A DNA stretch of 63,983 nt, the filler included, from Basidiobolus ranarum (taxonomy: Eukaryota): assembly GCA_040143965.1 (NCBI GenBank). It is 4 parts of 4 records of this genome, joined end to end, with 100 filler letters (N's around TTAATTAATTAA, not from the genome) between each part and the next. Parts side by side here need not be neighbours in the genome. Positions count along the whole stretch, not along the records: positions 1 to 16,789 come from JASJQH010007206.1; 3 more parts are not named here. One strand, given 5' to 3'. Both the position numbers and the translations under genes were made by a program. Below the pieces are notes generated by a model. That model had not been told where the DNA came from. It did not search any database and saw nothing but the letters and a program-made list of their open reading frames with translations. The number at the start of each line of letters is the position of its first letter. Position 1 is the stretch's first letter. Positions 1 to 63,983 of the stretch are shown in pieces.

Positions 1-167
1 AAAACTTTGGTTTCAGATAGTTTTGCATTGTTTTCTTCTCCTACAACAGTGTCCCAAAGTCCTTTTTCTTGCAGCAGCATTTTCATTTTAATTTTCCAAA
101 CTTGATAATTGATTCCATCCAATTTTTCAGAAGAGAGAGAAGTTCCATAAATCTGAGAAGTAGACAT
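1..167 (-). CDS. gag: Ty1/copia Gag(-Pol) N-terminus, running off the window edge
   Basis: Manual translation from ATG at 167: MSTSQIYGTSLSSEKLDGINYQVWKIKMKMLLQEKGLWDTVVG, the copia Gag N-terminal pattern (KLdG.NY..Wk.kM...L..kgLW). Directly follows the LTR and PBS. Not in the ORF track. Confidence 0.85.
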   Translation of the reverse strand, partial: MSTSQIYGTSLSSEKLDGINYQVWKIKMKMLLQEKGLWDTVVGEENNAKLSETKV

Positions 168-186
168 TACAGAGAGTGCAAGCTTG

Positions 187-198
187 GGGCTCATAGCC
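187..198 (-). other. Primer-binding site of the copia element (tRNA-iMet anticodon-fragment type)
   Basis: Minus strand reads ...TTTAACA|GGCTATGAGCCC right after the LTR; one mismatch to the GGTTATGAGCCC PBS of Ty5/copia-type elements. Confidence 0.75.
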
Positions 199-547
199 TG
201 TTAAAGCATTTGGGAGCCTGTTGGAAGTGGTTTGGAAGATTAGAGGAATTGGTGGTTTTTACTTAATGAATTATTGAGTATTCAGTTGACATATATAGTT
301 TTGTCAAGATGTAAACAAACTAACATGTAGAATGTGTTAAGAAAAGATCCCAGGAACATGTGTGCAAAGTTTGGGGCTTCTAGCACAAGTTTGAAAAATC
401 TATATATCTGAGAACTTCTGAGTTGGTACAAATATTCCAAGTAAATTCCAATTGAGAATAATGGATGATATCTTAGTGAATTATAAGATAACTAAGTACC
501 AAGCTATATATGACTATATAGGTGTTTAGGCAAATCTAATTTCAACA
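199..547 (-). mobile_element. 5' LTR of a Ty1/copia retrotransposon (~349 bp)
   Basis: TGTTGAAA...TTTAACA termini; aligns by eye with copies at 33915-34244 and 56175-56522; followed by PBS and gag. Confidence 0.88.
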
Positions 548-829
548 TGAATACCATCAAAATACCATCAAGAAGCTGCCGTTATTCCATCAAAATATCT
601 GGCAGAATGCAAGCCACCAATATTGTGATGGTTCTCTGATGGTTTTGCAATCCAGAAGGGTGGATCCGATCCGGATCAAATCAATTTTATTTTTGTTAGG
701 GCTCATCCTAGATTCCCAGAATATGAAGCAATGTAACAATGTACAAAATAACATTAGGAACAACCAAATAAACTTTGACAATATCCGGATTACTCTATCT
801 GGATAATGATGTCATAATGGTTTTTAACT

Positions 830-1035
830 TCCTTACAAATAGACGCCTGCTGCATAAACCTGCAGCCTTGCTTGTCACTGGTGGTAGATAGGCATTCATA
901 TATTGTATGTTCCTCAAATTTAGTAAGGAATCTTCACTCAGAGTCAGTGTTTGGCTCATTGGAGATATTTCCTCACGCATAGAGTGGCCACAAAACCATC
1001 TGCGCTAGCCATGAAGATCACTTTTATCCCCACCA
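830..1035 (-). pseudogene. Decayed paralog of the repeat-peptide precursor
   Basis: Minus strand gives GDKSDLHG*RRWFCGHSMREEISPM (intact: GDKRDLHDLCGRWFCGHTKREEVSPV), then in shifted frames EEHTIYECLSTTSDKQ and GLCSRRLF (intact: EEQAVHEQSSTISDKR, DLCGRWF). Contains a stop and frameshifts. Confidence 0.75.
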
Positions 1036-1266
1036 CAGTTATATGTATTACGCTCCTCAATTACTAACTATAGCACAAGTCAAATAGTTATCTAATTTAC
1101 AACAATAGGAGATTTATTAAATTATGCAATTGAACACAAAAAAAGGATTCGAAATTACTACAGTTTGGTTGACATCAAGACAAGAAACAGCTGACTCTAG
1201 GTCAGTAAATCTTTGGTTGTACATTGTTATTTGCGTACAGGCCATATGAATCGGGTGAATTTTCAG

Positions 1267-1302
1267 GCTACTGGTGATAGAGCTACTGGTGATAGAGCTA
1301 CT
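1267..1302. repeat. 15-bp tandem repeat (GCTACTGGTGATAGA, ~2.4 copies)
   Basis: Directly visible. Confidence 0.8.
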
Positions 1303-1342
1303 AGCTCTAAGTTAAACTAAATGAAGCTTTGTTGTAATGAGT

Positions 1343-1729
1343 TCAACTACTGAGAGAATCTACGCCATTGCTTACTGATGATCGGAGGTGATTACGCAGG
1401 GAAATGCTTCGTTTCTTAGTGTGACCACAGAACCACCTTCCACATAAGTCATGTAGATCTCGCTTGTCACTGATGGTAGATGATTGTTCATGTACTGCTT
1501 GCTCTTCAATTTTTACAGGAGGCATTTGCTCAGTGTCATTGATAGTTGTTTCTATTTGAATAACTGGAGAGACTTCCTCACGTTTAGTATGACCGCAGAA
1601 CCATCTGCCGCACAAATCATGAAGGTCTCTTTTATCTCCTGCCATAGCCTTGAAATCCTGATCTGCAGGTAAACTTTGTACTGTCAGAATAAGAACAGTA
1701 GTAGCTACGAAGATGCTGATGAATCTCAT
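1343..1729 (-). CDS. Secreted Kex2-processed repeat-peptide precursor (KEP) with two identical DLHDLCGRWFCGHT cores
   Basis: Hydrophobic signal peptide MRFISIFVATTVLILTVQS; two KR-DLHDLCGRWFCGHT-K(K)R units; acidic spacer; TATAAATA upstream on the minus strand (1804-1811). Confidence 0.85.
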   Translation of the reverse strand: MRFISIFVATTVLILTVQSLPADQDFKAMAGDKRDLHDLCGRWFCGHTKREEVSPVIQIETTINDTEQMPPVKIEEQAVHEQSSTISDKRDLHDLCGRWFCGHTKKRSISLRNHLRSSVSNGVDSLSS

Positions 1730-2426
1730 GACTATATATAAAAAGATACTGGAGGCTGATGTTGTGATAGAACTGATTGGAGATTAGCATCTTACCGTCT
1801 AGCTATTTATATGATTTCATGGTCAGACAAAATACATGGCAGTTAGTTTGATGTTCCCAGAATATACAAATCAGGCTAGATGATTTTCATTTCTGGTGAA
1901 TATCTCGGTGGTGTCTAGAGATACCCTGAGAATACACTTCTGTCAATTGGTTGCCTAGTGAGTATTTCTTAGAATGGAGCGATTCTCAGTTGTTATATTC
2001 CTGGAATATTAAGTGATGCAAACCAGTATCTCAAATTATATGAGCACGAAAAAGTAACAATTTCTGGATCAATCTATCCAGTTAAAGATTTGATCACTGT
2101 ACGCACTACCTTTGCATTTCAGTTGAGTGATGCTTCTAATTTCTCGCTTTACTTTCAAACTTTAACTGTATTGTATTGAATTTTGAACCCAATAATATTA
2201 TCAATGTAACGATAGCAAATTCCTGAGGCATTGTCTGATAAATGATTACTAGGGTCAGCATAAATTTACTAAACATTATATCGGTTGGGGAATGTGTGAA
2301 TTAATTGATAGCAGACCTGTGAATCAATACTTGATATATCAACTCAGAAAATCTACTTTCCAACATCTTGGGAAGTAACTGGTGTATAATGAGTGGAACA
2401 AGATTCATCAGATGATACGGTTACTC

Positions 2427-2572
2427 ATACTTCTGCTGCGAATCTGAGATTGTTGCGAAGAATTTCATCTCTTTTCCTTGTTCGCTCGCAGAACCATCTG
2501 CCACATGGGCCATGTAGATCCCGCATGTCGCTGATGATAGATGAGCTAGGGAAGTAATGAAGATTAAGCATA
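2427..2572 (-). pseudogene. Diverged partial copy or last exon of a peptide-precursor paralog
   Basis: Minus strand reads SSIISDMRDLHGPCGRWFCERTRKRDEILRNNLRFAAEV*, matching SSTISDKRDLHDLCGRWFCGHTKKRSISLRNHLR. No signal-peptide exon found. Confidence 0.7.
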
Positions 2573-4523
2573 TTCAGCTAGAATGCTGTTCAAATAAGGA
2601 GATGATTGCTAAATTCTGCAAATTTAAATTTTAGCAACAGCTTAGTTAGAGTGTAAGACGGAACATGGGATATAAGTTAAATATCCAAGAATCAGCAATG
2701 CTGAACTTGAAATTTCAAAGTTGTCTAAACTTACCCCAAGACTACTCATTAGGTTCACACTTGTATTCTGCACTTAATCTCACTGTTTATATTTTGTATT
2801 TCCTTCAACAGTAAAAATAGTATATTTCTGGTCAATAAATAAATATCATCCAAACTGTCAATCCCTACAACAACTGCACTCACACACCTCCAAATTCTTT
2901 CTATAGGTCCCTAGTCTATGCAAATGGTGATATCTGCTCATATTTGTATTACCAACTCTATACATATAGTCACAAAAAGCAACGCTTTTTGATACATAAG
3001 TACCGGGTAATAACATGTGATAGAGCATACTGTTCCGTATCTGAAGAGCAAAATATGTTCATTCATTTCTAAAGCACTTATGTTTGTAAATACATTGAAA
3101 GAGATTAGAGACACAACTGATGATATAATACCAATTACTAGACTTACTGTTCTTATGTTTGATGGACATATTTCCTAGAATAGTAGGAAACAGCTATCTA
3201 TAGTATCTTCAACAACCCAAGTTAATATGGCGACGGCATAGCTAGTAATACTATTGCAAGGCCAGAGATATTTTCAGTATCCACTCATATAATTACCTAA
3301 CATCTTTACATTAGAAATTCATGAAGAATAATCACATCCAGTTGGCAGACTATCGAGCGGTAATTTATGGAGTTAACAATAGTCCATCTGTTAATGTCAA
3401 AAACTCTATAGTGTGTGTTTGCCTTTAATAGTTTAAAATGAACATCAACTCTCTGACTATGAAGAACAGAAACAACCGGAAAGAGATAAAAGCTCACTGC
3501 GCCCAAATTCCTGATACTGAGAAGCACTGTTCATTGACCACCAATTAATATTGAGATACCATGACAATAGTAATTAGGACAACAGTAAATAGGAATTAAC
3601 TCCAGCACATGTATGAATCTGGTGAGAGTAGTTATAAATATGTGAGGAATTAACTGAAACACTCCAAGACCCGGAATGATCAATCGGGGCCATTGAATCT
3701 GTTTTCGACTGAATGATGTAACAATGATAGAACCCTAATCTTAAGAATCTTCCATTAGAAATGGACGGATGACTTTTTTGGATACTGAGTTCAATCTTAT
3801 TGCCTTTGAAGCATAACCTTTCTTATCCAGCAGCGCCTTCCGTATATATTCATAACCGATATCAATTATAAGGGGTTAGCTAAGCTCAGGGAAAGCAGAT
3901 CTGGTATATTTGCTGTCACAGACCATTCTGGAGCACCAAAATCACTAATACCATGCATTTACCATCTGGTGAGATCTACCAGGGTCAACATGAAGTGTAG
4001 TATAGTCATGAATTTCTCGATCTAATTCAATTTTGTGGTTCCATAATACATGTTTTGTAAAGCCAAGCCACTCCTGAGGATTGGTCACTTTATAATTAGC
4101 ACGAACTAGATCATTCGATTCTTTAATAAATAGTGTTTAAGCCAAATATTTATGTCTACAGTTTAACAAGTCATCTGAAGCTGAGACGAATTGATAGAAA
4201 TAGTATTGATTTGTTTGACTCTGTCATAGTGAGGTGGGGGTGAAGGGGTGAGAGGGTGAAGATCGAATCAATCGTATCTCTATATACTAAATAAATTCTC
4301 GAAACGTCTTTATGATGTCATTCTTGTACCTAATTGATCAACATGGTTAATGTGAAATTTTGTTAACCCTCATTTCATATTTAATCAGGTCACTTTGCCG
4401 ATAAAAAATCTCCATTTTTCCCTTCTCACTTTATCTTTTACTCGCTTGATCCATCCCACCTCATCCTCTTACTACTCTTATCAATACTATTATACAACAT
4501 TCCCAAACAACTTGACTTTGATA

Positions 4524-5563
4524 ATGTCTTCAGAGAAATGTGTCTACCCTATCAGTAGTACACATCTGTTGGAATTCACCAAACGAAAAAATTGGTCGCA
4601 TCGCATCATTGGCCAGCTACACGATTTCCACTACGTTTTAACCACATCAGGGAAACTGATATATTGTTCACCTTCATGTCTAGAACTCACGGGATACTCA
4701 GCTCATGAGCTTTTAGGGAAAGATATTGTGGAATTCATACACGTTGATGATATCGACCCATTTGTTAGTTATCTTAAAGAAGCATTAACCAAAGGAGATT
4801 TTCGGTTTTTTTATCGATTTAAATGTAAAAACTCTACCTACACTATCCTAGAAGTATCCGGACATCCATATTTTCAAAATGGTTCTGCTTCAGCCAAATG
4901 CTTTTTCAATCAAGCTAGACCATATCCTGCTCGGGCCACTTCTATGCTAGATGCACTCCTTCAATTAAAACTCGAAAATGAAATCTTAAGTCAATCGGTA
5001 GAGGAATTAAGATCCGAATTACAAGACCATGAAATAGATCCATTTGATGGCAACCGGGGGCCAACCGAGTGGAACGAAGTGGACTCTGGTGTACAGGCAG
5101 GTGATGAATCATTTAACGACGAGCCGAGAAATACGCTTGACCTTCGTGGAGGTATGGGCAGTCGTCGTTCTTCTGTTAACACCGATGAAACTCGATCCAC
5201 GCCAAATAGCAATGTCCAACCCAACTTGGCTCCTGACGCTACGAAAAAGGTTTGTTTCAGTAAAGTTAATCGAGTATATTCTATTCCGTCGACTCACCCC
5301 CTAATCTTAGCGTAAGCATAAAGCATTCGATGATATTGAACGCGTGTGTACTGAATGTGGAACTACTGATGCTCCTGAATGGCGTAAGGGACCTATGGGA
5401 CCTAAAACGTAAGAACCCACAGCTCCTTCATGTTCCAAATATCATTTATTCATGTTAGTCTCTTCATTTTTCTAGGTTATGCAACGCTTGTGGTTTAAGA
5501 TGGTCTAAAAAAAGCAAAAAAGAAAGTACTAATTACGAACTATTAAGGAATATTATCCGTTAG
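4524..5563 (+). CDS. wc-2: White collar-2-like PAS + GATA zinc-finger transcription factor (3 exons)
   Basis: PAS domain ([15 protein letters not shown]...[12 protein letters not shown]...ARPYP) and a coiled coil. After introns ~5250-5310 and ~5409-5475, the GATA finger [30 protein letters not shown]. Confidence 0.9.
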
Positions 5564-8241
5564 AGAAATTTTAATTAAGAAATCCATTAATTTAGTCACT
5601 GTGAAACCTCTCCTGTAAATATATTGACTACAATCACTATAAATATTCGCACATTTTATTATATTTACTTGTTGCTTCGTGCTCTGATTTATATTCTTCA
5701 AGTTACTTCGATCCCTGTGACGACCTGATGCATTAGCATTAGCATATATGTACACCTACGTAATTCTTACGTCGTAACTGCAACGTTAGTCTAACATCTA
5801 GGTCAGTGCGTGTTCCATGATGTCATATCTGATTGCATAGTTGTCTTTGGATCTACGCATCATTGTCTAACTGGATCAAGTTAGAGTGCCCACTCAGATG
5901 ACGTAGTCTGGAATGTCACCTGCCCTTGGCTAAAGTGAAAATGTATGGTATCAGGTTGTTTGAATCAATGTGCATCAATCCTTTCCAATTGGAGATTCGA
6001 CTAACCCGTTTGCAATTTATTTTAGGATATATTTTAACTTAAGCCGATAAAATATGTCGAGCCATCATTTGTGTAACTATTTTCACATGCTACAATATAT
6101 TCGTCATATGTTTGCAAATAATGTAGAAATCATCATCGTAAAACTAGGTTGTATTTCCCCAAATGTTGCATTCAATCGCCTGAATTGCTATTCTATTTCT
6201 CACCATTTAAAAGTGGCATCATGTCAAGAGTAGAATGATATTTGATTTGACAGTTATTGGTCAGGACCTAACATAATCATGCTAATCTTCATTTAGGCTA
6301 AATCCTACTTACATAACAATTTTATAAGCTTGTGTAACAGATACTATTCCTTGCTGATAGAGAATGTTGCAAGTAGTTAGGGTGAAGCAGCTGCACTTGA
6401 AGCTATATTTAACAAAAATCACATTCATGTGGTGATCAAAAACTCAGCTCAGAAATGGAAATCTAGGTCTGTATTGTATCTGGATTGAGGCCGTTGTGAG
6501 CTTCTATATATGTTGGCTATTTCTTTATTTATTTGTTTCATACTATATTTCGAACGTAATCACCAAATATTGATATACAAACTAGTTCTAAAATTGTGAT
6601 GTTACTGGTAAAGGAGTGTAATACTATGAAGTGAAGCTGTTAAAAGTGCCCGATAGTGAACTATGGACAGTCCCCATTTTTTTGCAATCAATAAATAGAA
6701 GGAATGCACAGAGTTTTTACAATTATATAATCCAGAACCTAGATATATTTAGTAACTGATAAGAAACAATATACATTCAAACTCAGCAAACAACGTATGA
6801 TTCTCACAGCATCGAAAGATTTCAATAAGTCATCATGTTGCTAATTTCCCTTTATCTAAGCCTTGTGGATACTATTTCTATTTTCTTCAACAACTGAATA
6901 TCATTACTTTCAACGTAGAACAGTAGTGGATTCTACTGTACTATCAAAAATTTCTCACAGTTGGCATCTCCAACAAATAAAGTTACAACTTCCGGCAAGG
7001 AGAACTACATTGTTAAATACGATTTATTTTCATTGGGAGTGCTGCTAAGGTAGAAGTATTGTCTAGCACGATTTTGCATTCCGTAGTGGTTGGGAGACAA
7101 CAAAAATTCCAATTCGTTGACATTAATATGCATTCTCTCGCAACGTTTTGAATACACATTACCATTTTGATGCAAATTTTTATTCAGATACTTGAATCTA
7201 ACATTGTAACATAATTGCTTGCATTACTGCCAACTCATGCTAACCGCCTCATTTCATGAAATATTCATGCGTGAACTCGAACCCTGCTCCAGAAACTCTA
7301 GTACATTGCCCGATATCACACAATAAGTAGTGAAATGCTTGAGTTTTGGAATTTTTACATTCTTCTTGTGGTAGTAAGTTTTACTGTATCAGAGATATCA
7401 AGCACACTCATATTTGATTTTGGACATATTTTACTAACTCAAGTAACTTGAATTATATCTAAAAGTTGCTTTTTATACATCTATAAAAGAAACGGTTTTC
7501 TCCATTTAGCCAGTTATCAACATATTCAGTGTGAGCTGTTGAGAGAGTAAAGTAAATTCCCTAAATAATGCTATCAGATGTTGAACGCTTATTATTATTA
7601 CACGGTTTGCACATATTGTGTATTAAGTTGAAAGCAAGTATTTCTACCTGTGTTGTAAATGAAGAAAAGTAACAGTAGGAATGGCTTAACAAGATACCCA
7701 GGAAGTTGGGGCTAAAGTATGGGGAATTTTGAATGAGTTTGAACATTTCAGACATTTGCAAAATATATCCAAGGTATAAGTGAATATTTTGTAAGTCAAA
7801 ATAGTCACTAAATAAATATCCACCCTGTTAAACAAGATGTATGAATAGTTAGGTGCTTAATTCTAATATTTCAACACTTGTAAAAAGTTGGATAATTTTA
7901 TTTAATGATTAAATTAGATTAATAGCAGTACACAAAGAGTATTTATGTTCAGAATTTAGATAACTCCATCGATTCATTTTTGGCGGATTAGATTCAAAAC
8001 AGGTTGGAGCATAGTGTACAGATGTTGAAAGTAATCAATGGTTTATACTTCTTTATGTGAAATAGAAGAGATTATAGGGGTCAGGATCATGATACAAGGT
8101 CATCATTGCTTGAGTAAGGGAATAAGGGAATACTTTATAAACAATGGGAATTACTAGGTAAGAAAATGACCAAGTCAATAGAATTACATGGATTTATAAT
8201 AAGCAAAAGGAGTGACGGGAATCCGGTAGTTAGGACAGGAA

Positions 8242-10687
8242 TCAGGTAGTTAGAGAGGGCAATGGTTCAGTATCCATCAAGGTTAGCACAGTATCCATTT
8301 GATGTTGAAGTCGAGATAATTTCTTTTGTATTGAAGCGACGGTATCAGATCTATCTAGTTTCACTCTCAAATGAGTATTTTTCTTTAATAGTCGATTCGA
8401 ATGAGGTGTAGTTGAATGAGGTGTAGTTGATTTAGGGATTTTTTGGTGAAGATTTTCGGTTCTTTCGTTTAAACAATAATCTTCTTGAGCTACTATCGGA
8501 TACATATGTTGATCTAATCTTTGAATATCTTCTTTCCAGTTGGGTTCATTCTCTTCACCCTCTTGACAATCATGAAATGTTTCTGGTCCATCATCGGATT
8601 CGGATTCCGAAGATACATTCTCCGGAAGTTCAATTTGTTCTTGAAGTTCTTCCAGTTGCTTAATGGTAACACTACGACGTGAGGCAGGAACCGAGTCTAA
8701 TCTATACCGAGAGCCTTCGAAACTAGGTCTCAGTCCATGTTGAGTAAGAATCCTGTCACCTATCTCAATCAAACTTGAAGTATCACTAGTATATTCCAAT
8801 GACTCAGACACCGTACGTAAACCATTGGATCGAACCGCACCTAGTGTACTCTGACGACGATGTTGAGCCATCGAAGGACGAGAGGTGAGACCACCAACAG
8901 AAGAGGCCCGTTTACGCATATCTGGTACTACATCTGATTCCTCCATCTCATCTGGATTGGTGACTCTTAAAATCATTCGATTACTCTCTGTTGGTTCACA
9001 TAGGGTTCCAATCGAGTCTGGACGAGCTTTGCGTCGAATCGTCTCTTTTCGACCTAATAATGAGACTGCTTTGGGTTAGAGTGGAGGTGGATGGTGGATG
9101 GTGGATGGTGGAAAGATCTAAAAAATATTACCTCTTCGAGAGCTCTTCGTTACTTGATTGAATTCAGTTTTCGGCAAAGGATTGATAGGGATGGAGTTAC
9201 GTGAGGGGCTTTTAAAGCTTTGGGGCTCGCTCTGGGAAATATTGGGGGCAAGATCGCTCCATGAAGATGGATGTGCTATGTACAATGGTAAACGGAGTGG
9301 TTTCCATTTACTTTGATTATGTGTGAGAAAGTGGAACATCAATAGAGTTTACCATCGAACTAACCAGAATGAAGTGATCAAATCAACCTGAACTTCGTAA
9401 GTGACTTGTATAAGTGCAGTATTCCTAAGTGAGTAACAAGATGGCTTTAAAAGAGTCAGCGTTAGAAGAAGAATCGCTTGAAAATAGTCGAATTCTCTTA
9501 CAGGAACACCAAGAGCCACTACTAATTCACGACTCTCACTAGATGGTATTGCCCAATCGGGTCCGCGATACATTGCCTCAGTGACTAGCACTCTATTATC
9601 CACTGTAGCTAGACGCCCACCAGAATCGGTTCTGGTCAAATCGTTGTTTCCGGATACTTGTTGCCACAAAGATAATTTAAGACCAGACACCTAATAAGGG
9701 GATGATGAGTTGCAAATCAATTGAATGTGTTGCCAAAAGCGTTACCGTCTTCTTCCCCAAATTATTAACAAGTGCTTTAACATAAACCAGGCCACCGGCT
9801 GCCACCATTGCTTTAGTCAATTCAGCCGACATTGAAATTCTCTCTTGAGTTTCACCTTGAACTTCATCAAGGTTATTGGCAGTTACTGAGGCTATACGAG
9901 CATAATCCACCTCAGATTGACTCCATCTTTCATATACTTGAGCAAATCGATTATGCGCCAAATTCACCTTTCTATTATTGGATTTTATCAAAGCTACCCT
10001 GGAATTCAAGAATGAATGACCATTTAAAGAAATCCTCATATCGATAATCATTCCTACCCCGATACAACATATCGAACACCGCCGATTTTCGAGACGTAAC
10101 TACTGGGGAGGGTGGGGGATAACTCCAAGGCGAAGGGGAAAATGGTCTTTCCAGCTTTGGCCGGATAATATCCATCCATATCTACCGAAATACAATCAAT
10201 ATTGGAGGAAATAATTAATATACTTTATATCAGATACTAACCAGGAAGAGTATTTGTTTTCACGGCATCAGAGGGAGCATTATGGTCCTGTAACACCAAC
10301 CTTGTTTTATAAAAGATTCTACGACGTAGTGAAGTATTCTTAGAGTCCCTTTCTACGTCTATAGTATAGAGACGATGGTATCATATTTAATATTAAGCTT
10401 AAGTAGTGACCATAATTAGGTTCGGGAAGGAAAAGAACAAAGTTACCTTCAAAACCAGTCACCTCGATAAGTATCTGACCCAGCATAATTTGCTCTTCTG
10501 AAGCACAAGTTAACTCTAGTCTACCACTCAAGTGACCACTTGCGTTATAAAAAGGTTTATCGAAAAATAAATGGATGCTAACGTTCCCGTTTTTACTAGC
10601 TTGGTTTCCGGGGGCGAAAATAAAGGAATACTTTTCGGTGGATTTAACCACAGCGACAGATTGGATGGGCTTCTTTTCCGGAGTCAT
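8242..10687 (-). CDS. Arrestin-fold (alpha-arrestin-like) protein with a long disordered C-terminus, multi-exon
   Basis: N-terminal FFDKPFYNASGHLSGRLEL...IEVTGFE resembles Arrestin_N; TALIQVTYEVQV resembles an Arrestin_C strand. Minus-strand ORFs are linked by GT-AG introns. Confidence 0.65.
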
Positions 10688-11099
10688 CACTAGCTTCCTA
10701 GAGTAAGACTAATATTCGGTAACTTGATAGAAAGAAAAGTTTAAATACATCAAAGTCATTTCGAAAGGTTAAGGGATTATTGATCGAAAACTCTTAAAGT
10801 GAAATGATTAAGTCAGTCTATTGAATAGAATCATGGATATCAACGTAAAATTTCCCCCCATTTCTGAATCGCTCTTTACATTACTATTATGCATCTTGGG
10901 TTTCACTCAAATCAGAAATTACTGGGGATTCTTGGGATGTGACTAAGGCTAAAGGCACAAATTCACTTTGTCTTAGGTTTATGATGAACCCACATTACAC
11001 ACCAGTTTCACAACATACTCTTGCTTAATTACGAATCTAGTTAGACTACGCTATAAACAGATATCAATGATTTGTAGATGAAGGCTAATGGGCTAGTGG

Positions 11100-11186
11100 G
11101 CTAGTGAGATAAATGACATTGGTGATTATTGCTAGTGAGATAAATGACATTGCTAGTGTGATTATTGCTCGTGAGATAAATGACAT
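11100..11186. repeat. Imperfect tandem repeats of GCTAGTGAGATAAATGACATT
   Basis: About three near-identical units visible. Confidence 0.7.
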
Positions 11187-11534
11187 AGTTCATCCGGATT
11201 TCCTTACACGAACAACTCAATCAAATCAGGGCAAATAAGAGCAAATATCGGTAAATAGCAAAAATGATATGTCAGTCTATGCTTGATGTTATTATGGCTT
11301 TATGAATCTTCTATACATTAATTTGCTTGATTAAATGAAGTTGAGTAAGGGTGGTCTACTAAGCACTGACTATATTTACATTAGATGAAGGTAGGGCGAG
11401 AGCAGGGTATATGAGATGGATGACACTAATTATGTGAATGCTGACTGGTACTCGTGAATGCTACAATTATGCAAGGTATTGTAACTATAACTGTATCCGT
11501 AACCGTAACCGTAACCGTAGCTACGACTGCGAGC

Positions 11535-12326
11535 TTACTCCTCATCCTCGCTACTACTACTTTCAACAAAGGGAGGGCTTAGCTCCATATTGAGCGGAGG
11601 TGGATTGGGACAAGAGTATGGCAGATGAGCAAGTTTCTGCTTACGTTGAATGGAGGAATAGGGGGAGTATCCTATTTGAGGAATTTTTTTCCAACTCTTT
11701 ACAGGAGCAGGAAGGATCACCTTAAGTTTAGATTCATCAACAGGTAAAGATTTTGGAATATCAGGAGAACTATCGATTTTATCGATGAGAAGGGTAGACC
11801 ACCAAGAAAATAATGGTGAATTAACGAAGATATTATATTCGAGTAATTCTAAGAAAATCCTTTCATTCGCGTTGATCTCTTTGACACTTAATCCGGATAA
11901 ACGGGACCATGCGGTATTGGCAATCCCTTTATCTTGAAGGAATTTCGTGGCAACAATAATAGCCGATAGAAACATTCTACGTCCGCATTGAGATCGGCTC
12001 TCTTGTTGGTCAGGGTGTTTACCTCTCTTGGCCAATGCAGTCTTTAGACGGAAAAGATAGATCAGAGCAGTAAGAAGTGTGGAAAAAGAGGAGCGAGAAC
12101 GACGTAAAATCTCCTGAATATACATTCTAAGAGGGATGGTTTGGACTTGGGAGCCCTCGTGGGGCCATATGTACTGTATAAATAGAACGGTCTCATCTAG
12201 AAGAAGAGTTGAGTTAGGAAATCAGTTGGTTAAAGTGCTATATGTAATCCGTGGTTTACCTATCAAAGTATCAATAAGATCAGTTCGAGTAAATTGATGA
12301 GACTTCATAGAAGCTGTTGTGTTCAT
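11535..12326 (-). CDS. Clg1/Pcl (Pho80-family) cyclin-like protein, 2 exons
   Basis: LRMYIQEILRRSRSSFSTLLTALIYL...CGRRMFLSAIIVATKFLQDK...WSRLSGL...INANERIFLELLEY cyclin box. First exon MNTTASMK...LIDTLI. Confidence 0.85.
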
Positions 12327-14503
12327 TGTGAGAAAACCAATGTGATGTGGAATATGATGCATCTCATAGGGTTTTGGGATGCTTTTAAATGAAATTTTTC
12401 ATTCTTGCCCTCGGATCTGCTCCGAAATATTTACCCTTACAAGTTTGCTCACGGAAGAGGGCCTGTCCGATTGAAGAAATGATTGGCTAGAATGTTAGGA
12501 GCTATATTTATCTAATAATAGGTAAATGCGGTAATTTTTAATCTCCTTTCCTTTCTATTTAGCCCGATTTCCGGTTCATATTATGTGAAATCTCCAGCGT
12601 AAACCGAGGAAGCGGTTTCCCTTCAAGCACTGTTGCTAGGTGATAAGTGATTCCACTTAAACTTTCCCTATAACTCAATTCCCTTGCTATACTAAAATAT
12701 CACCAATGTTTCACGATCGACTCATGTTACTTAGATAACTACAGTCAACCTCTTTTTAGGCCTGAGCTGGCTGAGACGGCTTAATTATGCGGCTATGATA
12801 TAAGGGTAATAGTTAAGCAGATCGATTATATGTAACTATATATTATTTGGCGTAGTGCAAATTGTGGGTTACGGGCTATCGGTTACAGGTTGTGGGTTGT
12901 GAGTTGAATGTGGCAAGAGGAAACGGCCCGAGGGGTTTTGAGAAAGTTCCTAGATTTTAGAGGATATTCTGATGTAGAATTCTTGGCAATCCGGTCACCC
13001 AAATTCAAGTCACCAGAATCACATTGATTATTAACGAATGGTGAGTAACGAATGGTGAGGAATACATCCGAAAGATCATTAATATCTCATGAGATTATAC
13101 CCATTTCTGTAAGGTATTCTGCTTAGCAAGCATCGAAGCATTGCCTAGAGTCATAGGTTTAAGGTGATTTTTAGCCAGTAACTCGAATCCACTGTCCTTT
13201 CCATTTACGGTTAATAATGAAAGTCAATCGGAAAATCAACTATCCGTCTTTTTACCTACTCACCTATTCCCCTATCCACTTATTCCCGTTACTCCCTTCG
13301 CCCTAATTCAGTCCTTATGGAGATGTGTGGATCAAAGAAGTGGACTGTGTAAGAGAGTTAATATGTTCTCAAAAACGTATTAGAGACGAGTCTCTACGAT
13401 CCAATTCACCCATTATCGTAGAATGGTTTAGCCGATGGATCCATTTTATTAAGGATGAATGATTGGCTGATAGCCATCAAGCTGACCATTCATGATGATA
13501 GGATGTAACAAGTGTGATAACATTCACCCGGGGTAGAGTCGCGTTTTAAGGTTTGTGTTGTAGTGTATTACGACAGGAATGGGAACTGAAAGAAATTGGT
13601 AGATTAAGAGAAATAAAAATAGCAATTGGTCGCAAGCCAATGAATCTAGATGTCGTGTCAGGTGAATAAAGGTAAATCATTAACAAGGTTTGAGAAAGCG
13701 TCATACCCAATTACAGAGAAGTAGATTTTGCTCACATATATATGAATGATACTATATTCGCTTGGAGTTACCTAGGATTACTATTTTGGCTTAGCTGATG
13801 CTCACTTGATGCGAACTGTTGGAATCCAGTTTTTATGGGCTTTGATGGTCTTTCTACGCAGGTACAATACGTGATAATCTTTGTCATATGCTTCATCATG
13901 CAGGGCCTAGACGAGATATAATGATATAATAATATAATGTGGAATAGTTGATTCCTAAATGTGTTGAATCATTATTTTAAAGTGAATTCCATTTGGTGGT
14001 TTGTTTCCCAAGTTTTTTTCAATTCTCTGTTCTTACCAACAGAATGACATGAATCCCCTATTCAATTGCTTAATATCTAAAGATATTAATAGTAGATTTG
14101 ACAATTCGCGACAAACCCTGCATTATCTTAGAATATCATATACTTAGCATACTCTCATTGCTTCAATTACTCCAATGTGTACATTTCTTTATCACTAGAT
14201 CGTTGATTACATCAAGTTCTCTATTTTGAACAACGTCATAGACGAGTTGAAAAGGTTACTTAATTTGCAACCGGTTAACATCCAAAAAGCGGCGATGCTC
14301 TTTATTGGTAACTAAAGAAACAGTAAAAACAAAGAGGAACAAATTCAATGAAACGAAGAATGAAAGAATAAATAAATGGAAATCAAAGAGAAAGTATGCA
14401 AGTCACCTGTAGCTCACAAAAAAAGATTAAGGTTGTATTGGGTGATTTCCGTTCAAAAGATAAAAACAACTCACAAAATGAACAGAAAAGACTACACTCA
14501 ATA

Positions 14504-16614
14504 TTAATTCAATCCTTTTTCGCCTTCAACATCAGGTATGGGCAAGACTTGATTTGAAGCTACAAACCGGGTAGGTTGACTCAAGCAAAGGTTATGGTTG
14601 CTTTCATTAAAGTATGAACTAGACTTGCTTCTTACCGGAGTGGTAGGATAAGGTGAAATTTCAATACGAGATTTACTACGATATCCAAGTGCTGGCCTAA
14701 CCCCACTTTGATTATGCTGCATCATATCATTGGCATTTCTTGAAGTAAGTTGCTGCTGTTCTGAACTACACTGTTGATTTCGGATGTTGCTAATACACTC
14801 TCGTATATATCTAACCTTACTAACTGTTGACTCCTGGACAAGATAAGGGCTGCTCGATCCCGACGGATGAGTGTTGGATTGGGCACAATTAGGCAATGTG
14901 GACAAACACTGGGCCGGATTCGCATGGTATTCAGCCATCAAACAATTATTAATCGGTTTTTTGTTACCGACTGGATCTAAGATAGATGGGGAAAGCATGT
15001 TAACTTGATTAATCGTTGGCTTATCTTGGCATTGAGAGCTCATTTGCCCAGTCGTTCCTTTCCTACTATTACGACAAGGTAGTGTAATATTCAAGGGCAC
15101 GGATGCTCCCGTTTGAGTAGAATCAGTTCGACATTGGACGGGATTGCTGTTGAGACATGAGGTTGTGAGTTCACTGTTGAATTGAGCAGCAGCGCTAGGC
15201 CCCGTGCTAGATGAGTCATTTGTATCTCCACGCGTGGCATTGGCAGCCTTGGCGGCTTGGCTATGATTAATATAATTAATCAACATAGAAGACCAGCGAG
15301 CAAATGCTGGCGGAGGTATGAAAAGACGATAATCGATTAGACGTAAAAATGCTATTTCGTTATGATTGATTTCGGACGAGCTGAGTCCCGTAATTTTCGC
15401 CCAGGCTTTGTTGGAGTAATTCCTATCTTGCAGGAACTTGGATGCAACTATAAGAGAGGCTAAAAACATTCTACGGGCACAATAAACAGGGTCTAAAGAA
15501 CCATAACTACTTTGAGTTTTTCCATTAGTCGATGAAGATGTGTCTTGACTAGCAGTACCATGGTTGATAACTTGCGCAGGAGTCAGTGGTGGAGAAGGGA
15601 ACGGAAATGCCGTCGTAGGCATACCAATTCCATCGCCACCAATATCAAAAACAGAGATAATAGGACTCATAGGGGGTGTGGAAGACAAGCCCATATCTTT
15701 AACTGTTGAAGAGATGCTACCAGCTCGTGGTATCAAATCCTTAACTCTGAAAAGATAAAACAAGGCAGTCTGAAGAGTAGAAAACGAAGTTCTGGATCTT
15801 TGCAACGTCTCACGGATGAAAACTCGTAGCGGAAGAATTTTCGTCTTAGTCGAGGCAGAATGGTTTGACCAGATGGATTCGATTATCATAGCAGCAACAT
15901 CTTGAATTGTTCGGAACAGCGTGGAAGAAGAACCCAAAAATAAAGAAAAACAAAAAATCAGCATCTATTTTAGGAGCTATCATCAAAGTCAATGGCTGGT
16001 GCCTCCGAATATGTGCACGTATTAAATTTTAAGAAAAATAACGGGTAATTTAAAAAATAACTATGAGAAAAGGGTAGCCATGACTTCTAAGCTTGATAGC
16101 AAAGCTTGTTGTGAAATGCCTCCCCAAATATGATGTCTGTCATCTTTAAAAGATAACGGATAAATGAGGAAGGATTGATAAACATAAAAGATAATCCAGC
16201 AATAGGCAAACCGTACAAGGACTACGAAATAATAAGTAAATAGGACTCACCGACAAGAGATTCCACAAAATCGGCTTTGTTGCACTTGACGGAACCCGGG
16301 AGTTGTCCGTTTTGTGCAGGAACACCTGGTTGAGGCTTGTGAAGTTGACGTGAAGGCTTTGGTAAAGGGAGAGTATCTTGAGATGAAAGTGGGGGGTTGT
16401 TGGCTTGAGAGCGAGAATTTACTTGAGTATGTCTCACGTAACCTTGCTCAGCATTGATATTGAACGGTGTGACAGAGTTGTCTTCAAGAGGTATTTTGGC
16501 TGGGTGGATAGAAGGGAGAGAATTTTGTGAGGAAAGAGCGACATCGATATTATGTTGAGGTTCACTCAGAACTCGGCCCTGCAAAATTCTACAATCTTCC
16601 AGAACACTCCACAA
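14504..16614 (-). CDS. Second Clg1/Pcl-type cyclin-like protein; true start uncertain
   Basis: FVESLV|DVAAMIIESIW...LRVFIRETLQRSRTSFSTLQTALFYL...CARRMFLASLIVASKFLQDRNYSNKAWAKITGL. Intron of about 350 bp, ~16250-15901. Confidence 0.82.
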
Positions 16615-16789
16615 GATTCTTATAATATTTGATGATTGATTAAGTTTTGACCAACCAAAACTTGATTTTGCCGGAACATTCCATGACTTTCTGGATTATT
16701 CTAAAACCTTCCAGAACATTCCATGGATTACTAATCTCATGATTTATGACAATATCATAACCCCAGATCCCCACCAATAGAATTTTCTG

Positions 16790-16889
16790 NNNNNNNNNNN
16801 NNNNNNNNNNNNNNNNNNNNNNNNNNNNNNNNNTTAATTAATTAANNNNNNNNNNNNNNNNNNNNNNNNNNNNNNNNNNNNNNNNNNNN
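16790..16889. other. Artificial contig linker N44-TTAATTAATTAA-N44
   Basis: Identical 100-bp spacer with stops in all six frames; occurs three times. Confidence 0.97.
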
Positions 16890-18420
16890 CGCCTCTGCCA
16901 AATCTACCGAGACCCACGACACTGCCAAATCTACCGAGACCCACGACATGGTCAAGTCTACCCGGAGTCAAGACACCACCAAGTCCAACAAGAATAACGG
17001 CACTGCCAGGTCTACTGAGACTCACGACACTTCCAAATCTACCGACACTCGGGATACTCACAATTCTTCCAAATCGGTACAGGTTCACGACACTTTCAAG
17101 TCTATAAACAGGCACCATACTTCTCAGTCAGCTTTCACTCATGTCAATTCCAAGTCCAACGAGACTCACAAAACTGTGAAGTCTGCCGGAACTCATGACA
17201 CCGCCAAGTCTGCTGATATTCACAACACCTCCTGGTCTACTGAGACTTACTACTCTTACCAATCAGCTCACACTGGTGATACTTCCAAGTCTACTGAGAC
17301 TCAACACGGTTCCAACTCTGTACACACTCACAATAACTCCAAGTCTGATGTGACTCAAGCCACTTTTAAGTCGGTTGAGACGCATGATTCTTCCAAATCT
17401 GAAGAGACTCGCAATATTTCAAAGTCTACTGCGACTCACGACATTTCCCAGTCGGCTGAGACGCATACCGCCTTGAAATCAATAGATACTCACCTCGCTC
17501 ACGGGTCGACTGAGGCTTATGGCACTTCCAAATCGACTGAGATTCATAATATTCCCAAATCGACAAAGACTCACGACACTTCTAGGTTCACTGAGACCCA
17601 CAGCACTTCTAAATCTACTGAGACTCATGACACATCCAAGTCTGTAGAGACTTACACCACTTCTAGGATTACTGTGACCCATGACGCATCCAAATCGTCT
17701 GAGACACATGATACTTCCAAATCCGAAGAGACTCGCAACACTTCTAAGTCTACGGAGACTCATGACACTGCCAAGTCGACTGAGACGCATGAAGAATCCA
17801 AGTTGACTGAGACCCACGCCGCTCACGACCCTCGTAGGTCTACGAAGGCTGACGGCTTGCAGAAGTCAACTGAGACTCACAACTCTCGCAAATCTACCAA
17901 GAGAACCGTCTCTTACAAGCCTACGGAGATCCATGACTCCAATAGGTCATCAGTTACTCACGACACCTATATGTCGACAGGGACTAACGACTCTCACATA
18001 TCTACAGAAACTAATAGTCCTCATAAGTCGACAAGGACTTACGCTAACTCAAGAGAGACTCAAGATGTTCTTAAGTCCAAAGTGGCTCATGAATCTGACA
18101 AATCTACCGCGACTCACGCCTCGCACATATCTTCTGAGACTAACGATTCTCCCCAATCTACGGAAACTCACGACTTACAAAAGTCAATAGAGACTAACGA
18201 CTCCCACTTGTCTATGGAGATTCACGACTCTCACAAGTCATCAGAGACTCAAGATAGTCCCAAGTCCACAGTGACTCACGATTCGGAAAAATCTACTGAA
18301 TCTCAAGTCGTTCACCAGTCTACTGAGACTCACGACTCGAACATATCTTCAGAGACTCACAACGTACTAAATTCAACTGAGACTAACGTCTCGCACAGGT
18401 CTACCAATATTGACGATACA
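16890..18420 (+). repeat. 27-bp coding minisatellite (AAATCTACCGAGACCCACGACACTGCC-like)
   Basis: Near-perfect units at the contig edge, more diverged downstream. Confidence 0.85.
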
Positions 18421-19626
18421 CGCAAATCTAGGGAGATTCATTATAAACAAAAATCCACGAAGATGCCCAATTATACTGCTAAAGTGATTCAGTCTGACCA
18501 ACCTGCCATTTCTGCTGTAACAATCAATAGTGTAAAATATGAGACTGTTATTGTCGCCAGTCAACCGGAAAGCTCTCCAACTGTTGCCACCTTTTTCCCC
18601 ACTGGCTATACCACGACTGTCACTATTTTCAATACTAATGAAGCTACAATGACCAACTCTGCCCAGGTTAAAGAAACTACGGCTTCCGAGTCTTTTGTTG
18701 ATGCTATATCCTCTGATACTGGAGGAATTGTTCCGTCAAAAGAATCTTTAGCCACAGCTGTCACTACCGCTATTGTGAATTCTAAGACTGTTACAGTTGA
18801 ACGACAACCTACAATCTCGCCAACTGCTATCACCATCTTCTCCACTGGGAATGTTAAGAATGTCAAGATTGTTACCGTAACTAATACCAATGAGATTACT
18901 GTGACTGATTCTGTAGTTGGTGTTATGCCCACTCACACTGCTGAAGTTACCCAGTCACAAAAACCTTTTATCACTACTTACACCACTAATGCGGTAATAT
19001 ATAAGACTGTTACTGTTGAACAACAGCCTAAAACATTATCAACAGCCGCCACCATCTCCCCCACAGTTTATACCAAGATAATTACTATTTCTAATGCTAA
19101 CGAGGTTAAAACGACTGCAACAGCTTCTGACTCCTTGCGCGAATACAAAACAAGAGTTTCTAACGTCAACGAAGCCACTGTGGCGGAAACAACTTTTGAT
19201 ATTGTATCCGAATATACTGGCAATGTTGTGAGACATGAGACTAGAGTTGTGAAGGAACATCTTGAGAGTGCAGTGACTGATGTTGCTGGAGTACCTACTC
19301 TATATGTCACGACGTTAACCGACACAAATGTTTGCCCCTCTACCACTATTTCGCCTATCACTATTACTCCTTCTCCGGCCACTGTTACGGTTACGTATTA
19401 TCAGACAATAGTTACTACTACTGTCAGCGTTACTTACGTAGATGGTCTTCCTCAACCCACAGAAGCCCTTTGTGAGAACGGCACTTACAAATGTCAGGAT
19501 TCAGGAGTTTCACCTCAATTCACAGTATGTGCCAGTGGTAAGATAGAAACATATCATTGTTCCCCGGGGACTGTATGCATAGCATCCGGAAATACTGTTG
19601 TTTGCGACTGGCCTTCCAAAATCTAG
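16890..19626 (+). CDS. Ser/Thr/His-rich mucin-like repeat protein with a C-terminal CBM19-like Cys domain (5' truncated by the contig end)
   Basis: 9-aa repeats (KSTETHDTS consensus), Thr/Val-rich stalk, C-terminal CENGTYKC...FTVCASG...CSPGTVC...VVCDW. Confidence 0.8.
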
Positions 19627-20938
19627 AGTTAAAGATAGAAATATTGTCAACTAGAGTGACGTCATACTTTCCAAAACACTATTAAAGCAGCAAATTAACA
19701 TAGTTACATCAGTTCGTTTCTTATTCCTTGAATTTGACAATTGAATCATTGTTATGTAAAATAAAATTGAATTGATGGAAATAGAATTGGAATCTTTGTA
19801 AGCCAATGAGTACGCTTTTGATATGTCAAGCTTTGCAACGCGAAGTATGTCCTGAAATATACCAGTAAAGTTCTTGCTGGATACTATGCTCTGCAAGAGT
19901 AAGTTTGTTCTAATTGCTAAATTTGCCGATGCCAGTATAGTATTCTGATCTCGGGAGATAGCTGACAAGTGAGCGCTACAAGCTTGAGCACAGATATTTT
20001 ACAACAACGATTTGTTCGACTGCTATCGTCTTTGATGAACCTCTGTTTCTCTGGCATCATCGGTGTGACAGGAAACTGGTATACGGGAGTAGCAGTCTTG
20101 CGGTTTGACTTGAACATTCGCCTCGTATGTTGTCAACATTTCTTGCAGGATTTACTGGAGTCTGACCCATGTTTAACATAATTTCGAACTGTTAAATATT
20201 AGACTAGCACTTGAATATTCATATATCCTGCTTAGCATATTTAGAGCTTATTTACTGAATATTTCATGTCAAGACTAACAAATATTTTGAATCTATCTCA
20301 GAAATGTCAAGGAAAAAGAAATTTTCAAACTTCTCAGTATCCTTGGTTCCCTTTACTTTTTTCCTTTCATTTCCTACGTAGGTACAAATTCTTAATTCAA
20401 TTCAATAAAGTAATAAGTACAAGTCACGTAATGCTAATAATTATTTTTATCTCATATTGAGTATCAAATGCGACAGTATAGGGCATGATGTGATTAAGCC
20501 TCTTAGTAGTACAAAGTTTTTGATCCAGTATTGGTAGAGACATGAAAGATCAGCAACACTTAACCAGAAGCCTGTGTATGACATAATTAAAACAAAGGAC
20601 ATTGCTGAACTCATTCCCTTTTATTGGTGAGGTTTGTTTCCCAAACAATAATAACATCTTAATTAGTTTACATTCTCAACAACATACTTCTTTTACTTCG
20701 CTGAACATCTTTCAAGTAGTAACACAAATGAGTACTATTTTTTCAGCACTTCATATATCGTTCTTTACTAGTAACTTTGACATGGCACTTCAAATGTTGA
20801 AATATTCAGTGATGCGGTAATTCCAGACATCGAGGTTATTTATTTAATTGTATACAAATGAGCACTTAAATGGCATTCCTGGTCTTTCTATATTCGTACA
20901 TAAACATGTGAAAGGTTGAACTATCTTCAGTTCATTGC

Positions 20939-22189
20939 CTACTTGGCAAACGGACATCCACCTCCGGCAGCACTTCCCGTAACTGGAGGATGCCCTTCAG
21001 GAAGAGCTTGCGTATTCTCCTCTGACGAAGCAGCTTTTTCCTTAGACTGATCGTAGAAAGGGCATTTTCCCTTTACTGGGCAACTCCCTCCCTCGCCTCT
21101 CAAATGATGGGATGGGTCCTCTTTGACCTGATCATAGTAAGGGCACTTACCAGCCAATGGGCACTTGCTATCCTCGTGAGGTTGAACGGAGCCATGGCCG
21201 GTCATATGCTCGGTAAAAGGACATTTTCCTTCACCAGTTACATGACCCTCTTTAACAACATCGTAATAGGGGCATTTGCCCTTCACTGGACATTCCCCGT
21301 GCCCTCCAGTCAAATGATGGGAGGGATCGTTCTTCACTTGATCATAATATGGGCATTTGCCAGCCAATGGACATTTTGATTTGTGCTCCGTCTCTGTCAC
21401 ACTATTTTGCTTCACTTGGTCATAGTAAGGGCACTTACCCTTGACGGGGCACTCTCCATGACCTCCACTTATATGATGAGCGGGGTCATTCTTGACTTGG
21501 TCATAGTATGGGCATTTACCAGCAAGGGGACATTTGCCAGTCTCATGAGCTTCGTGAGTTGCCATTCCTCCCATATGGGCTAGGAAGGGTCATTTCCCTT
21601 CCCCTTTATCGTGACCTTCCTTTACGACATCATAGTAAGGGCACTTACCCTTCACTGGACATTCTCCGTGCTCTCCAATTAAGTGGTGCTTGGGGTCATT
21701 CTTTACTTGATCATAGTAAGGGCATTTTCCAGCAAGAGGACATTTGGAGGAATGAGCAGTATCCATGCCCTCCTTTTGTTTGACCTGATCATAATAAGGG
21801 CATTTTCCTTTAACTGGGCACTCTCCATGTTTTCCGGCCAAGTGATGGGATGGATCATTCTTGACTTGATCGTAATATGGGCATTTACCGGCAAGTGGGC
21901 ATGTACCAGCCTCATGAGCTTCGTGGATATTCATTCCCTGCATGTGATCAAGGAATGGGCATTTTCCTTCTCCTTTGTCATGACCTTCCTTGACGACGTC
22001 ATAGTAAGGGCACTTCCCTTTCACTGGGCATTCTCCATGCCCAGCTGTCAAGTGATGGGCGGGGTCGTTCTTCACTTGATCGTAATAAGGACATTTCCCG
22101 GCAAGAGGGCATTTCGAAGCTTCGTTGGGGTTTTTAGTAGCTTCTGAATGGCTACTGTAAGGGCATTTACCGGCGTTTGAGTTGGACAT
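20939..22189 (-). CDS. Cys-Pro/His-rich repeat protein (putative heme/metal binding), interrupted by an in-frame TGA at 21590-21592
   Basis: ORFs 21590-22189 and 20939-21574 are in the same frame. 12 CPxxGKCP[YF]Y modules; every Cys is followed by Pro (28 CP). C-terminus LPEGHPPV...GGCPFAK. Confidence 0.8.
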
Positions 22190-24514
22190 ATTAAGAGACT
22201 AGGGTGTATTAACGTAAACTTGGAAAAGGCGGATTTCTCTAGATAAACAGAAGGAATATAGTATGGATGTTTGAACTATCGATTGTCAACCTATACACGA
22301 TATTTACGAAATTAAGAATAGAGAGATTTTTCAAACTACCAGAGTGTTGTGTAGAAATGAAATGAGGAGTATCTGAAGTGAGTCCTGGGGAGCACCACTA
22401 TTTAAGAAAATAGAAGATCAGTCAGACATCAATACTAATAGGAGGAAATCTGATACCCTGGCTGGGATAATGAAATGTGCACCAATGATCCTGCTTCGGG
22501 AGTTGTCAAAGGTCAACTGATAGTTTGTATTAGCGAATAAGTATGTGGCAGCCAAATAGCTCATGCTACTTCTCCTATCAAACTGATCTGCTATACCTGA
22601 CAACTGCAATAAAAGCATTTAGGGTTACTCCTGTGTTCTGCATTATCACTGTCGAGACCTACATCCTAAGCGTCTCGCTTGAGTGGTCATTTGCCATTCG
22701 TTTGTGAAAATGTTGCCTTCATTCTTTGAGAATCAAGTCTGAGGATTTGTCCTACGATTACGTCACACAACTACAGGGGACTTGGCTAAGATTGTTTGTA
22801 TAGAAGCAGCCAATAGAAAAAATCGGCGGGGCCCGACGTATATACGTACTGAGTGTCACAGTTCCTGGCTATATATGGGCTTGTCAAGGCCAGATGCATG
22901 TTCTTGCCACATATCCGTAGAAGCTAGGGTTGGGATATTGGGATATTCCTATGTAACCACAACTTCACTTATCCTTGCACCTACTGACACAAATATCACC
23001 GTCTCTCTCTGGCGAGTCGATGGAAATTATCGTTGGAACAGGCTAAACGAAGTAGTATATCAGTCTAATCTCAATACCGTTACACAGAATATAATAGACG
23101 AACATACTAATTCTATCACTTTGCCCCATTTGCTAGACACCCTTCAGTTACCAATACCCAGTCAGAGAAAACCGAATCCGCAGTCCAATAGGCCATACTC
23201 TATTAGACATGCTCAGAATATAAGGTCCTAGGAGACTGTCTTAGAATACCATTAAAGGTTTACGTCCAGAGCTTTGAACGTAAACAGCAAGTGTGTATAC
23301 TAAGAAGATAGGAGCTTGAGGTATAAGCCAACCAATATGCTGATTAGATAGTATATTTGATGTTTCATTGAACACGGAATATGTGTGGCTCATAACTCTG
23401 AATGGTAAAAATAGATGCAAGCGAGTATTTCAAGGTACTGGCAATTCAAGCATGCTTGCATACTGCTAATACATTTCCCGCTGTTAAAATACTGGATCGC
23501 CATTTTGGTTGGTTGACAGAGGGTCCTATTTAACAAAGTCATTACTCTTTCTATTAGATTTCAGCAATATAGTTTAAAAATGTGCTCGCTGTATTCTTCT
23601 AGAGGATTTAACTGGAACATATACTACTCTAAGATGCACACTGGTTGTCCACCTCTCAGGGAAATATGATCGAACTTGGGGCGCTTGACTCCTGATGAAG
23701 CTTATTTTATTAAGCTATTAAAGGTACTGACTATATCCATATGCTATCTAATTTTGAACAACATCGCAGAAGAATATAACGCACTTGGAAATCATAGCTC
23801 AATCATAAGAATATTTAAATACATCTATATGTTGATACTAATAGGCAAACAACACCACATACAACCGCTATTGATTTACGACCGTAGCTTTGGCAGGCAA
23901 AGTAAATATTCAAGTTTATGGATACGTCTCTTTTATTGGAAGCTTTATTTTCAGCTCACGGTTTATATTCGTTCGTGGTTGCTATGGATGCTACAGCTGT
24001 ATGGTGAACGAGGCGTATTCTGATCATAGCCGTAAATGTCAAGTTTAAAAGCGCCACTGCATCATGTGAAATTGATGGGCAAATGGTCTGATGTCAGGGG
24101 ATACAGCCTTCTCGTTAAGAACCTATATACTGTGCTCGATACATAATATATCATAAAGCGAATCAAACAGAAGCTAGTTTTTTAACTAAGCTATCTTGTT
24201 TCTGGCTCAATTGATCATATCCACACATTGTTAAGAGTTGAGTTAACTTAGATCATGTTCAATGAAATCAATTAAAACTGATTATATGCAAATTGAATCA
24301 AGTGTAAATGCGCTACGTGAGTCAATCAATAATCGTATATATATTGTATTCACTTCTTAATAGATTGATCGATCTTTTTACAAATCACTTTGCTAAATTC
24401 TAACACACATGTCATCAACAAACTAATTTGTCTTTAAAATAACCTACATGCTTCCTTCTCATTCTCTTTTTGTTTTTTCCACTTTATCTCACATACATAA
24501 TTTTATACTACACT

Positions 24515-26295
24515 ATGTCAGAAGAAGAAACATTAGAGGTAAATAGATAACATACATGAACAGCCACACTTTTTTGTTTTTATATATCTCTTGCTTTTAC
24601 AGGAAGCTGAAAAGAGTTCTTCTTAGTCAAGCGTTTAGAGAATAGTGACTGTCAGGATGTCAGTGTCTATCATTGAATGGAAGGAACAATACAGGCCCGT
24701 ACTAAAAGAGTTGGTTCATAACGTGAATGAAGATTTTTTCGTGAAGTCTTTTTGTCGCTTGTTGACAAACGGGTCAGAGATGGAAGTACGACTGGTAAAT
24801 CCTGGCTTTTATCCGAAGTGCGTCAGGCAAGAGAGAAAATAAACGCTTATAAAGAAGAATATTGTCAACTTGCTTCGTATGCACCTATTGAATTGACGAA
24901 TGCTCAACAAATAGCAACCAATGAAAGCACCAAGATTCATACCGCCTACATTAATAATGTAGCTCTTCACTTTGGAAATCGTCTCAGAATGTTTCTAAAC
25001 AAGGTTTTACAAAAAAAGAAAAGATCGAGAAGCTGACCCAAGATGTGAAAAACAACAGCTGCTCAGAAGAGGAAATAAAAACTTCAGTCAAAGCCAATAT
25101 ACTTGATGTTTGCGATAAGATTAAAGCAGAAATATCTTCAAGAACTGTACCAACTGCCCCCAGCAAATTTCTTGGATGACATGGCTGTGCGTGGAATTCA
25201 AAACTTTTTGGATGTTTACCCAGACAATTACAAGGCTCTGTTTACTACGATACCAAAGCAAACCCGCAGCAGCATTTACGCGCATTCTATATGCTCGCAA
25301 AAATATGCAAAGATAATGATATGAAAACGTTTAACTGCTTCCTACTGCGAAAAGGCTTTATCCCTTCTTATATGACAATAGATACTAAGATCTTGAACTA
25401 TCATATATTGAAAAACAAGAATTTCACTGGAAACAAGGTTGATATTTGGGGTAATGTCGTTAATCTAAAATGTAAAGCTCTTAAAAGTCAAAACGCCAAG
25501 ACAATGAAGTTTGAAGGGACCATTGAAACAGACGGTGTCGGTATGTCTATACTCAAACGGAACTTTAGCACTGCCAGAAGAGGCGCTTTAAGCGGTCACT
25601 GGAAAATGATGAAAGCCAGTGTTTCAAAGGCACTAAAAAGCTACTATTGTAATAACGAAGATATGACTCCTTTGGAGTTAAATGCTGGAGTTCAGTATCT
25701 GGAAGGTCTTACTGAAGTAAAGTCAGTTACTAATGAAAAATAAAGTTCTCTTCAAATTTTTTGCTAATTCTTGGTCAGATTAGTCTATTAATTTTGCTAA
25801 AGTAAATTCGGAGAATATGCTGTCTTAGTATTAGGTGACTGGTCATCTGCGAATATGAAATTTCATGAGCCAATTAGAGGGAAAGGAATGCGACGTATGC
25901 TGCGAAAAGCAGGGTTCGAAGTTCTGTTGTTGAACGAGTTCCACACTTCAAGTTTTTGCTCCGAATGTGAACTCTCAGAATTGGAAAAATTCCAAACTAT
26001 TCCAAACCCGAGAGTTTTTAGAAGAAACAAGATGCCAACAGTAAAATGCCATGATTTTTTAAGGTACTGTCCGAGATACAAAAAGAGAGAAAAGAAAATG
26101 AAAGCTAATATTTTTTCGTCAAATAGGTGCACAAACCAAAATTGTTTGAAGACCACGCCAGCCAGTAGCATTAGACGACTTTGGAACCGAGACCTTGCTG
26201 CAGTACTTAATTTCCGTCATATCTTAACTTCGCTCTTAGAGAAAAAGATACTAGTCCTGACCGACTTATGCCCAAAAGCAAGACGCCCCAGGTAA
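24515..26295 (+). pseudogene. Degenerate Fanzor (eukaryotic TnpB-like RuvC nuclease) element
   Basis: AQQIA..E.TKI.TAY.NN...HFGNRLR; FEGTIETDGVGMSIL; LVLGDWS..NMKFHEPIRGKG; LLNEFHTSSFCSEC (RuvC-II + Zn finger); CTNQNC; RRLWNRDLAAVLNF (RuvC-III). Has stops, frameshifts and no recognisable RuvC-I DPG segment. Confidence 0.78.
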
Positions 26296-26863
26296 AGGAA
26301 AAGGCAAGCAAGAGGAAAGCCAAGAATCAAACTCTCTTCCTCCTCAGTCATCGCTGTAAACACCCATAGTACAGGTAAGATTTTAAGAAATATGTTAATC
26401 GTCTAGAAATCATCATGTCCACAAAAAAAAACTAAAAGGTCTAGTTTTACTGTGGACATTCGTCTGAATAGTTTTTTATGATTGTCTAATTATTTTTTTG
26501 CAGAACCCTGTAGAATGGCAGAGGAAGTTCGTCTAACTTGACTAATTTGTAGAACCACTTATTATTTAGCTAGATCACCCGTCGAGGTTGAGTCAAATCG
26601 CATACGTGTTAAGTTTGTTTATGCTTAGTATTTTTACTCATAGTCGAGATTTTGCTAGGGCCACAGAATGGTCATTCGCTGAAGGAAGGGGTAAGAATAG
26701 AGCGTGCCTGAACCAATACTGGATTTAGACCTATCAGACTTAATATTTTTATTGAAATTTCATTATCTGCGGTTATCCGTATTGATTTTCCTTCCCTCTC
26801 GCAATTTTCTGTGTATCTCTTGAACTCTCTCCTATTCTTTTTTTATAAGTTTGATTTTTTAGC

Positions 26864-28516
26864 ATGGGACAAACCCTTTCTGAGCCTGTTGTTGATAAGC
26901 ACACGACTTTTCACGGGAATGATCGTTTAATCTATGGTGCTTCTGCCATGCAAGGATGGCGAGTGAGTATCCTTTTGTTTGAATATGTACTTAGGTTATA
27001 TGTGTTTTCAAGCAGAACAGACTTGGATTCAGAATTTGGCTGAATAAGCATTTTTGCTGGTCAAATGGAGACCGTTCTCCCGAAGTTACTTGATGACTTT
27101 CACACATTGTCATAGTTGCAACACGAATTTTTTGTTATACGCCTTCACCTCTTGATTAACTTTAAAGCAATGGAAGATGCACATACTACTATATTAGATT
27201 TGAAAGATTTAAAAGACACAAGTTTCTTTGGAGTATACGATGGTCATGGTGGTATGTATCATTAGGTGCTTTGCACCGATGAATACTTGTATTTAATTTC
27301 TACTCTAATATTGCTAGGTAGAGGGGCTGCAAAATATAGCGGTGAACAACTGCATGAACGTATTGTTAAGGATGAAGCGTTCACTCAAGGCGATTACGCT
27401 CTTGCAATGAAGCATGGGTTCTTAGGAGCTGATTCTGATCTCAGAGGAGGTAAACTAGATCGTCTTGCATTTTAGCGTTTTATTTACTAAACGTTGATTT
27501 CTATTCACCGACTTAGATCCCGAGTTCATTCATGACTCATCTGGCTGTACCGCTGTCACTGCCCTCATCACTCCCGATAAGAGAATCTTTGTGGTATATA
27601 CTTGTCTCACTTTTGATCGAAAAAAGCAAAACACTTATGATACTATTATCCATAGGGAAATGCTGGTGATTCTAGAGCTGTCATGTCGGCCGGTGGGAAA
27701 GCCAAAGCACTATCTGAAGATCACAAGCCAGTGAATGAAGGTACTTCGTGTATTGCAACACTTCTACATTATTGTCGGTAATTCACACATATATCAGGTG
27801 AATCTGCTCGTATTGTTGCCGCTGGTGGCTTTGTCGAGTTTGGCCGAGTTAATGGTAGATATAGTTCATTAGCATTTACTAGATGTAAATATCAGATTAG
27901 AATCAACCATTTATGATGGGTTCGTTGGTTTTAGGTAACTTGGCCCTATCTCGAGCCATTGGTGATTTTGAGTTTAAACAGAATCTCAAGTTAAACCCTG
28001 AGGACCAGATTGTCACTGGTATTTCTCGATTTCGGTTTACTTCATCATACTCACCTTGCTAAATCTTTTGCTACCGTATAGCTAACCCTGATGTTGAAAT
28101 GCATGCCTTGACTCCTGAAGATGAATTCATTGTCTTGGCTTGTGATGGTAATTACTTCATTCGCATCATAGTTAGATTTCCAAATGCTAAGTGATGTTTT
28201 CTAAATAGGTATCTGGGATTGCATGACCTCAGAAGAAGTTATCGAGTTTGTCAGAGCTAAAATCGCTGAGAATCAAACATTGGCCCAAATATGTGAAAGC
28301 ATGATGGATCACTGTCTAGCATCTGATAGTGAGCTTGGTGGGGTTGGGTGTGATAACATGACGGTCGTAATTGTCGGCTTCCTTCAAGGTAAATCTGAAG
28401 AAGAATGGTATCAATGGGTTCGTGAGCGTGTCCAGAAGGAGAGCTCAGAATCCGGAATCTCTGCTCACTTGACTGAAAACGAAGAGAGCAATGTTGAAAC
28501 AGCTCAAGAGTCCTGA
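26864..28516 (+). CDS. PTC2: Protein phosphatase 2C (Ptc2/Ptc3 type), many introns
   Basis: [76 protein letters not shown] motifs. Confidence 0.93.
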
Positions 28517-30414
28517 GAGCTGACACAAACGACAGGTTTTGTAAAACTTTTTTGGTCATTCGCTCTAATATGTTTGAAGCTCCATTTTATAATGTATATT
28601 GCCTATGACATTTCACTTCACTTTTCTACTCTTGTCCTATTAAAACAAACCGCCTCGAGCATAACTCCAGGACGGCCCCCACCACGTTTTATTCACGCTC
28701 CACACCCTCATAAACCCTGAATTGGTCGTCTGTTACCTCAATTCTCTACAGGGGTTTGTGTTAAGAATCTCGTTTTTTGATCTCCATGATTCATTCTATG
28801 AATATTCATCGACACACTTTGTTAATCCTACTTTATATTTTTGTGTGTTGTATTAAAGCCTCAAGGCCCATGACGTCTAAGAAAAAAGATAGACAAGCCA
28901 TTTCCCTTGTTTAGACAGGCGCGATTTTAGCAAGGATTAAGGTACCAGATATCGGTTGCAACTGTGTTAAGTATTTATACATCTATATATGGATTCACTA
29001 TTGCAGTTCCCAAGACTAGTTGCACAACTAATCTGCGCCAACAGCTCATGATCCAATTCGCTCCTCTACAAATGAGAAGCAGCAAGGCAGTGATACAGCA
29101 TCAAGTGGTTACATAGTATAAATGATGTTCAGCTTTTCTGGAAACCCTATTGTCTGAATCGGCATATGTGATGATGATTCTAGAGAGGACCGATATATAT
29201 AGCTATATATAGTTCTAGTAATTCGTGGACTAGTTTGGAAATGAATCTGGGGGCGGCTTATTTCTCCCCACATATCGTCACCAATGATTACTGCATTGCA
29301 TTGAACGATGGTAGCGTATAGTTACCAGCGATGCCAGTAACCAACGTAATAGCTACCATATATCGATAGTCATCGCCACCACTCGAGCACCAAATCAAGC
29401 AACGTATGGATTCCGCCTCAACCGACTTGACGAAATGGAACATGACTTCATCCAGCCCAAACCATTTGTTCTGAGAATTCCACTCTTGACCGCATCTTGC
29501 GTACGCCTTGGAATCAGCCATAACGGACTGCCGATGTGGATGTCGTCAGTAGCAGTTGATCAGACAATGTGTGAGCAGCAACCGCTACAGGTGGGTCATT
29601 ATCGGCAATTAGTGCGTTAGTGCTGAAGATTCTCGCGCGCTCAGCCGAGTGTTTGAGATCAGTTCCATGAGAGGACATCACCAATCCGCCACATCTGATT
29701 GAAGAGAACTACATTGAACCATCCCAAAACTAGAAATATATTTCGGCGCATCTTGGGCATTGAATCAACATCCATTTACGAAATTTTCATTTACAGAAAC
29801 GTAGTCGAACGCCGGCCGATGATTGGCTAGTGCCCATCGGAAATGATGCAAAGGTTTGGATCTTTGCCTCAGCCCAATCACAATCCGATATTACTTTGGA
29901 CTGAAGCTGAAAATCATTGCTGTTGTGGGCCCATTAAGAAAATCTCTGCTAATTATCACGCGGCTACGACATTCCTGCTTCAATCAGGTTCCACTGTATG
30001 AGATGGCATATTTTCTCTTTATGGAAAAGTTAATTTTAGATGATCCAATATCAGCTCAGATCTCGTCAATATCGCTGAGGAGCCAGTTATCGATTCCTAC
30101 TCTTAATCTTAGATTAGGCTTTCCTTTTAAACATTCCTTATATTTAAATTACTCAAAAGGCTCATCAAGAATACCAATTGACCTGAGTCAAAAAGTTGGG
30201 CGGTGCTTTTGTAAAGAGTGTTATTGGGATACTCATTTTTTTCCACTTTGCTGAGTACTTCTGTTTTGACTTTCCCCTCTGAAGAAGCAAACCAAAAGCT
30301 GTCAAGCCCATATAGCTTCTATACCACTAATTTTACCTTCTGTATCTTACATATACCCTTAAGTTATTCCTCTTCATCACTGTTCCATTTAAACCCCATA
30401 CCGACATTTCAGCT

Positions 30415-31632
30415 ATGAAATTCTTTCCGAAGTCGACAAAACATTCTCTCTCGATAGTTCTATATGCTTGCATCTCTATACTCTTCATAAATAGTACTGA
30501 TGCTGATCCTTTAACCAATGGTACTAAGTGGTTTTTGTTTTTGAGCACAACCTCTTCTCCAAAGTTCAACCTTTCCTAACGTCTTGCTATTTTTTTATGT
30601 GTTTGTTAAAGATATCCCATGTAGTCCTCAACTATATTGTTCCCCCAATTTCAATGTTACCTGGATTGTTGGAAGTTCACAGATGCTTCGTTGGAACAAG
30701 TATTATGGCACCCTGGTGGCCAAACCTACAGTTGATATTTACCTCTATGAAATGAGTGACACTCGCATACCTCTCAAAACATGGCCTGACCATAATAACG
30801 AAGGCATTCTACCAATAACTGTAACCCCCGACTATTTTCAAGAGATCCCAAATAGAACAGATAACGTCAATCTCATCAGGTGGTATAAATTTGTTGTCAC
30901 CACTCAAGGCGGCTCCCCAAACACTTCGGAGGCTGGTCCGATATTTAAAATTCAAGGTAAACGAGACGGAGCATATCTCGGATTAACTTACTCTCTAACA
31001 TCATTTAATTTTTTATCATCCAGATAATATCCCCACCCCTTCTCCGTCAATATTCACCACCGTCATAACCGTAACAGCTACACCTTCTGACCATGTCCCA
31101 AGGCCAGATTTTGATTTAGGCTCAAGCGGTGTCTCTAGTAAGACCATTGGTATAATCATTGGAAGTATTCTTGGTGCATTGGCTGTTGGAGCATATCCTT
31201 TTTTCAGCGGATTCTAATAAATTGCTAGTTTTTTTGGAATAGTGATATAATGAATATTTCTCTTCCAGTGAAGCATCATCCTTGACTATTTTTACTCTGA
31301 TCTTCTTTTTACTTAGACGCAAAAATCGTATGAACAGGTCGACTACCGGTGTCATCGCTAGTGAAAAATCCGAAAACTCTCCCTCAACCAATGCCAATCG
31401 GAATGTACCGAATACAATGAGCAGTGGACAAACCTCCAACACGGCAGAATCTAGTGTCAGGAGAGGTGACTCGGTTCAGTCTACCTTTCCATTAACAGCA
31501 GGTGTAGGAAGCAGTAGTAGCAACGACAACCAATTTGTTAAATTGACAGAAAATGAGGCGAAGCTAATTGCCGACGCATATCGCAAATCATTACGCAAAC
31601 CTGGTTGGGACGATGCCGAAGGCTCCAACTAG
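30415..31632 (+). CDS. Type I single-pass membrane protein (signal peptide, beta-rich ectodomain, S/T linker, TM, cytoplasmic tail)
   Basis: MKFFPK...LFINSTDA signal peptide; TM IGIIIGSILGALAVG...IFFLL followed by RRKNR; GT-AG introns join the ORFs. Confidence 0.6.
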
Positions 31633-33627
31633 GACCCAACTGACTGACACCACTCTAGAAACCTAATGCCGATAATTTCACACTCCTGATTGTAGTACAC
31701 ATATTGCTATTTTTTGCTTTGCATCAATCTTACTCGGAATAGTGGGAAATTTTGTTGATCATCTTTAGTACGCATTACATGATATATTTCATCCCCTTGT
31801 GTCTTAATATTTCTCTTACTTTTCAAGTAGCATTTTGACTATTATTTTTTAATACGTTATCGGTAATCACTCTCCTTTCTACATCTCCTTTTATCTCAGT
31901 TTCCGTACCTTTCATTTTATTACTTTTCAATTTTTGCTCGCCTTTAGTTGACTTTGAGGTTTGGAGTTAATGTTACTACCATCGTTTCAAAGATTGGCTA
32001 CCGCACTACATCTGAGAGGTGGGTTAGAAATGTTCATCTTTCAGCCAAACATTGTGGTCAAGACTCGGATTTCCTCACCTCCCCAGCACCCAACCGAACA
32101 CCCATTTTTTTGCTTCATCTTCATCCCAAGTATCATCTTTTCCAATCAATCCTTCTAATCCATGGATACTGTAAATAAACAGAGGGAACAATTTCGAATT
32201 TTCAATTCACATCACCGTTTGGTACGCCAGTGTTCCATATTGCTCATAATGAAGAAAGCTAACAATGCAAGATACTGTATATTGAGTCCACTGAACATGC
32301 TAACTGGCTCGCTACCACAATCAAGTTATGTACTGGCTGTGGCTGAGAGACCTTTACTAGTACACTAGATAGAGTCCAATACAATGCCATGATTTCAATA
32401 TCATTAGAGCCCGTCAAAACTGACCTATCTATAAACACAATAACAAATATTCTCACTGACAATAGTAGAGAGGTACAAGGTACACACTAACAAAATTCAT
32501 ACAAGCGTTTGATCCTTCTGGAGAAATGGATTTCTCGGCAATTTAAACCAAAATATGGCATATCACCTGGTGGGGCTATTCCTGGTCTTAATTTGAGAGA
32601 TTGGTTGCCCTAATTCAACACACGATGTTTATCACAAATAGCCTTTGCTTTGTGTAGCATCATTGGGTGATTGTTTAGATCAAGGGCAATTCCTAGTCAA
32701 AAGCCGAAGTAGGTTTGTCCCAATATTATTCAGGTTGGCCGCTATACTGTCATCAATATGGCCAGGAGTCAGTTTCTAGGATAATTTCTTCTTGAAAAGG
32801 CGATGTGCACTCGGATAATTTTGTGATTGGGCCGCTAAAGCGATAAATGTACCCAATTGCCCTTAATATCCACCCTCCTATCTGAAGCCGAGGAAGCTCC
32901 CCTCCGCCACACCACTCTTCTGCCGCTCGTGGAGAAAGACCTAGAGTCGATGGGCAGCCAGATAAATCTAGCCTTCTTTTTAGAACCTCAACCTGCATCG
33001 GCGCTATTGGCGACCTTGATTATCTAGAAACCTGTGCTCCCGATTGACTGGAGATTTAGGCATTGTATGGGTATTTGCTCTGGAGATTCATGTGGTGGAA
33101 GAGCTCTTCTGGGCCTTGGAGGTTACTTTCCCTTCCCATCAGCCACATTTACGTGAAAGTATAACTGAAGTGTAACGCCCAACCTCGTCCCTATGGGAGA
33201 TCCGCTGCTTATAATTGGACTTTGGCACATCTCTATTTGGGGAGGGTAAAAATTTTACGTGGGACCGGACGTACAAGATTTAGGTTTTAGTATTTTACCA
33301 CATTTTTCAGAGTCAATTGGAATCTTCTGATTATATTCGAGCTCAAGTACCATGAAAATTCCTGCAGTCACTTCATATTTCAATCACTTCAAGCCTAATG
33401 GCTAGCCAATCATACTCGTTCCTTGGATGAGGCTGTAATGACCGTATCCTGGATACGTCTTATCGACATATTTCGGACATGGTCCCCTGCCACAATATTT
33501 ATGCAGTTTTATCAATTCAAATTTATCATTAGAACGTTGGAATTTTCCGTTGATTCGATTTTTCTGTGAGCCTACAAGTTCACTTGTAACATCACGCCCT
33601 TTCCACTTCACCCTTCCTCTCTTTGCT

Positions 33628-33727
33628 NNNNNNNNNNNNNNNNNNNNNNNNNNNNNNNNNNNNNNNNNNNNTTAATTAATTAANNNNNNNNNNNNNNNNN
33701 NNNNNNNNNNNNNNNNNNNNNNNNNNN
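33628..33727. other. Artificial contig linker
   Basis: N44-TTAATTAATTAA-N44. Confidence 0.97.
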
Positions 33728-33833
33728 ACAAAACTATAAATGTCAACTTTCTACTCAATAAATCAATAAGTGAAAACCACCAATTCCTCTAATTCTCCAA
33801 ACCACTTCCAACAGGCTCCCAAATACTTTAACA
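33728..33833 (+). mobile_element. 3' part of a copia LTR, cut by the contig end
   Basis: Nearly identical to 56417-56522; ends ...CCCAAATACTTTAACA. Confidence 0.85.
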
Positions 33834-33914
33834 AAGTTAACTATGATGTTGAATAAAGATTAATTATCCAACACCAACAGATATTGATGCAAAAGATCCT
33901 GATCACTCAAACAC

Positions 33915-34244
33915 TGTTAAAGTATTTGGGAGCCTATTGGAAGTGGTTTGGAGAATTAAAGAAATTGGTGGTTTTCACTCATTGATTTATTTGGTATTCA
34001 GTTGACATTTATACTTTTGTCAAGATGTAAGCCACCTAATGTGTACAATGTGTAAAGGAAGGTCCCAGGAACACGTGTGCAAAGTCTGGGGCTCCTGGCC
34101 CAAATTTGAAAAAATCTATATATCTGAGAACTTTGAGGTAAATTCCTGATGAGAATAATGGGTAATATCTTAGTTCAATAAAAGATAACTAAATACTAAG
34201 CTATAAATAACTATATAGGTGTTTAGGCAATGCTAATTTCAACA
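33915..34244 (-). mobile_element. Solo copia LTR with 5-bp target-site duplication AACAC
   Basis: TGTT...AACA termini; AACAC at 33910-33914 and 34245-34249; homologous to 199-547. Confidence 0.9.
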
Positions 34245-34765
34245 AACACACATTCCTTCCAATTCACAATAGCCTCCGTACAACCCCCCCTCATTCCTTA
34301 GTAGAAAGTTAAAACTGTGTCATTTCAAATGTATTTACTGATTCCTATTGAATTAATATGAATACAACTTAAGAGCAAAAAGATGGCACTATCAATACCA
34401 GCGCTTGGGCCACAATGAGACAGACATATACATATTATATTAATGTGGGTTGAGTAGAATATTTATGCAGTGATTACAAATATACAAGGAGAATATAAAC
34501 TTTGTATGTGATTAATGACATATTTATCAGTGTGCAGAGGCTGATTGTAATATATCATATGGTACCTAGCCATGTGATTGTCAAAGTTTCACCGTTTTTC
34601 AAGTGATATCAAAAAAATCCAAGCCATCACTCCTGGTTAAAATTCTCTCACACTGCAAAAATTTGTATCCAAAATAGATTCCCAATCTTATCCATATATT
34701 CCGAATAAACAGGTTTTTTCAGATATATTGAGTTTTGCGATAGTCAAATTTCATACAATTAACTT

Positions 34766-34931
34766 TAACATGTGCAAGTCCATCTTGAATAGAATTCCTC
34801 CAGTAACATGTGCAAGTCCATCTTGAATAGAATTCCTCCAGTAACTAATATTGATCTCTGACATCGCCAGTGTAATATGGGCATTGGTCTAAATTCATTT
34901 GATATTGCATTGGTCTAAATTCATTTGATAT
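34766..34931. repeat. Two adjacent perfect tandem duplications (38 bp x2 and 26 bp x2)
   Basis: TAACATGTGCAAGTCCATCTTGAATAGAATTCCTCCAG twice; GCATTGGTCTAAATTCATTTGATAT twice. Confidence 0.85.
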
Positions 34932-35336
34932 CACAAATTATTTCTTAAATATTGAGGTGCACACTTCGGGATGTGTTTAATGTATCCAAAATAGTGGCCA
35001 CAGTTTGATGTATTCAAAATACAAGATACAAAATACACGGTAGGTGGCTAATAAATATGCGTTTGAAGTAATTTTATCTGAAGGAGCACTGGGAGTATTC
35101 TCCAACATTTGTGTAACCCACCTGGGGCTTTCGATCCTGGTAAAAACAATTTCCATCATAAATACTAGGCAGATATTATCGCAAATGAAGTATTGCTTGT
35201 GGTTATTGTCTCACTAAAAAGAGCAGTATTTGTGCGGAGTCTTTGTGTAGGGTGTCACATACTGCTAAATCTATCTTGCATATCAGATTGTTTTCAGAAA
35301 TGGATTTTATAGTGGGAAAATAATCATCACATATTG

Positions 35337-36404
35337 CTAGCAAAAAGGACCAAAAACAACATTCCAATATCTTAAATGAGCCACGAAGTTAATGGAAGGG
35401 AATTCGGAAATAGTGCAACGTGGATCCTCTGCGCTAGACCCATCGTCGCAATGTACAGTCTTGCGAGTTAAGCCTTTGATATACACTTCATGAGGAGAGT
35501 GTCTATATGAGCCAGAGGGAACGCGTGGCACAGGATCCCATCGATTGGTGACACGGATCATGTTCTTGGTCACAGTAGAGTTGGATAAGGTCTTGTAAGC
35601 TAGCCTGGCAAAGTTCTCATTTCCAACTCTTGGTTGTCCATAGGTGTGAAGGTATATGTTAGCCAGATTTATGCTCTTGGCCGGAGGTGTAATGCAACGA
35701 GGACTTTTTGGATTTAATAGATGTCTCTTGATCTCCATAGCTCCCACCACAGCAACTGCACCACCCTATTGATTATAAAATGTTCAGAATAAAAAATCAT
35801 GGAATACTCAATGCTAAAGAGACTTACAAGGGAGTGGCCTGTCACGAGTAACTTATAATCCTTGGGGTCCTCTGGAAGTTGGCTTATCACTTGAGTAAGC
35901 CCAGAGATTACATCCTTGGAAACGCTGTTATAAGTGTCCCAGAATCCATAATGTACCTTTGTTCCTTTCGCGGAGTCTGGATACTCAAAATTCGTGGGTA
36001 GAATTTGCAAATTCTTGAACCAGTTCTTGATATTGGAGGACCTAATTTCATCTTGATTGTTAACCCCGCTCTCTATTGTTTCAAATATCTTCATAGAAAA
36101 CATACCCTCTAAATGCTACTATGATAGTCTTTTCATCGTGATTCACCCCAACGTAGCCTGCCATTCCGGTGGCACTATTCTCAAAATAAGTTGCTACTTT
36201 GACATTCCCTGGGCATCGACTACCACAGTCCCATTTGCGCACTCTCTCTCCACTACAATAAGCGGCAGCAGCATAATTGCTGTGGTGAATAAGCATATCT
36301 TTGGTTACCCTTTCAACCTCTATATCACCGCGCTTAACGATAGCCACCGGTGAGGCAAGTGCCAGAGATGCCGAGCAAAGAATCAGGAACGGAAGAATTC
36401 TCAT
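35337..36404 (-). CDS. Secreted class 3 lipase, 3 exons
   Basis: Signal peptide and KR site; YAAAAYC, IIVAFRG, VHYGF, VTGHSL|GGA nucleophile elbow split by an intron, TYGQPRVGN, DPVPRVP, H.RY. Confidence 0.92.
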
Positions 36405-37445
36405 CTTGAAGTCTAATGGAAGGAAATGCAGCAAGATGAAGTTTTTTGTAGCTCAATGAATGTTATTTATAGTTGAGACGGTTGCTTTGCTACACACGAA
36501 AGTTCTTTGGTTGAGTTATTACTCTAAAGCCCGGTACTACAAGTCAAGGTAGCCTGCATTCAGAGTTTACCAAATTTGTGTGTATTACCAGATTACTCGC
36601 AACCGTATTGTGGCTGCATTAAGAAAGTAACGGCAACTCATCCTCGACTGTTACTTGTTACATTACTAAATCAAATGGATTCTACTTTTACCTTTTGATC
36701 TACAAGCGACTGCGAAATATTATTCTATATATTCAGTTTTGATGGAATATTTATAGGCGTCGAGCGATTTGGGAAAACTATTGGAGTCCTGAGAAAGGGA
36801 AAGCCACATGTATTACCAAAGTACCATTATGTTACGGCCGCCAGTTATATGAAGTTTCAGCGCTTCAGTTCCGCTAGCAACTTGAGATTGTTGCTAGTTT
36901 TCTGCATGCAAAATCTACCACTTTAATTTTGTCGATGAGGTATTTCGAAGAGAAGCTATTGCCAAAGTACATAAATTGCAAGACAAATAAAAATCATAAA
37001 TATGGAATTCAATATTTTTTGCTGAACATGTTTAGACGTAGGAATAGATATCAACTATGGAAATAGATTGTCTCAATTAGGAGCTTATCCAATCACGTTT
37101 ATTGTACGTAGCAGCACTTATTTTGGCATCTCTCTCCTCGGATCACACTCCTTGACTTTGCCCCTATTCTCACCCTTACTCACCCTTATCAATCGCGATA
37201 CTGATCTCTCCTGTATACAGATATCCACGACTGGTAATAATCAACAATATGAGTAAATGCAAGTGTGTACTTTAATCATCCTTTCCTGCTGTGTTTTTGA
37301 TTTACGTTGATTGGCTAAAGACCTTGTTCATTGAAAGTATCTTTTACCAATTCACTCCTTTTTCTGTCTTTTATTTAGATTTCTTCGTCTTGGGTTTATT
37401 TGACTTTCTTCTCATTCCCTATTTTCCTAACACTTGAACCTTACT

Positions 37446-38231
37446 ATGGCTGATATAAACGAATATTGTCCTCACTTTGCACCATTCTTTGGTTTTTCTG
37501 GTGTTTGTGCCGCCATGGTACTGAGCTGTAAGCATTTCAACGCCTCAATTTGAATTTATCAATTTACTCCCTCTTGATACCACCCGCCAGCTGTCTTTTT
37601 ATCAATATTTATTGAATATGAAAATATACCTAACCTTTATTTCTCGTATCTGTTTAGCTGCTGGTGCCGCATATGGTACTGCTAAAGCTGGCATGGGAAT
37701 TGCTGGTATGGGTACTTTTCGCCCCGAATTGATCATGAAGGTATATAATGATTACATAAAGCAGCTGTTAATCATAATAGTAATATACTTACCTTGATGT
37801 TATGCACTATATTTTAGTCTTTGATTCCAGTAGTAATGGCTGGTATCATTGCAGTTTATGGTTTAGTTACCTCAGTTTTAATTTCTGGTAACTGTAAGTA
37901 TTCTTCGCTTTGTATGCCTCATATAAGACCATTACTCATAACATGATTTCGTTTTGTGCTATTTAAAATAGTGAGTCCTACCGATGGATATTCTCTTTTA
38001 TCTGGCTTCGTTCATATGGGGTCAGGTATTGCCGTTGGCAGCACTGGCCTTGCCGCTGGTTATACTATTGGTATTGTAGGAGACTCCTGTGTTCGTGGTT
38101 ATGCTTTGCAACCTCGCCTCTTCGTCACCATGGTGTTAATTCTCATTTTCGCTGAAGTTTTGGGACTCTACGGACTTATTGTCTCCCTTATCATGAATAC
38201 CAAAGCCGAGAATAGTATTTGCAAACGTTGA
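37446..38231 (+). CDS. VMA11: V-ATPase proteolipid subunit c'
   Basis: [60 protein letters not shown]; 4 exons. Confidence 0.88.
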
Positions 38232-39075
38232 AGATCTTGAAATTTCGGTTCTTATCACATTCTTAACGCTCGCTCACAAGGACTTGTGAGTAAGTGACCT
38301 CTTCTGCATAATATTCCCCCGCCTTATAATTATAATAAAAATGTTCACCAAATCTTACTACTTTAGTATGTCTAAACTTACAACACTCCTCTAAGAATCC
38401 ACCCACATTACCATTTTAATCCTCTTTATGTGACCTGTAATTCAGCTTCTTAGTATAAAGATTGATTTCAATAATAGGGCATCAATGAGGTACAAAAATA
38501 AGGGGCCATTAATGGTAATGATGTCATGAAGATTATGATGTAATCAACAAATGTAAAATATGCTCTATAACTAAAGAGACGACTAAAGCGCTTCATTTTA
38601 CTCAGTCGTTGAATAAGAGAGAGATGGCTTGAAATTCCAACATTGCCTTCTACTCGATTCCCTCTCGCTCACTTCCAGACTAGTTCACACTCTCCGTGCC
38701 TTCCTTGCCAGAGGATGTACTTATCAAATCAAGATGTACTTTGATCAATAAAAAAGAATGGAGTTGTCACGAAGGTAAATAACACGAAAGTAACATACAA
38801 ATTGAGCGTTAGTAACAGCCCCTCCACCCCTCCCCTCACGCATTTCATATCCCTGTCAGTTAGGCTTCTATATCACGTTATTTGATATTCTCTGGCTTAG
38901 CAATCGAAGTTGACTCTTTAATATCCAGTAAATACGTGTGTTTTCTCAGTCTTACATACTATTAGGTAACTATTACAATATGTCTTGTTCTTTCAATACT
39001 CTACTCCCTTTGTGTATTCCGAACTAATAATAAAAATATCCATTATTTTTACCTTACCTTACCTCTAAATAGGAA

Positions 39076-40781
39076 ATGACTGCTACTACTAATAACGCTG
39101 ACACTTCTAACACTCCCCAGAAAATTGAATCTTATGAAGTAGGTTGGATGTTTGTTCAAGAATATTATACTTTCTTGAACAAAGATCCGTCCCGTCTTCA
39201 CTGCTTTTACAATAAGAAATCCACCATGATTCATGGTATTGAGGGGGAACAAGTCAAACCCTATCACGGTCAACAGGTTCGATACATTTCCTCTTTCTGA
39301 AGTCTTTATCCATTGCACTAATCATCGATGGTTTACTTATTTTCCAGGATATTCATGCGAAGATTTTGGAACTTGCTTTTGATGACTGTAGAGTACTAGT
39401 TTCCAGTGTTGATAGTCAAGCGTCACTTAATGGGGGTATTATGATACAAGTATTAGGTGAAATGTCGAACAAAGGAGGTCCATCTCAAAAATTCGCTCAA
39501 ACCTTTTTCCTCGCCGAACAACCCAATGGATATTTTGTATTAAATGATATTTTCAGATTTCTTAAAGAGGAAGTAGAGGAAGAATTGGATTATGAAACGG
39601 ATATTCTTGAAGATTTCTCTACCAATAACTCCAACTCTACTGTTATTCCTACCAAAGTGGAAAATTTGTTGACTGAATCTATTGCCATTGAAGAGCCTGT
39701 AGCTAAACCAGAACCTGTCTCCTCTACTGAAGAATTAAAAGTACCCTCCATGGAGGAGCCAACCCCGATAGTTGAAGAGAAAATTGTGCCTACTGAGCCC
39801 AAAGTTATGGACGTACCAACCGACGAACCTACCGCCCTGCCAATTGAAGTTAATGGTATTACTGAACCTCAACCTAAATCATCTGAGGCTGAGAAGCCTG
39901 CCGAATCTACCAATAAAAATAAGCCACAAAATGATAAAGTCGAATCGGTGACTCCTCCTGCCGATACCAAGCCTGTATTTAAATCTTGGGCCAATTTAGC
40001 TGCTAATGGTCGAGACAAGTGGGGAAGTCAAGTGGCTGATGTTCGTGGTACTGTCGCTTCAGTTAGTAATCAAAAATCTCAACAACAAAGTCCTTCTAGT
40101 CAGCAACAACCAAGCCAACCCCCTCAACAGCAACAACAAGCCCCTCAACAACAACAACAAAATCAAGCCTCTCCTCAACCACCATCTCAGCAACAACCAT
40201 CCGCTCAACCTCAACGTAATACTAGACAAGAAACTTCATTGACCAGAAGCAATGGATACAAACAAGGTATAATAATTTCTCAATTCATTTTTAAATAGAA
40301 CCACTATTTATATTCAAGTTCATTTAGATGAGAACCTTTCCGTATTTGTTAAAGGAGTTCAAGATGGTATGACACCCGAGATGTTCAAGGCATCTTTTGG
40401 TTCGGTTGGTACAGTCAAAGCGGTAGATGTGATTATTCCCAAGGTATTTATCTGACCAATGGATTAAATTCTCGTCACATTATATATTAAACTGAACCCT
40501 TTCCATTCTAGAATTGTGCTTTTATTGAATTCACCTCCATTGAAGCTTACAGAAAGGCCGTTACTCAAAGCACTTTTGTTGTTAATGGTCAAAATGTCTA
40601 TGCCGAAGAACGTCGTAAGAATCCTCGTCAATCAGGTCGCCCTAATTATAACCAAGGTGAACGTCGTGGTGGATATCACCAAAACGGTGAACGTAGCGAG
40701 CGTGGTGGTGAACGCGGTGGTCGCCGTGGTCGTGGAGGTTGACCATTGAATAGAGCCCCAGGAGAGACACACACCAAGTAA
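39076..40781 (+). CDS. G3BP/Nxt3/Bre5-like NTF2 + RRM + RGG protein
   Basis: VGWMFVQEYYTFLNKDPSRLHCFY...KFAQTFFLAEQPNGYFVLNDIFRFL (NTF2); SWANLA; RRM (VFVKG...NCAFIEF); RGG tail. Confidence 0.9.
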
Positions 40782-41336
40782 ATGAAACATTCTCTCACAT
40801 GGAACATATGTATTCTTGGCTCCCTTCTCTTCACAATTGACAACTACCAACACTCTAACCCTACTCTTCTCCCTCTAACCGTTGACTCACTTTAATGTTC
40901 TTCTGTTTCACCTTGTTTTACGAAATGGTTTCTTTGTTAATTTAAATTAAAAAAGATGTACAATTACTTTCACCAACACGGATATTCAATGTGGAGCATC
41001 ATATAGATATATCATGAGTGGAGAAACGTTTAAAGAAACACAAATGTTTATTACGATTTACAAAAGATTGTGAGGTTTTTTGCTTTATGAATAAACGAAG
41101 AGGAGTGGTGGGGTGGGGTGGAAGGAACAAAAGAAAATTGAAGTAGTAATTAAGTTATTTTCGTTATTCGTTAGTAACCAACTGGATGTAATGAAAGAGT
41201 ACATATATAATCTCCGCTGAGATGGGAGAGATTACGTGAGAGAAGGGTCAGGGTGAGGTGAGAGGAGGCGAGGCGGGGTGAGAGTAAAGGTAATGTGAGG
41301 TAAGGATACAGATCTAGATAACTGCCAACAACTGTC

Positions 41337-43183
41337 CTATTGTCCATTCAATTGATTGGCTGGCATATTTGGAACTTTAGATGATGCTTTGGAGAACAAC
41401 ATATCTAAGGATCCGATCACCTTCATCAAGTCCTTCTGGAAGTTGATTTCTTTCTTAATTCTTTCATTCAAGCTTTGGAAGAGCTCATCAATAAGCGGAG
41501 ATTGTCCAAGGACAACACTGTACATATCTAAAATCACATTAGCAACATCTACAAGTAGACCAGTATATCTAGGATGGGAGATATTCTTGACCAAGAATTG
41601 AACAATTGGCTCCAAAGAGATATCGTCTCTTCCTTGAAGGGAGCTACGAAGACCATCACGATGAACGAGCTCTTCTATAAGAGAAACGACAATCAAAGGA
41701 TTACGGTTCTTGCTTAGTACAGCATCCAGTGCATTAGAGTATTGGAAAGCCTTGAGATATTTGTCATAGTCAGTCAACTTCTTTCTCTTCATAGTCTCCA
41801 CCTTGAAGTCTTCCTGTGTGGGGTTGTATCCCTTACCACGAACAAAGTACTGGTAGGTACCGCCGTTGAATTGTTCTGCGCGACGCATCATAAAACTCTC
41901 TTGGGGCTTGACCACTCTTTGACGAACGGAGAGAAGTCCACTGGCCATACCAGCTACCAAATGGGTATCATCAGGTGACAAAGCAATACTAAGAATAGGT
42001 GCAGGATACTTGACACTGTGGACAACCTTATAATCTTGAACGTTGTATACTTTAACATGATGATCGAGGGAACCAGTAAGAAGACGAGAGTAAGAGCCAT
42101 CGAAGCACATAGAAGTGACAGTCTTCTGGTGATTGGTAAGAGTTTGAAGTACACGTCCACCAGATAGCAAATCAAAGATTTTGACATTTGGACCACCAGC
42201 AGATACAACAAGACCTCCACCAGGGAACATTAAAACGTCCTCAACGGGTTCACCATGGTTCATGGAGATGGCACAAGAATTCGATCTCAAATCCCACAAT
42301 TTAACGGTACGATCATATGAACCAGATAAAATAAGGTTGGGATTATCCATACTAACAACACCAGCACGTACATAATCCTACATTACGTTGAAAGTGATTT
42401 TGGTTAAGATACGTTCTACAAAATGAATTTCACCTCGTTTTAGGAAGGGAATATTAAATACCGAATGATCTTCGAAAACAGATACGGCAGTTTCGCTAGG
42501 AATATCCCAAACACGAACGGTTTTATCATCCGAAGCGGAAAGAATATGGGTGTTGTTAGGAGAGAATTTGGCAACATGTACTGGACTGACAAAAGAGATA
42601 TATTAGCGTTAATAGATTGAATGATATATGCTCTTTGTAAAGTGACTCTTACTTCTCGTGTCCTCTGAAAGTTCTAAGAATAGCACGACTGTTGACATCG
42701 AAAACCTTGAATATGAGGGTATGTTTGAGATTAGAGTGGTCTATCTAATAACTTATGATATAATGCCAACCTGAACTAAACCGGTTCCATCACCGGAGAC
42801 GATCAATTTACCGTCATTTCTGAAGGAACCACTATATGCAGTATCCTTGAAACGAGAAATGGTTTTCTTAACGCTATGAGTCTTGGAACTGTATACTTGA
42901 ACACGTGCAGAGGAAGTAACAGCGAAATCATATGGAGCTACGGGAGAAAAGTTGATGGAGGTGACTGATGCGTACTCTTTGATAAGAATAGGGGACTAAA
43001 CGAGAAAAGGATTAAAGATATGCTCCATAGGTAACCCATCCAAGTAAAGTCGAGAAAGTCTCTTTCTTTCGTGATGTAAAGAGCTTCGTATGTTACCTTG
43101 AATTTTCTCCAGTACCGTGATTCAGGGGTCTTTCTGTTGGGCAACCGAGGGAACTTTTTAACGGCGACTCTTTTGTATTCCAT
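41337..43183 (-). CDS. UTP15: U3 snoRNA-associated WD40 protein Utp15
   Basis: TPESRYWRKF N-terminus, WD repeats, UTP15 C-terminal domain (EELVHRDGLRSSLQGRDD). Confidence 0.92.
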
Positions 43184-43653
43184 ATTCTATGTAAAGCCAC
43201 ACTTTTTAATATAAAGAAAGTCTATATAAGAAAGAAAAATATATAAAAACAAAGAAAAGAGTGGAAGCTTCCAGTTAAACTTGACTAGAAAAAAGAGAAT
43301 AATTCCTATTCTTTGTTGAAGGAAGGCGAAATCCCACGAAGCCCTACGGGATTAGAAAGAAAATAAAAAAAGAAAAAAAATACAAGTCAGAAAAAAAGAC
43401 GATATAAGAGTGATTCTCGAATTAGCCGTTTAACGATTGATTCATTGGTCCGAAGCCGACACAAAAGTCGAAATTATTCGGACTGCATATACTCGAAATC
43501 TCGCCTGTCTGTGGGTCAAAATTTTTATCATTTCAAAGAAATCTCTATTTTTTGTTCCATCTCACTTTACCGCACCCTACATAGGCTTAATTTTGGTTTA
43601 TTGTCTGGCGTACCTCTTTCTTGTAGCAGTTTAGACTAAATAATTCAGAGACC

Positions 43654-44070
43654 ATGTCCAGCCTCAGTAGAAAGATTTTTGGTAACAAGCAAATCTTCTT
43701 TCCCAGCGTAATTTATAAGGTGGTCCGCTCAAACCTTCCTCCGAATCAAGTCGCTTTCCGTGTCCCACCAAAAACCAATAAATTGGACATCAAAGACTAC
43801 CTGTCCCATGTTTACAAGATAGACGTAGTGAACGTGCGTACCGTTAATTATGAAGGAAAGATGAAGATGGATCCTAGAATTGGACGTAGAGTTCGTGATA
43901 AAGATTGGAAGAAGACTATCGTCACAATGGCCACTGACTTTGAGTATCCCAAAAAGCCCAATTTGGATGACTTCGGTAAGGAGACTCATCAACAGCAAGT
44001 CACTCTTCGTGCCAGAAAGTTGAAGGGCTGGAGACTGAGAACCCCCAGAGAAGCTCCCAAGAGCGAATAG
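43654..44070 (+). CDS. MRP20: Mitochondrial ribosomal protein uL23m
   Basis: FGNKQIFFP...AFRVPPKTNKLDIKDYLSHVYKIDVVNVRTVNY...WKKTIV. Confidence 0.88.
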   Translation: MSSLSRKIFGNKQIFFPSVIYKVVRSNLPPNQVAFRVPPKTNKLDIKDYLSHVYKIDVVNVRTVNYEGKMKMDPRIGRRVRDKDWKKTIVTMATDFEYPKKPNLDDFGKETHQQQVTLRARKLKGWRLRTPREAPKSE

Positions 44071-44528
44071 AGTTTCCAAACTTTTCATACTTTCATATTC
44101 ATACTATTTCTTTCTTTTATTTTTCTTGCATGTTTAACTTCCCGGGCGAAACTGCCATTCATTCTTTAAAATAAGAGCCATTGTGATAAAAGCAACCAAT
44201 TAAAGTAGCATTTTTATTGATTTTCTATACTTACTGTATCCTTGGAAAATGCTACTTCTTCGGGTTTATCTTTTCGGCAAATGGTGTTGGAGCCTAATTT
44301 TGTAATTCGAGCATACAGCAGATTATACTTGCATTGTATGTATATATTGTGCTTATTTGGTCAACTGGCTATTTTATTAAGGGTAGAGACGATAATATGC
44401 TCCCTAATATATAGGAAGCAGTATGATTTACCAACAATCTGGATAATAGTATTGAGTATCTAAATAATTTAGGAGTAGAGATTCTGGCTTACTCTATGTT
44501 GGCTTGAACAGAACGTAATATACCAACT

Positions 44529-44938
44529 ATGGGAAACACTTCAAACTTCCTAATCTTGATAACAGCGGGTGTAGCTTTAGCTTCTAATCCTGATGAAACT
44601 TCGTTCAAACAGTATATAGAGAAAGCGCTTCAACGGTATGAAGAATGATTTATTTCTTTTGTTGAGTAAGTAGTCACACAACTGAAACCCTCTCTCTTTC
44701 AGCTCAGGTTCTTCTTGGATTGAGCGTCAACTCATTTCCCAAGTGTCAACTTTAGTGTATAAACGAAAGGTATTAGTGTTTATCAGTCTTTGTTCTAATC
44801 TGTGTATATGTGTCTAAATGTACTCCTTAGGACTACAAATTCTTCTCTTTGGTAGCTATTCCAGAAACTGAAACCACTTATCTGGGTATTTTTGGTATTT
44901 GGATCCCGTTACCTCTACTCTTGAAAGACAAACGTTGA
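44529..44938 (+). CDS. Small 3-exon protein with an N-terminal anchor, DUF4359-like
   Basis: Spliced translation MGNTSNFLILITAGVALASNPDETSFKQYIEK...YKRKDYKFFSLV...YLGIFGIWIPLP...*; canonical GT-AG introns keep the frame. Confidence 0.65.
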
Positions 44939-45052
44939 ACTTTCATACAACACAAGTGTATCGATCTTATACGTTAAATATTGTTTGAGGACAGATTTGC
45001 TTCATATATTGAAAATAAAAAAATGGTTTATTAAATTCCGCTTCAAGAATTT

Positions 45053-45599
45053 TTAATGTTGTGTACGAGCCAACTGCTTCAGATGGTTATGAATTTTCAT
45101 TTTAATCCAAGTTTTATCGTGTGGTATGTAAGCCTTGATACGATCATCATAAACCATAGCCGCCAATTCGTTGTGCATGTCCACAAACTTATTCAGATCA
45201 TCGATATGGTAGTTGATATGTGGAGTGTTAGGGTTCATGGACTTTAACCGATTCTCGTACATTTTGATAATAGCTAGAGGAAGATGAGTTCGAAATGGAG
45301 AGTGAAATTATTAGAAAAGTGATTTAAGGTACAGGAGGATTAATGTTATGAATATTTACCTTCGACGGCTAAGCCAACGGTTTCATGGTCAGCAAAGGTT
45401 CGAGTTTTTATGTCATTAGACTTTTGAATTAATAGAATAGTATGCTACAGAAAGGTCAAGTTATTAATATAAAGAGAGGGGATTGTTTGAACGTGAATAA
45501 AACTATAAGGCTAAAACGAACGCGGCTGGATCAAAACGAATCTCTGGTTCTTAAAGTTTTTTAAAGCATGGGTATAAGGTATTATAGATCTCTTACCAT
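45053..45599 (-). CDS. ERH: Enhancer of rudimentary homolog
   Basis: ATG|GTAAG first exon, then HTILLIQ...TRTFADHETV...MYENRLKSMNPNTPHINYHIDDLNKFVD...YIPHDKTWIK. Confidence 0.88.
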
Positions 45600-45807
45600 T
45601 TCTTTCTTGTTCTTAACGCGTAGATCTCTCTGTCAACAGCTGTATTTTGTGAAATGGAAAAGCTTCCCGTTGGATATAGTATATTCATATGTCACATGAT
45701 CTGTGAAAGGATTTTAATTCCGCTTATCATTTAGATCGGATTTATTTCGTTAATTTATTTTGTTAATTGATTTCATAAATAACTCAGGTAAAATTGTCAC
45801 AAAAAAG

Positions 45808-47250
45808 CTAGTCTCCTTCAGCTTCAACCAATTTACCAATATTGAAATCGATACGAATCCACGGTTTGAATTTCAACAGGTTCATGAGAAGCAAAGATGG
45901 TATTTGAATATGATAGAGTGCAAAGAATGGTAGTGGGTCATTAACGCTTAGAACTGCATCTCTACCTTCAAGCAGTTGGAGAGTCCACTTTTGTAAGTCA
46001 CTCAAGCTTCTAGTCTGAAGTAAATTGTACATCTCATGGTACACCCAATAGGTAGGTCTAGCATTGGATAAGGGAACTATCGGCCATTTGGGTGGTTCCC
46101 CATCCGACCCTTCATTTTGTTTACTGAGATAAGCATCGGCAAGTAAGGAGTGATTATAGAAACAAGTGATGGCTGAATGTAAGCGAGGATTACATTCAAT
46201 CGAGTAGATTTGTCCATTTTCAGCCTCTATGAAATCAAAGCATGCTTGCCCGGTAAGTTTGCTTTCTTTGACGAATTTGTTGACCCAGTCAAATATAGCT
46301 GGCTTATCCACAGCCGTATAGTTTAACAGCCACGAGGAGGATTCGCAACATACATAAACCCTCAAAGATCCATCTCTAGCAGTTGCATGAGCACAGTATT
46401 CTCTACCTTCAATATATTCCTGTAAGATCCATGGGTTATCTTTACTGATGCGTAACTTGGACAAGAAGGCGAGCAGATTCTCTTCTTTCGCCAATGGTAG
46501 TTTAGTTAAATTTAATCTAGCTTCTGCATCATACTTAATACTTTTCAAAATGTATTGTCGTCCTTTGGAGTCTTCGCTATTAAAATTAAAGTCTAGAACC
46601 TGTTGCCTATCGGTGATAAGGAATGACTGAGGGACTGATAATCCAATGGATCTTGCCTTTTCATTGAAGAGCATTTTGTCGTCTAACATTTTGCATGTTT
46701 CGTAATCAAAATGAAACACTTCGCAATACTTTTCCAAGAATGGCTTTGCTAAAGATTCATGTTGTGCCGATGCTGGTGATGATACTGGGATGAAAGTATC
46801 CACCCGTTCCTTACGGATAATATCTACCAAAGCACTAGTAAAGCCTTGCTGATCCTTCTCTGGCGAAGGAACAGTGTAGAACGCGTCCACCGAGTTGGAA
46901 AACCTAGCTCCACTTAACCAATATTTCTCACCCTCAATAAGAATAACTCGATGACCAGCTGCCTTGAAACCTCGACAAAGTTGTAAAGCTTTGGTCATTT
47001 TACCACCAGTGATGGCAATAGTTTTTTCACGGGTGGAGGTAGCTCTCTCGGTTTCTTTCGGATAAAGCCATTTTAAGGAGTAACAAAGGGTAAGTATGAA
47101 GAAGTCATATGGTAATAAGAAAACCTCTAGTAAGATGAACAAGAAAAGGTTTTGAAAGAAGCCGAAGCCTTTTTCTCGTATTTTTGACCACATACTTTTC
47201 TCTCTTTTTCTTGGCCATTCAAGTATCCATTTTATAGGTGAAAGATACAT
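45808..47250 (-). CDS. mysC: MysC-like ATP-grasp ligase (mycosporine biosynthesis family), intronless; start may be 47250 or 47193
   Basis: Hydrophobic N-terminal segment, ITGGKMTKALQLCRGFKAAGHRVILIE...YWLSGARFSNSVDAFYTVP, YILKSIKYD, PWILQEYIEGREYCAH, IECNPRLHSAI, RIDFNIGKLVE.GD. Confidence 0.85.
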   Translation of the reverse strand: MYLSPIKWILEWPRKREKSMWSKIREKGFGFFQNLFLFILLEVFLLPYDFFILTLCYSLKWLYPKETERATSTREKTIAITGGKMTKALQLCRGFKAAGHRVILIEGEKYWLSGARFSNSVDAFYTVPSPEKDQQGFTSALVDIIRKERVDTFIPVSSPASAQHESLAKPFLEKYCEVFHFDYETCKMLDDKMLFNEKARSIGLSVPQSFLITDRQQVLDFNFNSEDSKGRQYILKSIKYDAEARLNLTKLPLAKEENLLAFLSKLRISKDNPWILQEYIEGREYCAHATARDGSLRVYVCCESSSWLLNYTAVDKPAIFDWVNKFVKESKLTGQACFDFIEAENGQIYSIECNPRLHSAITCFYNHSLLADAYLSKQNEGSDGEPPKWPIVPLSNARPTYWVYHEMYNLLQTRSLSDLQKWTLQLLEGRDAVLSVNDPLPFFALYHIQIPSLLLMNLLKFKPWIRIDFNIGKLVEAEGD

Positions 47251-47530
47251 CACCCCAATTGGTTTACTCACTCCTTTATTTAAAATCAATCTTATTTTTG
47301 ATGGCTTAGCTCTACGTGCCCATTCTACACGTAATCGCTACTGTGCCTTATCAAGTATAGAGCAAGTCACATAGCTAACTAATTACAGATACGTCATAGC
47401 AAATGGGTCATCAAAGACGAATAGCAACAATCAGTATTGGGGATCTAATTCCAATGATCGATATACCAGCTGATTTCTACTGGCGACATGCCAATACCCA
47501 TACCCATACCCATACAAATCCGAATAATGA

Positions 47531-49060
47531 TTAGACAGTCTTGTTACAAGATAAGGAGGTAGAGTTTGTAGGTACATTGGTTTTGTGATCTGATGCTAGG
47601 GAGATATCATCAATGGAGGTACCCTTTGTTTCGGGTACAAAATAGAAGTGGTGGATTAGGAAAAGAAAATTTAACCCAGCCACTAAGATAAATGTGTTGC
47701 TTTGTAAGGCGGAAAGAATGGTTGGGAATAAGAAGATGACTAGAAAGTTTCCAATCCAATTCATAGTTGTAACCATTGAGACCACAACACCAGCTGCCCA
47801 GGTGGGAACCAACTCTGGGATGATAATGAAAGGTATACTCGCCAGACCTATGTTGAATGATGCGGAAAACAATATCACTGAGATGATTTCAAGTATGTTG
47901 ACTGTCAACTTATCTCCGATAACCAGCGTTATTGCAAACACAACCATCAGTAGATTGCTAGTTAGAAGTAGCGGACGTCTCCCCATTTTATCTATAACCG
48001 TGCAAGCAGCACAATTGATAAAGAAATTGAATACCGCGATGCCGACCGTGATTAATTGTGCGGTACGCATTCCTGTTGTTTCGGTCATGATGGAGGTAGA
48101 GTACAACGTAACACCGTTTATGCAAGAGAGAGTCTGGGAAGCATGGATCACTAGTCCGATAAATAACATTTTTCGAAGTTTGGGCTGTTTCCAAACATTA
48201 CGTACATGGGAAGTCAAAGATATTCTAGTTGAAGAGTGGCTACCTTTGATGGCGTCCAGCATTTCCTCGAATTCGTCGTCAACACAGCAGCCAGGTCGAC
48301 ACTCCGATAAAGCCTGTTTAGCTTCCTCATATTGTTGTTTAGAAAGCAGGTATCTCGGAGTTTCAGGACAAAATGGGATTAAAAACATTTGAATTATGGC
48401 CGGTAGTATGGTCAAGCCCATTAGAATTCTCCAACCCGGAATATACGAAAGAGCCAAACTAATTCCTTGTGAAATAACGATCCCTACTGCAATTTGCATT
48501 TGAACTAGAGAACCCATTGCACCTCGATTTTGTTTAGTAGAAATCTCGGTAATATACAATGGAACAACAACTGAACTAACTCCGCTACCAAATCCCACTA
48601 GAAATCTACCGCACGCAAACATTTCCGTGTTTATCGATAAACTCATCAACATTCCGCCTAAAAGAAAGCTGATGTTATTCCAAAATATCACGCGTTTACG
48701 TCCATATCGATCAGCTAATGGACCAGCTACTATGCCACCGATTAAGCCGCCAATACAGAATACACCAATGGCAAACCCCCTTTAAGCAATGGTTAATTCG
48801 CGTTGTTATCTCGATGTGCATGACAATACTAACCAGAGTAGGTCACTCATAGGCAAGCAACTAGGGAATGAATTTGAAAAGGTGGGACTATCACAGCTGC
48901 GTATCACCTTCTCCGGATTATTGGGGGCACCAACATTGTAGCCTTGATTGAAGGAGCCTAGACTTACTACGATGGAAGTGAGGAGCACCTTTCGAACGAA
49001 ATTTATTTCTCTCGAGTCTCGTCCTTTATCGAGTTTTAATTCCTCTTTGTGAATCGACAT
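47531..49060 (-). CDS. MFS sugar porter (GLUT-like), 2 exons
   Basis: GSFNQGYN, ADRYGRK, GRFLVG, YITEIS..NRG, PETPRYL, DKMGRRPL, PETKG. Confidence 0.9.
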
Positions 49061-49327
49061 AGAAATACCGTAAACTTTTCAAATCGCTCTTTTATCATCG
49101 GAAGAATCATCTGTGTAACCTCATATCAGTGAGATTATCTTTTATCGCCATCGGTTACACCAATCTTCACCTAAATTCGATATTTTGTGCACATTAACTA
49201 CAATATGTAAGTGCATAAGAAAGAGCATAAGATTATGTAAAGTATAACTTTATCTGATGATGTAGTTATTGTGACTCTTATATGACTTAAGAATACATAT
49301 GTAGTGATGTGTTTGAAATCAACTTGT

Positions 49328-50256
49328 CTACCAATCTAGTCTACCGCGGTATAGCTCTTCGATTATGTGCTCATCAAGTAGGGTTTTCTCCACGATGGCT
49401 TTGACGTGACACGATTTGACACGTCCATACCATACGCCGACTAACAGTAATCCAAGTTAGAATATGTTTAGTATATGACAATGATACAATGACATACCTG
49501 GGTATATAATAACATTACCAGCGAATTTATGACCTATAGTAATTATATAAGCAAGAATCTTTGTTGAGAGATAGAGTTAGGTTTCTGCTTACCTCCAATG
49601 TGACTGACCAGCAACACCTCGACCTTATCTTGAAGTTCCTTTTCTAGCAGTATTCTGTGAAATTCCTCTTTTAGTATGGGGGCGGTTACTCCGCAACGTT
49701 TATCTCTTCTCCTGTGGGAGCAAATCAATATGAAGCCGTGTTCTTCCGGTAAATTTTCCACCTCGAATTCCTCCATATGTTGTTCCTCACTGTACACATA
49801 TGTATCGAGGAAGCAATCCAAATTTTCGAGGTTAACGTTACGAACAAGCTTATTACTGGGTAAAATAATCACTTCATGGTTTCCTTCTTTCAGACCCTTA
49901 GGAATCGGCCTACTTGTGTTCGTAACGATCACTCGAGGTCCTTTACGGCTAGAGATTCTTTTAGCTATTTCTGCAGGTAGACTACCTTCTACCTCTTCAA
50001 TCCGTTCAGGCCAGTCATGTTTTCCAGTAGAAATCAAGAGTTGTTTGAAGTAAGGTTTTACAGTTCCTTCCAAGGACTTTTCCCTATCTATCTTAAGATA
50101 ATTGGGATACTGTTTGTGTTCTTCACAAGGGTTTTCACATGCTATGCAATCACTCTCTTTAACAAAGTCGTAATTTTCAGGTAAACTGTAAGTGTTAGGC
50201 TCCTCACTTTCACCTCCGGTTATAGTACGCTTAATTGTTCTAAGAAACCAACTCAT
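49328..50256 (-). CDS. APD1: Apd1/Aim32 sucrase-ferredoxin-like (thioredoxin-fold 2Fe-2S) protein, 3 exons
   Basis: ILICSHRRRDKRCGVTAPIL, SHIGG|HKFAGNVIIYP, GVWYGRV, ELYRG. Confidence 0.88.
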
Positions 50257-50463
50257 ACTATTGGAGGAGGGGTATTGAAGGAAATGATATGTTTCGTTTA
50301 GGTGTTGTTGAGATCTCTCAAAAGAAGTGATTACTTTGAAAAAGTACACAACCAGTCGTTATTATGGTTCACCTTTTGTTCGTCATTTTATTGTCTTTGG
50401 ATTAAACCATCCTAGCACGTGCTATGAAATCATTTACCACCCTCAAGCTACTTATGGCCAATC

Positions 50464-50563
50464 NNNNNNNNNNNNNNNNNNNNNNNNNNNNNNNNNNNNN
50501 NNNNNNNTTAATTAATTAANNNNNNNNNNNNNNNNNNNNNNNNNNNNNNNNNNNNNNNNNNNN
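50464..50563. other. Artificial contig linker
   Basis: N44-TTAATTAATTAA-N44. Confidence 0.97.
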
Positions 50564-50901
50564 CTGTGAGCAAGCGTGATTACACTGGGGATGGGACCTT
50601 CTTCACACCTGATCGGGATGCATGCTCGAAGCAAGGAGATAGCTCTAGTGAGAGCGACATGATTGCAGCCCTCAGCCGCTTCCAATTCGGCCAAAGCTCC
50701 GGCCAAGACACCAATCAAGCATCAATGTGTGGCAAATGTGTCCAAGTGCAAGGACCTAAAGGGTCAGTGGTTGTTCGTATTCGCGATTTATGTGCTCCAT
50801 GCCGTAGTGGTGACATTGATCTCACTCCATCGGCCTTCAAGAACATTGCTGACCTGAACGCTGGGCGTGTTAAGGTTACTTGGAAGCAGGTTAGCTGCTA
50901 G
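50564..50901 (+). CDS. RlpA-like double-psi beta-barrel (expansin/loosenin-like) protein, 5' truncated
   Basis: GDGTFFTP..DAC...MIAALS...MCGKCVQV.GPKGSVVVRIRDLCAPC..GDIDLTPSAF. Confidence 0.85.
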
Positions 50902-51762
50902 TTAGCTTGAAGCTACTAGTGTTCTTGAATTGTTTATAAGCAATAGCTTGGCGTGTGGAGTCCAGGATATCTCTGGAAGATATATTCTTGATTTACATAA
51001 CTGGTGGATCGGTCTGTAGTGGATCTATACTTACTGATTTTCAAGTTATTCTATTTCATTATTGTTGGCTAAATTTCCAAAGCTTTGTTTATTTACGAAT
51101 AAAAATGACGTATCCATGAATCCAACAAAGGTCTCGTTTAGCTTTGAAACCATCTATTAGTTGTAAGTTTAGATTAGTTCCTACAATTTTCTATATATCC
51201 CAATAGGATAGATCTTTGAGATAGATATCGTAATTGCTAGAGATCTTTGGTTTCATCTTGGGTAATGTCTTGTTTCACTAGACATACGCTGAAAATCAAT
51301 TTAGCGATTGTAAGACTAGTTGTTCAGGAGAGTTGTTTCCTAGTAGTAATAAAGGATGGATGAAACGCTGATAGTTGTACTACATGGATACAATGAGTGC
51401 GTCACAAAGCCTATTTACAAGATTGAGAAAACTTCACCATAACATGGGGAGCAAATTGCAAGTAAAGATTTCGAGCTTTGATTTGAGAAGAACAGCTCAC
51501 AGTAGGGTAAACTAATATCCCTGCCCATTACTGGATAACACCAATAGTAAACTCTCAAACCATTTGTAAATGTATTGTATAGCTTATATTTGTTTGGGAG
51601 TTGCCTCCGATTGGAAATTACAATCCAAGCATGTCCGATTCATACATTATTGCCTTGAAAATACTGTCCTCTCTCACTCAACCAGTCCATGCATAAAAGC
51701 CGATCTTGGGGTGGGTAAAGAATTAACTACTGATTAAATATCTGTAATCAATAAACCTTAAC

Positions 51763-52185
51763 ATGTTAAAAGTATTTATCACACTAATCCTTTTGTCCCA
51801 GCCGGCTCTTGCTATTGACTTTATGGGATATGCTAACAGAAGATCTCAACTTAACCGTCGTGATATAAGCGGCTATGGCACTTATTTCACTCCCTACCAG
51901 GATGCATGCTCGAAAAATGGAGAAAGCTCAAGTGAATTTGAAATGATTGCTGCATCTAGTCGATTCGAAATTGGACTGAAAACAGGAGAGAACACAGAGC
52001 AAGCTGCTATGTGCGGGAAATGCATCAAAGTCCAGGGACCTAAAGGATCGGTGATAGTGAAAATTAGAGATATATGCCCTTCATGTCGTAGAGGCGATAT
52101 TGATCTTACTGAGGCTGCTTTTAAAAAAATTGCTGACCCCGACCAAGGTCGCGTAAAAGTGACATGGAAGCGAACCAAATGCTAA
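51763..52185 (+). CDS. Secreted RlpA-like/expansin-like DPBB protein
   Basis: Signal peptide plus the same DPBB motifs. Confidence 0.88.
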   Translation: MLKVFITLILLSQPALAIDFMGYANRRSQLNRRDISGYGTYFTPYQDACSKNGESSSEFEMIAASSRFEIGLKTGENTEQAAMCGKCIKVQGPKGSVIVKIRDICPSCRRGDIDLTEAAFKKIADPDQGRVKVTWKRTKC

Positions 52186-52648
52186 TAATCAAAGATCTTA
52201 CATATAATCCACTCGACTAAATAGCGACACTGAAGTATTTTTCCTTTGCCAAGTCTGTTCAATCCCTAGAGTGGCTAACTTTTGTAAAGAGTTACTACCA
52301 AACCAATACCTGTAAAGCAATAAATATAGACCCACTCGAGGTACGAAAAATTAAATGCAACTTACCAGGCCTACGTCGTAAATGTCAATGGACTATTTAG
52401 AAACATTGGGGCCCCTAACTTGGAAAATTCAATTTCTATCTTGGAGTCCTGTCACTAGCTTCGAATTTGTCTATTTCACGTTGAGCTGATATATTCGAAC
52501 ACGTTTATTTGAATTTCAAATAGATATTATGCAAAAGTGCCAAAATAAATTAATAGATATCGCTTAAGAGCGCCGAAACGTAGAGCTCAAAGCCAAAAGT
52601 CATCGAACACAGTCCAACCAAAACTTTATGAGCTCAACCGCTTCCAAT

Positions 52649-53065
52649 TCAACAGTCTGTTTCTTCCCATTTAACGTTTATCCTGCCAATATGCAACGGC
52701 GCAATTCTTTTAAAAGCCGTTGGTGTCAAATCAATATCGCCGCTACTGCATGTTGCACAAAGATCCCGAACCTTTACCACCACTGAACCAAGTTTGGTAA
52801 ACACTTTGAGACATCTACCACACATGGGAGATTCATCTGTTCTACCTTTGCCGCCATTGAAATCCTCAGGGCTTAGTGCAGCAATTAATGAACTTTCACT
52901 TGATGTTTCACCATCCTTTGAGCAAGCATCTCTCTCTGGAGTGAAGTAAGTAGCTTGTCCTCGCTTCGCATGCTTAAGATAAACCTTTGCTGTTCCTTGG
53001 GTAAGTCCATCTATGGCAGCGACCGCAAAAACAAAGATAATAAAGAGAGAAAACAACCGTCGCAT
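52649..53065 (-). CDS. Secreted RlpA-like/expansin-like DPBB protein
   Basis: Signal peptide plus the same DPBB motifs. Confidence 0.88.
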   Translation of the reverse strand: MRRLFSLFIIFVFAVAAIDGLTQGTAKVYLKHAKRGQATYFTPERDACSKDGETSSESSLIAALSPEDFNGGKGRTDESPMCGRCLKVFTKLGSVVVKVRDLCATCSSGDIDLTPTAFKRIAPLHIGRINVKWEETDC

Positions 53066-53966
53066 GACTTTCGAGTAAAAGAATGTAGCGAAATAAACAA
53101 ACTATAGAGTGCTTAAATACATACAGTAAAATATTGAGTATGCTTCTCCGCGTGTTTATTTCAATACTTTAAGTAAGTGACTCCCTAACTTATCCTTTAT
53201 TAGAAAAATAGTAAGGAGATCGTGTATGAACCACAAGCTCAACTTCATGTAAGCAGTACATCTTCGTTTGATTGCATACTGCTTTATGTAACCATATAGA
53301 ATATAATTGTTTGTTGGTGATTTAAGAACTTCGGACTAGGATGAAGGAGTAGGGCTTCCAAAGTAGTTGAGAAGTCAACCGCACTATGAAGGTTCAACAG
53401 TCAAACATCAAAAAAGAGATCGCAGGATTTTTCAACAAGCCACTTGGTAGATAGAAAGAAATCCACCAGCTCAGGAATGGTGAACTTGAGGTGCTCCCCT
53501 GAGAAATCGTATCATATCAACAAATACGATTATGGGCTGCGGCTATATTGTAATCAAACTTGTACATTATGGATCGGCCTCCTTTAGATATCAACTTTGC
53601 ATATGCTTCAACGTATATTGCTTTGAAATCGAATTCTATCCACAGATATTAAATCATGCTCTCCCAAATATGTTGACTTCATTTCATGCATCAAAGCAAC
53701 ATGACTAAACTAAGATGAACTTAGTATGCTGGAACTGAGGAGAATTCTACGTTTGTGCCTCATTAGAACTAAAGTAGTGAACCCCTTTTTACGAATTAGT
53801 ATACGTTTAACTGCAAACAGTGTTGTGGCCAAGAAAATCGATTTATTTTGTACACTTAAGTGTAAATTCAGAATATATGTACGCAATGGAAAATAACTTT
53901 GTGTAGAATAGCTTCCCCAAGGTGGCTAGAGCGCTCAACACTCCAGACAAACTATCGGAACAAGCT

Positions 53967-54587
53967 TTAACAGCTGGTAGGTTTCCAAACAACTTTGACT
54001 CTTCCCTCAACTTTGGGGGCAATTTGTTCAAAAGCAGTTGGAGTCAAATCAATATCGCCACTTGAGCATGGAGCACAGAGATCCCGGATCTTTACCACTA
54101 CGGATCCATTGGGCCCGGTAACTTTAACACATTTGCCACACATTGATGCTTGGTTGGTATCCTGACCCGACTTCTGGCCAAACTGATAGTGGCTAAGGGC
54201 GGCAATTAGATCACTTGTACTTGATGATTCACCACTCTTAGAGCAGGCATCACGATCTGGTGTGAAGTAGGTTCCTTGACCGGAGAAAGAGTCACCAGAA
54301 CTACCGTAATCTGCGGAGCTAGTGCTGTTTTGAGGATTACTTTTGGCACTGTCATCCGAGCTACTGCTGTTATCCCCACTATTGTCATCTGAACTATCTC
54401 CTCCCTTCTGCTTATTGTGACTGGAATGCTTATGGTTACCACTGTGACTACCTTTGTGATAGCCACGCTTTGACAAAGCGGACCCGAGGTTGACAGTAGC
54501 ATATCCAGAAAAGTGATCCGACAGCACTAGTTGGGTAAATGCGGCGAGGACGACGAGGATGACAAGAAGTTTAGACATGATCAACAC
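53967..54587 (-). CDS. Secreted RlpA-like/expansin-like DPBB protein with a His/Ser/Asp-rich linker
   Basis: Signal peptide, low-complexity linker, DPBB motifs. Confidence 0.88.
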   Translation of the reverse strand: MLIMSKLLVILVVLAAFTQLVLSDHFSGYATVNLGSALSKRGYHKGSHSGNHKHSSHNKQKGGDSSDDNSGDNSSSSDDSAKSNPQNSTSSADYGSSGDSFSGQGTYFTPDRDACSKSGESSSTSDLIAALSHYQFGQKSGQDTNQASMCGKCVKVTGPNGSVVVKIRDLCAPCSSGDIDLTPTAFEQIAPKVEGRVKVVWKPTSC

Positions 54588-56174
54588 TGTATAAGACTAC
54601 TAATTGGAGGTGAATTGAAGTTTTCCTTTCAGCTTCCTCACTATATATACACGAATTCTCATGCGCAAGAGGTATCAAGTAAAACTGACACCTGACTTCC
54701 TTTCTAGCACAATTTGGAGCCATGCTGTCAACTCAAGTTCAATCTTAATCTATAATTTAGGTTCCTTGAGTTTCGCCCAACCAAAAGAAATTAGCCATTT
54801 AGATCATAAAATTAATTGCCCACCGGCATGTATCTAATTGGCAATTGTCTCCTCTTCATCAAATTTCTAGATGACGGGATATGGGAGTGTATTATTTCGA
54901 ATATTGAATGGAGAGGCAATACAACAGCCAATGTTGAATCTAGTTAAGGTATATCCTGTTGAGCTACTATTGAATTATTAGTAATCAGCCTCAAAAACTG
55001 CGTAACCAGAACTTCTGAATGGTTCTGTGAAAATGGGTAGAATATAGAAACCACCGGAATCGTCCAATCCAGATTGCATTTGTGCTGAAGCAACCAAAAA
55101 TGTCTCACTAGATTAACTCCTATAGTAGTAGCAGAGGTACCCAGTACTCAATAAATCATGTGGCTCTCTCCACTCCATCTCACTGCTAGGATGTCATTAA
55201 ATTGCTGCTACTAGCTCAGCGCCAGTACAACTATTTCTGACCAACATTAACATACTGTATGAGCTATAGCCAATTTATCAATCCTAAGCAAGAAACATTC
55301 CAGTGCTTGCTATCATTCAGAAACAATCGAGTAATAAAAATCCAAAGATGTTGTCAACCAATATTTCAAGTATATTTTCCTTGGTCATCAATTATTTAGA
55401 TTTGTACAGGCTAATCATTTTTCTAGAGATTGAAATTTTGCAATCTCTATACCAAGCTAAGTAAGAGTTGCTAATCATGAAGAATTCTTCACGCTGATGC
55501 CATCTTTCCTTCATCTGAAGCTAAAGCTGTAGCATGCTGCTGCTCCAAAACGCAGTGGTTTCTATTTTGGACTGAAACTAGAATTGCTTGCTCTAGTGCT
55601 TACTTACACTAAGAAGCCAAATAATACTACAATTACAGATGAATAGCAATCCCTACACCAAATTCCCTAGTACGAGAATTTGGTTTTATTGAGAAAACTT
55701 TAGAAAGTATTTGATTGTATCAATCTCATTCGTAACTGATTTACATTTTTAGTTCACGTGTGTAAATCTTCATATGCTACTCACATTTGTATGCCGAGTG
55801 GCGAATATTATATTGATTACTTAGCCATTGCCTAATTGTACCACCTTAAGGAGAAAAGCAGTCCGTTTTGAGCAGTTTTGTAAATACCTGTATTTCTGTA
55901 TTCTTCTAGTTTACACTTGGAATCACCTACACTCTCTCCATCAATAGTTACAAGATATCAAGCTATACTCTTGATAGAGAACCTCTGTTTTGTACATTAT
56001 TCTACTCCTATTAGGTCCCAAAGCTTATTAAGTCTCCAAATGTTATTTCAATATAATTCAGTAAATGTTTGATTGCATTTGGATAAGTGATTGCAAAAAC
56101 CAGGACAGATATATATCCATTGCCTTGCTTTGTGGTAAGAAATATTCTCCCATATCTTTGTTGTGTGCTTAACA

Positions 56175-56522
56175 TGTTGAAATTAGCATTGCCTAAACAC
56201 CTATATAGTTATATATAGCTTAGTACTTAGTTATCTTATATTGAACTAAGATATTATCCATTATTCTCAATCGGAGTTTACTTGGAATATTGACACCAAC
56301 TTAGAAGTTCTCAGATATATAGATTTTTCAAACTTGTGCTAGAAGCCCCAAACTTTGCACACATGTTCCTGAGACCTTCCTTAACACATTCTACACGTTA
56401 GTTTGCTTACATCTTGACAAAATTACAAATGTCAACTTTCTACTCAATAAATCAATAAGTGAAAACCACCAATTCCTCTAATTCTCCAAACCACTTCCAA
56501 CAGGCTCCCAAATACTTCAACA
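56175..56522 (+). mobile_element. Solo copia LTR (348 bp) with 5-bp target-site duplication TAACA
   Basis: TGTTGAA...TTCAACA termini; TAACA at 56170-56174 and 56523-56527. Confidence 0.92.
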
Positions 56523-58816
56523 TAACATCAGTGCCGCCGGGGGTGTTTATTTTCAAGATATTCATACTATGCTTTACATTCAACCTTCAATCTATTTAGC
56601 AAGTAAGGGATAGACCATTTTAGGTCATAGAGCTCAACATTGAAAAAATTCTGTCATCAGTTGTACTACCAGCTCAAGCATCATGCTTATCTTCTCAGAC
56701 ATATTAATTGACATAAATATCAAGGATGAAAGTATAGAAAATGGGGGTAATTAAAAGAAGCCTAATAAGGTTTGCTTGCATTTCATAGCAATATTTGATT
56801 TTAAGTTTGTAAAATAATAAACTGACAGAGCGATGACAACGCTCCTAATATATATTACAGAGTGTCACTTTAGAGAAATTACCCCCCTCCTCACCTCACT
56901 ATTAACTTAGACTCTTCAATTAAGGAATATCTCCGACGAACGCATTGTAAAGAGATCAAGAACCCTCCTTATGCATGTCGCCATTTGGTCATTCATCTAT
57001 ACATTAAAGTATATATCTTGTGTTACATAACAGTCAATTTGAATTACAATGCTAGGAAGGAATCAGATATCTTTACTTTTCGCAATACCTACAGTAAAGA
57101 ATCACCTAGAGCAATCTATTCCCTTGAGTGGCCGTCCATTTGATAAGGTTCATTTATAGCTAATAAATAACTCAGTGTCTACTGTGTACTTGTAATATCC
57201 CCTATGAGCTAAGCTTAAATAAGTAGGTTACCAGGTTGATTCAACAAAGCATTTTACCTTATTAAGCGCCACTTTTACCATTACACAGCTGACTATGCCA
57301 AAACACTTTTGTATTTGTACTATGATTTTCAGCATCTCCACGTCACTGTATTGCATTAAGACATTTGGAAAGATACTTGGCAACCAACACCATTGATGAA
57401 GTTGAAGCGCTTCTAAGCAGGTACTAGCTCCGGCTTGTACATCTACCCGTCTGAATTCCTGAGTTATATAGCAGCATCCACTGGTGTACTTGGTCAGGTA
57501 TACTGATTTGCCTACTAGGCTAAGATTCTTGTCACTTTCAATGAGACGCTTAAAGTTGGTGTAAAGAGATCATCCTACATATCTCGCGCTGGGTTTGAGC
57601 TAGTTGCGACCAATAAACTTATAATTAGTAGGGAATCCATATGGAGTAACTATTGGTAAGCAATCTCTTCCAATTTAAGTCAATATGTGGCAAATTGAAG
57701 TAAAAAGAAGGACTCAAAAATCACTTCTATTTATCGAGGACACTGGTACCAGACCAATTGAAATAGTACAAGTAGCTCATTACGTAATTTTAATATGTCA
57801 CTAGTGCACTTGTCTTTTTGATAGATTCATATATGGTGAGGTGTATCAATGTTGTCATTGAAAAATTCGCACGAATGTTGTAGTTTATCCCATTTTATTG
57901 ATTTTCCTGTTCTTTATCCTGGGATGCATTTCATTAGTATATTGTGTAATGTACTAAGCGCAAATATAAGGAATAGATGTGCCAAGTAGAGGGTAAAGAC
58001 CAACCTATTGAGGCTGAGTGCATTTGTATGTATTTGTGTTTGTGATGCAAATATAGGGTGGGATTGCACTAACAACCGATACTTCCGAAAGAAACACAAC
58101 CTGAAGTCACACTGTAAAGTAATTGAGAAATCTCTACCTTAGATGTTTGTTTACAGGTGTAAATAACAGCAGTATAACATGTTCTGACTTGTTTGGAATT
58201 AGAATGCGCGAAGGCTGTTTTTGCTTGATTCTATTAAGCCTGCCTGTTGCAGGTTAATTCTACAGATCTTATTGAAATCAGCCTACTCAAGAGAAAATGG
58301 AAGTAACGGACTTGAGTAAAGAGAACCCGTCTTTCTTGGTCGACGTTTATGAAACAGCGTAGTATTTAGGAATAAACAACGCCTTGATTCATTCAGAAAT
58401 CAACCGCTATACTTATATATATAATATGTTACAGTCACATTACCCATTCAGGACTGCAATACGATTTGGAAATGTGCACCTGTTTCTGAACTCAATTTGA
58501 CTCAACCTTTTTTGAAGTCATGAGGCCTTTGGTAGCACAATTGATTGCGAGTAAACCACGTGAAAGATCCAGAATCCAGTAAATCAATTTGGCCAGAGAT
58601 CTCGAAGGTTGTGGAGAATATTACAATCTATAGGGTCAATGGAAAAAATTTGCCTCTTGGATGACGAGCGTGTCCTAGTCGCGTTTGTAATGGAGGGATG
58701 ATTGGTTTTCTCAAAGTACGAGGGCAACGTTTACATCCTGCATGATCAAATAATTTGGTTTATTGACACTGAACAACAGTAAATGTAAATGTAATAAATG
58801 ATGAGCTAGTTGTAAG

Positions 58817-59942
58817 CTATGCAAGATTAGTGTGAATTCTAGTGACATCTTCAAAACTATCAAAAGCATCAAGTGCTCTAGTTAATTTTTCGGATTCCTC
58901 CTCAGTTTCTGGAGGCTCAACAGTAGAAGTGGGAACAAAGGTTGGCTCCATAAGTTTAACTTCATATTTGTATTTGGTGATCAATTCTTTTGAGATGGCA
59001 TTCAGGCTGGTGAAGTCACAGGTAATCTGGAATATACATTTGAGTTTCAGGTGTTGAATGTTTATCATAAGAATGGGTAAATACCTCAACTGTGCCTGGC
59101 TCTTCACTTTCTGTAATGTCCTCGGCACCAGCATCGATAGCATTATCCATCAAGGTCTCAATGGAATCTCCAGACTCGCCTGCGCTAAATTCTATGGTTC
59201 CCTTCTTTTCAAACATGTACATAACGGATGACATGGAGCCTCTATTCTCAAAATAATTGGTATTGTTTTTCGAATGTTCAATAAATCTGGAGACTTACCC
59301 ATATTTACTGAATAAGTGACGAACACCTTTAACGGTACGATTGCGACTATCAGTCATGGTTTCACTATTAAATAGTATGTTGCGATTAAAAGAATTGCTG
59401 AAAATAAAGGCACTTTGATGAATACTAACACTATCATTGCAACCCCACTGGGCCCAATTCCTTCAAAAACTATCTCTTCCATGACTGCGCAATCTTTTGC
59501 AGTGGCCTGGCGAAGTGGAGAATACGATATCAGACAATTGTCGCGTAAATATTCATAAATTACACTAAAATTTGTACTTTCTTGAAAGCGGTTTCAATGT
59601 TTTCCTTGGGTAAGTTGAGTGTCTTGGCTCTAGCCAAAGCAGCAGCTAATCTCAAATTATTTGAAGGATCGGAACCGTTGGCTATACAATATCACCGCTT
59701 TGTAAATAGGCAACGGATATGCTTGCAAATAATGAATATGTTTTACCTCTAATGGCTGCAATCAATTCTTTGACCAGTTTACCAAATACTTCGCCTCTTT
59801 TCTTGTCAGCTTCGCCTTTGGAGCGTTTGATTTTTGCCCACTTGCTGTGGCCTGCCCATCTTTTCTGCAACAGATATGGTGTCATAAAGACTGGCTGTAA
59901 TTTAACATTACGGAATAAAGCTATCCGAGCTAGAGAATTCAT
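58817..59942 (-). CDS. TACO1: YebC/TACO1-family mitochondrial translational activator, multi-exon
   Basis: Mitochondrial presequence, [56 protein letters not shown]. Confidence 0.9.
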
Positions 59943-61638
59943 GGCAACAATTCGCACTTCCAGACTAGTTGTTAAACAATCAATTTGTTAAAGTCGACTA
60001 TTGTAGTCGAGTCCAAAAAAGAGCCCATTCGCAAAACTTTATCGAACCCCATTACTCCATCGATTTGAGAATTGCATGGGTATTTATGGCCAAAATCATG
60101 GCCACATTGAAGATGGGCTGACTGATTAACTCCATGAAAAATTAAACGCTCCAACAGAGCTATACTTTCAAGTGTTTATGAATGATGCTTATAATGATCG
60201 AGAAGACGGATAAATAAACTTTTAAGGTACACAAGGAGATGGAGTAACAATTGGGCTTAATACGATAGAGTTACGACAATTGTTGCCGGATTTGTTTCTG
60301 GCTCAAAATCAGGTGTAGAAGCGTCTTCCACATTGAGACATTGAAGCGGGGTTGGGAATTGTAAATCGTACGAGATGTGTTCAGCTAGCTCAATCAAAAC
60401 ATGGCTGCATGACTGGAAGAGTGAGGGAGATCATTGACAAACTAAATTAAATTTGGTAATGAAGCTGTCTGGCGAGGTTTCTGCTTCCTGCTCATCCTTT
60501 GAAGAGAAGACTTGGACACTGATGGCCAGGCGGTTTCTGTCAGTCCGTCGTGTTGTTCAATGCAGGTCAACTAAAGGGTCTGCATATGATTCAGCAGTGC
60601 CTCTGAACGAAGTGAAGTCAAGTGCGGTTTGTCAGAAGCAACTGTGATTACACACAAGAAAGGTGTAACGTATACAGGCGCACAAATGCGATACATGTAC
60701 GACATTAAATTATGTTGGTCTCACAGACATCTCCTTTGTATATATTCGTCAGAGCCATCCTAAAGATGATGGTGACCAATCCCCTAGGGAACAAGGAATC
60801 TAAGATAGAAAAACTGTCTTTTTAGTGGCGATTTGGTTTGATTCAGCAGTGAATGAATCATAACAGAAAGCTCGCACCAAAATGGTAATGTAGATTCTAT
60901 GTTAGTCCCTAAAGTGGCTATCCATTCGCTCGTGCATTACGCCTGACTACCAGTGCGACAGGTTGCTCCACTCGTATATTTGAATCAACTTGTACTTTGA
61001 GCCATCCTCTATATTTGTAAGGAAGACTAATTCAGTTATCTACAAGCCATATCATTAGTGCCAGAATGAAAGATCGGTCAATACACAATTCGTGGTATAT
61101 TTAAACATAATTATTGTTGGCCAATTATAGAGATGTGAGGCTACACAAGGGAGTAGGTGAAACTTCAATGTCAATACTGATTAACAGTGGTATGGTTGCG
61201 CAAACCAACCCAAGTCTATATAGAATCAATCTGGCTGGGAATTGCCAGATCAAACTAGCACACAGGTATCAAATGAAACACTGATTCCTTTTTTTTTCGT
61301 AGTTGCCAGAACAAAGCACGTTTTCACCAGGCCTCTTGTACAACTCATTTCCTATCCCGCTTCGTTAGCTTTGCTTCTTATTTTCCTAATACTTTATCAA
61401 TATAAAGTACTCTTTCTCTACTACTAGTCCTGGTTCTGCCATATTCTAGAAGCTAATTATTTTCGAACCTCGGCTGCCAGCCTTGAAGCTTGACCTACAT
61501 CAACATTGTCCTCTTAGTATTAATCGAGAAAGAAACTCATCGTTACTTAGTGGTTTTTACTTGCCCTAGTTACTTTTGAACTCTATCTTCCTCTACTGAA
61601 AGAAGTCGGATAAGAGAGATCCTAATCAACCCCATACA

Positions 61639-63983
61639 ATGCCAGCAAGTGCAAACACCGCACCAACAATTTACCACCTCCAAGAAAACAAGAATATCAC
61701 CGAATACAGACTTGATAAAACCCCATTCGATAGGCAATCCCCTTACCCTACAGATTCCTCCACTTTACATTCATCTGGGAGTTTGTCATTACCATCTATC
61801 ATGAAGGATAACTGTTTGCCAAATCAGAGCTCAGTTAGTAGTAGATTCTCCACTGATAGTTCTATTCTACATTCTCCCATCTCTAGCCACGGGAATATCA
61901 CCTCAGATTTCTCCAAACTAGATACACTAGCTGCTGCTGCTGGTTCCATTTTAGTCTCTTTAGCTAATCTTGGGCAGCCTACTTCAGCCACTGCACTTGC
62001 TAGTGCCAAACCTGAAGATTCCGGCTCAAACGAATCTTCTAAAAAAGATATCATTCAATGTTCTGATAACCTTGCTGATCTCGCAGCAGCAGCTATTTCT
62101 TCTTTATCAGATTTAGCTGCTACGGGAAGAGAGGTTTCTTTGCCGAAACAGGTACTTTCTCCTATAGAACAATTCTACCTAGTTTAGCGATTTACTTATC
62201 CTCTGTTAGGTGGAGAAGTTGGCAAGTCGGACTTCCGTTGCAATTAGTAACGAACACAAAAAAGGAGGATTTATGTCTATTTCAGCTTTATTGGGTATGT
62301 CTTAAAATTTAGTAATCTTGATATCATGCTTGTTCTAAACCGTTCATATGATAGATGAAGGTCCTCCTCGGTCAAACGAAAACCCCTCTCAAGCTTATAC
62401 ACCGTCATTTGGCGTTAGCATTATGTTCAGTTTCTATCTTCAATAGCTATTGTTGACAAATTCTTGATATTCTAGCAGTTACAAAGTTACGATAGTAGCA
62501 AACATACGGTGAAACAACTACTGGATGACGTTAATATTGTTAGTATCTTGATTTTATATATTGGGGTTTTACAGTTTTTGTCAAACTCTAGTAGTAACAA
62601 TGGTTGATTCTTAGATTGCAGGGGATCGTGAGAGGCAATCTACCAAGAGACTTATGTCTGAGCCTGAGCTTCCTTTTAAAAAAAGATACGCTCCTTCTAG
62701 ATTTGATTCTCCTGTCAACAGCCGTAGCAATTCCGTCTCGTATCATCATGATGGTTAGAACGCCCCGCCTGTTCATGTTGATAATTTGCTTCTTACTAAC
62801 AACTGGTTGTAGGTAACGAAGTTTTTAATGGCAATTCTGCAGGTGGATATATGAATGCTGTAGCTGTTGATCAAAATGTAAGTGTTAATGCTCAAAACTC
62901 GAAATTAACACGCAACAATATTGACTTTTATTCCTCTCTATCGACAATGTAGACCTCTCTTCCTCAACCAGATAGCTCCTATTCCAGATCTAGCAGATAC
63001 AATGGTTCATACCAACATTCTGGAGCGTCATCCACGCAATCCGCTCCTATTCCTCGATATAAACCTGCTGCCCATGGTTCTGCATCAAACTTTCCTGACA
63101 GCACAGCATCTACTGGCAATCGTAATCCCCAGGTAATATAGTGGTCCGATCTGTCTTCGTACCTTTTATTCTATGCTAAAGTAGCTTTTAGCCTTCTTAT
63201 CAGCCACTGAGAGTGGAGGGTCCAAACACCTTTTCTAAAAAATATCAATCAATGGTATGTTTCGACTTGTATACATCCAATGAGTTCATTATTAACGTAG
63301 ATCGGTTTTGCAGCAAGATCCTAAGGTGAAAAGAAATGCCACTCATGCTTATATAGCTTACATGATTTACACCGATCGACTTCAAAATAAGGTACTTCTA
63401 AAATAGCCACACCACATTCAAGCGCCTCAATTTACTCAATCATTTCTTAGGGGTCAGAGGTTAAAGGAGAATCTATGCCTATACATAGGTCAATGGATCC
63501 TGCACCTTCATTGAATCACTACGGCCATTCAGTGCACACCCATTCCCACAATCGTTCGTACTCACATCCACATAACCATGATCACCCACCACATCCACAC
63601 TCTTCACATCAGCATGCCCATCCCACTCACAGCCACCCACCACAACACAATCACTTAACTCATCAACATTATCCTCATCAACACCAACGTCCACATGCTC
63701 ATCAGCACCCACACACTCATCAACACCAGCATCCTTATCATCATCATCACCCTCATGAGCAGCACAGCCAAACGCCTCAAACTATTCCACAACCTCCATA
63801 TGGTAGCAATGTCCACACCGAATCCAGATATTCTCAATCTTCTCCGACATCTCGACCCAATTTAGGGAGGTATGAACCACCAGAGATTCTCACTAATCTA
63901 TGTGCGCTTTCCCTAACCACTAGGTCTATCCCCATATATTATGGCTCTCTAGGATGAAATTCATGGGCGAAATTGCCTATCAC
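61639..63983 (+). CDS. Multi-exon low-complexity (Ser/Pro/His-rich) protein, possibly a transcriptional regulator; 3' end uncertain
   Basis: Long first exon with repeated L..LAAAA helices; later exons MSISALL and KVKRNATHAYIAYMIY; His/Pro/Gln tract; many GT-AG junctions. Confidence 0.55.

What the first reader, a model, noticed from the sequence alone, without database searches (positions are those of the whole stretch)
1343..1729. Candidate new secreted disulfide-loop peptide DLHDLCGRWFCGHT from an alpha-factor-like precursor
Seen: a signal peptide and two KR-flanked cores. Across the 18 aligned codons (DKR...HTK), 13 differ and every difference is synonymous, which points to strong purifying selection on the peptide. 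Known: signal peptide plus dibasic-flanked repeats is the Kex2-processed architecture of alpha-pheromones, candidalysin and fungal RiPP precursors. Inference: the product is a 14-mer with a six-residue C-G-R-W-F-C disulfide ring. The ring size and basic/aromatic core recall GPCR ligands such as urotensin II (CFWKYC). It could be a pheromone or autocrine signal, an antimicrobial, or a host-directed mimic. No DUF3328/UstYa tailoring gene is visible nearby.
Basis: partly seen in the sequence, partly recalled or inferred. Interest (0 to 1): 0.8.

Follow-up and report, generated by a model that had tools for sequence, protein, structure and literature searches.

The report
Amplified secreted ring-peptide precursor family
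This is a real, uncharacterised fungal gene that most likely releases two copies of a small secreted 14-residue peptide, and it belongs to a much-duplicated Basidiobolus gene family that keeps that peptide almost letter-perfect.

Summary
Window 1343-1729 (-) is an intact, intronless 128-aa ORF. It has a hydrophobic signal-like N-terminus, two identical DKR-DLHDLCGRWFCGHT-K(K)R modules, an acidic spacer and a short tail. The two 18-codon modules differ at 13 codons, all synonymously; 0 of 2,000,000 random 13-substitution sets kept the peptide.

- The gene belongs to a family of 20 further, tandemly clustered "hypothetical proteins" of Basidiobolus ranarum. Of 41 core copies, 30 are letter-identical. 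Core modules are 92-95% identical between paralogs; the rest is 37-50%.
- Two decayed paralogs flank the gene on the same strand.
- A distant second Basidiobolus precursor family shares the CGGW.C.H ring.

No Pfam family, no DUF3328 gene in the window, no confident fold, and no mention in print were found.

Best reading: a dibasic-processed (Kex2-type) propeptide that yields a 14-mer, probably disulfide-cyclised, acting on a fixed extracellular target. After cleavage the N-terminus D-L-H would also fit a copper-binding ATCUN motif. Transcription, processing, the disulfide and the function are all untested here. It is a new member of a known kind.

The parts
1343..1729 (-). Intact precursor gene: 128 codons plus the stop at 1343-1345, no intron.
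   Evidence: ORF and translation; 20 homologues of 111-152 aa (one 72-aa fragment), 46-77% identical.
1673..1729 (-). Residues 1-19, MRFISIFVATTVLILTVQS: predicted signal peptide.
   Evidence: Kyte-Doolittle mean 2.5 for the 11-residue window starting at residue 6; helix 2-18 is the only stretch with pLDDT of 70 or more. The -3/-1 rule was read by eye; SignalP was not run.
1628..1672 (-). Residues 20-34: N-terminal pro-segment ending in the dibasic site D-K-R.
   Evidence: K33 and R34 invariant, D32 nearly invariant; pro-segment identity is only 0.45.
1586..1627 (-). Core 1, residues 35-48, DLHDLCGRWFCGHT. It is followed by K-R (residues 49-50, window 1580-1585).
   Evidence: module identity 0.95 among 18 full-length paralogs.
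1460..1579 (-). Residues 51-90: acidic, poorly conserved spacer (net charge about -6) ending in the second D-K-R.
   Evidence: identity 0.37 for residues 51-87; indels in this segment; charge.
1418..1459 (-). Core 2, residues 91-104, DLHDLCGRWFCGHT. It is followed by K-K-R (residues 105-107, window 1409-1417).
   Evidence: module identity 0.92.
1346..1408 (-). Residues 108-128: C-terminal tail SISLRNHLRSSVSNGVDSLSS, with a loosely conserved S..LR..LRS pattern.
   Evidence: consensus, R112 nearly invariant; identity 0.39; low-confidence helix 92-126.
846..1079 (-). Decayed paralog A, downstream of the gene. It has in-frame stops and a frame break, and its first core reads GDKSDLHG*RRWFCGHSMREE.
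   Evidence: tblastn E down to 4.7e-9; blastn aligns 867-1031 to 1459-1639 at 67% over 183 bases..
2365..2616 (-). Decayed paralog B, upstream of the gene. Its signal region has two stops, and a single mutated core reads SDMRDLHGPCGRWFCERTRKR, followed by a tail-like DEILRNNLRFAAEV*.
   Evidence: tblastn E down to 5.1e-13; blastn aligns 2489-2544 to 1428-1483 at 84% over 56 bases..

Best explanation
The ORF is a working gene for a secreted propeptide.

Proposed steps, all inferred from established fungal secretory-pathway knowledge:
1. The signal peptide takes the protein into the ER, where the two cysteines of each C-x4-C core can be oxidised to a 6-residue ring.
2. A Golgi kexin (Kex2-type protease) cuts after D-K-R (residues 32-34 and 88-90), K-R (residues 49-50) and K-K-R (residues 105-107).
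3. A Kex1-type carboxypeptidase trims the basic residues.
4. Each precursor thereby releases two copies of DLHDLCGRWFCGHT. Calculated monoisotopic mass is 1656.693 Da oxidised and 1658.708 Da reduced.
5. The acidic spacer and the tail are pro-segments.

Shown here: the gene is one unit of a tandemly amplified, birth-and-death family known so far only from Basidiobolus. The family raises output by gene number (at least 21 genes with up to two cores each) rather than by many repeats in one gene.

Function (inference): the whole 14-mer is frozen while the signal and pro regions drift. That is the pattern of hormone or pheromone precursors and the opposite of arms-race antimicrobial genes. My commitment is therefore that the peptide is a ligand for a fixed target, most likely a self-signal (autocrine, quorum or mating type) of the fungus.
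For: - Intact ORF with a signal-like N-terminus and two dibasic-flanked identical cores.
- 13 of 13 codon differences between the modules are synonymous, and 0 of 2,000,000 random controls kept the peptide.
- 20 named B. ranarum homologues lie in tandem clusters by locus tag and contig: 5 genes on a 6,667-bp contig and 6 on a 7,692-bp contig.
- K33, R34 and R50 and most core residues are invariant in 21 sequences.
- 30 of 41 core copies are identical. Of the other 11, 9 differ at one residue and 2 at two.
- Module identity is 0.95/0.92, against 0.37-0.50 for signal, pro-segment, spacer and tail (18 of 21 rows; three truncated rows dropped).
- Relatives carry 1, 2 or 3 cores.
- A distant family has three KR-flanked repeats with the same ring.
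- The two disabled neighbouring copies have lost KR sites, cysteines and reading frame. The core therefore decays when selection is lifted.
- AlphaFold with the family alignment gives mean pLDDT 51 and pTM 0.23, with no domain.
- Weak lead only: a yeast alpha-factor cluster ranks third among language-model look-alikes, at 0.82.
Against: - No RNA, peptide or activity data.
- No kexin could be looked for, because no genome is held.
- With only two repeats and a 40-residue spacer, the protein fails the repeat-number criterion of both published KEP surveys.
- The 14-mer is weakly acidic (charge -1.1 at pH 7), and no receptor is known.
- More than 20 genes for one peptide is unusual for a pheromone and could instead point to a bulk effector.
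- The Atlas score is below the level at which such hits mean anything.
- The species of the window was not determined.
Confidence: 0.62

Rival explanations
1. Same processing, different job. The released 14-mer is a metal-binding (copper) peptide, used for antimicrobial redox chemistry or for copper capture or buffering in the animal gut. Cleavage after K-R would expose a free N-terminus D-L-H, that is H2N-X-X-His, the ATCUN copper/nickel site. C6, C11 and H13 could add a second site if the cysteines stay reduced.
For: - The ATCUN definition H2N-X-X-His comes from passages of PMC7701195.
- The abstract of PMC7232333 describes hepcidin-25 as an ATCUN-bearing, cysteine-rich antimicrobial peptide.
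- His is at position 3 in 40 of 41 family cores.
- L36, C40, C45 and H47 are invariant and H37 is nearly invariant.
- Sub-threshold Pfam hits of 3 of 12 family members to a RING-like zinc-binding model, best E 9.1e-5, and a chance-level match to a C2H2 zinc finger, E 0.05, show that the C/H spacing looks metal-site-like.
- High gene dosage suits a bulk product.
Against: - The distant ring-sharing family starts F-W-N after its KR site and so has no ATCUN motif.
- Metal binding alone would not need all 14 residues frozen.
- The Pfam and PDB matches are below every threshold.
- The free N-terminus depends on an unproven cleavage.
Confidence: 0.2
2. The protein is not cut. It is secreted whole as a small four-cysteine protein in which the two modules pair through inter-module disulfides, like a small effector or adhesion-type protein.
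For: Four cysteines in two equivalent motifs could pair across the modules. Dibasic sites are not always used. A tail helix is weakly predicted.
Against: - AlphaFold gives no packing of the two modules (pTM 0.23).
- The spacer is 0.37 identical and carries indels of up to 10 columns.
- Relatives with one or three cores exist.
- The KR/KKR residues themselves are invariant or nearly so.
Confidence: 0.08
3. The core is the substrate of further enzymatic tailoring, making this a true RiPP (extra cross-links or modified Trp/His), done by enzymes encoded elsewhere in the genome.
For: Umemura's abstract reports that 22% of KEP genes have DUF3328 genes nearby. Tailoring genes need not be linked. Total conservation of every residue would suit enzyme recognition.
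Against: - No DUF3328 or other tailoring domain was found in the window's ORFs.
- The B. ranarum clusters of 5-6 paralogs fill contigs of 6.7-7.7 kb, leaving little room for other genes.
- The core has no tyrosine. That tyrosine is the residue cross-linked in dikaritins is recalled, not tested.
Confidence: 0.08
4. A chance ORF or a dead gene with no product.
For: The gene lies in a gene-poor, AT-rich stretch between two pseudogenes and next to a retrotransposon gag fragment. There are no expression data.
Against: The reading frame is intact, homologues of the same length exist, and the purely synonymous divergence contrasts with the two neighbouring copies that really are dead.
Confidence: 0.02

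Closest known systems
Kex2-processed repeat proteins (KEPs), including yeast alpha-factor precursors (Le Marquer 2019, PMC6339444; Umemura 2020, PMC7329392)
   Same: Signal peptide; short identical cores bounded by KR/KKR; no linked tailoring gene, as for mating-factor KEPs (abstract seen); core length of 14 aa lies within the 9-24 aa class typical of alpha-pheromones.
   Different: Only two cores, separated by a long non-repeated acidic spacer, so it fails the three-repeat rule of both surveys. No MF_alpha or MF_alpha_N Pfam match. Amplification is by gene number: 21 genes and 41 cores. Umemura's text names B. meristosporus as the strain richest in KEPs (43), but its Y- and D-rich type S-3 does not fit this tyrosine-free core.
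Ascomycete alpha-pheromones with two conserved cysteines, for example the Xylona motif RFCHLPGQGCSK quoted in Le Marquer 2019
   Same: A KR-processed, secreted short peptide with two conserved cysteines that could close a ring (passage).
   Different: No sequence similarity, a different cysteine spacing (C-x4-C here), and a different phylum. No mating role is known or tested.
Second Basidiobolus precursor family (P0025 and P0026 of B. ranarum, P0027 of B. meristosporus CBS 931.73)
   Same: Signal-like N-terminus; cores preceded by KR or RR; the shared ring and following His, C-G-G-W-[FV]-C-x-H. Found by the family profile at E 1.4e-4.
   Different: The N-terminal half of the core is different (FWNMRYY...). 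There are three repeats or one good terminal copy with degenerate ones, and no X-X-His start. Overall identity to the window protein is 27% in alignment A2.
Ustiloxin/dikaritin-type fungal RiPP precursors
   Same: Signal peptide plus Kex2-flanked repeated cores (abstract of PMC7329392).
   Different: No DUF3328 gene found in 64 kb. Only two repeats. No tyrosine in the core.
Vertebrate C-x4-C ring peptides such as urotensin II
   Same: A six-residue disulfide-capable ring holding Trp, Phe and a basic residue, released from a dibasic-processed secretory precursor.
   Different: No detectable homology. The order of the ring residues is reversed relative to the quoted motif. This is resemblance only.
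ATCUN-bearing peptides (hepcidin-25 and histatins, named in the papers listed)
   Same: The predicted mature N-terminus X-X-His (for the definition). Cysteine-containing, secreted and small.
   Different: No sequence relationship. The free N-terminus is inferred, and metal binding is untested.

Membership tests
KEP (operational definition of Le Marquer 2019 and Umemura 2020) | N-terminal ER signal peptide | tested here: inconclusive
   A basic residue at position 2, a hydrophobic stretch (KD mean 2.5 for the 11-residue window starting at residue 6), V/S at -3/-1, and helix 2-18 in the model. SignalP, which the definition uses, was not available.
KEP (operational definition of Le Marquer 2019 and Umemura 2020) | Repeats bounded by dibasic Kex2 sites (KR, RR, KK) | tested here: met
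   KR before both cores, then KR and KKR after them. K33, R34 and R50 are invariant and K89, R90, K106 and R107 nearly invariant.
KEP (operational definition of Le Marquer 2019 and Umemura 2020) | At least three repeats | tested here: not met
   Two repeats in the window protein and in most paralogs. The threshold is stated in the Methods read. Le Marquer notes that some alpha-pheromone precursors also fall below it.
KEP (operational definition of Le Marquer 2019 and Umemura 2020) | Repeats make up at least 15% of the protein (Le Marquer) | tested here: met
   2 x 14 of 128 residues = 22%.
Yeast alpha-factor family (Pfam MF_alpha, MF_alpha_N) | Match to the Pfam models | tested here: not met
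   No such hit at E <= 0.01. There is only a 0.82 language-model likeness to a cluster carrying these domains, below the level that counts.
Dikaritin/ustiloxin-type RiPP | A DUF3328 (UstYa) gene within a few genes of the precursor | tested here: not met
   No DUF3328 hit in any of the ORFs scanned: 10, 19 of 26 ORFs of 70 aa or more in 1-14 kb, 31 of 51 ORFs of 100 aa or more in 12-64 kb, and 68 of 74 ORFs of 40-69 aa in 1-10 kb. Caveats: small exons could be missed, and only 1.3 kb lies downstream of the gene before the window ends.
ATCUN peptides | His at position 3 of the mature chain | tested here: met
   D-L-H follows the KR site in both cores. 40 of 41 family cores keep the His. Definition.
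ATCUN peptides | Free alpha-amino group at residue 1 and measurable Cu(II)/Ni(II) binding | not testable with these tools
   Depends on Kex2 cleavage and on chemistry; no tool covers either.
Urotensin II / somatostatin-type peptides | Sequence homology of the precursor or peptide | tested here: not met
   No Pfam hit above cut-off and no significant PDB sequence match. Only the C-x4-C ring size is shared.

The most novel reading that the evidence does not exclude
Basidiobolus runs a peptide-ligand signalling system of its own. Two families of secreted disulfide-ring peptides share a C-G-(G/R)-W-x-C-x-H ring: DLHDLCGRWFCGHT and FWNMRYYCGGWVCAH-type. They would act as intercellular signals (mating, quorum or morphogenesis). 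That would be the first peptide hormone or pheromone system described in zygomycete-grade fungi, which are otherwise known for non-peptide signals (the latter point is recalled). A bolder sub-case is that the ring peptide acts on receptors of the amphibian or reptile host.
Probability: 0.25. Interest if true: 0.8.

Novelty: new member of a known kind. Interest (0 to 1): 0.55.

Why it matters
Basidiobolus is a gut associate of amphibians and reptiles and an occasional agent of human disease (abstracts listed). Nothing is known of its secreted peptides. Here one 14-residue sequence is encoded at least 30 times letter-for-letter across 21 genes and held by selection while everything around it drifts. 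That makes it a ready-made, cheaply synthesised candidate for a signal, a metal-binding agent or an antimicrobial.

The family also exposes a blind spot in the published genome-wide KEP surveys. Their three-repeat rule excludes families that amplify a peptide by gene number rather than by intragenic repeats.

Tried and rejected
- Metagenome scan with the family alignment: 82 pattern matches, of which 8 loci passed tblastn. On reading them all 8 were rejected. Three are retrotransposon reverse-transcriptase-like ORFs that merely contain ...RWFCGHTKRD.... Five share only the searched word KRDLHDLC, in an unrelated frame without signal peptide, second cysteine or repeats.
- PDB sequence search with the family profile: best E 0.05 (a C2H2 zinc finger), taken as chance.
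- ESM Atlas: best score 0.87 to an unnamed Ascomycota cluster, 0.82 to an alpha-factor cluster, and no usable named hit for residues 20-128. These are leads only. The Atlas holds the sequence but has no model.
- AlphaFold of the precursor: low confidence, so no fold search was made.
- Species identification: my third protein search (UTP15-like ORF) was mistakenly run with lengths='longer' (607-2000 aa). It returned only distant fungal orthologues (best Entrophospora at 54%, then Blastocladiella at 50%), so the species remains undetermined. The genus is inferred only from the named relatives of the precursor.
- Not possible: whole-genome search, earlier findings, sequencing runs and read mapping, cluster member names for P0022-P0024.
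- Literature:
  - 'CGRWFC' gave 0 papers. 'CGGWVC', 'CGGWFC', 'FWNMRYY' and 'WFCGHT' gave 0 papers.
  - Basidiobolus + Kex2 gave 1 paper. Basidiobolus + pheromone gave 19 papers, 12 listed, none on such peptides by title or abstract.
  - Supplements: the 3 held files of PMC7329392 contain no core motif but list only accessions. The 2 held files of PMC6339444 mention neither Basidiobolus nor the motif. Supplement files not held could still list a family member.
- Considered and dropped: Ste13-type N-terminal trimming, because there is no X-Ala or X-Pro after the KR sites; a cationic membrane-active antimicrobial, because net charge is -1.1 at pH 7; and C-terminal amidation, because Gly is not the residue before the basic pair.

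Full report
**Observation**

The minus strand of window 1343-1729 holds an ATG-to-stop ORF of 128 codons (sequence). Its parts, in order:
- a signal-like N-terminus, MRFISIFVATTVLILTVQS;
- a short pro-segment ending in D-K-R;
- the 14-mer DLHDLCGRWFCGHT, followed by K-R;
- an acidic 40-residue spacer ending in D-K-R (net charge about -6);
- the same 14-mer again, followed by K-K-R;
- a 21-residue tail.

The two 18-codon modules (window 1583-1636 and 1415-1468) differ at 13 of 54 bases and 13 of 18 codons, always synonymously. Only 5 codons are identical, against 7.4 expected for randomly chosen synonymous codons. None of 2,000,000 random sets of 13 substitutions preserved the peptide, and a simple all-silent probability is 2.4e-10. 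A degenerate DNA pattern for the ring matches only these two sites and none in 100 shuffles.

**Family**

A word-indexed search of 5.8 billion proteins returned 21 proteins at E <= 0.01 among 30 candidates. One is the window's own protein. The other 20 are "hypothetical proteins" of Basidiobolus ranarum, 46-77% identical, and each is its own 90% cluster. Locus tags and contig sizes show tandem arrays: K7432_013232-013236 on a 6,667-bp contig, 012427-012432 on a 7,692-bp contig, and smaller groups.

An exhaustive HMMER profile search of 1.84 billion representatives found 7 proteins at E <= 0.001:
- three representatives of the same family;
- three unnamed short proteins with a single variant core, DLHDFCGGWFCGH.;
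- P0025, a B. ranarum protein with three KR-flanked repeats of FWNMRYYCGG[FW][VA]C.H..

P0025's relatives are P0026 (B. ranarum) and P0027 (B. meristosporus CBS 931.73). Both end in ...RFWNMRYYCGGWVC.H.. The ring C-G-(G/R)-W-x-C-x-H is therefore shared by two otherwise dissimilar Basidiobolus precursor families.

Every named relative is from Basidiobolus. The window itself is eukaryotic and fungal by its other genes, but its species was not determined.

**What is conserved**

In the 21-sequence alignment, K33, R34, L36, C40, G41, W43, F44, C45, G46, H47, T48 and R50 are invariant, and the second module is nearly so. Of 41 core copies, 30 are exactly DLHDLCGRWFCGHT. Of the other 11, 9 differ at one residue and 2 at two.

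Three truncated rows (P0011, P0020, P0021) were dropped, leaving 18 full-length rows. Mean pairwise identity among them:

| Segment | Identity |
|---|---|
| Module 1 | 0.95 |
| Module 2 | 0.92 |
| Signal | 0.50 |
| Pro-segment | 0.45 |
| Spacer | 0.37 |
| Tail | 0.39 |

So the unit under selection is the dibasic-flanked 14-mer, not the protein as a whole.

**Local context**

tblastn of the family against the window uncovered two decayed copies on the same strand.
- One lies at about 846-1079. It has stops and a frame break, KR has become KS, and the first cysteine is lost.
- One lies at about 2365-2616. Its signal region has stops, it keeps a single core with six replacements including KR to MR, and a recognisable tail follows.

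The intact gene is thus the surviving member of a three-copy tandem array. The dead copies show how quickly the core degrades without selection.

Other features of the neighbourhood:
- A copia-type gag fragment lies at 3-200.
- The nearest recognisable gene is a PAS-domain ORF at 4356-5312.
- No DUF3328 or other tailoring domain was found. Coverage and caveats are given in the membership table.

**Other searches**

- Pfam gives only sub-threshold hits for the precursor and for 12 family members.
- The PDB profile search gives nothing significant.
- AlphaFold with the family alignment gives mean pLDDT 51 and pTM 0.23. Only the signal helix exceeds 70, so no folded domain is predicted.
- The ESM Atlas gives only low-score look-alikes, among them an alpha-factor cluster at 0.82.

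**Mechanism**

Shown:
- an intact gene;
- purifying selection focused on the KR-bounded 14-mer;
- a modular core number of 1 to 3;
- tandem amplification with gene death.

Inferred from general knowledge of the fungal secretory pathway:
- signal-peptide cleavage near residue 19/20;
- oxidation of C6-C11 in the ER;
- kexin cleavage after KR/KKR, followed by Kex1-type trimming, giving two 14-mers per precursor (1656.693 Da oxidised).

There is no X-Ala or X-Pro for Ste13-type trimming.

Function is inference only. An invariant mature peptide with drifting signal and pro regions is the pattern of ligand precursors. I therefore favour a signal acting on a fixed receptor.

The main rival keeps the same processing but makes the peptide a metal binder. 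Cleavage would expose D-L-H, which is H2N-X-X-His, the ATCUN motif as defined in passages of PMC7701195. His3 is present in 40 of 41 cores. The second family lacks this motif.

**Comparison with what is known**

The closest kind is the Kex2-processed repeat protein.
- I read the Methods of both surveys (PMC6339444, section 24; PMC7329392, section 13). Both require at least three repeats, so this two-repeat family would not have been reported by either.
- Umemura's text names B. meristosporus CBS 931.73 as the strain richest in KEPs (43). Its Basidiobolus-specific type S-3 is described as rich in Y and D, which does not fit this tyrosine-free core.
- Le Marquer's text notes alpha-pheromones with two conserved cysteines in several ascomycete classes. 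That is a functional analogy without sequence similarity.
- The likeness to urotensin II is limited to ring size and residue types.

**Novelty and limits**

None of the core motifs occurs in the searched full texts or in the held supplements. Supplements not held could differ.

This is a new, genus-restricted member of a known kind of precursor. It stands out for its extreme gene-level amplification and its invariant core.

Noticed in passing
window 3-200 (-): A 66-aa ORF matches the N-terminus of copia-type LTR-retrotransposon gag (DUF4219, E 4.4e-9, 36.3 bits against a cut-off of 27; Retrotran_gag_3, E 3.9e-5). The peptide-gene array abuts a retroelement at the window's edge.
   Followed up: no
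window 1267-1302: A perfect 15-bp tandem repeat (2.4 copies, unit GCTACTGGTGATAGA) lies about 40 bp downstream of the precursor's stop codon, between the gene and pseudogene A.
   Followed up: no
window 50512-54596: Four neighbouring ORFs on both strands (50512-50898 +, 51748-52182 +, 52652-53101 -, 53970-54596 -) each carry a DPBB_1/Barwin-type double-psi beta-barrel domain. This is a second local cluster of probable small secreted proteins.
   Followed up: no
P0025, P0026, P0027 (not in the window): A second Basidiobolus precursor family has cores of the type FWNMRYYCGGWVCAH, preceded by KR/RR and conserved between B. ranarum and B. meristosporus. Some internal repeats are degenerate (CNGLVC, CHGVVC, CDGGTC).
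   Followed up: partly
P0019, P0020 (not in the window): Two B. ranarum paralogs carry a third, C-terminal variant core (...LDRFCGGWFC and ...LDRFCEGWFC) that ends the protein with no GHT or basic residues.
   Followed up: no
window 20942-22198 (-): Two adjacent ORFs each give a partial DUF427 (NTP_transf_9) match (E 1.1e-6 and 1.2e-8). They could be a tandem pair or one gene split by an intron.
   Followed up: no
window 45811-47337 (-): A 509-aa ORF next to a sugar transporter gives a weak ATP-grasp_3 hit (E 4.2e-4, 20.9 bits, below the 23.2 cut-off). It lies 44 kb from the peptide gene and no link is suggested.
   Followed up: no
window 16846-19623 (+): A 926-aa uninterrupted ORF has no real Pfam domain. 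Its only hit is a sub-threshold match to a histidine-rich Plasmodium protein model, which suggests a low-complexity His-rich region.
   Followed up: no
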